A DNA stretch of 56,510 nt, filler included, from Catajapyx aquilonaris (Eukaryota): the NCBI GenBank assembly GCA_000934665.2. It is 3 parts of 3 records of this genome, joined end to end, with 100 filler letters (N's around TTAATTAATTAA, not from the genome) between each part and the next. Parts side by side here need not be neighbours in the genome. Positions count along the whole stretch, not along the records: positions 37,743 to 56,510 come from JYFJ02006616.1; 2 more parts are not named here. The stretch is one strand, 5' to 3'. A model generated the notes under the pieces. It saw only the letters and a list, made by a program, of their open reading frames with translations, ran no database searches and was not told the origin of the DNA. Below are positions 1-56,510 of the stretch, piece by piece (position 1 is the first letter of the stretch; each line of letters opens with the position of its first letter). The position numbers and the translations under genes are program-made.

Positions 1-699
1 GCAAGTGACCCACAGCGGGGTCAGTCATCATGGCCCCACATCCAGCCATGTTCAGAAGTGTCCAAAGACCAATTGTGGCGAATTTCATGTTTTTGTCTCC
101 CAATACAAGGTCCTAAAAGGATGCTGCATCTGGTAGTTATGGAAACCCTGCGAAATGGACCACCACCGGGGTGGGTCATCGTGGCTCCACGTCCAGATAT
201 GATCAGAAGTGTCCAAAGGACAAGTGTACCGAGTTTCATACTTTTGTCACAAAATGCAAAGTTTGGGTCAAATTTGTCCCTTAGCACCTGGACTATATAT
301 ACTTGCAAGTCTGACGCATGTAACCCTTTTGTTATTATTGCTAGCTTGGAACAATTGGGACATGCACTAAGAGGCACAAACAATACTTGGAAAGCCAGGC
401 ATAGTTGACCTTAATGGTGGATTGCTGTCAGAAAAAATACTGTAATATTGGAGGTTTGACCGTAGAAAGTGGCCTAAAATTGCACTATGATAATATATGG
501 ACACCTTTGCATCCCAAATAATACGACTGTATCGGTGTAAACGTCAGCTAATCCGAAGGTGTGAACAGATCTAATTTTGTATCGAGATGAGACTGCCATT
601 TCCAAAAAAATTTGATAATGTGTCTGCCGGTGTGCGGTGATTCTTACACATCAAATCCGAATATAACTATCCTAACTATTTGAAAATTAATAATGGAAG

Positions 700-1645
700 T
701 GTGAGATAAACGGACACCTTAATATATAATAATAATTATGCTTTTGCAACTGGAGAGTTGTCCTTGACTTTCGTAGTTACCTATATAGAACGCGGTGTAT
801 CTGTCCCTATACTTGGTTGTTACAATGGTGTTATAGTTGTTGAAGCAACATAAATATTTTCCCGAAACAGTGCAAGCATGTCCGTTTTCCCCTGGCTGGG
901 GTATACGGACACCTACATTTAGACATGAAAAAATAGACATTTTGACAAATAAGAGCGTGAAATTTAATGGCGAAGAGTGTTGCGGGGCACCGCGAATGTC
1001 TTTGCAGCTGATAGCTCGGTTCATATAATATTATGTTCGTATCCCCCGAACACCGAGTATAGGAAAGTTTCCGATTTCACACACTATTTTGCAAGAATGG
1101 CACGTCAAAACTAATTATCTCACTATACACACACCATAGGGGTGTCAAATTAAGTGTATAGTCTACTGGACATTTATTTTCCCTCCAAAATTTGAAAGTG
1201 TCAATTAGCCCCTTGTACTTGGAGCATGTCCGTTTGCCCCACACCCTCACAGGTCCGTTTGCCCCCAAAGTGAGTTAAGCGAGTTATGAGTTACAGAAAC
1301 AAAAGGCGTCTGCTGACCGAAATAACAGTCATTGTGACAGTTTCACCAGCAGGAAAGTGCCTTACAAACTGACCATGTGCCATTGTTCTGAAACCACCAT
1401 ATAATCACCCTATACATCTCTGTCTCTACATCACAAAAATAACTATGCGTGACTTTTGGAATGCTACAGGTCTTCCATACACTACTTCAGACACTGGAAT
1501 CCTATGAGTACTGGATACTGGAATTCCAGATTGGACTTTTTCCTTACAGTCTAAGACTCCGATATAGACCCGAAATGAACGATTCCTGCTAATTCCCTGC
1601 AGGTGGCTCTGGATAAACCTTAACAAGTGTCCGTTTGCCTCACAC
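700..1645. mobile_element. Possible decayed pogo/Tc1-like DNA transposon remnant
   Basis: The motif AAACGGACAC/GTGTCCGTTTG recurs in both orientations (about 708, 878, 903, 1228, 1253, 1626). The outer copies GTGAGATAAACGGACAC and GTGTCCGTTTGCCTCAC form an inverted pair. No intact transposase. Confidence 0.3.
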
Positions 1646-2908
1646 AGTCACACGTCTTATTACCTTTATACCAAAAACGCAGCGATAAGGAAAACTTATA
1701 AACGCTAAAATGACTTCCTCCACAGGGTGAAACATGAACCTACGACAACTTTGGTTCCTGTATATACCAATATGCCATCAGGCGACAAACAAAATTGTCT
1801 GCATAAAGATATGTTGTCTCTACAGTTCATTCACCTGGCCCACTTGAGACTTGGGATTGTGTACTAGAGTCCTTATGCATACACGCTCTCCCAGGATAAC
1901 AGAAGGTTCTTTTTATGGAGGCATCCAAACACAGTATCAAGACACTGCAAACATGCATGGGCCGTTGCTTTTGAAAATTTCATAGCGAAACAGGGTGCGA
2001 ATTGTTGCAAGCATTTAGCGCAGAAAAATCCATAAAAGCCGGCTCCCTCCTTGCGGCGAGAAATTTACGGTCCCAGCTTTCTTTATAAGCGCTGTGGCAA
2101 TATTGGCAAATGATTGATAACGTTGTCGCCTAGCGCATAGTGTCTGTCAGAGTGTTTACCGCGCTTTTGCAAAAGGTTGTAATGCAGCCTCTTAATACTG
2201 TGCGGGCCGTGACTCTTGAAATCGATGGCGATAAGAAGTGTGGGAGCTGGAGAGAGGGTTTCGACCCGGGTTAAAATGTGAATGTGCGTGAAGGGAAAGT
2301 TATTATAGGTGAAAGATAGGTGAACTTCATCAGCCCAAACGAGACAGCTCTCGGTTCCCTTTTGCTTGCACAGCTCCGACGACAGCTGTAAGGCACCCCA
2401 CTAATAAGGAGAGTGCAGCCGTTTCTGCGAGACTAGGTTTTGCTCAATCCAACCCTTCCACCTCCCTCTCCCCTTCCTCCACCCACACTCACAAAAGTGG
2501 ACCAGATAAGAAATGCATTAGAGTGTAATTCAAAATGTGCTCTGCCTTCACCCATCTCGGTTTCTCATAAAAGATGGTAATTGTCAGGGTGAATGACTGC
2601 AGAGGAAAATCTTGGCTAGGGAGGGAGGGGGTGTGTTTCAGATCTTTTAGCATACAGAGCTTGAAATTATAACCAGCATAATTGCTTAGAATGAATTGTG
2701 GAATTTAGGTGACATAATTATTGTTATTTGTCACTTGCTGCGATTAAAATAATTGCACGAATTATCCGTTTTTTGTATAAAAAACAGCGTAGGTCGTAGT
2801 ATTGAACCGATGAAAGCAATTAAAATTAACTCTCATTTAGGGCTTTCTTGCACCATTGGAGGTACCCGAAATTTGTACTTTTCTATTAATGCAATAATGC
2901 AACGAACA

Positions 2909-3178
2909 ACCGAAGCAGTTTGGAGGAGGGGATATGGTGTCCGACTGCTAATCGGGAGGTCCTGGGATCAAATCTTGGGGCCGGCAACTCTGACCGTGGT
3001 TTTCTGTGGTTTCCCACGGTCCTTCCAGGAAAATTCCGGAGTTGTTTCCGTAATTAATAGGCCACAGCCGCTTCCTTCCGTCCCTATATCCTATCCCAAA
3101 GAGCACAGTAAAATGAAAGCAAAGAGTTCCAGGCAAAACAAACTTCCCCCCTAATAACGGGGTACGAATTATTATTAT
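2909..3178 (+). mobile_element. tRNA-derived SINE, Lm1/Talua-like insect core, copy 1
   Basis: tRNA-like head with a CCGACTGCTAATCGG arm and degenerate B box GGATCAAATC. Core CTGACCGTGGTTTTCTGTGGTTTCCC...AGGCCACAGCCGCTTCCTTCC. Short (ATT)n tail. Perfect 16-bp TSD AATAATGCAACGAACA at 2893-2908 and 3179-3194. Second copy at 17868. Confidence 0.85.
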
Positions 3179-3762
3179 AATAATGCAACGAACATGAGAA
3201 ATGGTGGTAGAATGGGTGCAACCACCTAAAAATTTTTACGTAAACCTAGGTGAGACATCTTTTATCCCAGAGTTATAACAGAGTAGTGGCTTTAAAGCGT
3301 GATCTCCCTTAAATGCCGGGTTTTACGACTGAAGGTAGATATTAGACCGATTGTTACCATGTTATTTATTGTTAAAAGCGATAAATTTAATTGTTGTAAC
3401 AGTGAAAATCACTCATGACGAAATCCGGCTTTGGTGAAACCTGTTTAACTGACAGGATTTATTGTTCAGCATAGGGACAATTATTTTAATTTTAGTGCTT
3501 GGTGGATCGCACGTGAAATCAGGAACAGGATTCAAAAATATATACGTATTAATTTTTGCCTAATAATTTTAAAATAGAAAGGCCATCCAGTACAAAAAAG
3601 AAATATCAGAAAATAGAAAATAAAGAGTAACGGACATAAAGCGCTGACGGCAAGAAAAACTACACCTGCTGGAGCTATAAAGCCATTACAGATACACATC
3701 TTTTATATTGCCAAAATGTATTTTATGGATAATGTTCCTACAGATGCTACCATCCTAGAGTG

Positions 3763-4636
3763 CAGTGGTTCTCAATCTTTTTCGGGTCGCGACCCCCTTT
3801 TATGATGGTCAAGTAACCTGAGACCCCCCCCCCCTCCCACCTCCCCAAGTGTTAGTAGGCGTTGAAAAAACCTTCCCGATGAAATTTCCTATAATTTTTT
3901 TAAATTAAAAAATAGCAAACAAAATGCACCAGACGTACTACTAGCGAAGCACGAATGCTGCAGACGGCCGAATTCACCAGGGCCTACAATAAGGAGTGGC
4001 CTTCCTGACAGGGTTTATTTAAGGTTTGATGCTTTTATACAGCAATTTTTAATAAAATCAAATTAATCGCACCTTGGTGCGGGATGGAAGTGGGATCCAT
4101 TTCCATCATCGCTCATTCGGTACGGCAGCATCATACGCATATATTGTGCGCGTCGTACTGTACGTACTGTAGGCTACACAATGAATTGATCTAAAACGCA
4201 CTACAGATATTGTATTTCTCCCCATTCCAACGAGTTCTTTCGATAAAAAATTAGGCATTCAATATAATTATTTATCGCCATCACTCAATAAAAATATTGA
4301 AACGAAAAAAATATTAGACTTAGGTAATTTACTGAGAATATGAACACTATACTCAATGAAATTATCCACTCTGCGTTCACTTCCACTAGACCAGTAGTTG
4401 TGGTTCCCTACATTTTTCGGGTCGCGACCCCCTTTTATGATAGTCAAATAACCTGCGACACCCCCCCCCCCCCCCCNTTAGTAGGTGTTGAAAAAAAAAA
4501 AGCTTCTCGATGAAATTTCCCATAAAATTGTTTTGATTTTTTAAAAAATGTAGTAATTTTTAAATATATAACTATTACCGCGGCCACGCGCGACCCCCCG
4601 GAAAAGACTTCGCGACCCCCAGGTTGGGAACCACTG
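3763..4636. mobile_element. Non-autonomous hAT (Charlie/Buster-type) element with an internally repeated left end
   Basis: Termini CAGTGGTTCTCAATCT and AGGTTGGGAACCACTG (16-bp TIR, 2 mismatches). Subterminal GGGTCGCGACCC motifs. Degenerate 8-bp TSD CTAGAGTG/CTATAATG. The left ~150 bp recurs from 4392. Confidence 0.75.
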
Positions 4637-7600
4637 CTATAATGCTTAGGTTCATTTCGTTATTCCAATGTGCAATTACCCTATTGGTAGATTTAGGCAA
4701 TTTTTATCGAATGTTAGTTTTTGCTATGATGTTCAAGGCAACTACAGATAATATCCGCAGACAACTCTACACATAATGTTTTCAGGTTATACTATTACAA
4801 CCTCAATATAGGTTATAGATACCGACTTTCCTCCGAAATGGCAATTCAGCCCACACCACAAGGGTAAAATAAACAAATATGAATATCGGTTATATACAGT
4901 AGGAGGGCATTGAAGCATCATTCTTCTCTAATGCGGATTTCTTCTCATGAAGCTAGATACTATATCCATTGTTTATAGCTTAGTTATGTATATAATATAT
5001 TCTCGCCATAGATATTTCACAAAAGCCGAGTTGAGCAGCCAGTTAATTTAACCCTATATTACACACCAAGGAAAAGCTATGAGAGTGCGACATAGCGTGG
5101 AGCAAATATTGGTTTTTGTAACTTAATAATCCAGACTAATGCAACAGTTGCTGATATGCTCATTACTTAATTACGTGGAGATTTAAACAGCTACTGACTC
5201 ATCCATAGCAGCACAGCAGGAAGTGCTATTGTACAATTTCTTCTACGCTGTACTGAAGGTTAATACTGTATAAATGTTATGCATAACCACTATACTGAGT
5301 AATAAACATATACTACTTCATTTTTTAAAACCAATTCGCAATAACACTTTTTGGGAGAATGCGTCAATTTTTTGTACAGTGTGTTTAATAAGTCAGCTCA
5401 CATTTTGTGCCTGAAATTAACTTTAATTAATTCCGATATTGCCAACTTAGTAACACTTGACATACTACAGGCACACAGGTTTCCTGAATCCTGTAATTGC
5501 GTAGGTGGTGCCGTCTTTTGTGCCGAAACTGTTAAGGAGGGGGGGACACTTGAAGTGGCTTTGCAGGCCGGCAATTGGAACTGACCAAATCGCGCACCAA
5601 ATTGTCGACGACCACGATTAGTCTGCTGTATACAGTCCCATTTGTGTGCTCAATGGCAAAATGACCTCCTCCTGGGCCATAAAATCTGTCGTCGACCGCC
5701 CACCTTGACCGCCTACAAGATGTTGTTCAACTGGCACTTAATGGGGTCCTTTTGCCAACTTGGGAACGTGGCCAGGGATTTCCACTGTTGGAACCAACTG
5801 CAGTGCCTTCCATATATGGAGCTTACAGTACCTGGTGATAACATTTTAATTAGAGTCTTTATTTATTTTGTTATACCAACGTTCGTGAGAAGCTTGCTAG
5901 AACATATACCTTAAACAATCCTCTGATAAGAATAAGATTTTGTGCAAATATTGTAAATATATCAGCAGAAAGGAGATATGTGATTACTTTCCTTTTTGTT
6001 TCCTTTGGTTCTCAGAGTGAATTCAAATCCAACACTTGAAGTTGGTAAGGTCAAGTTGGCCTTCACATGAATGGTTAACGTAAGATGGAAGGTGAACAGC
6101 CCGAAATATTGAGAACAAAAGTGTCGAAGTTTGTTTCCAGTTTGCAATGTTATTGATACCACTGGGAACTAAATATAGGGAAACTTCACATCAAATGTCA
6201 GTTCAGAATCACTTCGAAAACCACTGAGGATTTAAGATGTCATAACTTTTTCTTTCTTTCTTGCAGTTGTCTCTCTTTGAATGTGGGATATTAAATCTCT
6301 TGACACTTTAAAATATAAAATTCCGTCAATTCGATTTTTGAGTTTTTTTTTGTCATTTAAAAGGAAAGGTTCGATTACCTGACATTTTTTATAGGTCAGG
6401 TTGAACTTGTATAAAAGCAGCTAACATTACATGTAGAATAGAATAGTAACTACTCTAATCAGGGACTTGCCCAAACTTTGTTATTGATACAACCGGGACT
6501 AAATTGCTCCCTGTTTCATTACAGATGGGAAGAATAATGACACGATTAATCTCTGCTTTTAATAGTAGGCTTCCAGAATAGGTAAAAAATTTTAGGCTGT
6601 GTAAACTCCCTGAATTCTTTGCAATCTTCATAACACATTTAAGCCGTTATGCCAAGTGGCAGTCACATAAATAAAAAAAAAGGGAACAGATGAAAATCCC
6701 AAAAATGTTCATGATGATACCACTATCATAAAACATGCCTGGTGAATTCCAGCTGCTACAATTGCCGAATTCCGAAGGGAAGGACAATAATAGCATATGC
6801 AGTTAAATATAGCAAAACAGGTTGCTGGAAAGAGTATTGCATCCTTCCCTAATGAATGAACGAAGAATGCAGATTACGCAAACTCAAAGCCAAAAAATAG
6901 GCCAAGTTCGTGCCCTGTTGTGTAATGGGAGCTCACTATTATTTCAAACTCAAACGTGAGTTACATATTAATATTAAAGCTTGACTAATGTAGCGTAGTT
7001 GTCCATTTTAAAAATGCAATGCTATGTTAGCTCGCCTTTGACTCACCTTTTCTTAACCATCTAAATATAATTATTATAAAATAAGCAAACAGACAAAAAC
7101 ATAAATAATTATATACAGTATCCTGATGTGAAACAAACATGTAGCGCGATATTTTCTCTTAGTTTGAGCTTATACAGGGTGTTTCTTACTAGTCCAGCCA
7201 ACGGCTGTCGACGACGGTCCTGCGTGCAAAGTACCGAGTTATGCACTTATTGCTCTGTGGCTTTAGCACAAGTCCAGCTGCCTGCATGGACCGTCACTCA
7301 TGTCCTGGGTGCGGGCTGTAACAATCGTTCCTCCACTAAAGAAACGGCACGTGGCGGATATAATCCAACCTACCAAACAGGAACTGGAACTTCTGGAGAT
7401 GCGCAGCCCTAACCCAATGGCCCGCACGCTACCCATAGGGACCTTGTACAACGTCTATTAATCCTCACTGGCTGAACAACACGGTACACATTTCAGTTTG
7501 CGTTACTCTAGTGAGAATGTGTCTGCCAGTAATTGACCAGGGCATGTCGCACGGCCACGACAATCTCCATTTTTCAAGGCACGCAACTCAAAGAAAGAAA

Positions 7601-8463
7601 ACTCTCCGTAGGGAACTCAAGCCTATACTTTTGGAGCAATCGTTCTTGGCCCACCCTTACCTCCTCCTACCCAATTTCCTATCCGATATCGGAAACCTAA
7701 AACAAACAGTGTGCAAATCCTTTCCATATCCTCACGGCTTATAATACCGTCTTTCTTCCTGCTTCCCGAACCTCAGGCAATCATGCGTTGGAAGCTCCTT
7801 TCGTATCGAGTGCGCTGATATTCCGGTCGAGTTTGCAAACGATAAGAGAAACACGGGGCAAGGGAGGAAGGAGACTTCCAGAAGACATGTTTAGCAGAGC
7901 AGTGCTGAATGAACAACCTTAATGCATACCAAATGCAGGCCTTCCCTCCGACTTAATGCAGAACAAGCAGACGGAGAAAACTGGATTTCTCTTTCCTAGT
8001 ATGAATATTAAAGGCTCTGGGAGCTTCCTCGGTATCCATTACCGGCAACTATTGTGCTTTGAGGAGCGAACGCGCCTCCTGTTTGTAAACAGCGGTGATT
8101 ATACTGATTACACCTCCATTGCGCCCTCTAGTTTGATTCCAACAAAGCAGTGCTGCCTCCCAGTGGACGATTGGGGTTATCCTGTTTGTTTTTTTCTCTC
8201 TTTTTATGTGTGTCCTCGGTCATGAAATCACTGCAATATTGCTTTTCTTGGGGCGCGTTCCTCAAGAAATTATTGTCGGAACGGAGGAAAATCTAGCTGT
8301 TGACGTGTTGTGGGAAATGGGCCGGCCATCCAGCAGACCAACTGACGGCTCGAGAGTTATGAGGTACTGCTGTAGTGATTAAGGGGAAGATTTGTCGTAA
8401 ATTCGGCCCGCAGGATCAGGTACAAGTATTCGCATTCCATCTCTCCAATACCTCATATCCCCA

Positions 8464-8464
<1 letters not shown>

Positions 8465-8544
<80 letters not shown>
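8465..8544. repeat. (TTA)n microsatellite
   Basis: Perfect trinucleotide run. Confidence 0.95.
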
Positions 8545-9453
8545 TGCGGGTCATTATTGATGGTGTGTGGAAGGCGCTATTGATCTGAGAGCCTTTAGGT
8601 TTAGGCCGCCCCATCTTTGTCCAAACATGTTACGGGCATTTACTGCGCAAGAATTGGAATATAAGGTAACGGTAGGCACTACAATGTTCGTTCATGCGTG
8701 CTTACGGCTTGGCTGGAGGATGCCTTGGGAATTTCCATCACATTAAAGCGAATAAAATTTGGCGGCGAACAAGCGTGTTTTAGTGTTGGTTGGAGGGTGG
8801 TTGAGGCATGGCTGGAAAGTTATGACGTAAGTTTTCCTCCATCACGACTGATTTGGGCGCAATAAATATTTTACCTCCCTCTTATCGACACTTGCCAATG
8901 ATTCGGCGTAAGGACTGGAAAATCCTACTCGGCTTTACCAGGTTATAGCTTCTTTCGGCTCAGTGGAGCCAATTTTTGCTGATGTACACGCAATATTTTT
9001 TTATTGCTTGCACCCTTGGAAGGATATATTATAATATTATAGCTAAATGGTTCTTTGATCTCATTTCAAATTCAATATCATATCACATTGCTATGAAAGC
9101 TAAGATTGATATGTTTCTTGATATTTACAACACTAAACAAGCGCATTATTATACCTATAACATACCCAACCGTACTACTATGCCGGTAGCCTGGTAGCCT
9201 ACTATTGTCATTGTTAGGAATTTTAATTCAGAATATACTGGGAGCGGTTATGAGTAAATTAGCAAATTGTAGAAGGTGAACTGAAAGGGAAATTGGCCTA
9301 GTTATTACTAAAATGTTAGTTTAGTGTACTGTTTCTATACGTTGAAAGTGCGGAAAAGACGCAACCCTTTGTCTTTGGCATCAACTTTAACGGCTGTGGC
9401 GAATACACAATATTACACATAACTATGTCATGAACATGGACATACTATATGGT

Positions 9454-9458
<5 letters not shown>

Positions 9459-9507
<49 letters not shown>

Positions 9508-9752
9508 GATACACTGTGATAGGCCTCCTTGGGGATCATCTTTTAAATACCCGACTTTAATCATTGCCTGCGCTGTGATGGATTTTGATTGTGGGAGGAA
9601 ACGGGGGAACCCCGAGAAAACCCACGCGAACATAGAGAACCCATCGAAACTCTATCCACATAAGTATCCTCCGTCCGACCCGGGGATCGAACTCGGGACC
9701 TCAGAGGTGGAAGGCTGCGGCGCTAACCACTCCGCCACCGTGCCGCCCTCTG
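9459..9752 (-). mobile_element. V-SINE (tRNA head, V domain, (TTA)n tail)
   Basis: Minus strand: A box in GGCACGGTGGCGGAGTGGTTAGCG, B box GAGTTCGATCCC, then TGTTCGCGTGGGTTTTCTCGGGGTTCCCCCGTTTCCTCCCACAATCAAAA, which matches the V domain as I recall it. Tail at 9459-9507. 11-bp TSD TATGGTGTAAT at 9448-9458 and 9753-9763. Confidence 0.85.
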
Positions 9753-10339
9753 TATGGTGTAATCAGCCCTAAGCTATGCTAACTTGTCTTGGCTATTGCA
9801 ATACAACCATACATTGAGCATCCTGCTTTTGGAAAGTGCGAACTTGGCTCCATCAACATAATTTCCTATGTGGGAGTAGGTAGTATAAAATATATTATCC
9901 TCTACGGACTAAGGCCGCTTTCGGGCATGTTCGATTATCTTCTGAAGAGGCCTCACTCTGTAGTACTAGTGACGCCGCTGGTATCTGGCTCCTTTAGCTG
10001 AAACATGTTTTATCTGGCTTCTCAGCGAGGCAATCGGCGATATCAGTTTGGCCAATTGTATAGCTATATAGGTATCTCGGGAGATGTCCTAGTTTCCTCT
10101 GACAAAACTGGAGCAGAGTCACTTGTGGCTCTGACAGCGGGATCCGTATGAATGAGAACGAGCCTTTCTAAAGGTGCGTTTACATGTGAGTGATTTGACG
10201 AGCGAAATGTTCGCAGAGGTTGAAATTAACAATCGATTTTCCCTCAAACAATATTGGTTACTTGGGTTACTTGTCAGTCTCGGCGAAGATTTTGCTCCGC
10301 TTCGCTCGTCGAATCCCTCACATGTAAACGTAGCTTTAA

Positions 10340-10831
10340 AGGGACACTCCACTCAAAATACAAGTTGATCTGTAAAAATCAGGCAGAAAATCCTGATTCC
10401 GGTGATACCATCCGTTTATCTCTGAGACGAACGGTAATGTCAGGGGAAGAGACGAAAGTCGGAAAAAAATTCGAGAGTGGCGCCGCCTGGCCACCTGGCC
10501 AAGTTAGGCGACGTTGGATAGAGCGCCGCCCTTCCCAACGGGCACTAGGGGAAGTTGGCTTCGGACACAACCAGATCCCCACGGATCCCCATGCCCGCAG
10601 GCAACTTATCCAAGTCGCCGTTGGGAAGGGCGGCGCTACTATCCAACGTCACCCTCAGGGGTGGCGTCGCCACCTGCGCCGGGCGTTTGAGCGCGGTTTT
10701 CGAACGACACACTTCCAGCTTTCGCCCTGGCCTTACCGTTCGTCTCTCAGAAAAACTGCTTATACCCTCGGAGTCAGGATTTTTTTGCCCGATTTTTAGA
10801 GCCCAACTTGTATTTTGAGTGGAGTGTCCCT
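10340..10831. mobile_element. MITE with TTAA target duplication and AGG..CCT termini (Kolobok-like)
   Basis: Perfect 28-bp terminal inverted repeat AGGGACACTCCACTCAAAATACAAGTTG, extending imperfectly to about 100 bp. TTAA at 10336-10339 and 10832-10835. Purine termini fit Kolobok rather than piggyBac. Confidence 0.8.
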
Positions 10832-13800
10832 TTAATGGGGGAATATTCTACCATCCCGTATCAATTTTAGTGACACAAATATTCAGTACATCGCACATTC
10901 AACGGAGTATGCTATACCTTAATATCAAGAAAATTGACCTGCTGATATTTTGTCCTACTGTTAGCAGTACCGCTGTCAACATTAATAGGAACCATGATAA
11001 CCCATAAAATAGCTTTTTGGAGAATCATGATTAGCAGAAGCATGATGCTAGCAGAAACTTAGCAGAAGACTACAGACCCATCAGGCTATCCATAAATTAC
11101 AGTACGTACAATGCTGTTCTTGATGATTTGTGACCCCCTTCCCCCATGTAAAGCTAGCGAGAAACATCGCTGAAATTACGTAACGCTGCTTTGCCGAACC
11201 CTTCCCCCTTCCAGAAAAACCAGTGCTTAATTTGTATGCACCGCGATGACCCTAACTTCCAATTACGAACACATGCTTGGAGTGGAGGGATTTGAATGCA
11301 GCATGTTGGAGTACAGTACATTGACCAATGTGAATCTATTGAATGTGATAAAATAAGGACTGCGAAAGCTCAAATTGCTGCACAAGTGATAATCAAAATG
11401 GTAATAATTATGTTAGAGTCAGGGTTAAAGCCTTTTAATTATAAATGAGACATTGCAATGGATCAATTGATTACACTATCCTTGCGAGATTTTGAGGAAC
11501 GGGTTTTGATGGTTGACCTAAACTAACCCGAAGGCGCTGATTTAAGATCTGCATTACATTTTTCCATATTACCTACTCTTGCGGTGGTAATTTGATTATT
11601 TAATCGTGAATACAATTTATACATACAATAAAAATAGCAAAATAATACATAACCAATCCGTTTAAACTTGTTACGTAGCGGTACTATAGTGCATTTTGTC
11701 CCTGATTAATTTTTGATGCAATAAGACAATGCAAGGTATTCCAATAAGGAGTAGAGTAGCGGAGAGGGAAAAGATGTGAGTTTGGTTACAGGTTTGAGCA
11801 TTTCTAAAAATATTTATTATTAATCATATTTTTGTGGATCCTGAAAGAGATCCTTTGCTGGAAAAGTAGGACGGTATACTACAATGTGGATAGTGTCAAA
11901 CACAGTGACCTGCTTACTTCTCCCGGTTACACTTATCCTTACTGAAATTACAAGTATACGTTTGATAATAGTTCACATGTATCATCAGCATGTAAATGCG
12001 AGAAACTGTGCCTTAAACGACCAACCACCTGCTATGAATCAATTAGTTACGTGCCATGGTATATCGGCACGCCATCTTTAAATAAAACATGAGTTAAGTT
12101 GAAATATAGATACTGTATATCTGGCCTTTACAAGGGCTTCGGTGATTGTCCTGCATGGCACATCATGCCCCTGGGCATTTCCATATTTTGCGGATTGTAT
12201 CATGCTATTTACGATTCTTGAAAAAATCTATTGAAAATTGTGTAGCGGTAGATCCGATGTGAAAATATTTTTATCCTGATTTAAAACCATAGTCTATACG
12301 TCCAAGCTTAAAAAATAACATACAAAATACAAGAACCATATGTAACTCTTCTGGTTGGCCCTCATACATTCCAATCATTTACTCTCATCTGAGAGTGTCG
12401 ATTTCTTGGCGCATGCGACAGATGGCAATTTTGTGTCCATTTGGGACTGGACGGGAGTAAACAGGTTGTTTTCCCTATCGGAGGGATGGTCCCTGCTGGC
12501 AGTCTGTATTATTTCCGGCCTCTAATCCATCACTGGCCATTCAAATGCTGGCGAATCCCTTCCTCCTCCCTCTCTCCCCACCCATCCTTCCACTAATGAG
12601 CGATTCCGGAAGATGCGCTGCAGATGGCCAAGGCAATAAGCGCCCCAATCTACGTAGCTCGGCAGCCATGAAAGGAGCGGAGGAGGAAGGAGGCCTCAAT
12701 TTCCACCAGCTCTCAAGCTGGTGGCACGCCAATAGCAATATCAAGTGCGGACCCACAAATGCTTCCAGCAGCGCCCATCATGACACTTGAACCACTTTTT
12801 TAATGGGCATAATTACTTCCCAGCCCTTCTGCAGCCTGGGATCCGTTACTAGAAGCCGAATATGTGTGGGGAAAAACTTTGCTACTCTGGGTTGCGCCTG
12901 TTCAGTATGTTGCGCTGCATAAATGTGGGAGATAGGCCTAGCTAAATGTTAGCGGGGCCTAGGGCCCAATTCTGGTTGAATATGGCGGATTTGGGACCTG
13001 CAAACAGTTCACTGTTAAGCACTAGCACGCAATAACCTGCACCTTCGGAGGGGATCTGGGACCGTTTTCGTTTACGCATTCCATTGTAGTCGGTTCATAG
13101 TGACCAGCAACAGTGATTGCTGAAAATATCTGTAGAGAGTTCTGAATTCTGAATTTAACACTCCAGTCTCCGGAACTGCCCCTTTCAAGTCGCATCTGAT
13201 GGGGTTTTAAAATATATATTTCACTTTAATCGTTAATATTTGATCCTGGCACAGTCTTTACAACATACATAGGTTTACTCTTGATTATAAGTAGGCCTTC
13301 TTTATGGGGCGGCAGGGCTGGAGATCAACAACCCAATATGAAGTGTTTGTTCGTCCTTGATGGAAGAGTACCCTACGTGACACCAACAGAGGGATGGAAG
13401 GGGTGTAAACCCTGACACGGATGGCACAGTGTCCTAGCTAATCTGTGGCGCTAATAATATCGCAATCCGGACCTGATAAGGGGCCTTGGGGGATAAAAAG
13501 TCATGAGTTGACTGGGGCCCATGGACGAACTCAGCTCTTCAGATTAGTTGGGTGGGCCAACCGCAAGCATGATCAAAACAGGAGCATTTCTTCTGAGTTC
13601 CAAGATGCTGGTATATGATAATAAAATCATTCAAGACCTATTTCGGTATCAGTTAAGCCAGTTTGTACTCTTTCAACCAAGAGAGCCTTTTCTTCCTTAG
13701 CAAAGAAACCCCGTGGCTGGAAAGGTGCAAGGTAATTAAAATAATCCAGTTAATTGTCGAATCGCATCGGTGAAATGCGGTGAAACCGCTGGGAAAGCCA

Positions 13801-16800
13801 AGTTGCTGGAATAAATAATGACGTGGAGTAGAGGCTTCGCTCAGAGAGATGTTAATCATTTTCCTCCCGTTGCGTTGTCCCGGAAGTATTCCCTGTGGAC
13901 TTGGGTAACGAGGAGAGGCATGTCCCTCCCTGCACCCGACCCAGAAAAAACAACAACTTCCAAAACAACAACAACAACAACACACAAGTAACAACCAGGA
14001 CTCCTAAAATGTTAATTCCACCAGTTCGATTCCGAGTAGCCATTGTTAGCTCACCTGTACTGTAATTATTCAGCTGTCTGCAACTAGGTAACCGCGGGTT
14101 CACATTTCTAAATCAAAAGAATGCCGGAATGTTCCCGTCTATAGCCTCGTTCGACAGACCTGGAATTTAATCAACAAACATTCGCAAGCACCCGTAATAC
14201 TCAATCGGGTTGGATGAGGCGAAAAAGTTGTACGCTTTCCTGCCGAGTAAATTCCAAGACGCTCTACTTTACAAAATCGAAGGTGCCTATCAAGGTGTTG
14301 ATAAGGCGGTGGATGGGAAAGGTTGGGAGGAGTAGGTGGTGGAGAAGGGGGCCTAAAAAAGACGGGAATGATTTCAAGTCTCCCTATTGTAGAGAGGTGC
14401 TGGGGCTCACAAAGAAGGGAGCTTCCGGCCAGGATAAAAACGCAACCTGAATAGCGCCAACTAATGATTCCGAATAGACGGAAATAAAGAGAAACTCGCT
14501 CACAGGAAGATTAATGAACGGTTTTGCCAAGCGATGCCAGACCTCATTGGAAAATATTCACGTGTCGTCGGTCAACAACATGAGGCCTGACCTTTAGAAA
14601 ATTATAGGGATGATTACAATAACTTCAGCTACATTAGAGTGTGAGGAATTGACCATGGTAGTGCGGAAAAGCGAATAAAAATATCTGTATTCTGTATGAA
14701 TATCATTTGCGAATATTATTTTAAAACCTCATTTCATTTGATTTTTTAAATTCTCTACATTACAAACGTGCACGGTAATAAATTTTGCTGCTCTTTAGAA
14801 ATTTACTCAAAAATGAAGATAGCTCTGTACTATATAGCATTGCCTCAGGAAGTAGGCCATTACACAAAGCGCGGTAGTTCAAACGTAAGCTTACCATAAA
14901 ACCAAAATAATACACACTGCTTTTTTTTCTACTTAAGCCTACTCCAGCACAGTGAATTACCTAGAGCAGTTCCAGCACTTTCAAAGGTATTATTGCTGCC
15001 TGCTCTATTTTTACGGTGGATGATTCCATTATTTTGTACTGTGCTTCTGCGGAAGTCAATAATGTAAATATCCTGCATATTACTAAAATGAGACAAAATG
15101 ATTTGAAATTGCATAATTATACAGGTAAACCTGTCTATTGTGGAAACAATGACTGAGTTCCGCAAAAGTTTCCTTCCGGAAGAGGTTTTCATTACGCGTG
15201 ACAGAAATACTATTTCCCAATATGAAAAGGAAAATTTGACACCAATTCATTTGTAAGGGTTATTTATTTTGATATGGATTTTTTTTTGCAAATTTAAATA
15301 TTGGTTTTAGAGCAAAAGTCGTTCTTGAATATTAGGTTGTTTCACATGGAATGACCCACAAACAAATATTCTCCTGTAGGCTATTTCCATATTTATTCTT
15401 GAACGTGACGTCATACGGTTAATAACTCCCCTGCCTCCTCCTTATCTACTCATTCTACAGTAAAACACAATCTATCACTTCAACCTGCCATGGTGCTCGA
15501 GTTACGGCAGCTTATAAAAATAACGCAAATAGGCAATGAATATTCACTGCCCAGCAGTAACTTTTAACATTCCTTATTGAGTGCACAAGTTACTTGGAAT
15601 TTGACCTAACCTTTGAGTCAGCAATTTCCTACATCCCTGCACAGCAGCCCAACAGCCATGATAAGAGTCCATTCAAGCCCTCTTCATCTTCCACCCAGTA
15701 AATGGATGTCATTCCCCCACAGTTACAGTACATTCTATACACTCTCCTTGCTTATCGGTGTCTTGGCCAAACCAGATGAATATTCATGATCCGACAATCA
15801 GTGCTGTTCTCCAAACAACCAAAGGTTTTACCTCAACACATTGAGTTGTGATTTGCTTTGGAGAGCCCTTTCCTGACCTTTGTCATTGTCATAACCAATT
15901 TGTGTGCCCATTATTTGTCAAATTTAAAAAAATCCCATAAAGTTATACGGTATTGACCATGTACAGTACAACCACAAAGTTATTATTTAGCCCAAAATAT
16001 AACATAACGTCATAACCGTTCATCCTCAGATAAATCGTACTGGGACCGTGAGGTTAATTACGTATAATTACAAACTCTCATCCTAACAGTAGGTCGTGAA
16101 AGAATATGGAATGTGATCTACACCCTGCCTAATCCTCTGCTCACTGCAGCCCTGTTTCATCCTATGCAGTGTTAAATAATAATTGTAGGCGAACCAGACT
16201 GTACGGTACGGTCAGGGGCTCCAGGTAACAATACCAACCCTGGAAGACAAGGTACGAATGTTGTTAGAACTGAGGTATGAGTCCTAGGAGGGGAAAAGGT
16301 TGACCACCTGGGTTGTGGGCTGGAGAGCGATGAGAGGACAGTTGAAAGAACACGGTGTAGGATTACGGGTTAAGCCCATCAGGGAATAGTCCAGTTACCA
16401 GGCGAGTGCAGTGATGGAGTAGCCCATGTTAATAGGATAGGCCAGAGACAATTATTTCATTTATACTGTGCTTGAATACAGGATTGAAGGTATAGCATTG
16501 CTCGCGCCCTTGCTTAATTTGAATTTTTGTAAATATAATACAGTAATATCAATATTTTTCAACTTTCTCTGAAGAAATGTTTAACATGACTCTCGGCATC
16601 CAATCAGGACGTCTCTAGGACACTAAAATTATGTAACTTATTATTATACAACAAGAAAATAATATTCACTAAAAGCTATGAGCTTGACTATGAGTGTAGT
16701 TTTAATTTTTTAGTATAGTTGAAGATCCACTTGTGAAATATCCTACAAACAGAACTGTTTAGAGAAACATCATTGATCGACATTATTTCTAATGTCATCT

Positions 16801-17227
16801 AGTATCAGTCATTCTAGTACTAGTAAGTAAATACCGTACTGTGTTTAATTTCAAAGGGAGTAAAGACGCCATGAATGAATGAGTCCGATGCAGAACATAT
16901 TTTGGATAATTTTAAACAGAGATGTTACAGTCATAATTATAGTAATGCCACAAAACCGTAACATTTTCATAATTAATTTTTTACGATGTTAAGTTTTTTG
17001 TGGCGATTGTTGGAGGATGCTCTATAGTGAGAGTGAATGTTGATGATATTGGCGTTGGATAAGGGGCAGTAGCATAATTTGAAGATCCTGTACAGGCATT
17101 GTTAGTGGATCACTTGAGAGGTATTTTGTAGGGTAAGTCCATTTTACTATATATATTTATTTGAGGAAGGCTGATGTGAGAGGATGCGTGTTATTGTATT
17201 TTTATTATTGTATTTATTTTTACTTTT

Positions 17228-17378
17228 GCTGGGTTGCACCGGCTTCCGGGAAATTTGTCTGGCCGAAGAGCCAGGATAGTTTATTCATTGTTGACAGAAT
17301 TGTTGACAACAATGAATAACAAACTAACCGGGCTCTTCTTCGGCCAGACAAATTTTCCGGGAGCTGGTGCAACCCGGC
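17228..17378. mobile_element. Small palindromic MITE (PIF/Harbinger-like ends)
   Basis: GCTGGGTTGCACCGGCTTCCGGGAAATTTGTCTGGCCGAAGAGCC pairs imperfectly with GGCTCTTCTTCGGCCAGACAAATTTTCCGGGAGCTGGTGCAACCCGGC. Almost the whole 151 bp folds back. T-rich flanks. Confidence 0.6.
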
Positions 17379-17867
17379 CTTTATTTATTTGATTCTTGTA
17401 TTTATTTTTACTTTATTTCGTTTTATTTTTATTATTTTGACGATGTACAGTTTTTTTTGCGATTATGGGTTGTGAGTGATTGTTGTTGATTTCGGAGTTG
17501 GATCAGGGGTAGAAGCATAATTTGAAAGTCCTCTAGAGGCATTGTTAGTGTCCCATCTGAAGGCCATTTTGAAGCGTAAGTCCATTTTACGGCGTTGTAT
17601 TTTCCTAGTATAGCCGTGGAGTCCCAGTAGTGCCAGTATCGCTGTGGGCAGAATAGATGCATCTATACTCCCTTGTATCGATGGCTTGTCAAGCTGACAA
17701 GCCGTAATGAAACCTAAATACTGTCTTACTGAATACCTGGCTGACGCCGCGCGCCGATACTAAATAAAAGTCAAGGCGTTCGCGTAAAAACATCGAGTCA
17801 TGACTTGAATCAACCTTTGTGTTCTTACAAACAGCGTGTTCCAATATAATTATTATCCGAGTCTTTT

Positions 17868-18125
17868 ACCGAAGCAAGTTGGTGGGGTGGTTAAGGAGCC
17901 CGACTGCTAATCGGGTGGTCCTGGGTTCGAAACCCGAGGCCGGCAACCCTGACCGTGGTTTTCTGTGGTTTTCCACGGTCCCCCAGGATAATTCCGGGGT
18001 TGTTTCTATATAATAGGCCACAGCCGCTTCCTTCCTTCCCTATCCTTGGCGCCATCGAATGGTGGTACTCCACTCCCCTAATGGAGCACCGAGGTATAAA
18101 TAAATAAAATAAAATAAATAAATCG
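17868..18125 (+). mobile_element. tRNA-derived SINE, Lm1/Talua-like core, copy 2
   Basis: Head with TGGTGGGGTGG (A box), CCCGACTGCTAATCGGG (Ser-GCT-like anticodon arm) and GGTTCGAAACC (B box). Same core as the 2909 copy. (TAAA)n tail. Degenerate TSD TCCGAGTCTTTT/TCTGAGTCCTTT. Confidence 0.85.
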
Positions 18126-18778
18126 TCTGAGTCCTTTCAGTCACAGAAAATTTCGCTCCCAAGCTGTAATTTTTTTTTGCTTGTTTCACCCCGATTGAGG
18201 TGCCCTATGATCTAGCAACATTCTGCTTCATTCGGGACACCTGGAAATAATTGGGCACCTCCATCGGGTTACAAATATCTACACAGAAATTACAACTTTG
18301 GGCTTGCAATAACTTACAAGTAGAAGAACACGGATAATTAAATCCCTTGTTTTTTTTTAATATGCTGGATATTCAAAGCATGCGATTGCAACAACTTTAA
18401 ACAGTTATCGTTTATTAAATAAAATAAAAATAAAATAAAAAGTTATCAGTTTAAACTGTTATCGTATAATAATATTTCTTATCCGAGACTGTTGAAAGTC
18501 CAATAAGGTTTGTTTTTTCTCCTGCTCCAGTACTATCACGGTCAAAAAGATTGTCGGACTGTTATGGAATCGTCCGCGACTTTTTCTCCCGCCAATCAGT
18601 GTGCCAGGTGCAGGTGATTTGGGCGAGTGCCGTCGAGAGCTTTCCTCCCGCGACCTCATGACACGTGCTCGAATTTTCATCGGTGGGGGGGAAGGGGGGG
18701 GTGCTGATTAGGCGAGGTATGGACGATGGTGGGAGTATTTTGGGTGGTGGTAAGCGGGGAGGGGGGAGAGAGAGAGAT

Positions 18779-18878
18779 NNNNNNNNNNNNNNNNNNNNNN
18801 NNNNNNNNNNNNNNNNNNNNNNTTAATTAATTAANNNNNNNNNNNNNNNNNNNNNNNNNNNNNNNNNNNNNNNNNNNN
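18779..18878. other. Synthetic contig linker (N44-TTAATTAATTAA-N44)
   Basis: 100-nt block with a six-frame stop oligo inside N runs; identical to the block at 37643. Confidence 0.95.
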
Positions 18879-21060
18879 TTACATTGCATGTGTTTCGTTG
18901 TATGCCTTTCCCTACTCAAAGTTGACGTCATCCCTATGCACACACTAGTCTGGTGGTTATTAGAACCAGGGACCCCTTTTGGTGGCGAAAGGTAATTGAA
19001 CACCAGGTCGTGTCCATCTCTGCTTGCACAACGGACCCATTTCGATCTGCAGGATGAATCATGCCGATAAGGACACCGCACTATCCGCTTCCCGACACCA
19101 TCCGTTCCGCACGATTGACTTCGTCCAGTTGGTGTGTCCACGTTCTGTCCGTTTTATCACAGGGATTTCCGAACTGACCGAAAAATCGAACGAAAACGGA
19201 AAGTTGAAACATGGTACCACATGTCCAGAAGGATGGTACGAGAATCGTCGCCCTAACCGCGGGTGCAGCATCCACGTTTTCGGTCGGAGCCGAAGTGCTG
19301 CCAAACTAATTTTAGGAGAATCCATAAATGCCATTGTTACAGAAGCGCCCATCCGCAAGGGCCTAACCAGCAGAATGCGGTCTTTAGGCGACACTGCCGA
19401 TGCCCACCTTCACCATAGGATAATTATCTAGAATTCCAAGAACGCCAACTCATTTCCTTTCCGATCGCAGGAACTGCCACAAGTACCACTGAAATTTACC
19501 GTAAATCTCCCCCCAGATCCTCAGCTTGATAATGGCCAAGTTAGGAATCGCGCCACTTTGAAACTTTTGTCCCCCCCTTCTTCTCCTCAAATCCGATTTC
19601 AAAGCGTTAAGGCGCTCTCGTTCGAGGTTTCCCTGCGAATGCTACCGTCTGTTTGCTACTAAATAGCTTGAGATCGAAACAAACAAAAAAAAGAAGATGT
19701 ATTTTTCTTATCAGTGAGGAGAAACCAATAAGAAAAACACTTTACGCGCTTTTTGGCTACTGTTACTCTACAAACCGCGATTCGACGCTAATCAAAATAT
19801 TTCTCCTTCGCACCGCGGCACATTTCATCAGCATAAAATAACAGTCGCTGCTTCTTCAATATTATCCATTCCGTTGGGCCCCACGGGCTTTTTTTTATTT
19901 AACAAGCTCGATTCAAAAAGTTCGTCGAGCTATACCGATAAAATACAGTATATATTTCTCCTTCCTTTATTCGTTCCCTCACTCTGAACATCATTCAACT
20001 CAAACAATCTTCCTGTGTGATTTCAGGGGGGTGCTTGTTAGTTTATCGATGGTGTACAGCCTTTGCCTTTATTTTCCCCCTAATTTCCCCACACATTAAT
20101 CGGAAAAAGTCAACAGCAAACACTTATGTTTGAATAAAATCGTGCAGATTCCACGATTTTAAACAGGCAATGCAATTTAAATTGAAAAAAGTGGCCATTA
20201 CGTACTGTAAATACACGGAATCAAATGCTGAACTTTTCCACTTTAAGTACACATACATAGTGCTCTCTCTATGTGTACTTAAAGGAAGACTATTCAGGCG
20301 AATTCTTAAACAATAATGGGACGTCCCTTAAAGTTACACTGTACACAGAGCACTGTACGCACAAATTGGATGCAAATTTTCCATTGTCCTGAACTTCTTT
20401 TTTTTCTTCGGGTAAAGTACATTGGCAGCGTGAGAACTCCAGCGCCCTTCTCCTTCTGTACAAAGTCCATCCACATTACCATCACGGCAGGAGGGGGCCC
20501 ATAATCAAGCCCAAATTGTGTGCATCTGGGGGAGTTTGGCCAGATGAGCAAATACCAGCGGGGCTTATTCCGAGAGAGAATAGGGGTTTTCTACCTAAGA
20601 CCAGGCCTAACTCGCAAAAGGTCGTTGAGGGAGACGGAGCGAGATGTCTTTCCTTCCGGGTAACGGTCCGGAAGGAAGGCGCCGTTCCAGTTAACCCCGT
20701 CTCCATCCCACCTCCCTTGGATGTCACCTGTCACTTCATCTTAAAAACTGGAGAAAATGGAGGCCACTGCCGCCGGGTTTGGTCATGAACTCTGGAGGCT
20801 TGGCATTGCACTCGGGATGGAGTGGAGCGCAATTTTTGAACAATTTTTTGAAAAGAAACCAAAATTGTACAGCATAGACGTTACAATGGCACCGATTGCT
20901 TTAACAATATCAATACAAAATAAATAAAAGTATATGAAAGTGAACAGTCTGTCCTTCGTAAATGCGCATATTCTGGCTGCAGTACAGTGCTGGACATTAA
21001 TTCCGTCATACTGCTAGCGACATTTTCAGATGCGGCAGACGTGCAAATGGACGTGATCGA

Positions 21061-21192
21061 GTGCGAGCCGTGCGAGTAAGAAATGGTAGCCCTTCGGTGA
21101 CGTCACTGGCTGGGGGACAACCCTTTTCTCCATTGCTCTCCCAGCCGGTGACGTCACTCAAGGCCTACCTCTTCTTACTCGCACGGCCGCAC
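21061..21192. repeat. Imperfect 132-bp fold-back with two perfect TGACGTCA (CRE) palindromes
   Basis: Arms 21061-21120 and 21133-21192 are reverse complements with a few mismatches. TGACGTCA at 21098-21105 and 21149-21156. Confidence 0.75.
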
Positions 21193-23063
21193 ATTGGCTC
21201 CTTGATGACACTGGCCGCGTGATGCGCCATTTTGCTCAGCTTCAAGTTCTTGAAGCGTTTCTTTTTTAACCCTTTGAAAAGATTATTCCCCAGTGAGGTT
21301 TGTTAACGATAGGTCATTACTTCTGGAACTCGAATGTGAGGGCTTTGCTCTTATCCACTCGATGTTTATCCGCCTTTGAGTGTAGAGGAGTCAGTTTGAG
21401 TCCCATCCCAAAGAGGAGCCGGCGTCTTTAAGGAAGAAAAGAGTAATGTCCTGACTTCCGCTCGAATAGCTGAGGGATTGCAGTCCCCGGCTTCATCTTT
21501 CCTCATGAAAATGCTTCCATTCGCGGCGGTCTCTGAGAGGAATTTTAACGTCCACGAGGTGGCATTACCTCGGTCGACAACCATTACGATAAGTCTGAAC
21601 ATTATGCCCGCGAGATCCTTGCAAAGTGCTGAATGTCATGTGCTTGGATGATACACAAAGCGGGGACATAAAATGTGACAAGTTGTGAGATATTTGTGGG
21701 GCGACTTGAGTACAGACGTCAAGCAGATTGGTAATTTGAAATGTCAAAATGTGAGACATAAATAAGTGGCACCCAGACATTCTGACTTGTACTCGAGTAG
21801 TGTCGTGCATTACGGTGCACGTAAATGATCAGTTTAGGTCAAAGTTTCAAAGCAACTCGTTCCACCTGTCACCTCCATGCACGTTCGTATGACCTGAGTG
21901 ACAAACGAGGTGACTTATCTCCATCAGGCTGAAAATACGGTAACCCACTGCACAGCAGGCATCAAATATGTTCATTACAAGTGTCTCCACACGCAGATGA
22001 TATAAAGCAGAACTAGCTTTGTAATGATGAAGTTGCCAAGGACTTCAGATAGCCATGACATTAATAATGTCATTAACATATTGTAAGCACTGTGACCTGC
22101 AGGAGTGAATACTACAATTCTTTCTTACCAAGAATGCAACTTCTTTACAGCCTAGAGCCATAGACTAATAACGTCAGCAATCTGAAACTCTAGTCTCAAC
22201 TCTAGCATTACCAACTCCAAGATGCTTCTTGTCTCGAAAATGTGGAAACAAAGCATCCAAGATGACAGATGCCTCCCAAAAGTTTCTATAAGTTTTCTAC
22301 TGCTTTGTGTCAAAGGGCTCTTTTCATTCTTGGTAGTGTCTTAAACGATCAAAGGTACCAATGATTACACGTACCAGGAAAGCGAAGTTTCTCGTGGAGA
22401 TATTGAAGAAAATCTTTGAGCTAAAAAGTTCTCAGAAGGTCCCCCCCCNCCCCCGCGCGCTCCAAACATTAATGGATCATCATTTTGTACTCACCGTCTC
22501 ACGCAAAGTACGTTGATATGGGTCAATACTATCTGGATCACTCACCTGTAAAGAAACAAAAACAGCAATCAACATTTTGCGGGGTCAAGAGAAATCGACT
22601 AATATTTCCGTGATACAATCAGGAGTTACAAAACATTACATGCCTTTACGTAAGACTCTAGGGAAAACAATATTACACCCTGCTGGACTGTATATTTCGT
22701 TTATACGATAAGCAGAAAACCCGATGCGATGTCTCTATACAGATACCATTGCTATGTGTACCAAGGTCAGCTTTATGTGAATTTCGGAACTTCATGGCAA
22801 CGGCCAAACTTTGGTCTCATTTTTTGGCCACACTACAGTGAATCGACATTGAGGCCATGCAATGAGTGAAGAACCGTAGGGAATTGTCGCCTGGGATATT
22901 TCGGAACATTGCAGCTCCAAGCAGCACTAAGGCGACTCATGCCCCAACGCGTCCAACACTGTCAGTTGCCAATTGCGCAAGAACACAATACACGCAAACT
23001 GTTCATAGTCACGATGTCTGATCGCAAGGGTCATTTCAGGCTCTGTTCGTCGGTAGTGAAATA

Positions 23064-25553
23064 ATGCCAAGTCATCCTCCGGTCGTGAGTCGTGAAAATT
23101 CCAATGGTGCAATCAGGCGTAGTACTTATCGTACCACCTCTTGGGATAAACATATTGGCTTGGGAAGTTCGGCTGAAAACCCATTGATATCGAGGCAAAA
23201 TTCGGTGGCAAACATCAATAAGAAATCGTCAACCTCATGTCTGCAAACAGTCAAAGACTACTGCTCAACTTCTTCAGTTCATGGAATCAAATTCATTACC
23301 GTCGACAACATTCACATCTTAGAAAGGTAATTGTCACAAATAACCTAATCCTTCTATAACAATGTGTGTCATATTGCTGTCCTCAATTTTCAGAATCATA
23401 TGGTTCGCGGTCTGTGTTGTTTCTTTATCTGCAGCTATACTGCTGATACAACCAGTGTTTAAAAGATATGCCAATAACCAGCTAATGATGGCAGTAGAAT
23501 CAACTAACACTCCCATCTGGGACGTCGACTTTCCGGCAGTAACCATTTGCAATGTTAACAATGTAATGGAGGACTTGTTCCGTAACATCATCAACCAGGA
23601 ACCGTGAAAGTATAAATTATTCTTGTCACTAATTCAATACAATTTCATGTTTTTTTTGTATTCTTAATTCAGGTGGAATAACAACCCTGAAATGGGGAAT
23701 GTGATTAAGCTCCTAACTGGTATCGGCCAAACGAAAATTAACAAGCAGCAGAACGACAATAAAGAAATGGAAGACGTCATCAACAAGAACGTGAACGCGA
23801 TAGAAGGACTAATGAAAGAGGTGATAATATTTCATTATACACATATCATGAGCACATTATGTCAACTACATTCAATTACATGCACTCATCAAGAGTCAAA
23901 GTAGTTGGCATTTGAGTCCCAAACCCCTAAAGAGTCCCAACCCGAAACCTTCCAATACCTACGACAAACAACGTACAAATGCATATGGTCAATTTCAGGT
24001 CACACAGCCTATAGACAGAATGGCGTTATCATGCTATTGGCTAAGTGAGAAACGCAACTGCAGTGATTTATTCGAAAAGAGGCGTACTGATGAAGGCTTC
24101 TGCTGGTCCTTTAACTCCAAGGCAATGAAAGACGCCAACAAAAATCCACAAAGGTCAGGGCAGTATCATTTCACTACAGCACTTATACATACGTTCAATG
24201 TAAGCACGCACCCAATATATACCATTACAATTTACACAATATTGCACAATTATCCGAATTACACAGTATTCACGAATAATTCTCGTTGCAGGATTCAAGA
24301 CGAGTCCATTGAGAGTGTCAATGCGAGTGATGATTCCGGTGACGGATCCGACACCTCGCACGAAGACATGATTGCCAACGAAAATGAAACCTCAAAAATC
24401 CGCAGAGTAAATGGAGCAGGTCCGATGATGGGACTGTCTGTCTTGCTTAACCCTGATTCCAAAAACGCTGCCAATTCCTCATCCTTCTTCACAGGCTTTA
24501 AGGTAATGTTGTGCATTGTGATATGCAAATTGCTTAGCGTGATTTGTTTATGCCATACATAAACCCTCACGTTTCAGGTGCTAATACACGACCCAGACGC
24601 TTTTCCCAGCATGACCAGCAGATCTTTCCTTGTGTCCGCTGGTAGGGAGGTCTTCACAGCGGTCTCTCCGACTGTCGTTTACGGCACAGAAGCAGTCCAG
24701 CAACTCAACAAAAAAGACCGATTTTGCAATTTCAAGTATGAGAAAAAAATGGAGTTTTATAGAACCTACCATTACGATAATTGTCTTCTGGAATGCAAAA
24801 TAAAAGCCATGAAAAAAAAATGCGGCTGCGTCCCATACATATTCTCCGTGATAGGTACGTTAGCCACTCTAAATATGTTGCAGTGTTAATATATGCAAAT
24901 ATCATAACATTATTATTTTAGGAAACGTTTGTAATTACACGGGAATGGTGTGTATAACTAATTACCAGCGTAAGTACCGAATCCATTAATTTTGACATTT
25001 ACTCGTTCATTTATAAGAAGTCACTTGCTTTCTGCAGGATTTTTTTCCTCCGTACAGCCAGACAAATATGTGAAAGGCTTAAATATCAGTGTGAAGTCAA
25101 TGAATCTTTGCAAATGCCGACCCACATGTAACGATGTTAAGTACACGTCAGAAGTAACCGCAGCCGTTTATCCATCCAAACCCGAGGACATCACATCAGT
25201 GTCTGATGAATCAATTGACAAGTAAGCAATGTCCCGCCATCATAATGCTGTGCCTAAACAATGACTGTTTTCAGGAGTGAGCTTGTTCTACTGCGAGTCT
25301 TTTTCAAGGAAATGGCATTCATCACGTACCGTACGGACCTAGTTTACAAATGGACCGATATACTCTGTAAGTAATGCTGAAAGATATGCATCAAATCATG
25401 TAGTAACCTATTAAAATTGCAGCTACATTTGGAGGAGTCGTGAACCTATTCCTCGGATGCAGCTTCATCAGTGTCCTTGAAGTGTTCTATTACTTTGTGA
25501 TAAAACCATCGTTCAGAGCATGTAAGCGCTCCAGATCTGCTCAAGTGCAATAG
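23064..25553 (+). CDS. DEG/ENaC (pickpocket-family) channel subunit, copy 1; 10 exons, 572 aa
   Basis: Exons 23064-23326, 23394-23603, 23673-23820, 23999-24153, 24292-24502, 24578-24854, 24922-24969, 25038-25221, 25275-25366, 25423-25553. All introns GT-AG and the frame is open. Motifs: pre-TM1 SSVHG, FPAVTICN, GFCWSFNS, Cys-rich thumb, TM2 ILSTFGGVVNLFLGCSFISVLE. Start codon inferred. Confidence 0.93.
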
Positions 25554-26092
25554 GCCATACTGTACGATCCTCCTGCACACTCATCTTGCACAAAAGCTTT
25601 TAAAAAGTTTCCTTCGTTGCAAAAAAAAGTACTTCTGTTACAGTAAAACATGAAAATTACAGTATGTTAACAATAACTTGGCATGGAACCCAAAACCAAT
25701 AAGGTATTGCTGTTGTAAAGCGGAGCCTAGAAAATTTTGCATCACAAATAGGTTTTTTGGTCCTGTCGTCCTGTCTTGCAGGGACAAATAGTCCTCGTGA
25801 ATGCCAGCTACATGCACACTGTACACACTATTGCGTTTTTTGGTATTTTTGCAGTGGTTTACTCCTACTAATATTTCACCCATATTATATTTATTACATT
25901 AAGTCCCTTATGACTAATCACAGCATCCAGGATCCACAGCCAGCCAAACGCTGAAAACCGAAAGTGTTCTCCAATAGTATAAAAATGTTACATGAGGTCA
26001 TATAGAGGCACAAATGCCTCACCACTCAGGTACCGTACAATAGTTGACGCGTTCCTTGCATACTCACAAATCAGTATGTTATTGTCTATATA

Positions 26093-26516
26093 CAGGGTGT
26101 ATCTGAACTCAGTGCCCCGACGTATATAACTGCCTTCCTAGCCACCAGAGGATCGATTTAAGCATAGGAGTCATTATGTTTGGCCGTCGCATTACGGAGA
26201 TAATTGGCCGCAAACATGTAGTACAAAATATCCTGTCGGTTAGGCCACCCATCGAACCCTCCCCCAGTCAGAAGGCTCTGGAAGGTCTGGGGGCCGGACT
26301 TTGTTGGTTTGTTGCCCACAGGTGGTAAGGACTCTTTGGCTAGTTACACCAGAAAATTCTATTTAAAAGTCAGAAGGAGCGATTAGGCAAAAATCGCTAA
26401 TGAGTGTATCTCAGTAATGAGGCTGCCCAGACATATGACTCCTATACTTAGATCGATCCTCTGGTGGCTAGGAAGGCAGTCATATACGTCGGGGCACTGA
26501 GTTCAGATACACCCTG
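26093..26516. mobile_element. Tc1/mariner-type MITE
   Basis: CAGGGTGTATCTGAACTCAGTGCCCCGACG... termini with ~110-bp inverted arms. TA on both sides (26091-92, 26517-18). Lies between channel copies 1 and 2. Confidence 0.88.
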
Positions 26517-27102
26517 TATATGACCAGTCATTATAGATAACTTGGAAGGCACGAAACTCTTTTTCAGGTTGTATATTCAAGTACAATATGCAATTTGAAA
26601 ATAATGTAATGTTGAGCACAACCTTTGCTACTATTGTGTGTTTAAAATGATAAATAAATAAATAAAAAGTATATTCAAAGCTGGTCGTACGCCTATCAGT
26701 ATTAAATACTTACTTTACAGTTTCCATGTTCTGCTCACACTCTTTAAGTAATAACAGTTGAAATGCCCCTTAATAACCCAAAATAAAAAATACATTTCTT
26801 TCCTTTCCTGAAAAGAATTCTTGTCATCCATCTCAAACTTTGTAATATAACATTGGCACAAAAAGATATATCAGGCGAACTCTTCTTCCGCGATTCCTGT
26901 AGCCAAGCACCGAATGCTAAACGCAAGCACATTGACAAATCCGCTCTTCATAAGCCTTACATCAATAAAGTCTATCAAATCAATGCAATTGGTATACAGC
27001 TACAGGTATAACATTTCGTCTTCCTGACTATAGTTACTATCTGCATCACGTATTTAATAACATCAATAACCCACACTGTACGGAACCTTTATATAACAAG
27101 TT

Positions 27103-27117
27103 GTTGCATATGGCAAC
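27103..27117. promoter_or_regulatory. Candidate X-box (RFX site) upstream of channel copy 2
   Basis: Near-palindrome GTTGCATATGGCAAC about 150 bp upstream of the ATG at 27263, just after TATATAA (27090-27096). Confidence 0.4.
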
Positions 27118-27262
27118 TAAAATGACAACATTTTTTTTTTCCTTGAGTGCTGTTACTATATGCACGGAATCCCAGCGGAACAGATCACGCAACATCTACA
27201 CTCGTTCAAACATCGACAAACAAGATTCACTCCAGATCTTGTCACTAAACCATCAAGAAGTC

Positions 27263-27534
27263 ATGCCAGGGCAAACACACTATAATGGAAGAACACTTAG
27301 TGTCATCAGCTCTAGGGATTTTCGCGTACCATCCTGGGAAAGAGAACCTTCGACGGGCACCAATCCGCTGTTTTCGAGAAAAAATTCAGCAACTGACATT
27401 AAAAGGAGATCGGCAAGGTCATGCATCACAACAGTGAAGGAATACTGCTCAAGTTCTAGCGTCCATGGGGTCAAATATATTGCCCGCGACAATGCACACA
27501 TTTGCGAAAGGTAAGTACTTCGTGCAAAATGTTA

Positions 27535-27623
<89 letters not shown>

Positions 27624-30229
27624 TATCAGGTTACTGTGGTTCGCGTGCTGGATTACGTTCCTGACAGCGGCGTTCATGTTTGTGCAACCTGTTTTTAAGA
27701 GATATGCCAACCACCAGCTAATAACCGCAGTAGAATCAACAAACACTCCCATTTGGAATGTCCCCTTTCCATCAGTTACTATTTGTAATGTTAACAAAGT
27801 CATGGGTGACTTGTACAGGGAGGCGATCAATGAGGCACCGTATGAGTATACTGCACATCAGTTGTATTCTTTGCCATGAATATATTACATTAATACAGGA
27901 TCAAAGTGCATGTTAGGTGAATTTCGATTTCAGATGGAACAATAGCCAGCACATGCCAGCCGTGATGAAGCTCCTAAGTGGTCTTGGGCAAATGAAAGTC
28001 ACCAAAAGTAACGCCGACAGTGCGGCTATGCAGAAATTTTTCAATGAGAATGCCAATTACACAGAACAACTGATGAGAAACGTAAGTGTCAGGCATAAAG
28101 CAGTTTTATTAAGTTTCCTTTTTATTGAAAATGTTCCTCAATGCTTCCATCCTAAGTTATACTTTAAAAACCCCAAATTGCACTCCAAAAGCCAGTTTAA
28201 TAAATCGGCTCTCGTGTTAATTATCTGTTTAAATATTGTGAATAATAATTAAAATAGTAAACACGAATGTGGGCTTCTACATCACTTACCACCAGTAATC
28301 TAAAAATTAATATAATTTAATTTGCCACACTATTTTCGTAGGTCACACAACCGGTAGATAGAATGTTTCTGGTATGCCGATGGCTAAGTGAACAGCAAGA
28401 CTGTAAAACCCTCTTCGAAATACGGCGGACAGATGATGGATTCTGCTGGTCTTTTAATTCCAAGCCAATGAAAGACGCGCAAAAAATTCAGAACAGGTCA
28501 GTATAGCACCTTCAACAACAAAAACTCTGGACAGTATGTCAGTGATAATTAAGCATTTCAAGAAAATGTGGATATTTCCAGCGGTAATTCATTGCTGAAT
28601 GAATTAATCACTGGAAATGTCAACAATGGCGTAGATGACGACGACGCCGACAGTTCAGAAGACGACAAAGAAGAAAATGAAAAAGAGTCATCCAAGATAC
28701 GCCATGTAAATGGGGTCGGGTCCCTGATGGGTTTAACTGTCATGCTCAACCCAGAATCTAATCACCGATCACATTCAACAGCCTCCATGACAGGTTTTAA
28801 GGTACTCGTACAGTATCATGTACACATCAAGAAAGAAAAGTAAGTCAGTTGACTAATATTGAACAAATCCTTAATAGCCCGACTCTCTTGCTTTGTTCAG
28901 CTGACTCACCAGGTTAGACAGAGAAAGTTGGTCATCTGACCTGGGCAGATTAGTCAGACGATTTATCCAATTAACTAAAACCAAAATGTGTACATTGACA
29001 CACTTTTCTTCTTTGCACACGTGAAACAAGTACCTTTTCTTTATTTTTGCCAATAGGTGCTTGTTCAAGACCCGGATGCTTTTCCAAGCATGGCCAGCAG
29101 ATCTTTCCTTGTGACCGCTGGTCGAGAGGTCTTCGCAGCGGTCACTCCGACTCAGACCTACGCCACTCAAGCAGTCAAGGAACTCCCAAAACATAATCGA
29201 TTTTGTTACTTCTCAGACGACAAGAAAATGACATTCTACTCAACCTACAGTTACGACAACTGCATTTTGGAATGCAAAATAAAAGCCATGCAAGAAAAAT
29301 GCAAATGCGTACCCTACATTTATTCGCTTTTCTGTAAGTGTCATTAATGTTATTTGAAAGCATGGTGTGATACATTGTCCAAGTCCTCGTTACATGTGTG
29401 GGGTAAGGGGGAGATATTATGCATTGTTCATGCCACCATCATCACGTTGGCAATGTTCAACAATCAGCGTTGCTTATCTTGACACTGGTATAGCTTCGGG
29501 TACCTCATTGTAGTGAACAGTGCATAACAATATGTATAATATTGTTGTTGCAGATGGCGTAAAACTGTGTGATTACAATGGAATTGCATGCATAAATAGC
29601 TATCTTCGTAAGTGGCATCCTCTCTTTAGTCCATCGCGTAATGATGTTATTAGGTAATACCTTCTGGTTTTCTTTCGACAGGAATGTTTTCTTCCTTCAC
29701 ACCACCGGAGGACGTAAGGGGTTGGAACAGGTCGATAAAGTCCATAGAAAATTGCAAATGCCGACCCACATGCAACGATGTTCGGTACAAATCGGAAGTG
29801 ACCGCTGCTGTTTATCCTACAAAACCGGGTGACATATCGGTTGTCAGGACTGGAATTAATCAGTAAGTTCTGTCTTGCTTCATAACTAAACATGTCAGTC
29901 TTACACGAATCATTTTTGTCCAGGGGTGAGCTAGTTCTACTTCGAGTTTATTTCAAGGATATGGCTTTCACCAAGTATCGCACAGATCTCCTCTACAAAT
30001 GGACTGACATTCTCGGTAAGCATTTGCACAAATTTTATGGAATAATGCTGCGTTAATATGACAATTAAACACAAGTAACATGCGATTTATTCCAGCTGCG
30101 TTTGGTGGGGTAGTAAATCTCTTCATAGGATTCAGTTTCGTCAGCATAATTGAGGTGCTCTATTTCTTTGTTCTACGTCCACTAGTCCGTGCATGCTGCA
30201 AGAAGCAAAAAGACGTCAAAGTCCAATAG
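27263..30229 (+). CDS. DEG/ENaC (pickpocket-family) channel subunit, copy 2; 10 exons, 572 aa
   Basis: Exons 27263-27510, 27630-27839, 27934-28081, 28342-28496, 28582-28801, 29057-29333, 29554-29607, 29682-29862, 29924-30015, 30096-30229. Same intron positions and phases as copy 1. SSVHG, FPSVTICN, GFCWSFNS, TM2 ILAAFGGVVNLFIGFSFVSIIE. Confidence 0.93.
27536..27622. repeat. (TAT)n microsatellite in intron 1 of channel copy 2
   Basis: Perfect run ending 7 nt before the end of the intron (acceptor AG at 27628-27629). Confidence 0.95.
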
Positions 30230-30637
30230 ACTGATTGGATTGTGCCAGACTCTCGTTCACAAAATAATGGTCCGAGTAACATAAGTCATATATAAGCCCT
30301 AAGGCAGTTTCACTTCACCCCAAAGTACAAGTGGGAGTGTAGTACTTGCATATTCCAGCCTGTATTGTTATCAGTTTAGTTGCTTAAAAAGCTGTGCACC
30401 AAAACAGTGGCTACAAATGACCGAACAGTCTCGTTAACGCTACAGAATGATGTGGTAAGCTGCTGTTTTAAATGAACCACTTTTCACTAAATTGTAAAAT
30501 ATTTGAAATTTTCTCTCGCTATTAATTGTATTGTTGTGTATGTCATTATCAAATGTGCTTATTACCCCGTTTTTGAGGCGGAGCCCCTTTAGGGGGAGTA
30601 TCCCAAGCTATGATTTGACGATGTCTCTGGTGGTAAC

Positions 30638-30639
30638 AA

Positions 30640-30690
<51 letters not shown>

Positions 30691-30693
30691 ATA
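30638..30693. repeat. (TAAA)n microsatellite, possibly a retroelement tail
   Basis: Perfect tetranucleotide run between channel copies 2 and 3. Confidence 0.9.
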
Positions 30694-31284
30694 TGGCTAT
30701 GATTTCATGGTTTTTTCTTGCAAGTTCTTGTTATAAAATATATGTTGTATCAAAGCTAAGTGAGGTACTGTATTTTTTAATTGGTCCACGTTTTCTACAG
30801 AAACTCGGTTTTTTATTGTCGTACCACTTGATAGCCTAAATATTGCTGCAGCCTTATAAAATCGTCTCCTATTTCTATGAATCATGCTTTACCTATTGTA
30901 AATTAAAACTGAGTGTGTATGTCCTCACCAGACATTGATCCTATCCTGTTATTAGGACAAATATTTTCCCTCAGACATTCATGACAACTGTCGCTATACT
31001 AACAGCGCGATCAATGTCTTATAATTTCAATAGAATAACATGGCATACTATTGGGATTTATCGCTTACAGCACCTTAGCACCAAAAATCACAGGTAACAG
31101 CAACATTTCGAGTACTGCTGGTTGCCATTTTACGTAAGCACTAAAATATAACACATCCAACAGCTATATCATGAATAGACAGAATGCATATTGACTCAGT
31201 CTAGCTTCATCAGGCACAAACCGCACAATACAGCCATGTCAAAAGTACAGATTCGTGATTTTGGTGCAGAAACTTGAGGCAGTC

Positions 31285-34070
31285 ATGACAAATAGCACTT
31301 TTCGAAGCCTAAATTGGGAAAGAAATATCGGTATATCAAGTGTGCCTGACAACACTTCCTGTTCGACGCAAGCCACTGCCTGCAATACTCATAAAAAATC
31401 ACCAAGCAGTTGCCTGAACGTAACAAAGGATTACTGTGACAATACTACCATTCATGGAGTGAAGTACATTGGCACAGACGACGTCTTCATCATGGAACGG
31501 TAAACATCACTGTTGTTGTAGTTGTTAATATAACTGCTAGTATTATGTGCTGTTTTTACCCGTAACTCTAGGATACTCTGGCTCGTGTGCTTCATTGCTT
31601 CCTTAACTGGAGCAATACTGTTTGTACGGCCAATTTTGAAGAGATACTCCAACAACCAACTCATGACCACCATACAATCAACTGACACTCCCATCTGGGA
31701 TGTCGCCTTTCCGGCAGTAACCATTTGTAATGTTAACAAAGTCATGAAAAACTTGTACCACAACGCAACCGCACAAGAACCGTGGGAGTACTCCTCTTAT
31801 ACCATCACAAATTATCACAAAGCACAACTCACTGTTTCGCATTTTACTGTACTGCACGCTATGCTACGCATCCGTTTGAGTAATATAACAAAATTAACCT
31901 TTTAAATTCCCAGTTGGAAAAATAGCCCTCATATGGATAAGGTAATGAAGCTTCTTAGTGGCCTTGGTGAAATGAGAGTTACCTCCGGTGGACAAGACGA
32001 GGAAGACATTAAACAATTTTTCGACAAAAATGTGAATGCCACAGATCGCCTGATGCGGGATGTACGTACACATTTCATTGCAATATGCTATTAACTTTCT
32101 GCAATTAAATAATCTGTGGGATACACTGGTAAAGAACGATCGCTAATTGCACATTATTTCACCGTGAAATTAAATTTCGCGAAAGAAATTGTACTGATGG
32201 TTTAAAACAAGGCGTGGTAGTGGGTAGAATGGGATCAAATGTAAGTTTGACATTCGCAAAACATGTTTAAATTGTTTCTCAACATTTCAGGTAGTGCAAC
32301 CAATCGAGTGGATGGCCCTTTCATGTTACTGGATGGGGACAAAATCAGACTGTAGCCAGCTATTTGAATCGCGCCGAACAGATTACGGTTACTGCTGGTC
32401 GTTCAACTCCAAGAAAATGAAGGATAAGCAAGAAATTACGTTAGTATCGTATCAAGGCACAAAATATTATGAAGGGCACATTATTTGTTGGTTAATGGTC
32501 TATATACCTCGTGCGCTGTATGCAGTACAACATACTCGTACCCTTAGAATTTGGCACTCTCGCTCGAAATCTCGGGTCATACTCAATAACTCGAGGTGTA
32601 TACCTTTGGTGTATACTGTACCTTGTTCTGGTTAACGCCAATCTTAATATTTCAGAAATGCTATTCTTGGTATAAACATCACAACTGAAGATTCCGAAGC
32701 ACCAACAGAGGAAGATTTGATCACCGACAAAGAGGAGAGCCTCAATATCCGCAGGGTAAACGGACCGGGTCCTATCCTGGGTTTAACTGTCCTGCTCAGC
32801 CCTGAATCCGAAAATGCAGGTCACTCTACAGCCTACGTCAATGGATTCAAGGTGCACGCAATCTTTCCAGATACACTATTCCATGGTAGTAAGGTAAATA
32901 TGGGTGTCTTACGGAAAGCTTGGCACATTTCAGGTTCTGATACACGACCCCAGCGCTTTCCCGACCATGGCCAGCAGGTCTTTCCTTGTATCCGGTGGTA
33001 GAGAAATCTTCGCATCGGTCACTCCGACAATCACAAGTAGCACTCATTTAGTCCGGCAGATTCCAAAAAATAAGCGATTCTGTTATTTCCAAGATGAGAA
33101 GCACATGACATTATATAAAACCTACAGTTATGATAACTGCATTCTGGAATGCAAAATAAGAACTATGATCAACCACTGCAATTGCGTACCCTACATATAT
33201 TCTATGTTCAGTAAGTGTCATTCCGAGTTTAATTTACACTATTCAAAAAGCATGAATCAAATATTAAATATGTTTCAGGCGGCGTAGACGGCGTGAAAGT
33301 ATGTAATTACAGCGGAATGAAATGTGTGAATGAGCACTTGAGTAAGTATGCACGCTTTAAGACACTAAGCAATTATTATTGTGAATTGAACAAGACTCAG
33401 AAAGCACAAAATGCAAAGTATTTCATTGGGTACACATATCCCTTGATGTGATGTCACAGATCTACAACGACCCCCATCACTCTCTGCTCTTCCTACCAAT
33501 GCTAGAGCATGACATTATCTTTCCTTCATTTTCACAGGAATGTTGTCATCCATAAAACCGGATGTTGAAGTAAAGGGTTTGGAACCAGGAATAATGTCAA
33601 TGGAAAATTGTACCTGTAAACCCAAATGCGATGATCTGCGGTATGAAACGGACATAAGCGAGGCTGTATACAAACTCGACCAAAGAAAATTAGCCAACAT
33701 TACTGATCTGCTAGTCACTAAGTAAGTGCTGTTGTTTTAACCCTACAGCAAGAACATTTTGCCATAATACGTTTATTTATTTAGCCCTTCTGAACTTGTC
33801 TTGCTCCGAGTTTTCTTCAAGGAAATGATGTGCACCACGTATCTCACAGACCTAGTGTACAAATGGACTGATTTGCTCTGTAAGTAGCGACTCATAATGC
33901 ATCTGTTAATGCAGATCATTCTTGACTCTTAAATGCATTTCATTTCAGCTACCTTTGGTGGATTAGTTAACCTCTTCACCGGATTCAGCTTCATCAGTGC
34001 TTGTGAAGTGCTCTATTTTTTCGTCCTCTGTCCACTATTCCGTATATGCATGCGCCCAAAAACCGATTAG
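31285..34070 (+). CDS. DEG/ENaC (pickpocket-family) channel subunit, copy 3; 10 exons, about 552 aa
   Basis: Exons 31285-31499, 31572-31781, 31914-32061, 32291-32439, 32656-32851, 32934-33210, 33279-33341, 33538-33721, 33785-33879, 33949-34070. Frame open. TTIHG, FPAVTICN, GYCWSFNS, TM2 LLSTFGGLVNLFTGFSFISACE. Confidence 0.93.
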
Positions 34071-35099
34071 ATGCAACAGATAGGACTTATTACGCACAGT
34101 ATCTGTAAATGGCACCCTACACTATATGACATCATGTACTGTAAGCCAACTGATGAATTGCTGTATTTTCACTTGATAATCTGTTACGGCAATCAACGAG
34201 TGATTGCAGCAAAACCTTGTTACTTTACCCAACATAAAATGTCAACAAAGGCACTCTGTAAGTGGATAGGTGACCACTAATTATACATCCGCCTCTGGCC
34301 TCCACGTCCATTTACATGGCAAATTAAACCTGGCGTAGAAATGCATCGGATCCCTGCAGATCGCTCAAAAAGTCTTTCACCCAACCAGAAAGCAATCGAA
34401 TTTCGCTCAGAGGCCTTGGTTTGCTGGTTTCAGCCTCAGTTAACCAGCACAGCGTAAAGCAAACACTCACTGGCACGCTTCAATCTGGCGACATGTACAC
34501 CATTCTTTGTCCAAGTTGTCACAAAGGGCCAGTCGCAGGAATAATAAATTAGCGGTTTATGACAATCTATTCTATGATAATTTTTATCAAATTTGTTAAC
34601 AATGCAGCTAGGATATCACTATAATACCCTTTCTCCCACCTACCCCAAAATTATCCCCCTTGAAAATTCAGCTGTCAACGCTGTCAGAAAGAGGACCGGC
34701 TGTGACCACCACTATATAAAACCAGGGTAACAAACTACTAAGAAAAACCAGGCCCGGTTACACGAGCCCGTCCCGCAAAGTCCATGCATAAAGCCCATCT
34801 ATAGAGTGTAACCCCCCCGGGGAGGCAGTGTTCACAAAACAAGCCGCGGAACCCGCGGCTAACTTTCCGACAATGCCAATCCAGTCACGCGTGAAGTCGC
34901 CTTTCCGTCTCTGTACAAGCACCCAACGACAGCATGGCTGCCAAAAGGGAAGGCCCCACTGTTGCCAGGCCCAGATCATCATATATACACTCCAGTTCAC
35001 AAATTTTGTCACAATTTTGAACAAGCCTCAGGAGCAGCTCAGGAGAGTTTATGAATTAGTCACTCCAGATTGCGCATGCGCAATCTGGAGTGACTAATA

Positions 35100-37642
35100 A
35101 ACTTTCAAATGTCTACATTAGTGAATCTAAAATTTAAGAACCTATTCTAAAATTGCGAATTTAAATTTTAAAAATCCGATCAGGCTTGGGCTGTCCCCCT
35201 TGCGTACGGTCCACACAAACAGACTCCAGATTCAGCGAGCCGCAGCAGCGCCACAGAATTTTAGGCGGGGGACTCCCAAGAGGATTTCGTTTGGGGAAAA
35301 GTTTTCCCGCGGTTAGCCTCGCTTGGACATTCCGGGTGTGCGTGGGCTTATTCCTCCGGGCCACCTTTTGCAAGTCGAGTAGGCCCGCGAATATATTCTG
35401 CCGGCTACTTTACACAGCGGAGTGCAGCAGAGGCTTGGGACATTGACCGCAAACAATGCCCGGTACAAACTAGGAATTTATCAAGAGGCTAGAGCAAACA
35501 AGATGGAAAACGGTTGTCGTCCACCGTTTCGTTATTGATCCCGAATAAACTCTTTGTGGCATAACGTTGCCTGTGGTATAACAAGGCGTGGCAACAAAAA
35601 AAAAATGTATATTCCGCGCGGTCTAATCGCGTTTAATGCACCTTGCTTCTCTTTGTGCATTGCAAGCGACATGGGAGTGGTTGGTGCAAATTACTCTTTT
35701 GTTTTGAGTAAATGCACCATAAATGAGCAAACGAAGCTGCACTGTAGTAGGCAGTTGAACATGAAACTCGCGGATAAAAGTATACTGCAAACTGAATCTC
35801 GTACATTCAACGCCAGGTTGGTCTATATCGAAAATGGATCGCATCAACAAGCATCTCATATCGCCAATATCACATTTTGTTCTACATGTAGATACACCCC
35901 ACTCAGAAAATGTGTGAAAACCATAATCACTTCATATTCAAATAGCTTGACTCATATTCAAATCACCTGAGTGATATCTTTGGATAGGGGTCATTTCCAG
36001 CATTCCAGGTCCAAGTCATTGATTGATCAGCAATTTCCATGCTGTTTCTGCACAAACCTTATTGTTACCACGAGCATACTGACATGACGGATATGAAAGG
36101 GAAACCACACTACAGAGTTCATCGTCTCCGTCTACAAGCGTTGGAAAGGCCATTCAGCCCTCATTTCCCTATTAGCAGGCGGCCATTTATTCACACCAAG
36201 GCTGTTCCAACCGTCCCATCCCGGCCCTTGCAATTCCTCAAAATATTGACAAAAATCCTCAAGCATCAAGGTGAAACTTCATATCTGACGTTATCTTATC
36301 AACCATCCCCCCCCCTAGCTCTCGGCTTGGATCCATACCCACATTGAGGTTCAGCAATGTGGAAGAAACATGACTGGCCAACTGGAAAAACAAAAATTTT
36401 CGCATTATCGGTTGGAGGCTCCAATCCAGTACCCGAATCAGGTTTTCTGGCTCCTTTTCAGGTCGTTGCCAACCCTCCCAATCGGCCCACCTTCCAAGGT
36501 TCCAATCCCGTCCAGACCAATTCGATTTAAGACCCCGCACTTTTTCCCTGCCTGTTTGAATGAGAAGAATTCTGAATCAGCATCGTGGCGATTAGTAGTA
36601 CCGAGCCCCGGGGTGAATAAACATCTGTCCATGCCCCCCCTAGCCTTCGACTGGCCATCAATCTCAGATGGGGGCCACAACTGGTCGGTTGGAAAACAGA
36701 GAGTGTATAGTTCCCGGTCTTTGCAGTTGGCCATCCATCTTATCTGCGCGTCCTTTGGGCCCTCACGGCCAAGCACGCCTAAGCAAGCACGAATGGGCTC
36801 CAACATGGCCAGTTGCGATCAATTCTGTCGCAGGATACCCGCTGCCACCCGCCATTCAGTCAGGTCGCGACAAATATGGTGGAGGCCAGTCCAGAGTATC
36901 TTTCCTCATTTGCAAGGGTTTGGCGAGTGTCCAGGCACAGGGGTGTGAATCCTCAAAGGGCAACTCAGGGAATTTGGGAACAAGTGTCGTTCCTAACCCC
37001 TTTGCTTTGTAGATAATGTTTCATTATACTGGGCCACCCTGTAGGTAGACAGCGAAGATAGTACGTCCCCATGTGTTCTGTCGAAATATGCGGGGTATGG
37101 CCAGGGTTGAACGACTGCTTCATATGTACACGTGACGGAATAGGATCTCCCAACTATTTTGAGTTGCCATATCCGACAGTGTGTATGTCTTTAATGCCAC
37201 ATGCTCCCACGTCCAACAGCCCCAGGGTCCATCCAATCTTCCTTCCCCCAGCTTTAACTTTTCTTTTGGTGACCGTAAAAACAGGTCGTGAAACTTTTGT
37301 GGCCCTCTGCTCCCCCATCCAAAGAGCTGCACAGCACATGCTCTCTACTCGAAACAAGTGTGTACACACACCATGCGTTTCAATTAATCAAGCATGGTGG
37401 TAATCCTCAATTATATCTCTGATGAACTGTTTGGGAGAGGAGCCTGAGGGGCACGTTTCGTCCTGTGGAAAGGCAAAGGGGCATCCATCTCTGTCTGGTC
37501 CAATCCAATTCCAGCAGAGTTGGGGAGGGATATGCCGCGCCACCGCACCGTCCCAAATTCAATCCGCTTTGGTGCACAAACTAAGCAGGTCCTAGGACTA
37601 GTCATGCCCCTCCTAATGGTCGCAGCCTTCTGCTGATAATTC
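35100..37642 (-). mobile_element. Possible decayed L1/Tx1-like LINE fragments
   Basis: GC-richer sequence. Broken minus-strand frames give WEGW...LQPIMRKFLFFQLASHVSSTLLNL (about 36350-36490) and CTPLCK...SPNEILLG...AAR*IWSL (about 35150-35450), reminiscent of L1-clade ORF2 C-termini. Many stops and frameshifts; no RT core motif seen. Confidence 0.3.
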
Positions 37643-37742
37643 NNNNNNNNNNNNNNNNNNNNNNNNNNNNNNNNNNNNNNNNNNNNTTAATTAATTAANN
37701 NNNNNNNNNNNNNNNNNNNNNNNNNNNNNNNNNNNNNNNNNN
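37643..37742. other. Synthetic contig linker (N44-TTAATTAATTAA-N44)
   Basis: Identical in structure to 18779-18878. Confidence 0.95.
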
Positions 37743-38126
37743 GCAATCAAGCTGACCTCGACACACCTGACACGTGGTATCTAACTGCTAAAAAGTATCA
37801 CATTGAGAGTAGCATGCAATCGAGTCATAAATGGTACTACTTCCACATGGAATCATGCACATATAAGCCTACGGTGCAAACGTGCTGCTAAGCAGGCGGT
37901 TATGCCACATTTTAGCACCCTGAGGACGTCAGCGCATCTTTCTTCAGAAAGGCAGGTGCGGTGATGGATAACAAGATGCCATGTCACACGTCACGTCCTA
38001 TTGCCACTTGGAACAATATTTCACTGGGCAGGACCAGAGAGTGTCGACGACCGGATGGGTGGTGATATAGAAACATATTTTTTAAACCTCAAAGTTCGAG
38101 CCAAATTTCACAATTTCCACACAGAG

Positions 38127-38132
38127 TATAAA
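38127..38132 (+). promoter_or_regulatory. TATA box of peptide gene P1
   Basis: TATAAA starting 54 nt upstream of ATG 38181; mirrored in paralogue P2. Confidence 0.6.
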
Positions 38133-38180
38133 ATGTAGCAGGAGTTGGTAACTGGTTCATGACCAATAATAATTGTCGAG

Positions 38181-39360
38181 ATGAAGGTGGCCTCGCTGTT
38201 TATGCTGCTGCTGGCATGCACGTTCGCTCTGGTAAGCTCTGGTTGAGTGGTAAAGGAGCTTTGGAGTCACCTATCTAATGCTTCTTACATTTAGGCTGTG
38301 CCATTGACCGACCATCACAATTTCCAAGGAAATGATGATCAGCAAGTGGAATGCGCTGGTAATATATCATTGTTATACATTTTTAGCGTCTATAGCCGTC
38401 TAAGCACGTGATTGTAGACTGGCAAAATCTTAAACGTTAATTCTGAACAAAGTGAACAAAGACAAAGCAATGTTTTTCAAATTAAGCGTACATGTTGTTT
38501 ATACCGATAATAAGTCCGTAAATTCGTTTGATTATTAATTTTAAAATATTTTACCATTGGTTTATTTTCACAGGTGGAGCCTGCAACCATGATGAGGTGA
38601 GCTCTAAACCTATTTGAAAAATTCTGATAATTGATTATGACCTGTAAAGGGTTGACCTAGCTCTCATTTGAATAACTACACTTTCCTATGTTTTTATTTT
38701 TGCAAAAATATATCAGTTCCTAGGATGATTAGGCCTATTAATATTTGCAACGGTCTCGTGCTTTGTAATCATAATCGTGCAATGTTACAGATATCTGAAC
38801 TGGTGAAGCGAAGCGCTCCAAATTCTGCAGTGGTGACAGCAGGAGGTAAATTAAGATATTACAGTATTCTCGTGTACTCTTCAATTTTGAGTCATTACAC
38901 GCCATGTTGTGCGTATGCTGATGATTTCTGATGAATGTTTTAAAATTTAATAGAATTTTGCTATAGTTGAATGCATTGTCCTTATAAGGTATAAGGAGGC
39001 AATTATTAGAGTCACAGGCGGTCAAGGGTGACTCGTAGAATAGTGACCTCGAAAAGATAATATAATAAAGCAAATAAATACGATTGTCATCATCACACTC
39101 AATCAGATTTGGCTTGAAAATAATGTGACATGGCCGCCTTCTTCTAAACATGATGCGAATTATTTATTTTAGAGCGTGCTGCAGAGGGTGGTAAAGGAAA
39201 AGGAAAGAGCAAGGGAAAGGGGAAGGGGAAGGGGAAAGGTAAGGGGAAAGGTGGAAAAGGTCAAGGTGGAAAAGGACAAGGTGAAGGAGAACAGCAAGAA
39301 CCGCCTACAGCAGTAGATGCCATGCCTGCAGGAGCTCAAGCGAAGGAGAGAAGAAGATAA
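38181..39360 (+). CDS. Secreted Gly/Lys-rich prepropeptide P1; 5 exons, 126 aa, unknown family
   Basis: Exons 38181-38231, 38295-38358, 38574-38596, 38791-38845, 39173-39360 (GT-AG, phases 0,1,0,1). Translation: MKVASLFMLLLACTFALAVPLTDHHNFQGNDDQQVECAGGACNHDEISELVKRSAPNSAVVTAGERAAEGGKGKGKSKGKGKGKGKGKGKGGKGQGGKGQGEGEQQEPPTAVDAMPAGAQAKERRR. AATAAA at 39454-39459. The paralogue has the same exon structure. Confidence 0.82.
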
Positions 39361-39763
39361 GCAACTCGGAATACCAATGTATTAAGTTGTCTTTGCAAAT
39401 GAAGTGACACTTGCATTAACGACAAAAACACTGTAGACTATAGGCTATAGCAAAATAAAGCAAATACAGCTGAAGTAATGGATTGTGTAAGCAACCTGGA
39501 AGGATGTCGAATGAATGGAGGATTATGTCACCTTTCGGTCACACATTTGTTATCAGGGTCAAATAATTAGTCCTGGCTAGGTTTCATGCCGCACGATAAT
39601 AATATTGCAAGCAAACGGACAGGGAAATAAAACAAAGTCCGCTACCGGAAGGCGGGAGATGTTTACAAACTTGGATTATTTTTGTTTGCCAATTTGAGCC
39701 CAAATGCCACGCATGCATGCTACTTCCTCGCAGGTATATGCTTGGATAAAGAGGTTTGAATCC

Positions 39764-39769
39764 TATAAA
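39764..39769 (+). promoter_or_regulatory. TATA box of peptide gene P2
   Basis: TATAAA starting 46 nt upstream of ATG 39810. Confidence 0.6.
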
Positions 39770-39809
39770 TCCTGCTGGTGAGTGGATTTGTCCTGCAAAA
39801 TCTGTCGAG

Positions 39810-40976
39810 ATGAAATTGTTGGCATTTTCGGTGGTGCTTCTGGCATGCCACACTCTGGCGTGGGTAAGTATTTCTTGGTGAGTACGACGTGACAGGCAGG
39901 ATTAAGGATATAATTATATTCCTGATCATTTTATATAGGCTGCTCCAGGAGCCAGGGAAAGTGATGATCGTCCAGTAGATTGTCACGGTAATATAATTAT
40001 GTTGCGGCATGACAAAGGGAGAAGGTGCTATTTGATTGTTTTCCCGATCAGCAACTTTAAAGGGAATCAGTTCAATTTCGTTCAATTTCGTTCAATTTTC
40101 AATATATGCACATTTTTATTCCATTTGAGCTGTTGCTTCTCTTGAAATGGTTTTCTCGGATAAACAACCTGTAACATCTCCCCTTTCACCCATTTTTTTA
40201 CTGTGCATGTGAGCAGTAGTGTACCAATCCGTAGACATGACGAACTAATAATGTAATGATTTTACAAATCTTTCAGATGGAATATGCAGCTATGAGGTGA
40301 GCATTGAAACTCTCCTGTAATGTCGAATTATTTTGAGATTAATATTGTGGCAAACGCGTCCATCCCATAGCTTCCATTTCAACCACCAGCCAGAAATCTG
40401 GCAAAACTTTCACATTTTGCTACATCGTCCACTTACTAGATTCTGTCGAATAAATCAGCGATATTGTTGCAGCGAATATTTTTGTTCATAATATTATGAA
40501 GAAGGATGTATAGCTGTGGAGCTCGATTTTATAATATTTATTTTCGATTTAATTTATCGAGCAGGACTTGTTATAACCCACAAAGTTGTAACTACTCTTG
40601 TAAAAATTCTAATAATTCTTCAGTACCTTGGAGTATAGTAACAGAACGGCCACTTGCAAGTTGCACAACAACTGCTCAAAAACCAATCAATCTCTCAGTT
40701 AATTTTTTTTTTGAACGCGAGAATTTGAAGGCATGAAAACCCAGCAAAGATAATATTGCAAAAAATAGTCACAAATTTGACAAGAATTAATTCCAATTGG
40801 CTTAAATTTATTTGCAATCCCAACAGGGGTCCAGGTTGGTGAAGCGAGAAGCAGCCAAGGGGATGGATGATATGGCTACAGCACCAGGCCCTACCGCAGT
40901 AGGCGGGTCACAAGGTAAATACACTCACATTATTATTTTAACACTAATGGTGCACACCGCACCTGCCTTCAACATC

Positions 40977-41027
<51 letters not shown>

Positions 41028-41239
41028 TCTTTTTAGGAGTCCCACAAGACAGTACGGTGCCTGGAAAGGGGGGAAAGGGCAAGTGGAACAAATGTGGGAA
41101 GGGGAAGGGAGGGAAGATGGGAGGGAAGAAGGGCTGGAAGAAGGGCTGGAAGAAGGGCGGGAATAATGGCGGGAAGAAGGACGGGAAGAAGGGCCAGACA
41201 GGCAGTCCAGAATATGATATCTATGAACTAACCGCCTAG
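39810..41239 (+). CDS. Secreted Gly/Lys-rich prepropeptide P2; 5 exons, 137 aa, paralogue of P1
   Basis: Exons 39810-39863, 39939-39987, 40277-40296, 40827-40914, 41037-41239 (phases 0,1,0,1). Translation: MKLLAFSVVLLACHTLAWAAPGARESDDRPVDCHDGICSYEGSRLVKREAAKGMDDMATAPGPTAVGGSQGVPQDSTVPGKGGKGKWNKCGKGKGGKMGGKKGWKKGWKKGGNNGGKKDGKKGQTGSPEYDIYELTA. Same TGTCGAGATGAA start context as P1. AATAAA at 41350-41355. Confidence 0.82.
40977..41027. repeat. (GAT)n microsatellite in the last intron of P2
   Basis: Perfect run just before the acceptor ending at 41036. Confidence 0.95.
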
Positions 41240-41829
41240 GCCCTATCTAGAGTAAGAAGCAGTATGTTTACTCCAGTTTATGTGGTATTGGGAGAGCCTC
41301 ATATACAGGACGGTGTAGTCACAAGTAGATATTAACATTAGAGCGAGCCAATAAATTATCACATCAGCATCTGAACGGACTGTTCATGTGGACATCATTT
41401 TTCGCAAATGATCTCATTTATTCACCTGCCTGCGGATTGTACTTGCATCCCAAACAAGACGAAATAGAAATACAGCTACATTCAAACTGCCGATTTCCTA
41501 CGTTTTGACGATGAATGGAAAGCTCTCAAGCGCCCCCCACACTTATAGGTCTCCCGAATTATCTTTTTTTTTTTTTTGGAAACATCATTTTCAACAATAG
41601 CTTCCATCTGGGCACGTATCTTACAAAGAGGAAACAATAAACGCCAATGAATGTGCAAACAAAATCACCATTTTGGGAGCAGGTTATTTGTACTTGTTCC
41701 AACACTGCAAAAATATTAGCATAATTCTCACATCAGACGAGCAGGCTTTTTAAAATGAGTAAAGAGGTCCTAGCCTTCACTTTGGAAACTACCTCATAAA
41801 TTCGGCCATATTTTTTGGATGTTTATGTC

Positions 41830-42252
41830 ACGCACCCACATTTTCCACAAAAATAGGATCGACACACGCACCTCTGGCACTAGTCTTAGTTGTTGGTTAT
41901 TTCAATATGTGGACATAACATAATGAATGATATGTCTCCCTTTCTAATTGTTTTCGAGTGTTGCAACAGCTTTTCCCATATTCCTAATAAGCTCTTCGAG
42001 GTACACTTCGTCCTATTTCCTCTCTTGAAATTGAGACCTACACGCCTACACTCATGAAGCAGACGAACAGCATGTGCCACGATGTATGCGGATCACACTC
42101 TTTGTAACTGAACTTCTCGAAAAGGATTGTACTATTTTCCCGTGAAAGTCATAAGCTGTGTCCCTCAACAGAATTGTCTCAAGTGCAGGTGACAAACTGC
42201 TCGTGTTCAACACAACGTGTTCACCCTAATGGCAGAAGAAGCAGACCGACAT
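41830..42252 (-). pseudogene. Deleted relic of a divergent ionotropic receptor (IR-C)
   Basis: ATG at 42252 is fused directly to SVCFFCH*, so the N-terminus is deleted. S1-region homology (KGDISFIMLCPHIEI) is then joined to the S2 segment (plus strand AAAATAGGATCG..CACAC..CCTCTGGCAC, compare 43930-43960), so TM1-TM2 are deleted. Upstream region is homologous to IR-A and IR-B. Confidence 0.85.
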
Positions 42253-42461
42253 TTTCTTGCATTTTTAGGTTGTCTCTTACTATAAGGCCGCAGGTGACAA
42301 TGATGTGTATGAAGGTTGCTTCTCCTGCAACAGCAATAACATAACTGATGTGTGATGAAACACTTGGCAAAACATGTAGCAGGAGGAGCGTTTGTCGATA
42401 TTTCCATCCACTGCTTTGTAATTTTACCCCCAACAGCACATAAAGAGAAACATTTGCGTCA

Positions 42462-42488
42462 CAAGGCAACCATTAATAAACAATCACA
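42462..42488 (-). promoter_or_regulatory. Conserved IR upstream element (IR-C copy)
   Basis: Plus strand CAAGGCAACCATTAATAAACAATCACA, identical at 45615 and 49443. Confidence 0.65.
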
Positions 42489-42574
42489 CCTCGCCCTCTC
42501 CACCAAGGTCTCGTTTGAAGATATTTCTCAAAACAGGAGTAGTCTGACGCATGACTATACGGAAGGTTAGTATA

Positions 42575-42769
42575 CTATGGGGCTCAAATTGTTTTGGCCA
42601 CTTTATCCTGGTCTTCAAGCAACCCTTCACACACGCACACCTGCTCAACATGGGGCCTGTGTCAGAGTTACGGCGACCCGACCTTAAAGGCCCCGCGCCA
42701 ACGTGGGGCCTGTGCGAAGGGTTGCTTCAAGACCAGGATAAAGTGGCCAAAACAATTTGAGCCTCATAG
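42575..42769. mobile_element. TA-flanked MITE in the IR-C upstream region
   Basis: ~60-bp arms CTATGGGGCTCAAATTGTTTTGGCCACTTTATCCTGGTCTT.../...AAGACCAGGATAAAGTGGCCAAAACAATTTGAGCCTCATAG with TA each side. Absent from the paralogous stretch near 49510-49545. Confidence 0.8.
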
Positions 42770-43287
42770 TACATAACGATGAAAACAGAGCCAAAAATTG
42801 TAGCATAATATGCATTCGTAGCAGTTAGAATTGATTGTAATAAAAAGGCAATAACCGTGATAATTATTTTAATTTCCAAAGTGATGTGAATACTGACATT
42901 CTGGTCAAGCGTTCGCCACTTTTACGACAAACGAACGTCGCAAATTACATCATAATTTCATTGCATGTCCACATGGAGGTATTCTGTACGTACTGTAGGT
43001 TAAGTCTCTATGTTTTCTACAAAAACCTGTTCCAGGACTGATATGTCGTCACTTGTAACAATACCTAAAAATAAACACTCATCTGAAATCTAAATGTATC
43101 GAAAAAATCTTTATAATTCAGGTGAGTAAAATGCATAGTAACAATCTCCGAACTCAATATATTGGCTGGCTTAATTATTTTATGAAATGACATTTCTCGA
43201 AATCGTTGTAATGACCTTGCCCGACTTGTCCATGCTTCTGTCTCCGCCCACTGGCCTTGATGGGGAAGTGTTCGTCCATTCCAGCTG

Positions 43288-43353
43288 AACAGAAGGTGTG
43301 ACGGTCTGTTGGTGACATCGACTGACCGGCAACAGACCGTCACACCTTCTGTT
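43288..43353. repeat. Perfect 24-bp stem, 18-nt loop hairpin just 3' of IR-A
   Basis: AACAGAAGGTGTGACGGTCTGTTG (43288-43311) and CAACAGACCGTCACACCTTCTGTT (43330-43353). Confidence 0.9.
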
Positions 43354-43462
43354 GAGCCCCTTTCTGATCGTAGTCTTGCCAAATGCCCGTCTTGGGCCTC
43401 TGTGCTAACGATTGAAGGAGTCGGAAAAGTCGGTTACGTAATAACACAATACAGGCGAGATC

Positions 43463-45409
43463 CTACGGCAAATAGGTCAATTGTTGACCCTCCTCTGATC
43501 CCTGCCTTTTCTTGCAGCATCGAATCGCGTGGCAAATGATTTCCTTCAAGAAGACGACTAGTGACAACGCAGTTCCCACCAGAAGCACGCAAAAAGGCCC
43601 TTGAAACGTCTCTATGGAAAATACTTCCGCGTCATCCACGTCACTGTCTGATGCACTTTGTTCCGCCAGTCTCGAAAGACGCCAGTGCCTTACAAACTTA
43701 TCGAAGCGATCGCTCTTTAAGGCCAGGCCGATGCTGTTGTACACCTGGATCCAAAAGTTGAAGTTGGCGGAATAAACGCTGTCTTTGGAAAAGGCCATTG
43801 AGACTTGGAATGTAGCGTAAGTGTCGTCAGACATGAAGGACGTGATACTCCCGTCACTCGAAGGAAATTTCCCATACATGTAGTATTCCAGAGAATGCTC
43901 ATTGCCCATGCACACTATATTTTTCGAGAAAATAGGATCGGGACACACTTCCTCTGGCACAGGTCGTAGTTTATCTTTAATGGCAAGGGTTCGTTCGTCC
44001 TTGTTTGTATCTCCAGACAACATAAAGTCGTAAAAATATTCAATTATATTTATGCCAAACTCTGAATCAATCAATTCCGTAAATGTCCGAGGAACTCTCT
44101 CCGTTGGAGGGTTAACTAGAAAGTCATACAATTTCGCGACATAACCAGTCCCTGTTATCATTGAAAAGTAAATCCAGAATATTATGGCGATCATAAAGGA
44201 AAGATTCATTCGAGGTTCAACATCTGGACACTGGGCAAGGATTACTCGTGCCAAATACTTACAGCTACCAAGGGGAGTGCGAAATCCACCAGGCTGCCGT
44301 TTGGTTAATAGAAACATGAACACCCCATATAATAATACACAGCATAAAAAGCAAACCCACGGGATTATTTGGTACGGATAAAAAATAATCAAAGGGGTTC
44401 GGATAATGTAGGGTATGCGTGCAAGGAAAGTCATGCGATCTTGAAAATGTGGCGTGATTAAGTCGAAATCAGTTGCGAATACTTGAACTTGCGGGCAGAA
44501 CATCAGGAATGATATATTTCCCTTTCTAACATCTTCTGCTATTGCAACAGCTTTTCCTATATTCTTAAGAGTTTCTCGAAGGTTCACATAGTCTGCTTTC
44601 CACTTGAAATTGAGGGCTTCACCCATGAAGCAGATGGGAAGAACGTTCCACCGCTCATGAGGATGGCATTCTTTGTAACTCACTTTCTTATGATGGATTG
44701 TTCTTACCATTTTCCCATGGAAGTCATACGCCGGGTCCCTCAAGATCATTGCCTCAAGTGACAAAATGCTCGTGTTCAACACAACATCTTCTACAACTGG
44801 CTCACCCTGATTGCAGAAGAAGCAGACTGACGAGATCACTGCGACATCACTGTCTTTGGTGACAATAGCTGCTTTGAACTTGAGAGTCGAAGCTGGCTTC
44901 TGCGACAGGTAACTCTGGTCTGGTTGGTCCCTCATCCAGATCAAGAACTTGTCCTTCGTCTTCTTGACGGCCAGAGATCCTTCCTCCGGATCCAGCATCT
45001 CCTCCATGGCATCATCGTAGTTGTCTCTGCAAACGATGACCAGACTGACCAGGCACTTGTGGTTCCGGGTTGGTAGGAAAGATGAAGGGTCATTGATGGG
45101 ATCACTGGACTCGGAGCAGTCCCACCTGGTCTGCTGGTGGGAGGTGGACTTTGCCAGCAGGACGAGCCTCCATGCCCTGGACATGTTGGACACCATGACC
45201 TGGAGGTGGCCAGGCCAACCCCACCCGAGGTCATGGGTCACGGCCAGAGGACACTCCCTGTCCACCCTCTCGCCTCCCTTCAGCAGGTGCCAAACAGACT
45301 CGGTCACTTGCTCATCCAGCTGGTGATGATGCTTACCATTCACTTGGACACTGCAATGGCCGAAGTGAAATGACACGACCCCAAAGATGATGACCAAGAG
45401 ATTGGACAT
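43463..45409 (-). CDS. Divergent ionotropic receptor (variant iGluR chemoreceptor) IR-A; intronless, 648 aa
   Basis: Single ORF with signal peptide, S1 start DFHGK, TM1 IFYPYQIIPW, pore VILAQ, TM2 ending GYVAKLYDFLVNPP..PRTFTEL (SYTANL equivalent), S2 end FSKDSVYSANFN..GL and last TM FQGPFCVLLVGTALSLVVFLKE. Confidence 0.92.
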   Translation of the reverse strand: MSNLLVIIFGVVSFHFGHCSVQVNGKHHHQLDEQVTESVWHLLKGGERVDRECPLAVTHDLGWGWPGHLQVMVSNMSRAWRLVLLAKSTSHQQTRWDCSESSDPINDPSSFLPTRNHKCLVSLVIVCRDNYDDAMEEMLDPEEGSLAVKKTKDKFLIWMRDQPDQSYLSQKPASTLKFKAAIVTKDSDVAVISSVCFFCNQGEPVVEDVVLNTSILSLEAMILRDPAYDFHGKMVRTIHHKKVSYKECHPHERWNVLPICFMGEALNFKWKADYVNLRETLKNIGKAVAIAEDVRKGNISFLMFCPQVQVFATDFDLITPHFQDRMTFLARIPYIIRTPLIIFYPYQIIPWVCFLCCVLLYGVFMFLLTKRQPGGFRTPLGSCKYLARVILAQCPDVEPRMNLSFMIAIIFWIYFSMITGTGYVAKLYDFLVNPPTERVPRTFTELIDSEFGINIIEYFYDFMLSGDTNKDERTLAIKDKLRPVPEEVCPDPIFSKNIVCMGNEHSLEYYMYGKFPSSDGSITSFMSDDTYATFQVSMAFSKDSVYSANFNFWIQVYNSIGLALKSDRFDKFVRHWRLSRLAEQSASDSDVDDAEVFSIETFQGPFCVLLVGTALSLVVFLKEIICHAIRCCKKRQGSEEGQQLTYLP

Positions 45410-45608
45410 TTTGTTTCACTTGCAGGGTATCTCGACGCTGTTAAGGTCAGACGCAACAAGGATGGTTCTCCTTCTACGGGAATGACAAAACTGTAGAGTC
45501 AAACTAGGCAAAGCTTGTATAGTTGCACTTGCATGGGCGTGAGTCGATAATTCCATCCACTGCTCTGTAATTTTACGTCCTACATGCACCATACCCACAA
45601 ACACCTGC

Positions 45609-45641
45609 GTCATTCAAGGCAACCATTAATAAACAATCACA
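45609..45641 (-). promoter_or_regulatory. Conserved IR upstream element (IR-A copy): X-box plus forkhead-like site
   Basis: Minus strand GTTGCC-TTG-AATGAC (45609-45623) fits GYTRYY-N1-3-RRHRAC. ATAAACA (45629-45635) fits forkhead RYAAAYA. About 200 bp upstream of the ATG. Confidence 0.65.
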
Positions 45642-46807
45642 TCCGCCTCTTGACCAAGGGTCTCGTTTGATGATGATATGCCCCAGAGAGACGAGTCGTC
45701 TTATACCGGTCCTTACTCACCACCCACCTTCCCCCTCCTGCTAATTAGTCCCTTCCTGTCCAGCTCACTCTCTCCTCTCCTCCATAGACTTATCGGGTCA
45801 TGAACCCGCGTCCTTCTTGCTACCCTTCTTCCAACCCTCCCTACCTTGACCCCCACAGAGAAGTACTCCATAAATAGGAGTTGGACTGGTGGGCTCGAGC
45901 CTCTTTCACCCTATCCTTTGCCTGATCAGGTCCTTCCTTCCTTCCTTCCATCCTATTCCTTCTCACTGTATTTATGTATCATATTGTAATATACTAGTTA
46001 TTAGCCCACCCTTGTACGTTATTCCCTCCTATCCCCGACGTACCGTTATAGTCTGACCAAACATACCGGAACAGAGTTCTGAGGAGAGTCTCTTTCGTAA
46101 TCGGAGTCAAGTCACATGCCCGTCTTGGGCCTCTGAAGTAGTAATCCCACAGTAAACTTTGCTCCATTTGTGTTTATTGATAGCACAAATTCGGAACATT
46201 GTACATTATACATTATACAAGTACATGCATTATACGAAACAGCCAGGATTTCACTTGGACCATACCAGTTTATAACCTTATTATTTGCATTGCAAACCAG
46301 GCAAATGAATAATAAATAGAATCATCCACATGCGAACATCCAAACAGCGACAATGGATTGAAAGCCCTCATAAGAGGATCCTGCGCTTTGTTTCAGTTCT
46401 CATTCACTTGTCATTAGGCTACTTTTAAAACCTCCATATTATTTTGTGGGCTCGTTGTAACGACATTCCCTGCCGTTGCTCAACATGGGACACAGTTCAG
46501 ATGTCGGATGTTTCTCTCCCCCCCACTGGCCTTGGTGAGAAGTGTTCGGCCATCCCAAGAAATCACCAGTCCAAGTCACTATAAACACGACGCGCGACGT
46601 GTCACCAGCAGACCGGAACACCCTCTGTTGAGCCCCTTTTGTATCAGAGTCTTGCCAAATACCACCAGCGTTGGGCTTCTGGGCTAACGATTGACGGAAT
46701 CGGAAGAGCCGGTTGCGTAATAACTCTCTATGTGTCAATCACATAATATACTGATATCTTTGTCATGATGGAACAGTCTACGTTGTGACAGGGAGCACAT
46801 ACTACAC

Positions 46808-47120
46808 AAGAGGCGCAAACATTCAATTTCCGCGTCTCTCTGTTTGGGGCGTTGCCAAGGCTGGCGGTCATTTTGAAGTGTGGGGAACGCCAACGAGGTA
46901 TAAATAGGGTACAGGCAAAAATAGGGTCCGCCATTTTTGATTGTTCTTGCCTTGTAGTTGCTATATGGCCGGCAAAACTATCAAAGATGGCGGACCCTAT
47001 TTTTGCCTGTACCCTATTTATACCTCGTTGGCGTTCCCCACACTTCAAAATGGCCGCTAGCCTTGGCCCCAAACAGAGAGACGCGAACATCAAAGGCGCC
47101 GACAGAAGTTTGCGCCTCTT
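46808..47120. mobile_element. Long fold-back element 3' of IR-B
   Basis: Perfect 66-bp stem (46869-46934 vs 46987-47052) inside ~110-bp arms (46831-47085). Outer inverted repeat AAGAGGCGCAAAC/GTTTGCGCCTCTT. Confidence 0.8.
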
Positions 47121-47328
47121 ATTACAACTTTAAAATTAGTTACAATAAAACTCCTCAACAGAATAGGACAGCTTAAAAGATCTGGTCCATAGTTCGCACA
47201 AAAATTGGCACTTTGGATTCAACATTGTGCAACAGTCAACACAATATTCTCCTTCATAATTGAGCTGTGGTTTTTTGATGAAGTTCATTGACACATCGAT
47301 GTAGGCAAGGGCGTCACATCGCTGTGTT

Positions 47329-49259
47329 TCAATGGGCCCCTTTCCTGCAGCGTCGATTCACCTGACATGTGACTTCCTTCAAGAAGGCGAGTAGTGACAA
47401 TGTAGTTCCGACCAGGAGGATGCAAAAAGGTCCTTGAAACTTCTCCGTGGAAAACACTGTCCCACCAATCGCCTCGTTGCCTGATCCATTCAATTCCGCA
47501 AGCCTCGCAAGTCGCCAATGATTTTAAAACTTGTAGAGGCGATCGCCCTTCACTGCTAGACCGATGCTGTTGTACACCTGCACCCAAAAGTTGAAGTTGG
47601 CCGAATAAACGCTGTCTTTGGAGAAGGCCATTGACACGTGGTATGAAGCGAAAGAGTCGTCAGAAACGAAGGTCTTAATTTTCCCGTCACTCGAAGGTAC
47701 ATTCGTGTAATAGTCCAAAGTCCCTGCATTACCCATGCACACTACATTTTCCGCAAAAATTGGCTCGAAGCAGGCTTCTTCTGGCACGGCCCATAGTTTG
47801 TCTGACAACTTAAGGAATTGTTCGTCAATGTCCACTTCTCCTGCTCGAATAAACTCGTAAACATATGATATTATGTTGATGCCAAACTCTGATTCAATTA
47901 ATTCTGGAAGTGTCCGAGGAACTAACTCCTTCGGAGGGTAAACAAGAAAGTAAAACAATTTTGCGGCGTAACCAGTTCCTGTTACCATTGCAAAGTAAAT
48001 CCAGAACATTAAGGCGATCATAAATGACAGATTCATTCCTGTATTATTTCCTGGATACTGGACAAGCATTACTCGTGCCAAATACTGACAGCTTCCAAGA
48101 GCAGTGCGAAATCTGGCCAAGGAATTGCGGCTTGGAAGCTGTCGTTTGGACAGTATAAACAGAAACACTCCATAAATTAGTAACGAACAAAAAAAAAACA
48201 GACCCAAGGGATGATTTGATATGGATAAAATATTATCAATAGGGTTCGGATAGAGTTGGGTTCGCGAGCAAGGAAAGTCACACGATCTGCAAAATGTGGC
48301 GTGATCAAGTCTAAAAGAGCGTTGGCTATTTCAATGTGTGGACAGAACATAATGAATGATATCTTTCCCTTTCTAACTTCCTCGAGAGTTGCAACAGCTT
48401 TGCCCATATTCCTCACGCTTTCCTTCAGGTCCGCATAGTCCGCTTTCCACTTGAAATTGAGAGCTTCACCCATGAAGCAGATGAGGAGAAGGCTCCACCA
48501 TGCATGCGGATGGCACATTTTGTAACTGAACTCATCGTTATTAACAACTTTTCTTAACATTTTCCCATGGAAGTCATACGCCGGGTCCCTCAAGATCATT
48601 GCCTCAAGTGACAAAATGCTCGTGTTCAACACAACATCTTCTACAACTGGTTCACCCTGATTGCAGAAGAAGCAGACTGACGAGATCACTGCGACATCAC
48701 TGTCTTTGGTGACGATACCTGCTTTGAACTTGAGAGTCGAAGCTGGCTTTTGCGACAGGTAACTCCGGTCCGGTTGGTCCCTGATCCAGATTAAGAACTT
48801 GTCCTCCGCCTTCTTCGCTTGAAAAGATCCTTTCTCCGGATCCAGCATCTCCTCCATGGCATCCGGGTAGTTCTGTTGGCAAAGGGTTACCAGACTGACC
48901 AGACACTTGTGGTTCCGGGTTGGTTGGAAAGGTGAAGGGTCATTGATGGGATTACTGGACTCGGTGCAGTCCCACCTGGTCTGCTGATGGGAGGCGGACT
49001 TTTCCAGCAGGACGGGCCTCCATTCCCTGGACATGTTGGACACCATGACATGGAGGTGGCCAGGCCAACCCCACCCGAGGTCATGGGTCACGGCCAGAGG
49101 ACACTCCCTGTCCACCCTCTCCCCTCCCTTCAGCAGGTGCCAAACAGACTCGGTCACTTGCTCATCCAGCTGGTGGTGATGTTTTCTGATCACATGGACA
49201 CTGCAATGAGACAAGTGAAAGGACACGACCCCAAAGATGATGACCGAGAGATGGGACAT
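47329..49259 (-). pseudogene. Divergent ionotropic receptor IR-B, disrupted paralogue of IR-A
   Basis: ATG at 49259 (MSHLSVIIFG), colinear with IR-A throughout. Frameshift in the A10 run at 48189-48198 (A8 restores WVCFFCSLLIYG). In-frame TAA at 47524-47526 (KF*NHWRL vs KFVRHWRL). The frame continues through the last TM to TGA at 47329-47331. Confidence 0.8.
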
Positions 49260-49442
49260 TTTCTTGCACTTGCAGGGTATCTCGACGCAGTAACAAGGGT
49301 GCTTCTTTGACAGCACTGACAAAACTATAAAGTGAATATGTAACTCGACAAAGCTTGCAGGAGCATGGACGCCAGTCGATATTTCTGTCCAATGTTCAGT
49401 AAAATTACCCTCAACACCACATAAGCACGGACACTTGCGTCA

Positions 49443-49469
49443 CAAGGCAACCATTAATAAACAATCACA
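49443..49469 (-). promoter_or_regulatory. Conserved IR upstream element (IR-B copy)
   Basis: Identical 27-mer, 184 bp upstream of ATG 49259. Confidence 0.65.
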
Positions 49470-50246
49470 AGCGGCCTCCTGACCTCGCTTGATAATATTT
49501 CCCAGAAAGTCTGACGCATTGGGGTATGAAGAGTAACTATGCCAAGATGGCTAAACGATGGTATATAACGCGTTCATTTCAATTAGAATTATTGAATGTA
49601 ATAAAGGCAATAATAATAACTGTGATAAAATTTTCAAACAAAGTGCGATGTTAATTATGACAATCGGGCCCAATTTCGATGCAAACCAGTATCGAAAAGA
49701 TAATAATATTTAGCTCCATGTCTACACTAGCCTTGGTGGGAATTGGAAAGTGTTCGGCCTTTCCCAGAAAGCACCAGTCTAAAGTGATTAGCACGTGTCA
49801 CCAACAGATCGGCACAGGTTCTCAGAAGCCCCTTTTGGATCGGAGCCATGCCAACATTGCCCGGCGGTCTTGGGCCTCTGGACTAACGATTGAATGAATC
49901 GGTAACGACGGTTACGCAATGACAATCTTACGTATCGTATTAGCAAATCCCTTTTGTGAATTTGTGATACCTTTGTCATGATGAAAATAACATATTCTAC
50001 GCTTATGGTTTAAAGTGAGTTGGTACAGTACAGTGTACCTTCACTTCTCAACAAACCCCTGGCCAATAGGTTCCTGTCCACATTGGTAATTATGTGAGAG
50101 AAATTGCAGATTGTAACATTGCAGACAGTGTCGTGATGTCATTCACTGCCACTGTCGCAATCTGAAGCAAGGTTGAACTGAATAATATGCGGAAGGGGTG
50201 AAGTGTCACTGTTGAAAAGTGGCTCCAACATACTCCAACAAAGAGC

Positions 50247-50484
50247 TTTGTTGATAATAGTTTACAAGAAAAAAACTGTAGAGTAGGCTATACAGTAGTG
50301 TTCTATCCTGCATGCAGGAGTCCTCGTCGTCCTCATCATCCGGGGGCTGACATAATGTGATCATTAGCTGTGTTAAGAAGCAGAAACCAAGTGTAGACAT
50401 TGACAATAAGGACTCCTGCACACATGCAGGATAGAACTAGTACTGATATGTATATATTATTTCTTGTATACTATTATCAACAAA
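50247..50484. repeat. Imperfect inverted repeat (MITE-like)
   Basis: TTTGTTGATAATAGTTTACAAGAAA / TTTCTTGTATACTATTATCAACAAA, with inner GTTCTATCCTGCATGCAGGAGTCCT / AGGACTCCTGCACACATGCAGGATAGAAC. Confidence 0.65.
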
Positions 50485-51243
50485 AATGATTATAATGAAA
50501 CAGAATTTCTTATACATCGATGTTTCTTAAGAGGAAACTGGAAAAAAGTTAAAGTTTTGTAACACAAGAATTTCCCTGCGTAATAAATATCCGGTCCATT
50601 TACGAGTATATGGTGACATTTTTTTTTTGTTAAAGTGTGTGAACTGCACACAACCAGGCTGTTCTGTTAACTCTTTTGAGATCAATTTTGATAAGTTGCC
50701 TAATAATCAGCAGAAAGCAATTCATAAGTTGTAATATGTATTACACAATATTTTAAAATATGTTCCTTATGCTCTACTAGAAATTTTTGACATTTCCTGT
50801 GATAGGAAAAATCTGAACAATGAATTTCAGCTGAACAGTTACACTTATCAAAACATTGATAAGTACATATTTACTGTAAATCTCATGCTAATTAACTTTT
50901 GTTTGAGTAGTCTTTTGATAATATTAACTGTTCAAAAAATAACGCGAAAATACCTGTTTTTTCCGCAATTTTTTCAAGATGGCGGTTGTGATAGGTAGCT
51001 AAAATCATGGCGACAAGTTGATTTCGCAACTTCTTCTCGTCCTTAACAACTTCCCACAAACAGATCAAAATTATCATTAAAATTACAGCGGCACGCAATT
51101 TTTGAACAATATCTTCCCGCGCTAACCCAGACGGAGGTAGTAATGGACATTGTCCGCTCGATTCTGGCTGAACGGTTACAGTTATCGTAATATTGATAGT
51201 GTACTTTTCGATGAGATATATATCTCTCTTTAAAAAACATTCT

Positions 51244-51600
51244 CGAACACCTACATTTTAAACTATTAATATAAATAAATAAAGGTAATCCTCACGAATT
51301 GATGCTTCATTATTTTTATTTATGCCAATAAGTAAACGCCGAACGCAAAGAAAAATACCACAAAAATTTTAACAAATTATCACTCGACCTGTAATTTTTA
51401 AATTTTCATCATTCTCTTCTTATATGCACGGTGCCGAAACTTAAACTAATTACAGTTCGAGTGATATTTTTTACACATTTTTGTGGTAATTTTCTTTGCG
51501 TTCGGCGTTTACTTCTTGCCATAAATAAAAATGATCAAGCATCAATTCGTGATGATTACCTTTATTTATTAATATTAATAGTTTAAAATGTAGGTGTTCG
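51244..51600. repeat. Inverted repeat with ~125-bp arms (fold-back/MITE-like)
   Basis: CGAACACCTACATTTTAAACTATTAATAT...GTAAACGCCGAACGCAAAGAAAA is mirrored by TTTTCTTTGCGTTCGGCGTTTAC...ATATTAATAGTTTAAAATGTAGGTGTTCG. Confidence 0.8.
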
Positions 51601-52599
51601 TTGTTTCCTGCTAATATATGTGTCGAGCGAGTTGTCGCCGGGCTAATAATTTGCTTCGGCCGAAGTGTGAATGAACCCACGATATAATATCCGGATAATA
51701 TGACATCACATGACAAAAGTTGGAAATTCTCTTCAGCTTAATATTAGGGGGAACGAAAGGGAACGTGTTGATCCAGTGCAGCGACACAGTATTTGACCCA
51801 CAACATACTGTGACCCACAACAATATAACACTAATATGCTGAGGACCTGAGGTGGTAAACAAGAACTGACGTTGCTAGGGGATGGCATCATGAACAAAAC
51901 AATGAGGAAATGACGGGTAAAATAAGAAGGGGGGGGNGAATAATAACGGATATCCCGAAGCAAATGTGAGGTTTTACACACAGATTCACACCTACATTAC
52001 GCATTCGGCCCTTTGCCGAAGAAACGGAAATCCGAATAGTTATTGAGAAAATAACATTTAAAAATAATTTACGAATGGTTTTTTTTGCGGAGTACTGAAG
52101 AGGAGTATGGTAAATATTATGTAAATGGTAGGAAATAAATTCACGACGCGACGGTGGGGATCTGTGTTCAAAATTTGGAAGCTCTACCTGCAGCAAAATG
52201 TGAGCTATAGGGTGAATAAAAACAAAACGTAACAAGCACAACAAGTTGGAGCAATTCATTATTGAAACGGCATATTCGGTCGTACTTAGGGGCTGCCGCC
52301 CGTAAAATTAATAATAATGATTTAAAAAAAATTATTGAAAAAGTCGGGTGGAATTTTCATGTCAGTCGCTGGGTAAGGAATAGCGGAATATAGGGAGGGG
52401 GGGGGGCTGAATGGTTGGTGATGGATCACTAGACAGGTCCAAAGCGATTAACAACACGGCCTCCATCGCAAGCTGCAGACCTAGAAAAACATGAGCGAAG
52501 AGAGGGTTTTTTTCTGATGCAGTAGTAATTTAAAGTTGGTAAATTCCTTCTACCTCTAGAGTGACAACTCTTATCGTCGTTCTTCGTCGTGCCTTGTAA

Positions 52600-53575
52600 A
52601 TGTCGTCAGTAAGGCAACGTTTGTTGGCCACAGGATGAGCTACATTCGCTTGGTGCCGTGATTGATTAAATCCAAAGCTGCATGACGTGTTAGTAGTGCT
52701 CGAAATGCTTGACTCGATGGACGATGGACAATGTGAATATTCCCTGGCAGATTAGACGGGAGGGGATGAAGGCAAAGTGAACGCAAGTGATAGAAAGAAA
52801 CCCTATTTGCGCATCCCCCCTCACCTCCCACCCAGTTGCTTACCACCACAAACATTCCCTCTCCCCTCTCCCCTAACCCCCCTTTTTTCCACGACCCTAT
52901 CATACACTCATCACTGTCATCAGAGACCCGTTTCCAGGCATTGCTCTTTCCCGCACCTTTGTCATTAGAGTTTTGTACTCTGTAGTTATTCTGTAGTTAT
53001 TCGAGCCTATTGGACCTACCTCATTCGTCATTCCGACTTCCGTGATACGGATCACGATGAAGTGCACGTCTGGACAAGGGTCATCCCAATTGCAGTAAGG
53101 TGAGCACATTATTCTGTGGGGTGGTCTAGATGGGTGGTGCATGAAGAGAGGGAATCAGACTGGAGACTGGCCTCATTCACTCTTCTTGTTCCAGACAAAG
53201 GTGTGCAGAGTTAGAGGAGAGATCCCCATATCCGCAGCCATGGAGATGATGAAGTTGGGCAGGTTCCCCTGTCCCCAGTGCCCCAACAACGTCTTCAAGA
53301 GGAAGATTGACCTGAGGGCACACAGCTTCACTCACTCCAGGTGGGACAGGGTCAAGGTGGAGCCGGAGGAGGAGGAGGCAGTGGAGGTCACAATCAGGTG
53401 CACCAAGGAGGAGGAGGAGAAGGTCAAGGAGTGTTGGAAAGGAAGGCTGGAGGTCAAAGTGGAGCCAGGGGAGGAGGAGGAGGAGGAGGGCAACAGCAGC
53501 CTGGAAAGTGACACTGGTGCAGACAGGGAGGAGACATCAGGGGATGGAAATGGAGACGGAGGAATGCGGAACCAG
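52600..53575 (+). CDS. 5' exons of a C2H2 zinc-finger protein (partial)
   Basis: Main exon 53195-53575 (acceptor TTGTTCCAG, donor CAG|GTGAGA) encodes FPCPQCPNNVFKRKIDLRAHSFTH, two VKVEP motifs and acidic tracts. Possible first coding exon ATGTCGTCA|GTAAGG (52600-52608) is in frame; alternative ATG at 53240. No later exons identified. Confidence 0.65.
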
Positions 53576-53799
53576 GTGAGAAGGCAGATTTGACATGTTC
53601 GCATGATGTGGTATAAACTTGCGTGGCTAAAGGTGAACTAAAATCCCAACAGTATATATATCAACCTTTAAAGAATCTGCCCATGCATACAGTCTCTGTT
53701 ACACTGACCACTGGTTTTTAGTGGTTGTTGTTTCCTATATACCGTTCTTTAAAAAAATACCCCGTGATAGGGGCTTAGCCCTTTGGCTCTCATAATTTG

Positions 53800-54000
53800 A
53801 TTCTGGTCATTTCTGACCTCTTACATACCAGTCCTTTTCTCCTGGACCTGGGCAGAGAAGGGAGCGCAATTATGCCCGGACGTGTCGGGTGAAAAGCGGA
53901 AAAAGACCCGACCAAGCGAAGGTGACGGGGACGGGATTTGAAGCTCGGACCTCCCGTTTGGCTGGCCAGTGGTGTAACCACCAGACCACCATGCCCACCC
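53800..54000 (-). mobile_element. tRNA-derived SINE (third family)
   Basis: Minus strand head GGGTGGGCATGGTGGTCTGGTGGTTA (A box) ... GAGCTTCAAATCCCG (B box), then a non-tRNA body. 3' end uncertain. Confidence 0.55.
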
Positions 54001-54016
54001 TGTCCTATGCACAGTA

Positions 54017-54855
54017 TTAGTGTCATTCAGATGAAAACGAGCCACGGTCATATACAAATAGCAAATTTACCAATATACGATGGCGAATTTACCGGATGGG
54101 TTTCTCTCGACATCTTATACACACAACGAAGGCCGTACTGGTGTAGTATTATGACTCACTACCAGTTGGCAGTTGGCAATTACATATCACTCGACACAGT
54201 CGCAGTGTGGTTTTGTCCCCTGTCCCCCGGACGTCCCTCGTCAAACAGACCGTCCTGTCAGATGTGGAAGCAACAAAATAATGCTGAGCAGCGAACGGCA
54301 ATCCGTTTTTGTACCGCAGAAGGTCTCGGGAGTACACAAATCCATCGCCGTACGAGTACCGTGAACTAAAAGGGCATGTATTTGTCCCGTTAAATCCTGG
54401 AGTTAGCTGTTTCCTTGCCCGGGCCTGGAATCACCAATCAACGACAACGGCCCCTCTCGGAACCGCTTACTCCAGGCTCAACACGTGACAAAGATATAAA
54501 GTTATAAACACTTCGTTCACGGTACCGGTACTCGTACGGAGATTGATTTCTGTACTGGCCCCACCGTCCTTCCGCGGTACAAATATGAATTACCGCTGGC
54601 TGATCAACATTCCTTGCTTCCATATCTGAATCTGATTAGTGTGTCTGGGTGGGCCGTCTCTTTCACTGGGGGGGGGGGGGNGGGGGGTTCCTGAACAAAA
54701 GTACACTGCGACAGTGTCGAGTGATCGAACAACTGTCAGTGTGTCATAATTAATACTACCCCGATACGGCCTTCCTTGTGTGTATAAGATGTCGAGAGCA
54801 ACCATCCGGAAAGTCGCTCTATGACCGTGCATCGTCTTCATCTGAATGACCCTAA
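54017..54855. mobile_element. Mariner-derived fold-back element with the 5' end in both arms
   Basis: Termini TTAGTGTCATTCAGATGAA / TTCATCTGAATGACCCTAA flanked by TA, with ~300-bp arms. Each arm encodes a mariner-transposase-like N-terminus: EQRTAIRFCTAEGLGSTQIHRR (+, from ATG 54262) and MEARNVDQPAVIHICTAEG (-, from 54623). Confidence 0.8.
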
Positions 54856-54971
54856 TAGTACGGTAGTATTGGCAGACAAATCTGTCAGTCAATATTTTCA
54901 TACCTGTTTCTTGATTGCTGAAACCATCATCGTCATCACCATCCCAGTCTTATGGGAAAATGCCGTGATGT

Positions 54972-54999
54972 ATGATGATGATGATGATGATGATGATTG
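54972..54999. repeat. (GAT)n microsatellite
   Basis: Short trinucleotide run. Confidence 0.85.
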
Positions 55000-56510
55000 A
55001 TTAGGGAAATCAATTGAATTATTCTGCGATTTCCCCCCTTCAAATGACACCAAAAAGTGCTTATAACGGTCCGGGATTTTCATTTTAATGGCAATGGTAA
55101 AGGATGGTTGGTTCTATTTACGAGTCATGCCATAAATACAGTATACACTGAAACTAATTTTTACAACAAAATTGATGCTTACAACAGGTGTGTGGCAATG
55201 TTACAATTAGTGTTGGGCAAAAGCTGCTTTTTTACAAAGCAGCTTCAGTAGTAACTGCTTTGTAAAAAAGCTGCTTTAAAAAGCAGTTTATTAATTATGT
55301 TAACATATTAATGTGTTAATTATTGTATTAAATCCCACTTTGGTAACAACCCACTTCTTGCATAACACATTATTTCAGGGGTATGTAGATAATAATAATT
55401 ATTCTTTGCATAATGTAACTGGGTCATTCCATGTCAATTCACCGAGACTGGACCCTTGGGTCGGTTTAGTTACGTCACAGAAGAATACCATTTGAGCGGT
55501 TTTGCGATGGACCCCCCCATACCCGGAGATACGCCCACCGGAAAAAAACTGCCTTTTCGGAAAATAGGGGTCTCAGAAATGGGACATATCTCGTGAAGCA
55601 ATTGATCTAGAAATGTCTTAGACAGTTAGACCACTCTTATTGGAAGGGACTCGAGAGCCCAATCTACCTGACCGTAGAAATACGGAATTTGACTTTTCTG
55701 AAAATTTTGTCTCAATTTGATCTTTTTTTCTTTTTGAAAAAATACCTGCAAATTTAAACATCCGATTTTTAAATATATTACACCTCAGACCTTGACCTTG
55801 ACATGAAAATTATCTGTAGGAGGCAATTTTCCATAAGGTGGATATGAACCTACTCTCTAGTCAACTGAGAGTCTAGAATGGGAAAGTTAATAAGAAGTGC
55901 TAAAATCAGGGAAACATACGCAACCGATGCAGCAGTAAATGCTGTTCAATCCTATGCATTCCATTCGAATCTGCGTTTTAAACTCGATTTAATATGGGCC
56001 TATTACCGGCTGGATGTTTTTGTGCGCAATCGCTATTTTCACACCTGCCAACTGTAACAAGGTATTTGGAGGTATTCTGAATATTTTTTTATTTTGGATG
56101 GAAACCGATTTTATTCTAATTACGAGGTCCCACTTTGTCATGGCATTTTTACAAGTTGATTTCCGAAAGGGGAGCCTGTAGCTCTTCATTTGTGCCTGAT
56201 TTGGTACGCATTGTGTTGGTATGCGTGTGCACAGATAGAAGTGGCAACGCAGCAAGGTCCGTCCCCTCGTACCCGCCTTCTGTCGCCACCGGAACAGCAA
56301 AGATTTCGTCCTGGCACTGCGATGAGTTACTTCTCACTTAGCAGTACCAGTGTTGGTACTGGAATAGCTCTCAGTTAGCAGTAACTAGCAGTGGGATTAA
56401 AATTCCACCCAAGGTTCTGCATATACTATCGAAAGAGAGCGACATAATAACCACTTGCGCACCCACGCCACGGTGCGGTGGCAGGGGCGGGGGAGTTGAA
56501 CGGGTTAACA

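Follow-up and report, generated by a model that had tools for sequence, protein, structure and literature searches.

Two neighbouring five-exon genes, arranged head to tail, probably encode small, putatively secreted proteins. They lie in the 56.5-kb stretch of DNA that we analyzed (the window), along which all positions are counted. When both spliced models were rebuilt by coordinates, each translated without a stop, yielding 126 aa from 381 nt of coding sequence in gene 1 and 137 aa from 414 nt in gene 2. The features of the two loci are as follows.

38127..38133, + strand: gene 1 TATA-like box (TATAAA), 54 nt upstream of the ATG
38174..38185, + strand: gene 1 start context TGTCGAG-ATG-AA
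38181..38231, + strand: gene 1 exon 1, 51 nt, residues 1-17, most of the predicted signal peptide; phase 0 intron follows
38295..38358, + strand: gene 1 exon 2, 64 nt, end of the predicted signal peptide, acidic pro-piece and first loop Cys; phase 1 intron follows
38574..38596, + strand: gene 1 micro-exon 3, 23 nt, second half of C-x-x-G-x-C; phase 0 intron follows
38791..38845, + strand: gene 1 exon 4, 55 nt, LVKR codons (38800-38811) and start of the post-KR linker; phase 1 intron follows
39173..39360, + strand: gene 1 exon 5, 188 nt including the stop, (GK)n tract and then a Glu/Pro/Ala tail
39454..39459, + strand: gene 1 AATAAA, 94 nt after the stop
39764..39769, + strand: gene 2 TATA-like box (TATAAA), 46 nt upstream of the ATG
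39803..39814, + strand: gene 2 start context TGTCGAG-ATG-AA
39810..39863, + strand: gene 2 exon 1, 54 nt, residues 1-18, predicted signal peptide; phase 0 intron follows
39939..39987, + strand: gene 2 exon 2, 49 nt, pro-piece and first loop Cys; phase 1 intron follows
40277..40296, + strand: gene 2 micro-exon 3, 20 nt, second half of the loop; phase 0 intron follows
40827..40914, + strand: gene 2 exon 4, 88 nt, LVKR codons (40836-40847) and acidic linker; phase 1 intron follows
40977..41027, + strand: (ATG)17 microsatellite within intron 4 of gene 2, stopping 9 nt short of the acceptor
41037..41239, + strand: gene 2 exon 5, 203 nt including the stop, GGKK/GWKK tract and then a short acidic tail
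41350..41355, + strand: gene 2 AATAAA, 111 nt after the stop

Gene structure and its genomic setting

The initial annotation had proposed two five-exon genes with identical intron phases, and this structure was borne out. Besides the open frames, all eight introns had GT...AG borders with T-rich acceptor tracts, and the phases were 0,1,0,1 in gene 1 and gene 2 alike. Donors agreed pairwise between the genes (gtaag, gtaata, gtgagc and gtaaat), and the introns fell in the same alignment columns in both, with the exception of intron 4, which was offset by about one residue. Each of the six internal-exon skips and each of the eight intron retentions tested led to a premature stop; loss of the micro-exon gave a stop at residue 41 in gene 1 and at residue 49 in gene 2.

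The start context TGTCGAGATGAA, previously described as common to both genes, occurred exactly twice in the window, both times at the start codons, and none of 100 shuffles attained two matches. The two annotated TATA boxes were present, at 38127 and 39764. Since TATAAA was not enriched overall in the window (47 matches seen versus 53 expected; 29 of the 47 on the + strand, about one per 2 kb), only the position of these boxes counts as evidence. The AATAAA signals were likewise found after both stops, and they are weak evidence because the window holds 128 copies. A scan with consensus motifs from general knowledge, which is a weak test, found no kappaB-like motif in the 438 nt upstream of the gene 1 ATG or the 350 nt upstream of the gene 2 ATG; the one GATA site upstream of gene 2 is too weak to argue either way.

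The neighbouring genes, of the pickpocket-type DEG/ENaC and ionotropic receptor kinds, look arthropod-like and fit the arthropod setting assumed earlier. Two minus-strand open reading frames at 38738-39163 (141 aa) and 39720-40091 (123 aa) had no Pfam match, and Rfam and tRNA scans of the window returned 0 and 0 hits.

A conserved pro-piece and a divergent cargo

To judge from their sequences, gene 1 and gene 2 are old paralogues, anciently duplicated in tandem. DNA likeness between the loci was restricted to the predicted exons (62-67% identical positions, versus 2-16% in introns and 3-14% in flanks), the introns being unalignable. Three HSPs had E < 0.01, covering the 5'UTR and exon 1, the end of exon 2, and exon 5. 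At the protein level, blastp with SEG and composition correction aligned residues 1-55 with residues 1-50 at 41% identity (E 4.6e-8). The dN/dS ratio was 0.22 over 112 codons, where the low-complexity part depends on an arbitrary alignment, and 0.38 over the 48 N-terminal codons; dS exceeded 1 and was saturated. Mismatches in those 48 codons numbered 17, 18 and 22 by codon position, a small third-position excess. A tblastn search with both spliced proteins detected no third copy in the window, the best match outside their own exons having an E of 0.39.

Conservation was concentrated in one part of the protein. The Smith-Waterman score of the pro-region was 54, compared with 18.5 +/- 4.05 for shuffles, and 0 of 5000 shuffles attained it. 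The observed score was reached by 55 of 5000 shuffles for the signal peptide, 249 for exon 5 and 1703 for the post-KR linker, in keeping with the earlier description of a conserved scaffold and a divergent cargo.

Both proteins begin with M-K. Close to the N-terminus their hydropathy, averaged over 9-residue windows, rises to maxima of 2.8 and 3.0, and a hydrophobic core of about 15 residues there ends in A-x-A (small-x-small). By these heuristics, both would carry the cleavable signal peptide claimed for them. The C-x-x-G-x-C loop divided by intron 2 and the N-termini that would follow cleavage at KR were as described in both genes, and L-V-K-R was identical in the paralogues (residues 50-53 in gene 1, 45-48 in gene 2), which marks it as a candidate basic cleavage motif between pro-piece and product. 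The acidic pro-region, however, held clearly for gene 1 alone (net -5, pI 4.6), that of gene 2 having a net charge of -1 and a pI of 5.5, with Asp/Glu making up 7 of 35 and 6 of 29 residues, or 20-21%. Because the gene 2 pro-piece is almost neutral, masking of charge by the pro-piece is no general explanation.

The cationic tracts agreed with their earlier description: (GK)n in gene 1, net +12 over 31 residues, and GGKK/GWKK in gene 2, net +16 over 44 residues, with one unpaired Cys and three Trp. Gly and Lys make up 77-90% of the tracts, which contain no Tyr. Of the 31 codons of the gene 1 tract, 28 specify Gly or Lys, and synonymous codons are evenly mixed (GGT 6, GGA 6 and GGG 4; AAA 6 and AAG 6). 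An acidic segment after the tract had been reported for both genes; gene 2 does have a short acidic tail, whereas the gene 1 tail, with a net charge of just -1, terminates in K-E-R-R-R. Despite unalignable sequence, the net charge of the post-KR product is +10 in both genes. The tracts are encoded by two arrays.

39190..39283, + strand: degenerate 6/12/15/18-nt purine arrays encoding the gene 1 GK tract, 74-95% matches
41104..41194, + strand: 12-nt purine-rich array encoding the gene 2 cationic tract, 86% matches

No other purine-rich arrays were found in the window. The 74-95% matches within these two compare with 84-100% for the other arrays of the window (93-100% for the simple-sequence ones), and the two are degenerate and mix synonymous codons, in contrast to the window's non-coding microsatellites, which are pure. 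This pattern suggests that the cargo is under amino-acid selection, the Gly/Lys tracts of the two genes being alike mainly in composition. Single-sequence AlphaFold2 modelling of the gene 2 cargo exon gave a pLDDT of 58.7, a pTM of 0.14 and no secondary structure; together with so high a Gly and Lys content, this model predicts an intrinsically disordered cargo.

Database searches with the cargo exons were blank or limited to low-complexity matches. For gene 1 exon 5, a word-index protein collection gave no match at E 0.01 among the 7999 candidates sharing most words, PDB gave three low-complexity matches (two ribosomal protein S10 tails and a poly-GR peptide), and Pfam gave three more, all far below cut-off, the best scoring 17 bits against a cut-off of 35. 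Gene 2 exon 5 had 0 matches at E 0.001 in an exhaustive phmmer search of 1,835,955,588 representatives, no usable match in Atlas, and none in PDB or among Pfam families at E up to 1. These blanks say little, because the queries are short and of low complexity and because the word-index collection was blank also for the neighbouring channel genes, that is, a 650-aa receptor open reading frame (6157 candidates) and a DEG/ENaC exon (231 candidates). The signal-loop-LVKR module is divided over exons 1-4, its longest single piece being 29 residues. The claim of an unrecognised family is uncontradicted by Pfam, PDB, Atlas and the 1.84-billion-protein library, which is a weak test of it. Our literature search turned up only general reviews and the GK-rich linkers of nuclear proteins, and no account of a secreted family with GK repeats. 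A new family of a familiar kind is plausible, set apart by the cargo-exon searches only.

A putative secreted polycation and the alternatives

We tentatively favor, at somewhat short of even confidence, the reading that both genes encode convertase-processed secreted polycations that bind polyanionic surfaces, as host-defence-like effectors or as effectors in a secretion or matrix. We infer that the genes are expressed and their products secreted along the following route. A signal peptide of 18-19 residues would direct the chain into the ER, and the two Cys of C-x-x-G-x-C could form a disulfide, giving the N-terminal pro-piece a ring of six residues. Late in the secretory pathway, a subtilisin-like proprotein convertase would cut after L-V-K-R and release an intrinsically disordered polycation of 73 or 89 residues, net +10, with a Gly/Lys core of +12 (gene 1) or +16 (gene 2). 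The polycation would most likely bind electrostatically, to microbial envelopes, nucleic acids, sulfated or acidic glycans, or other matrix polyanions. The N-terminal module of signal, loop and KR would then be a conserved sorting and processing scaffold, while the cargo may evolve by expansion and decay of short coding repeats, with selection maintaining its Gly/Lys composition. Counting against this reading, the gene 1 tract has no hydrophobic residues at all, which is atypical for membrane-active peptides. The missing P4 Arg in L-V-K-R, the nearly neutral pro-piece of gene 2 and the small third-position excess also speak against it, as does, weakly, the lack of an upstream kappaB-like motif.

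Rather doubtful, in our view, is a reading in which the pair belongs to a lineage-restricted, hitherto undescribed arthropod family of secreted proproteins whose conserved looped pro-piece delivers a (Gly-Lys)n polycation nearly devoid of hydrophobic residues. Acting through charge alone, this polycation would serve in host defence or as an extracellular agent that binds polyanions or coacervates. Such a family would be unlike amphipathic antimicrobial peptides, its cargo being replenished as coding repeats turn over while selection acts on their composition.

We consider it unlikely that the proteins are uncleaved, or cleaved only of their signal peptide, and serve as structural or adhesive secretions such as cement, egg coat, cuticle surface, or silk-like or mucous matrix. 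The Gly/Lys block would in that case be a polycationic module able to cross-link or coacervate, flanked by acidic intramolecular charge blocks. The acidic, strongly basic, acidic block order, the extreme low complexity and predicted disorder, and the unpaired Cys in the gene 2 tract are consistent with such a role; Lys is a substrate for enzymatic cross-linking, and marine cements contain basic Gly/Lys-rich proteins. On the other hand, the proteins are very small (mature size about 11-12 kDa), their tracts have neither Tyr nor any chitin-binding or cuticle motif, and the LVKR that directly precedes the divergent part is strictly conserved, which speaks for processing.

Processing could also serve a different product. 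The best-conserved part of the proteins is the pro-piece, so that it, rather than the tract, could be functional, and the genes would then encode hormone- or neuropeptide-like precursors whose active product is the N-terminal looped peptide up to KR, the Gly/Lys part being a spacer. Conservation beyond composition does lie only between the signal peptide and KR, where 0 of 5000 shuffles reached the observed score, so a conserved peptide directly follows the signal peptide and has a dibasic end. The furin consensus is R-x-K/R-R, with Arg at P4; L-V-K-R lacks that Arg, a bare K-R of this kind is the classic neuroendocrine convertase site, and the motif appears to fit a neuroendocrine-type dibasic site better than the sites typical of insect immune-peptide precursors. 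The order of signal, peptide, dibasic site and divergent associated peptide is also that of AKH- and corazonin-type precursors. We nevertheless regard this as distinctly unlikely, since the residues before K-R are L-V and the amidation Gly is absent, the paralogues agree at just two of the six positions in the loop, the conserved part is just ~41% identical, and a spacer would not be expected to retain a +12 or +16 tract and a net charge of +10 past synonymous saturation. We know of no peptide family to which the looped N-terminal peptide belongs.

It is improbable that the loci are duplicated non-coding or decayed DNA in which purine repeats and chance splice-like motifs give an open reading: GGNAAR-type purine repeats are indeed stop-free in several frames, open reading frames of 100 and 81 aa lie on the strand opposite gene 2 exon 5, TATAAA is not enriched and AATAAA is abundant (neither being strong alone), and the cargo exons have no homologue in protein searches, but the likeness is confined to predicted exons while introns and flanks are unalignable, eight splice-site pairs, phases and donor hexamers are conserved between copies saturated at synonymous sites, the two reading frames are uninterrupted and were disrupted by each of the alternative splicing patterns tested, and the 12-nt start context stands at the two ATGs and nowhere else in the window.

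If expressed as secreted polycations, these genes would add a small family that standard ORF tracks miss, and perhaps gene finders too, because the exons are short and their complexity is low. The two genes offer a clear example of a module of signal, pro-piece and cleavage site that is conserved and joined to a cargo that keeps only its composition, and this bears on how secreted effector genes diversify. A nearly pure Gly/Lys cargo, purest in gene 1, suits tests of whether charge alone suffices to bind the polyanions of microbes or of a matrix. In wider terms the pair is of limited significance, as arthropod genomes commonly contain orphan genes for secreted peptides.

Comparison with known systems

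Attacin, gloverin, diptericin, acanthoscurrin, ctenidin and armadillidin are arthropod glycine-rich antimicrobial proteins. They are secreted, frequently carry positive charge and are frequently processed from a pro-form. They combine Gly with aromatic or His residues rather than alternating Gly and Lys, and in the Pfam comparison neither exon 5 translation rose above the cut-off of any family. Hydra arminins have a small secreted precursor with an anionic N-terminal and a strongly cationic C-terminal part; they come from a different phylum and are likened here by general layout only. Sandcastle-worm and mussel foot proteins, which are polycationic adhesives or cements, have basic Gly/Lys repeats rich in Tyr (DOPA), whereas the tracts described here are Tyr-free and consist mostly of Gly and Lys (77-90%). 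Runs of alternating Gly-Lys also occur in the intracellular GK-rich linkers of YY1 and DNMT1, which are nuclear proteins without signal peptides and in an unrelated context.

Schistosome micro-exon genes (MEGs) are described as consisting mostly of many short exons (3-81 bp) in a symmetric arrangement (10.1101/2023.06.21.545858). The present genes resemble them in their very short internal exons and in their secreted products, which are predicted here. Each, however, has a single micro-exon, 23 nt long in gene 1 and 20 nt in gene 2. Neither length is divisible by three, the flanking phases are 1 and 0, and the frame is lost when this exon is skipped. The initial label of micro-exon genes should not be taken in the schistosome sense.

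The closest layouts discussed here are those of frog skin peptide precursors, which proprotein convertases are described as cutting into acidic spacers and bioactive peptides (PMC13444074), and spider cupiennin precursors, in which an anionic propeptide precedes cationic linear peptides (PMC7889660). Asp and Glu account for more than one third of the residues in cupiennin propeptides, which have a pI of 3.85-4.33 and carry PQM/iPQM motifs, and each precursor holds several cationic peptides with anionic linkers between them (PMC7889660). Measured against that description, the pro-pieces here are not anionic in the cupiennin manner (20-21% Asp/Glu, pI 4.6 and 5.5), and there is one cationic tract per precursor instead of several. 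Unlike both kinds of precursor, the present ones have a pro-piece with a predicted disulfide loop that ends in L-V-K-R, and their cargo is a Gly/Lys repeat for which no amphipathic helix is predicted. The likeness is one of layout. Within that layout, the putative order of signal peptide, pro-piece, basic processing site and cationic unstructured product is shared with both, as is a signal and pro part that is conserved while the cargo diverges (PMC13444074; PMC7889660).

Gene models and their signals

We rebuilt the two head-to-tail models by coordinates, and each resolved into five exons as the initial annotation had described, with phases 0,1,0,1 in both genes. All 8 introns were GT-AG with T-rich acceptors, and the donor sequences agreed pairwise between gene 1 and gene 2.

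Exons of the two gene models
Gene 1 (126 aa): 38181-38231, 38295-38358, 38574-38596, 38791-38845, 39173-39360
Gene 2 (137 aa): 39810-39863, 39939-39987, 40277-40296, 40827-40914, 41037-41239

The micro-exon measured 23 nt in gene 1 and 20 nt in gene 2. Every skip of an internal exon (6 of 6 tests) and every intron retention (8 of 8) produced a premature stop. The start context that the two genes had been said to share, TGTCGAGATGAA, was confined in the window to these two ATGs, and two matches were reached by none of 100 shuffles. Reading upstream from each ATG, there was an in-frame stop and no intervening ATG. The TATA and AATAAA signals of the initial annotation were present at both genes but were less telling. 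TATAAA preceded the ATG by 54 nt in gene 1 and by 46 nt in gene 2; with 47 copies in the window against 53 expected, the hexamer showed no enrichment, so only its position counts as evidence; AATAAA lay 94 and 111 nt past the stop codons and is weak evidence given its 128 copies in the window.

A perfect (ATG)17 microsatellite (40977-41027) takes up a large part of gene 2 intron 4 (122 nt), ending 9 nt short of the acceptor. Translated in the exon 5 frame it would give poly-Asp, and in the exon 4 frame poly-Met and then a stop; variation in its length could affect gene 2 splicing.

Comparison of the two copies

The strongest evidence that these are real genes came from comparing gene 1 with gene 2. 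Three DNA HSPs had E < 0.01: one over the 5'UTR and exon 1, one over the 3' end of exon 2 and the adjoining donor, and one over exon 5. Micro-exon 3 and its splice sites lay in a colinear HSP (68% over 41 nt) that alone was not significant (E 1.7), and two intronic HSPs (E 0.087), one of them non-colinear, were at chance level. When segments were aligned one by one, identical positions per shorter segment amounted to 62-67% in exons, 2-16% in introns and 3-14% in flanks. By blastp with SEG and composition correction, residues 1-55 and 1-50 were 41% identical (E 4.6e-8).

We also compared real alignment scores with those of shuffled sequences. The pro-region, between signal peptide and LVKR, scored 54 against 18.5 +/- 4.05 for shuffles, and none of 5000 shuffles reached it, while the real score was reached by 55/5000 for the signal peptide, 249/5000 for exon 5 and 1703/5000 for the linker between the KR and the Gly/Lys tract. 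This is the pattern expected from the initial proposal of a conserved scaffold (signal, loop and LVKR) with a diverged cargo (the post-KR part), and that reading, together with the gene models, is well supported by the sequence comparisons.

Nei-Gojobori dN/dS was 0.22 over 112 aligned codons, although alignment across the low-complexity half is arbitrary, and 0.38 over 48 N-terminal codons, with dS > 1. A tblastn search of the window turned up no third copy, and the minus-strand ORFs overlapping both loci had no family match. The two loci very probably are protein-coding genes. That they are not genes is improbable. A caveat to the comparison is that N-terminal half mismatches by codon position (17, 18 and 22) show only a small third-position excess.

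Predicted products and their processing

Predicted anatomy of the two products (gene 1; gene 2)
Signal peptide (predicted): 18 residues; 19 residues
Pro-piece to LVKR: 35 residues, net -5, pI 4.6; 29 residues, net -1, pI 5.5
Linker: net -1; net -3
Gly/Lys tract: 31 residues, +12, 52% Gly, 39% Lys; 44 residues, +16, 39% Gly, 39% Lys
Tail: net -1, K-E-R-R-R end; net -3
Entire post-KR product: net +10; net +10

Both predicted signal peptides start charged, continue with a hydrophobic core and end in A-x-A, and both pro-pieces carry C-x-x-G-x-C, interrupted by a phase-1 intron. The description of the pro-region as acidic holds for gene 1 and is marginal for gene 2. The conserved scaffold module spans four exons, its longest single piece being 29 aa. 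The gene 2 tract additionally contains three Trp and one unpaired Cys.

Degenerate purine arrays, repeating every 6, 12, 15 or 18 nt at 74-95% matches, code for the tracts of both genes. No other array in the window is purine-rich, and the remaining ones have 84-100% matches (93-100% in the simple-sequence subset). Gly or Lys occupies 28 of 31 codons in gene 1, with synonymous codons evenly mixed (GGT 6, GGA 6, GGG 4; AAA 6, AAG 6). Gly or Lys takes 34 of 44 codons in gene 2, where the codon preference is a different one (GGG 8, GGC 5, GGA 4; AAG 16, AAA 1). The array and codon patterns fit selection for amino-acid composition, with arrays that expanded independently; they do not match what young slippage products would show. 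Single-sequence AlphaFold2 modeling of gene 2 exon 5 gave a pLDDT of 58.7 without secondary structure, weakly consistent with a disordered cargo.

From these observed features we infer, step by step, a path in which the chain would enter the ER, the small disulfide loop would close, a convertase would cut after L-V-K-R, and a disordered polycation would be set free to bind polyanionic surfaces. The furin consensus includes an Arg at P4; L-V-K-R has none. Cleavage would call for a convertase of PC1/3 or PC2 type or for a relaxed furin-type enzyme. Were the conserved LVKR left uncut, the products could be matrix or adhesive components, which we consider unlikely. Somewhat less likely again is that the active product is the looped N-terminal peptide, as in a hormone-like precursor; the loop belongs to the conserved module, and the polycationic tract would then be the inactive part. 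A convertase-processed, polyanion-binding polycation is the reading of function that we prefer, and it is plausible. Within it, the gene 1 tract, having no hydrophobic residue, would have to work by charge alone, and the gene 2 tract, in which Trp neighbors Lys, more closely resembles a membrane-interface peptide.

Neighboring genes and known systems

The window consists of nuclear DNA from an animal, its GC content lying at 0.36-0.48 per 2 kb, and Rfam and tRNA scans of it gave no matches. We scanned 150 stop-to-stop ORFs of at least 75 aa against Pfam (E up to 0.001), and 10 matched, 9 to the amiloride-sensitive sodium channel (ASC) family and 1 to a ligand-gated channel.

Other features of the window
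about 23344-25222, 27460-29344 and 31534-33284, + strand: three tandem multi-exon DEG/ENaC (pickpocket-like) genes, made up of the nine ORFs that match Pfam ASC
43466-45415, - strand: intact single-ORF ionotropic-receptor-like gene, 650 aa (Pfam ligand-gated channel, Atlas)
47341-49265, - strand: tandem receptor paralogue, halves 79% and 61% identical, frame change near 48192
41938-42249, - strand: receptor-like fragment, 104 residues, 43% identity, about 600 nt downstream of gene 2
18779-18878 and 37643-37742: identical blocks of 44 N + TTAATTAATTAA + 44 N, with unrelated flanks
8465-8544, 9455-9507, 27536-27622 and 30638-30693: long perfect AT-rich microsatellites (TTA)27, (TAA)18, (ATT)29 and (AATA)14, respectively

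One DEG/ENaC exon had only two relatives in the PDB (E up to 0.001), both chains of 9pzn, the best being named Pickpocket 26 (E 3e-12). The Atlas grouped the 650-aa receptor with ionotropic-receptor clusters (scores 0.97-0.98) in which most of the known taxa are Arthropoda. Both relationships point to an arthropod-like source. The frame change in the receptor's paralogue may stem from a frameshift in a pseudogene, from a short intron or from an error in sequencing. All six frames meet a stop in the TTAATTAATTAA 12-mer, as in linkers that join contigs, which the two blocks resemble, and the window is probably three contigs joined; the order that places the DEG/ENaC cluster next to the gene pair may therefore not be real. 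The gene pair and the receptor genes share one contig (37743-56510), whereas only scaffolding connects the pair to the DEG/ENaC cluster.

The (ATT)29 array sits within the second DEG/ENaC gene region. The stretch 34000-37640, which ends at a contig join, is GC-richer (0.45-0.47), with several open frames of 100-209 aa on both strands, none with a Pfam match. Single N bases (ambiguous calls) occur at 4477, 22449, 51937 and 54681 in otherwise continuous sequence.

In Pfam, no family scored above its cut-off against the cargo exons, and no relative of these exons was found in the PDB, 1.84 billion representative proteins, a word-index collection or the Atlas. The protein collections returned nothing for the neighboring channel genes either and seem to contain few relatives of this genome, so that their blank on the cargo argues only weakly for novelty. 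In literature searches we found no secreted Gly-Lys repeat family, only nuclear GK-rich linkers. Gene 1 and gene 2 probably represent a new family, though one of a type already familiar, that of secreted cationic proproteins processed by convertases, with novelty weakly tested by searches of the cargo exons.

Schistosome micro-exon genes have many symmetric micro-exons (10.1101/2023.06.21.545858), whereas here each gene has a single asymmetric micro-exon that cannot be skipped without loss of the frame; on that account the pair is a different thing. Convertase-processed frog skin peptide precursors have acidic spacers (PMC13444074), and in spider cupiennin precursors an anionic propeptide is followed by cationic peptides (PMC7889660). 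The pair does not match cupiennins in propeptide acidity or in multi-peptide architecture, which rules out membership of that type. In overall layout, gene 1 and gene 2 resemble both the frog skin and the cupiennin cationic peptide precursors.
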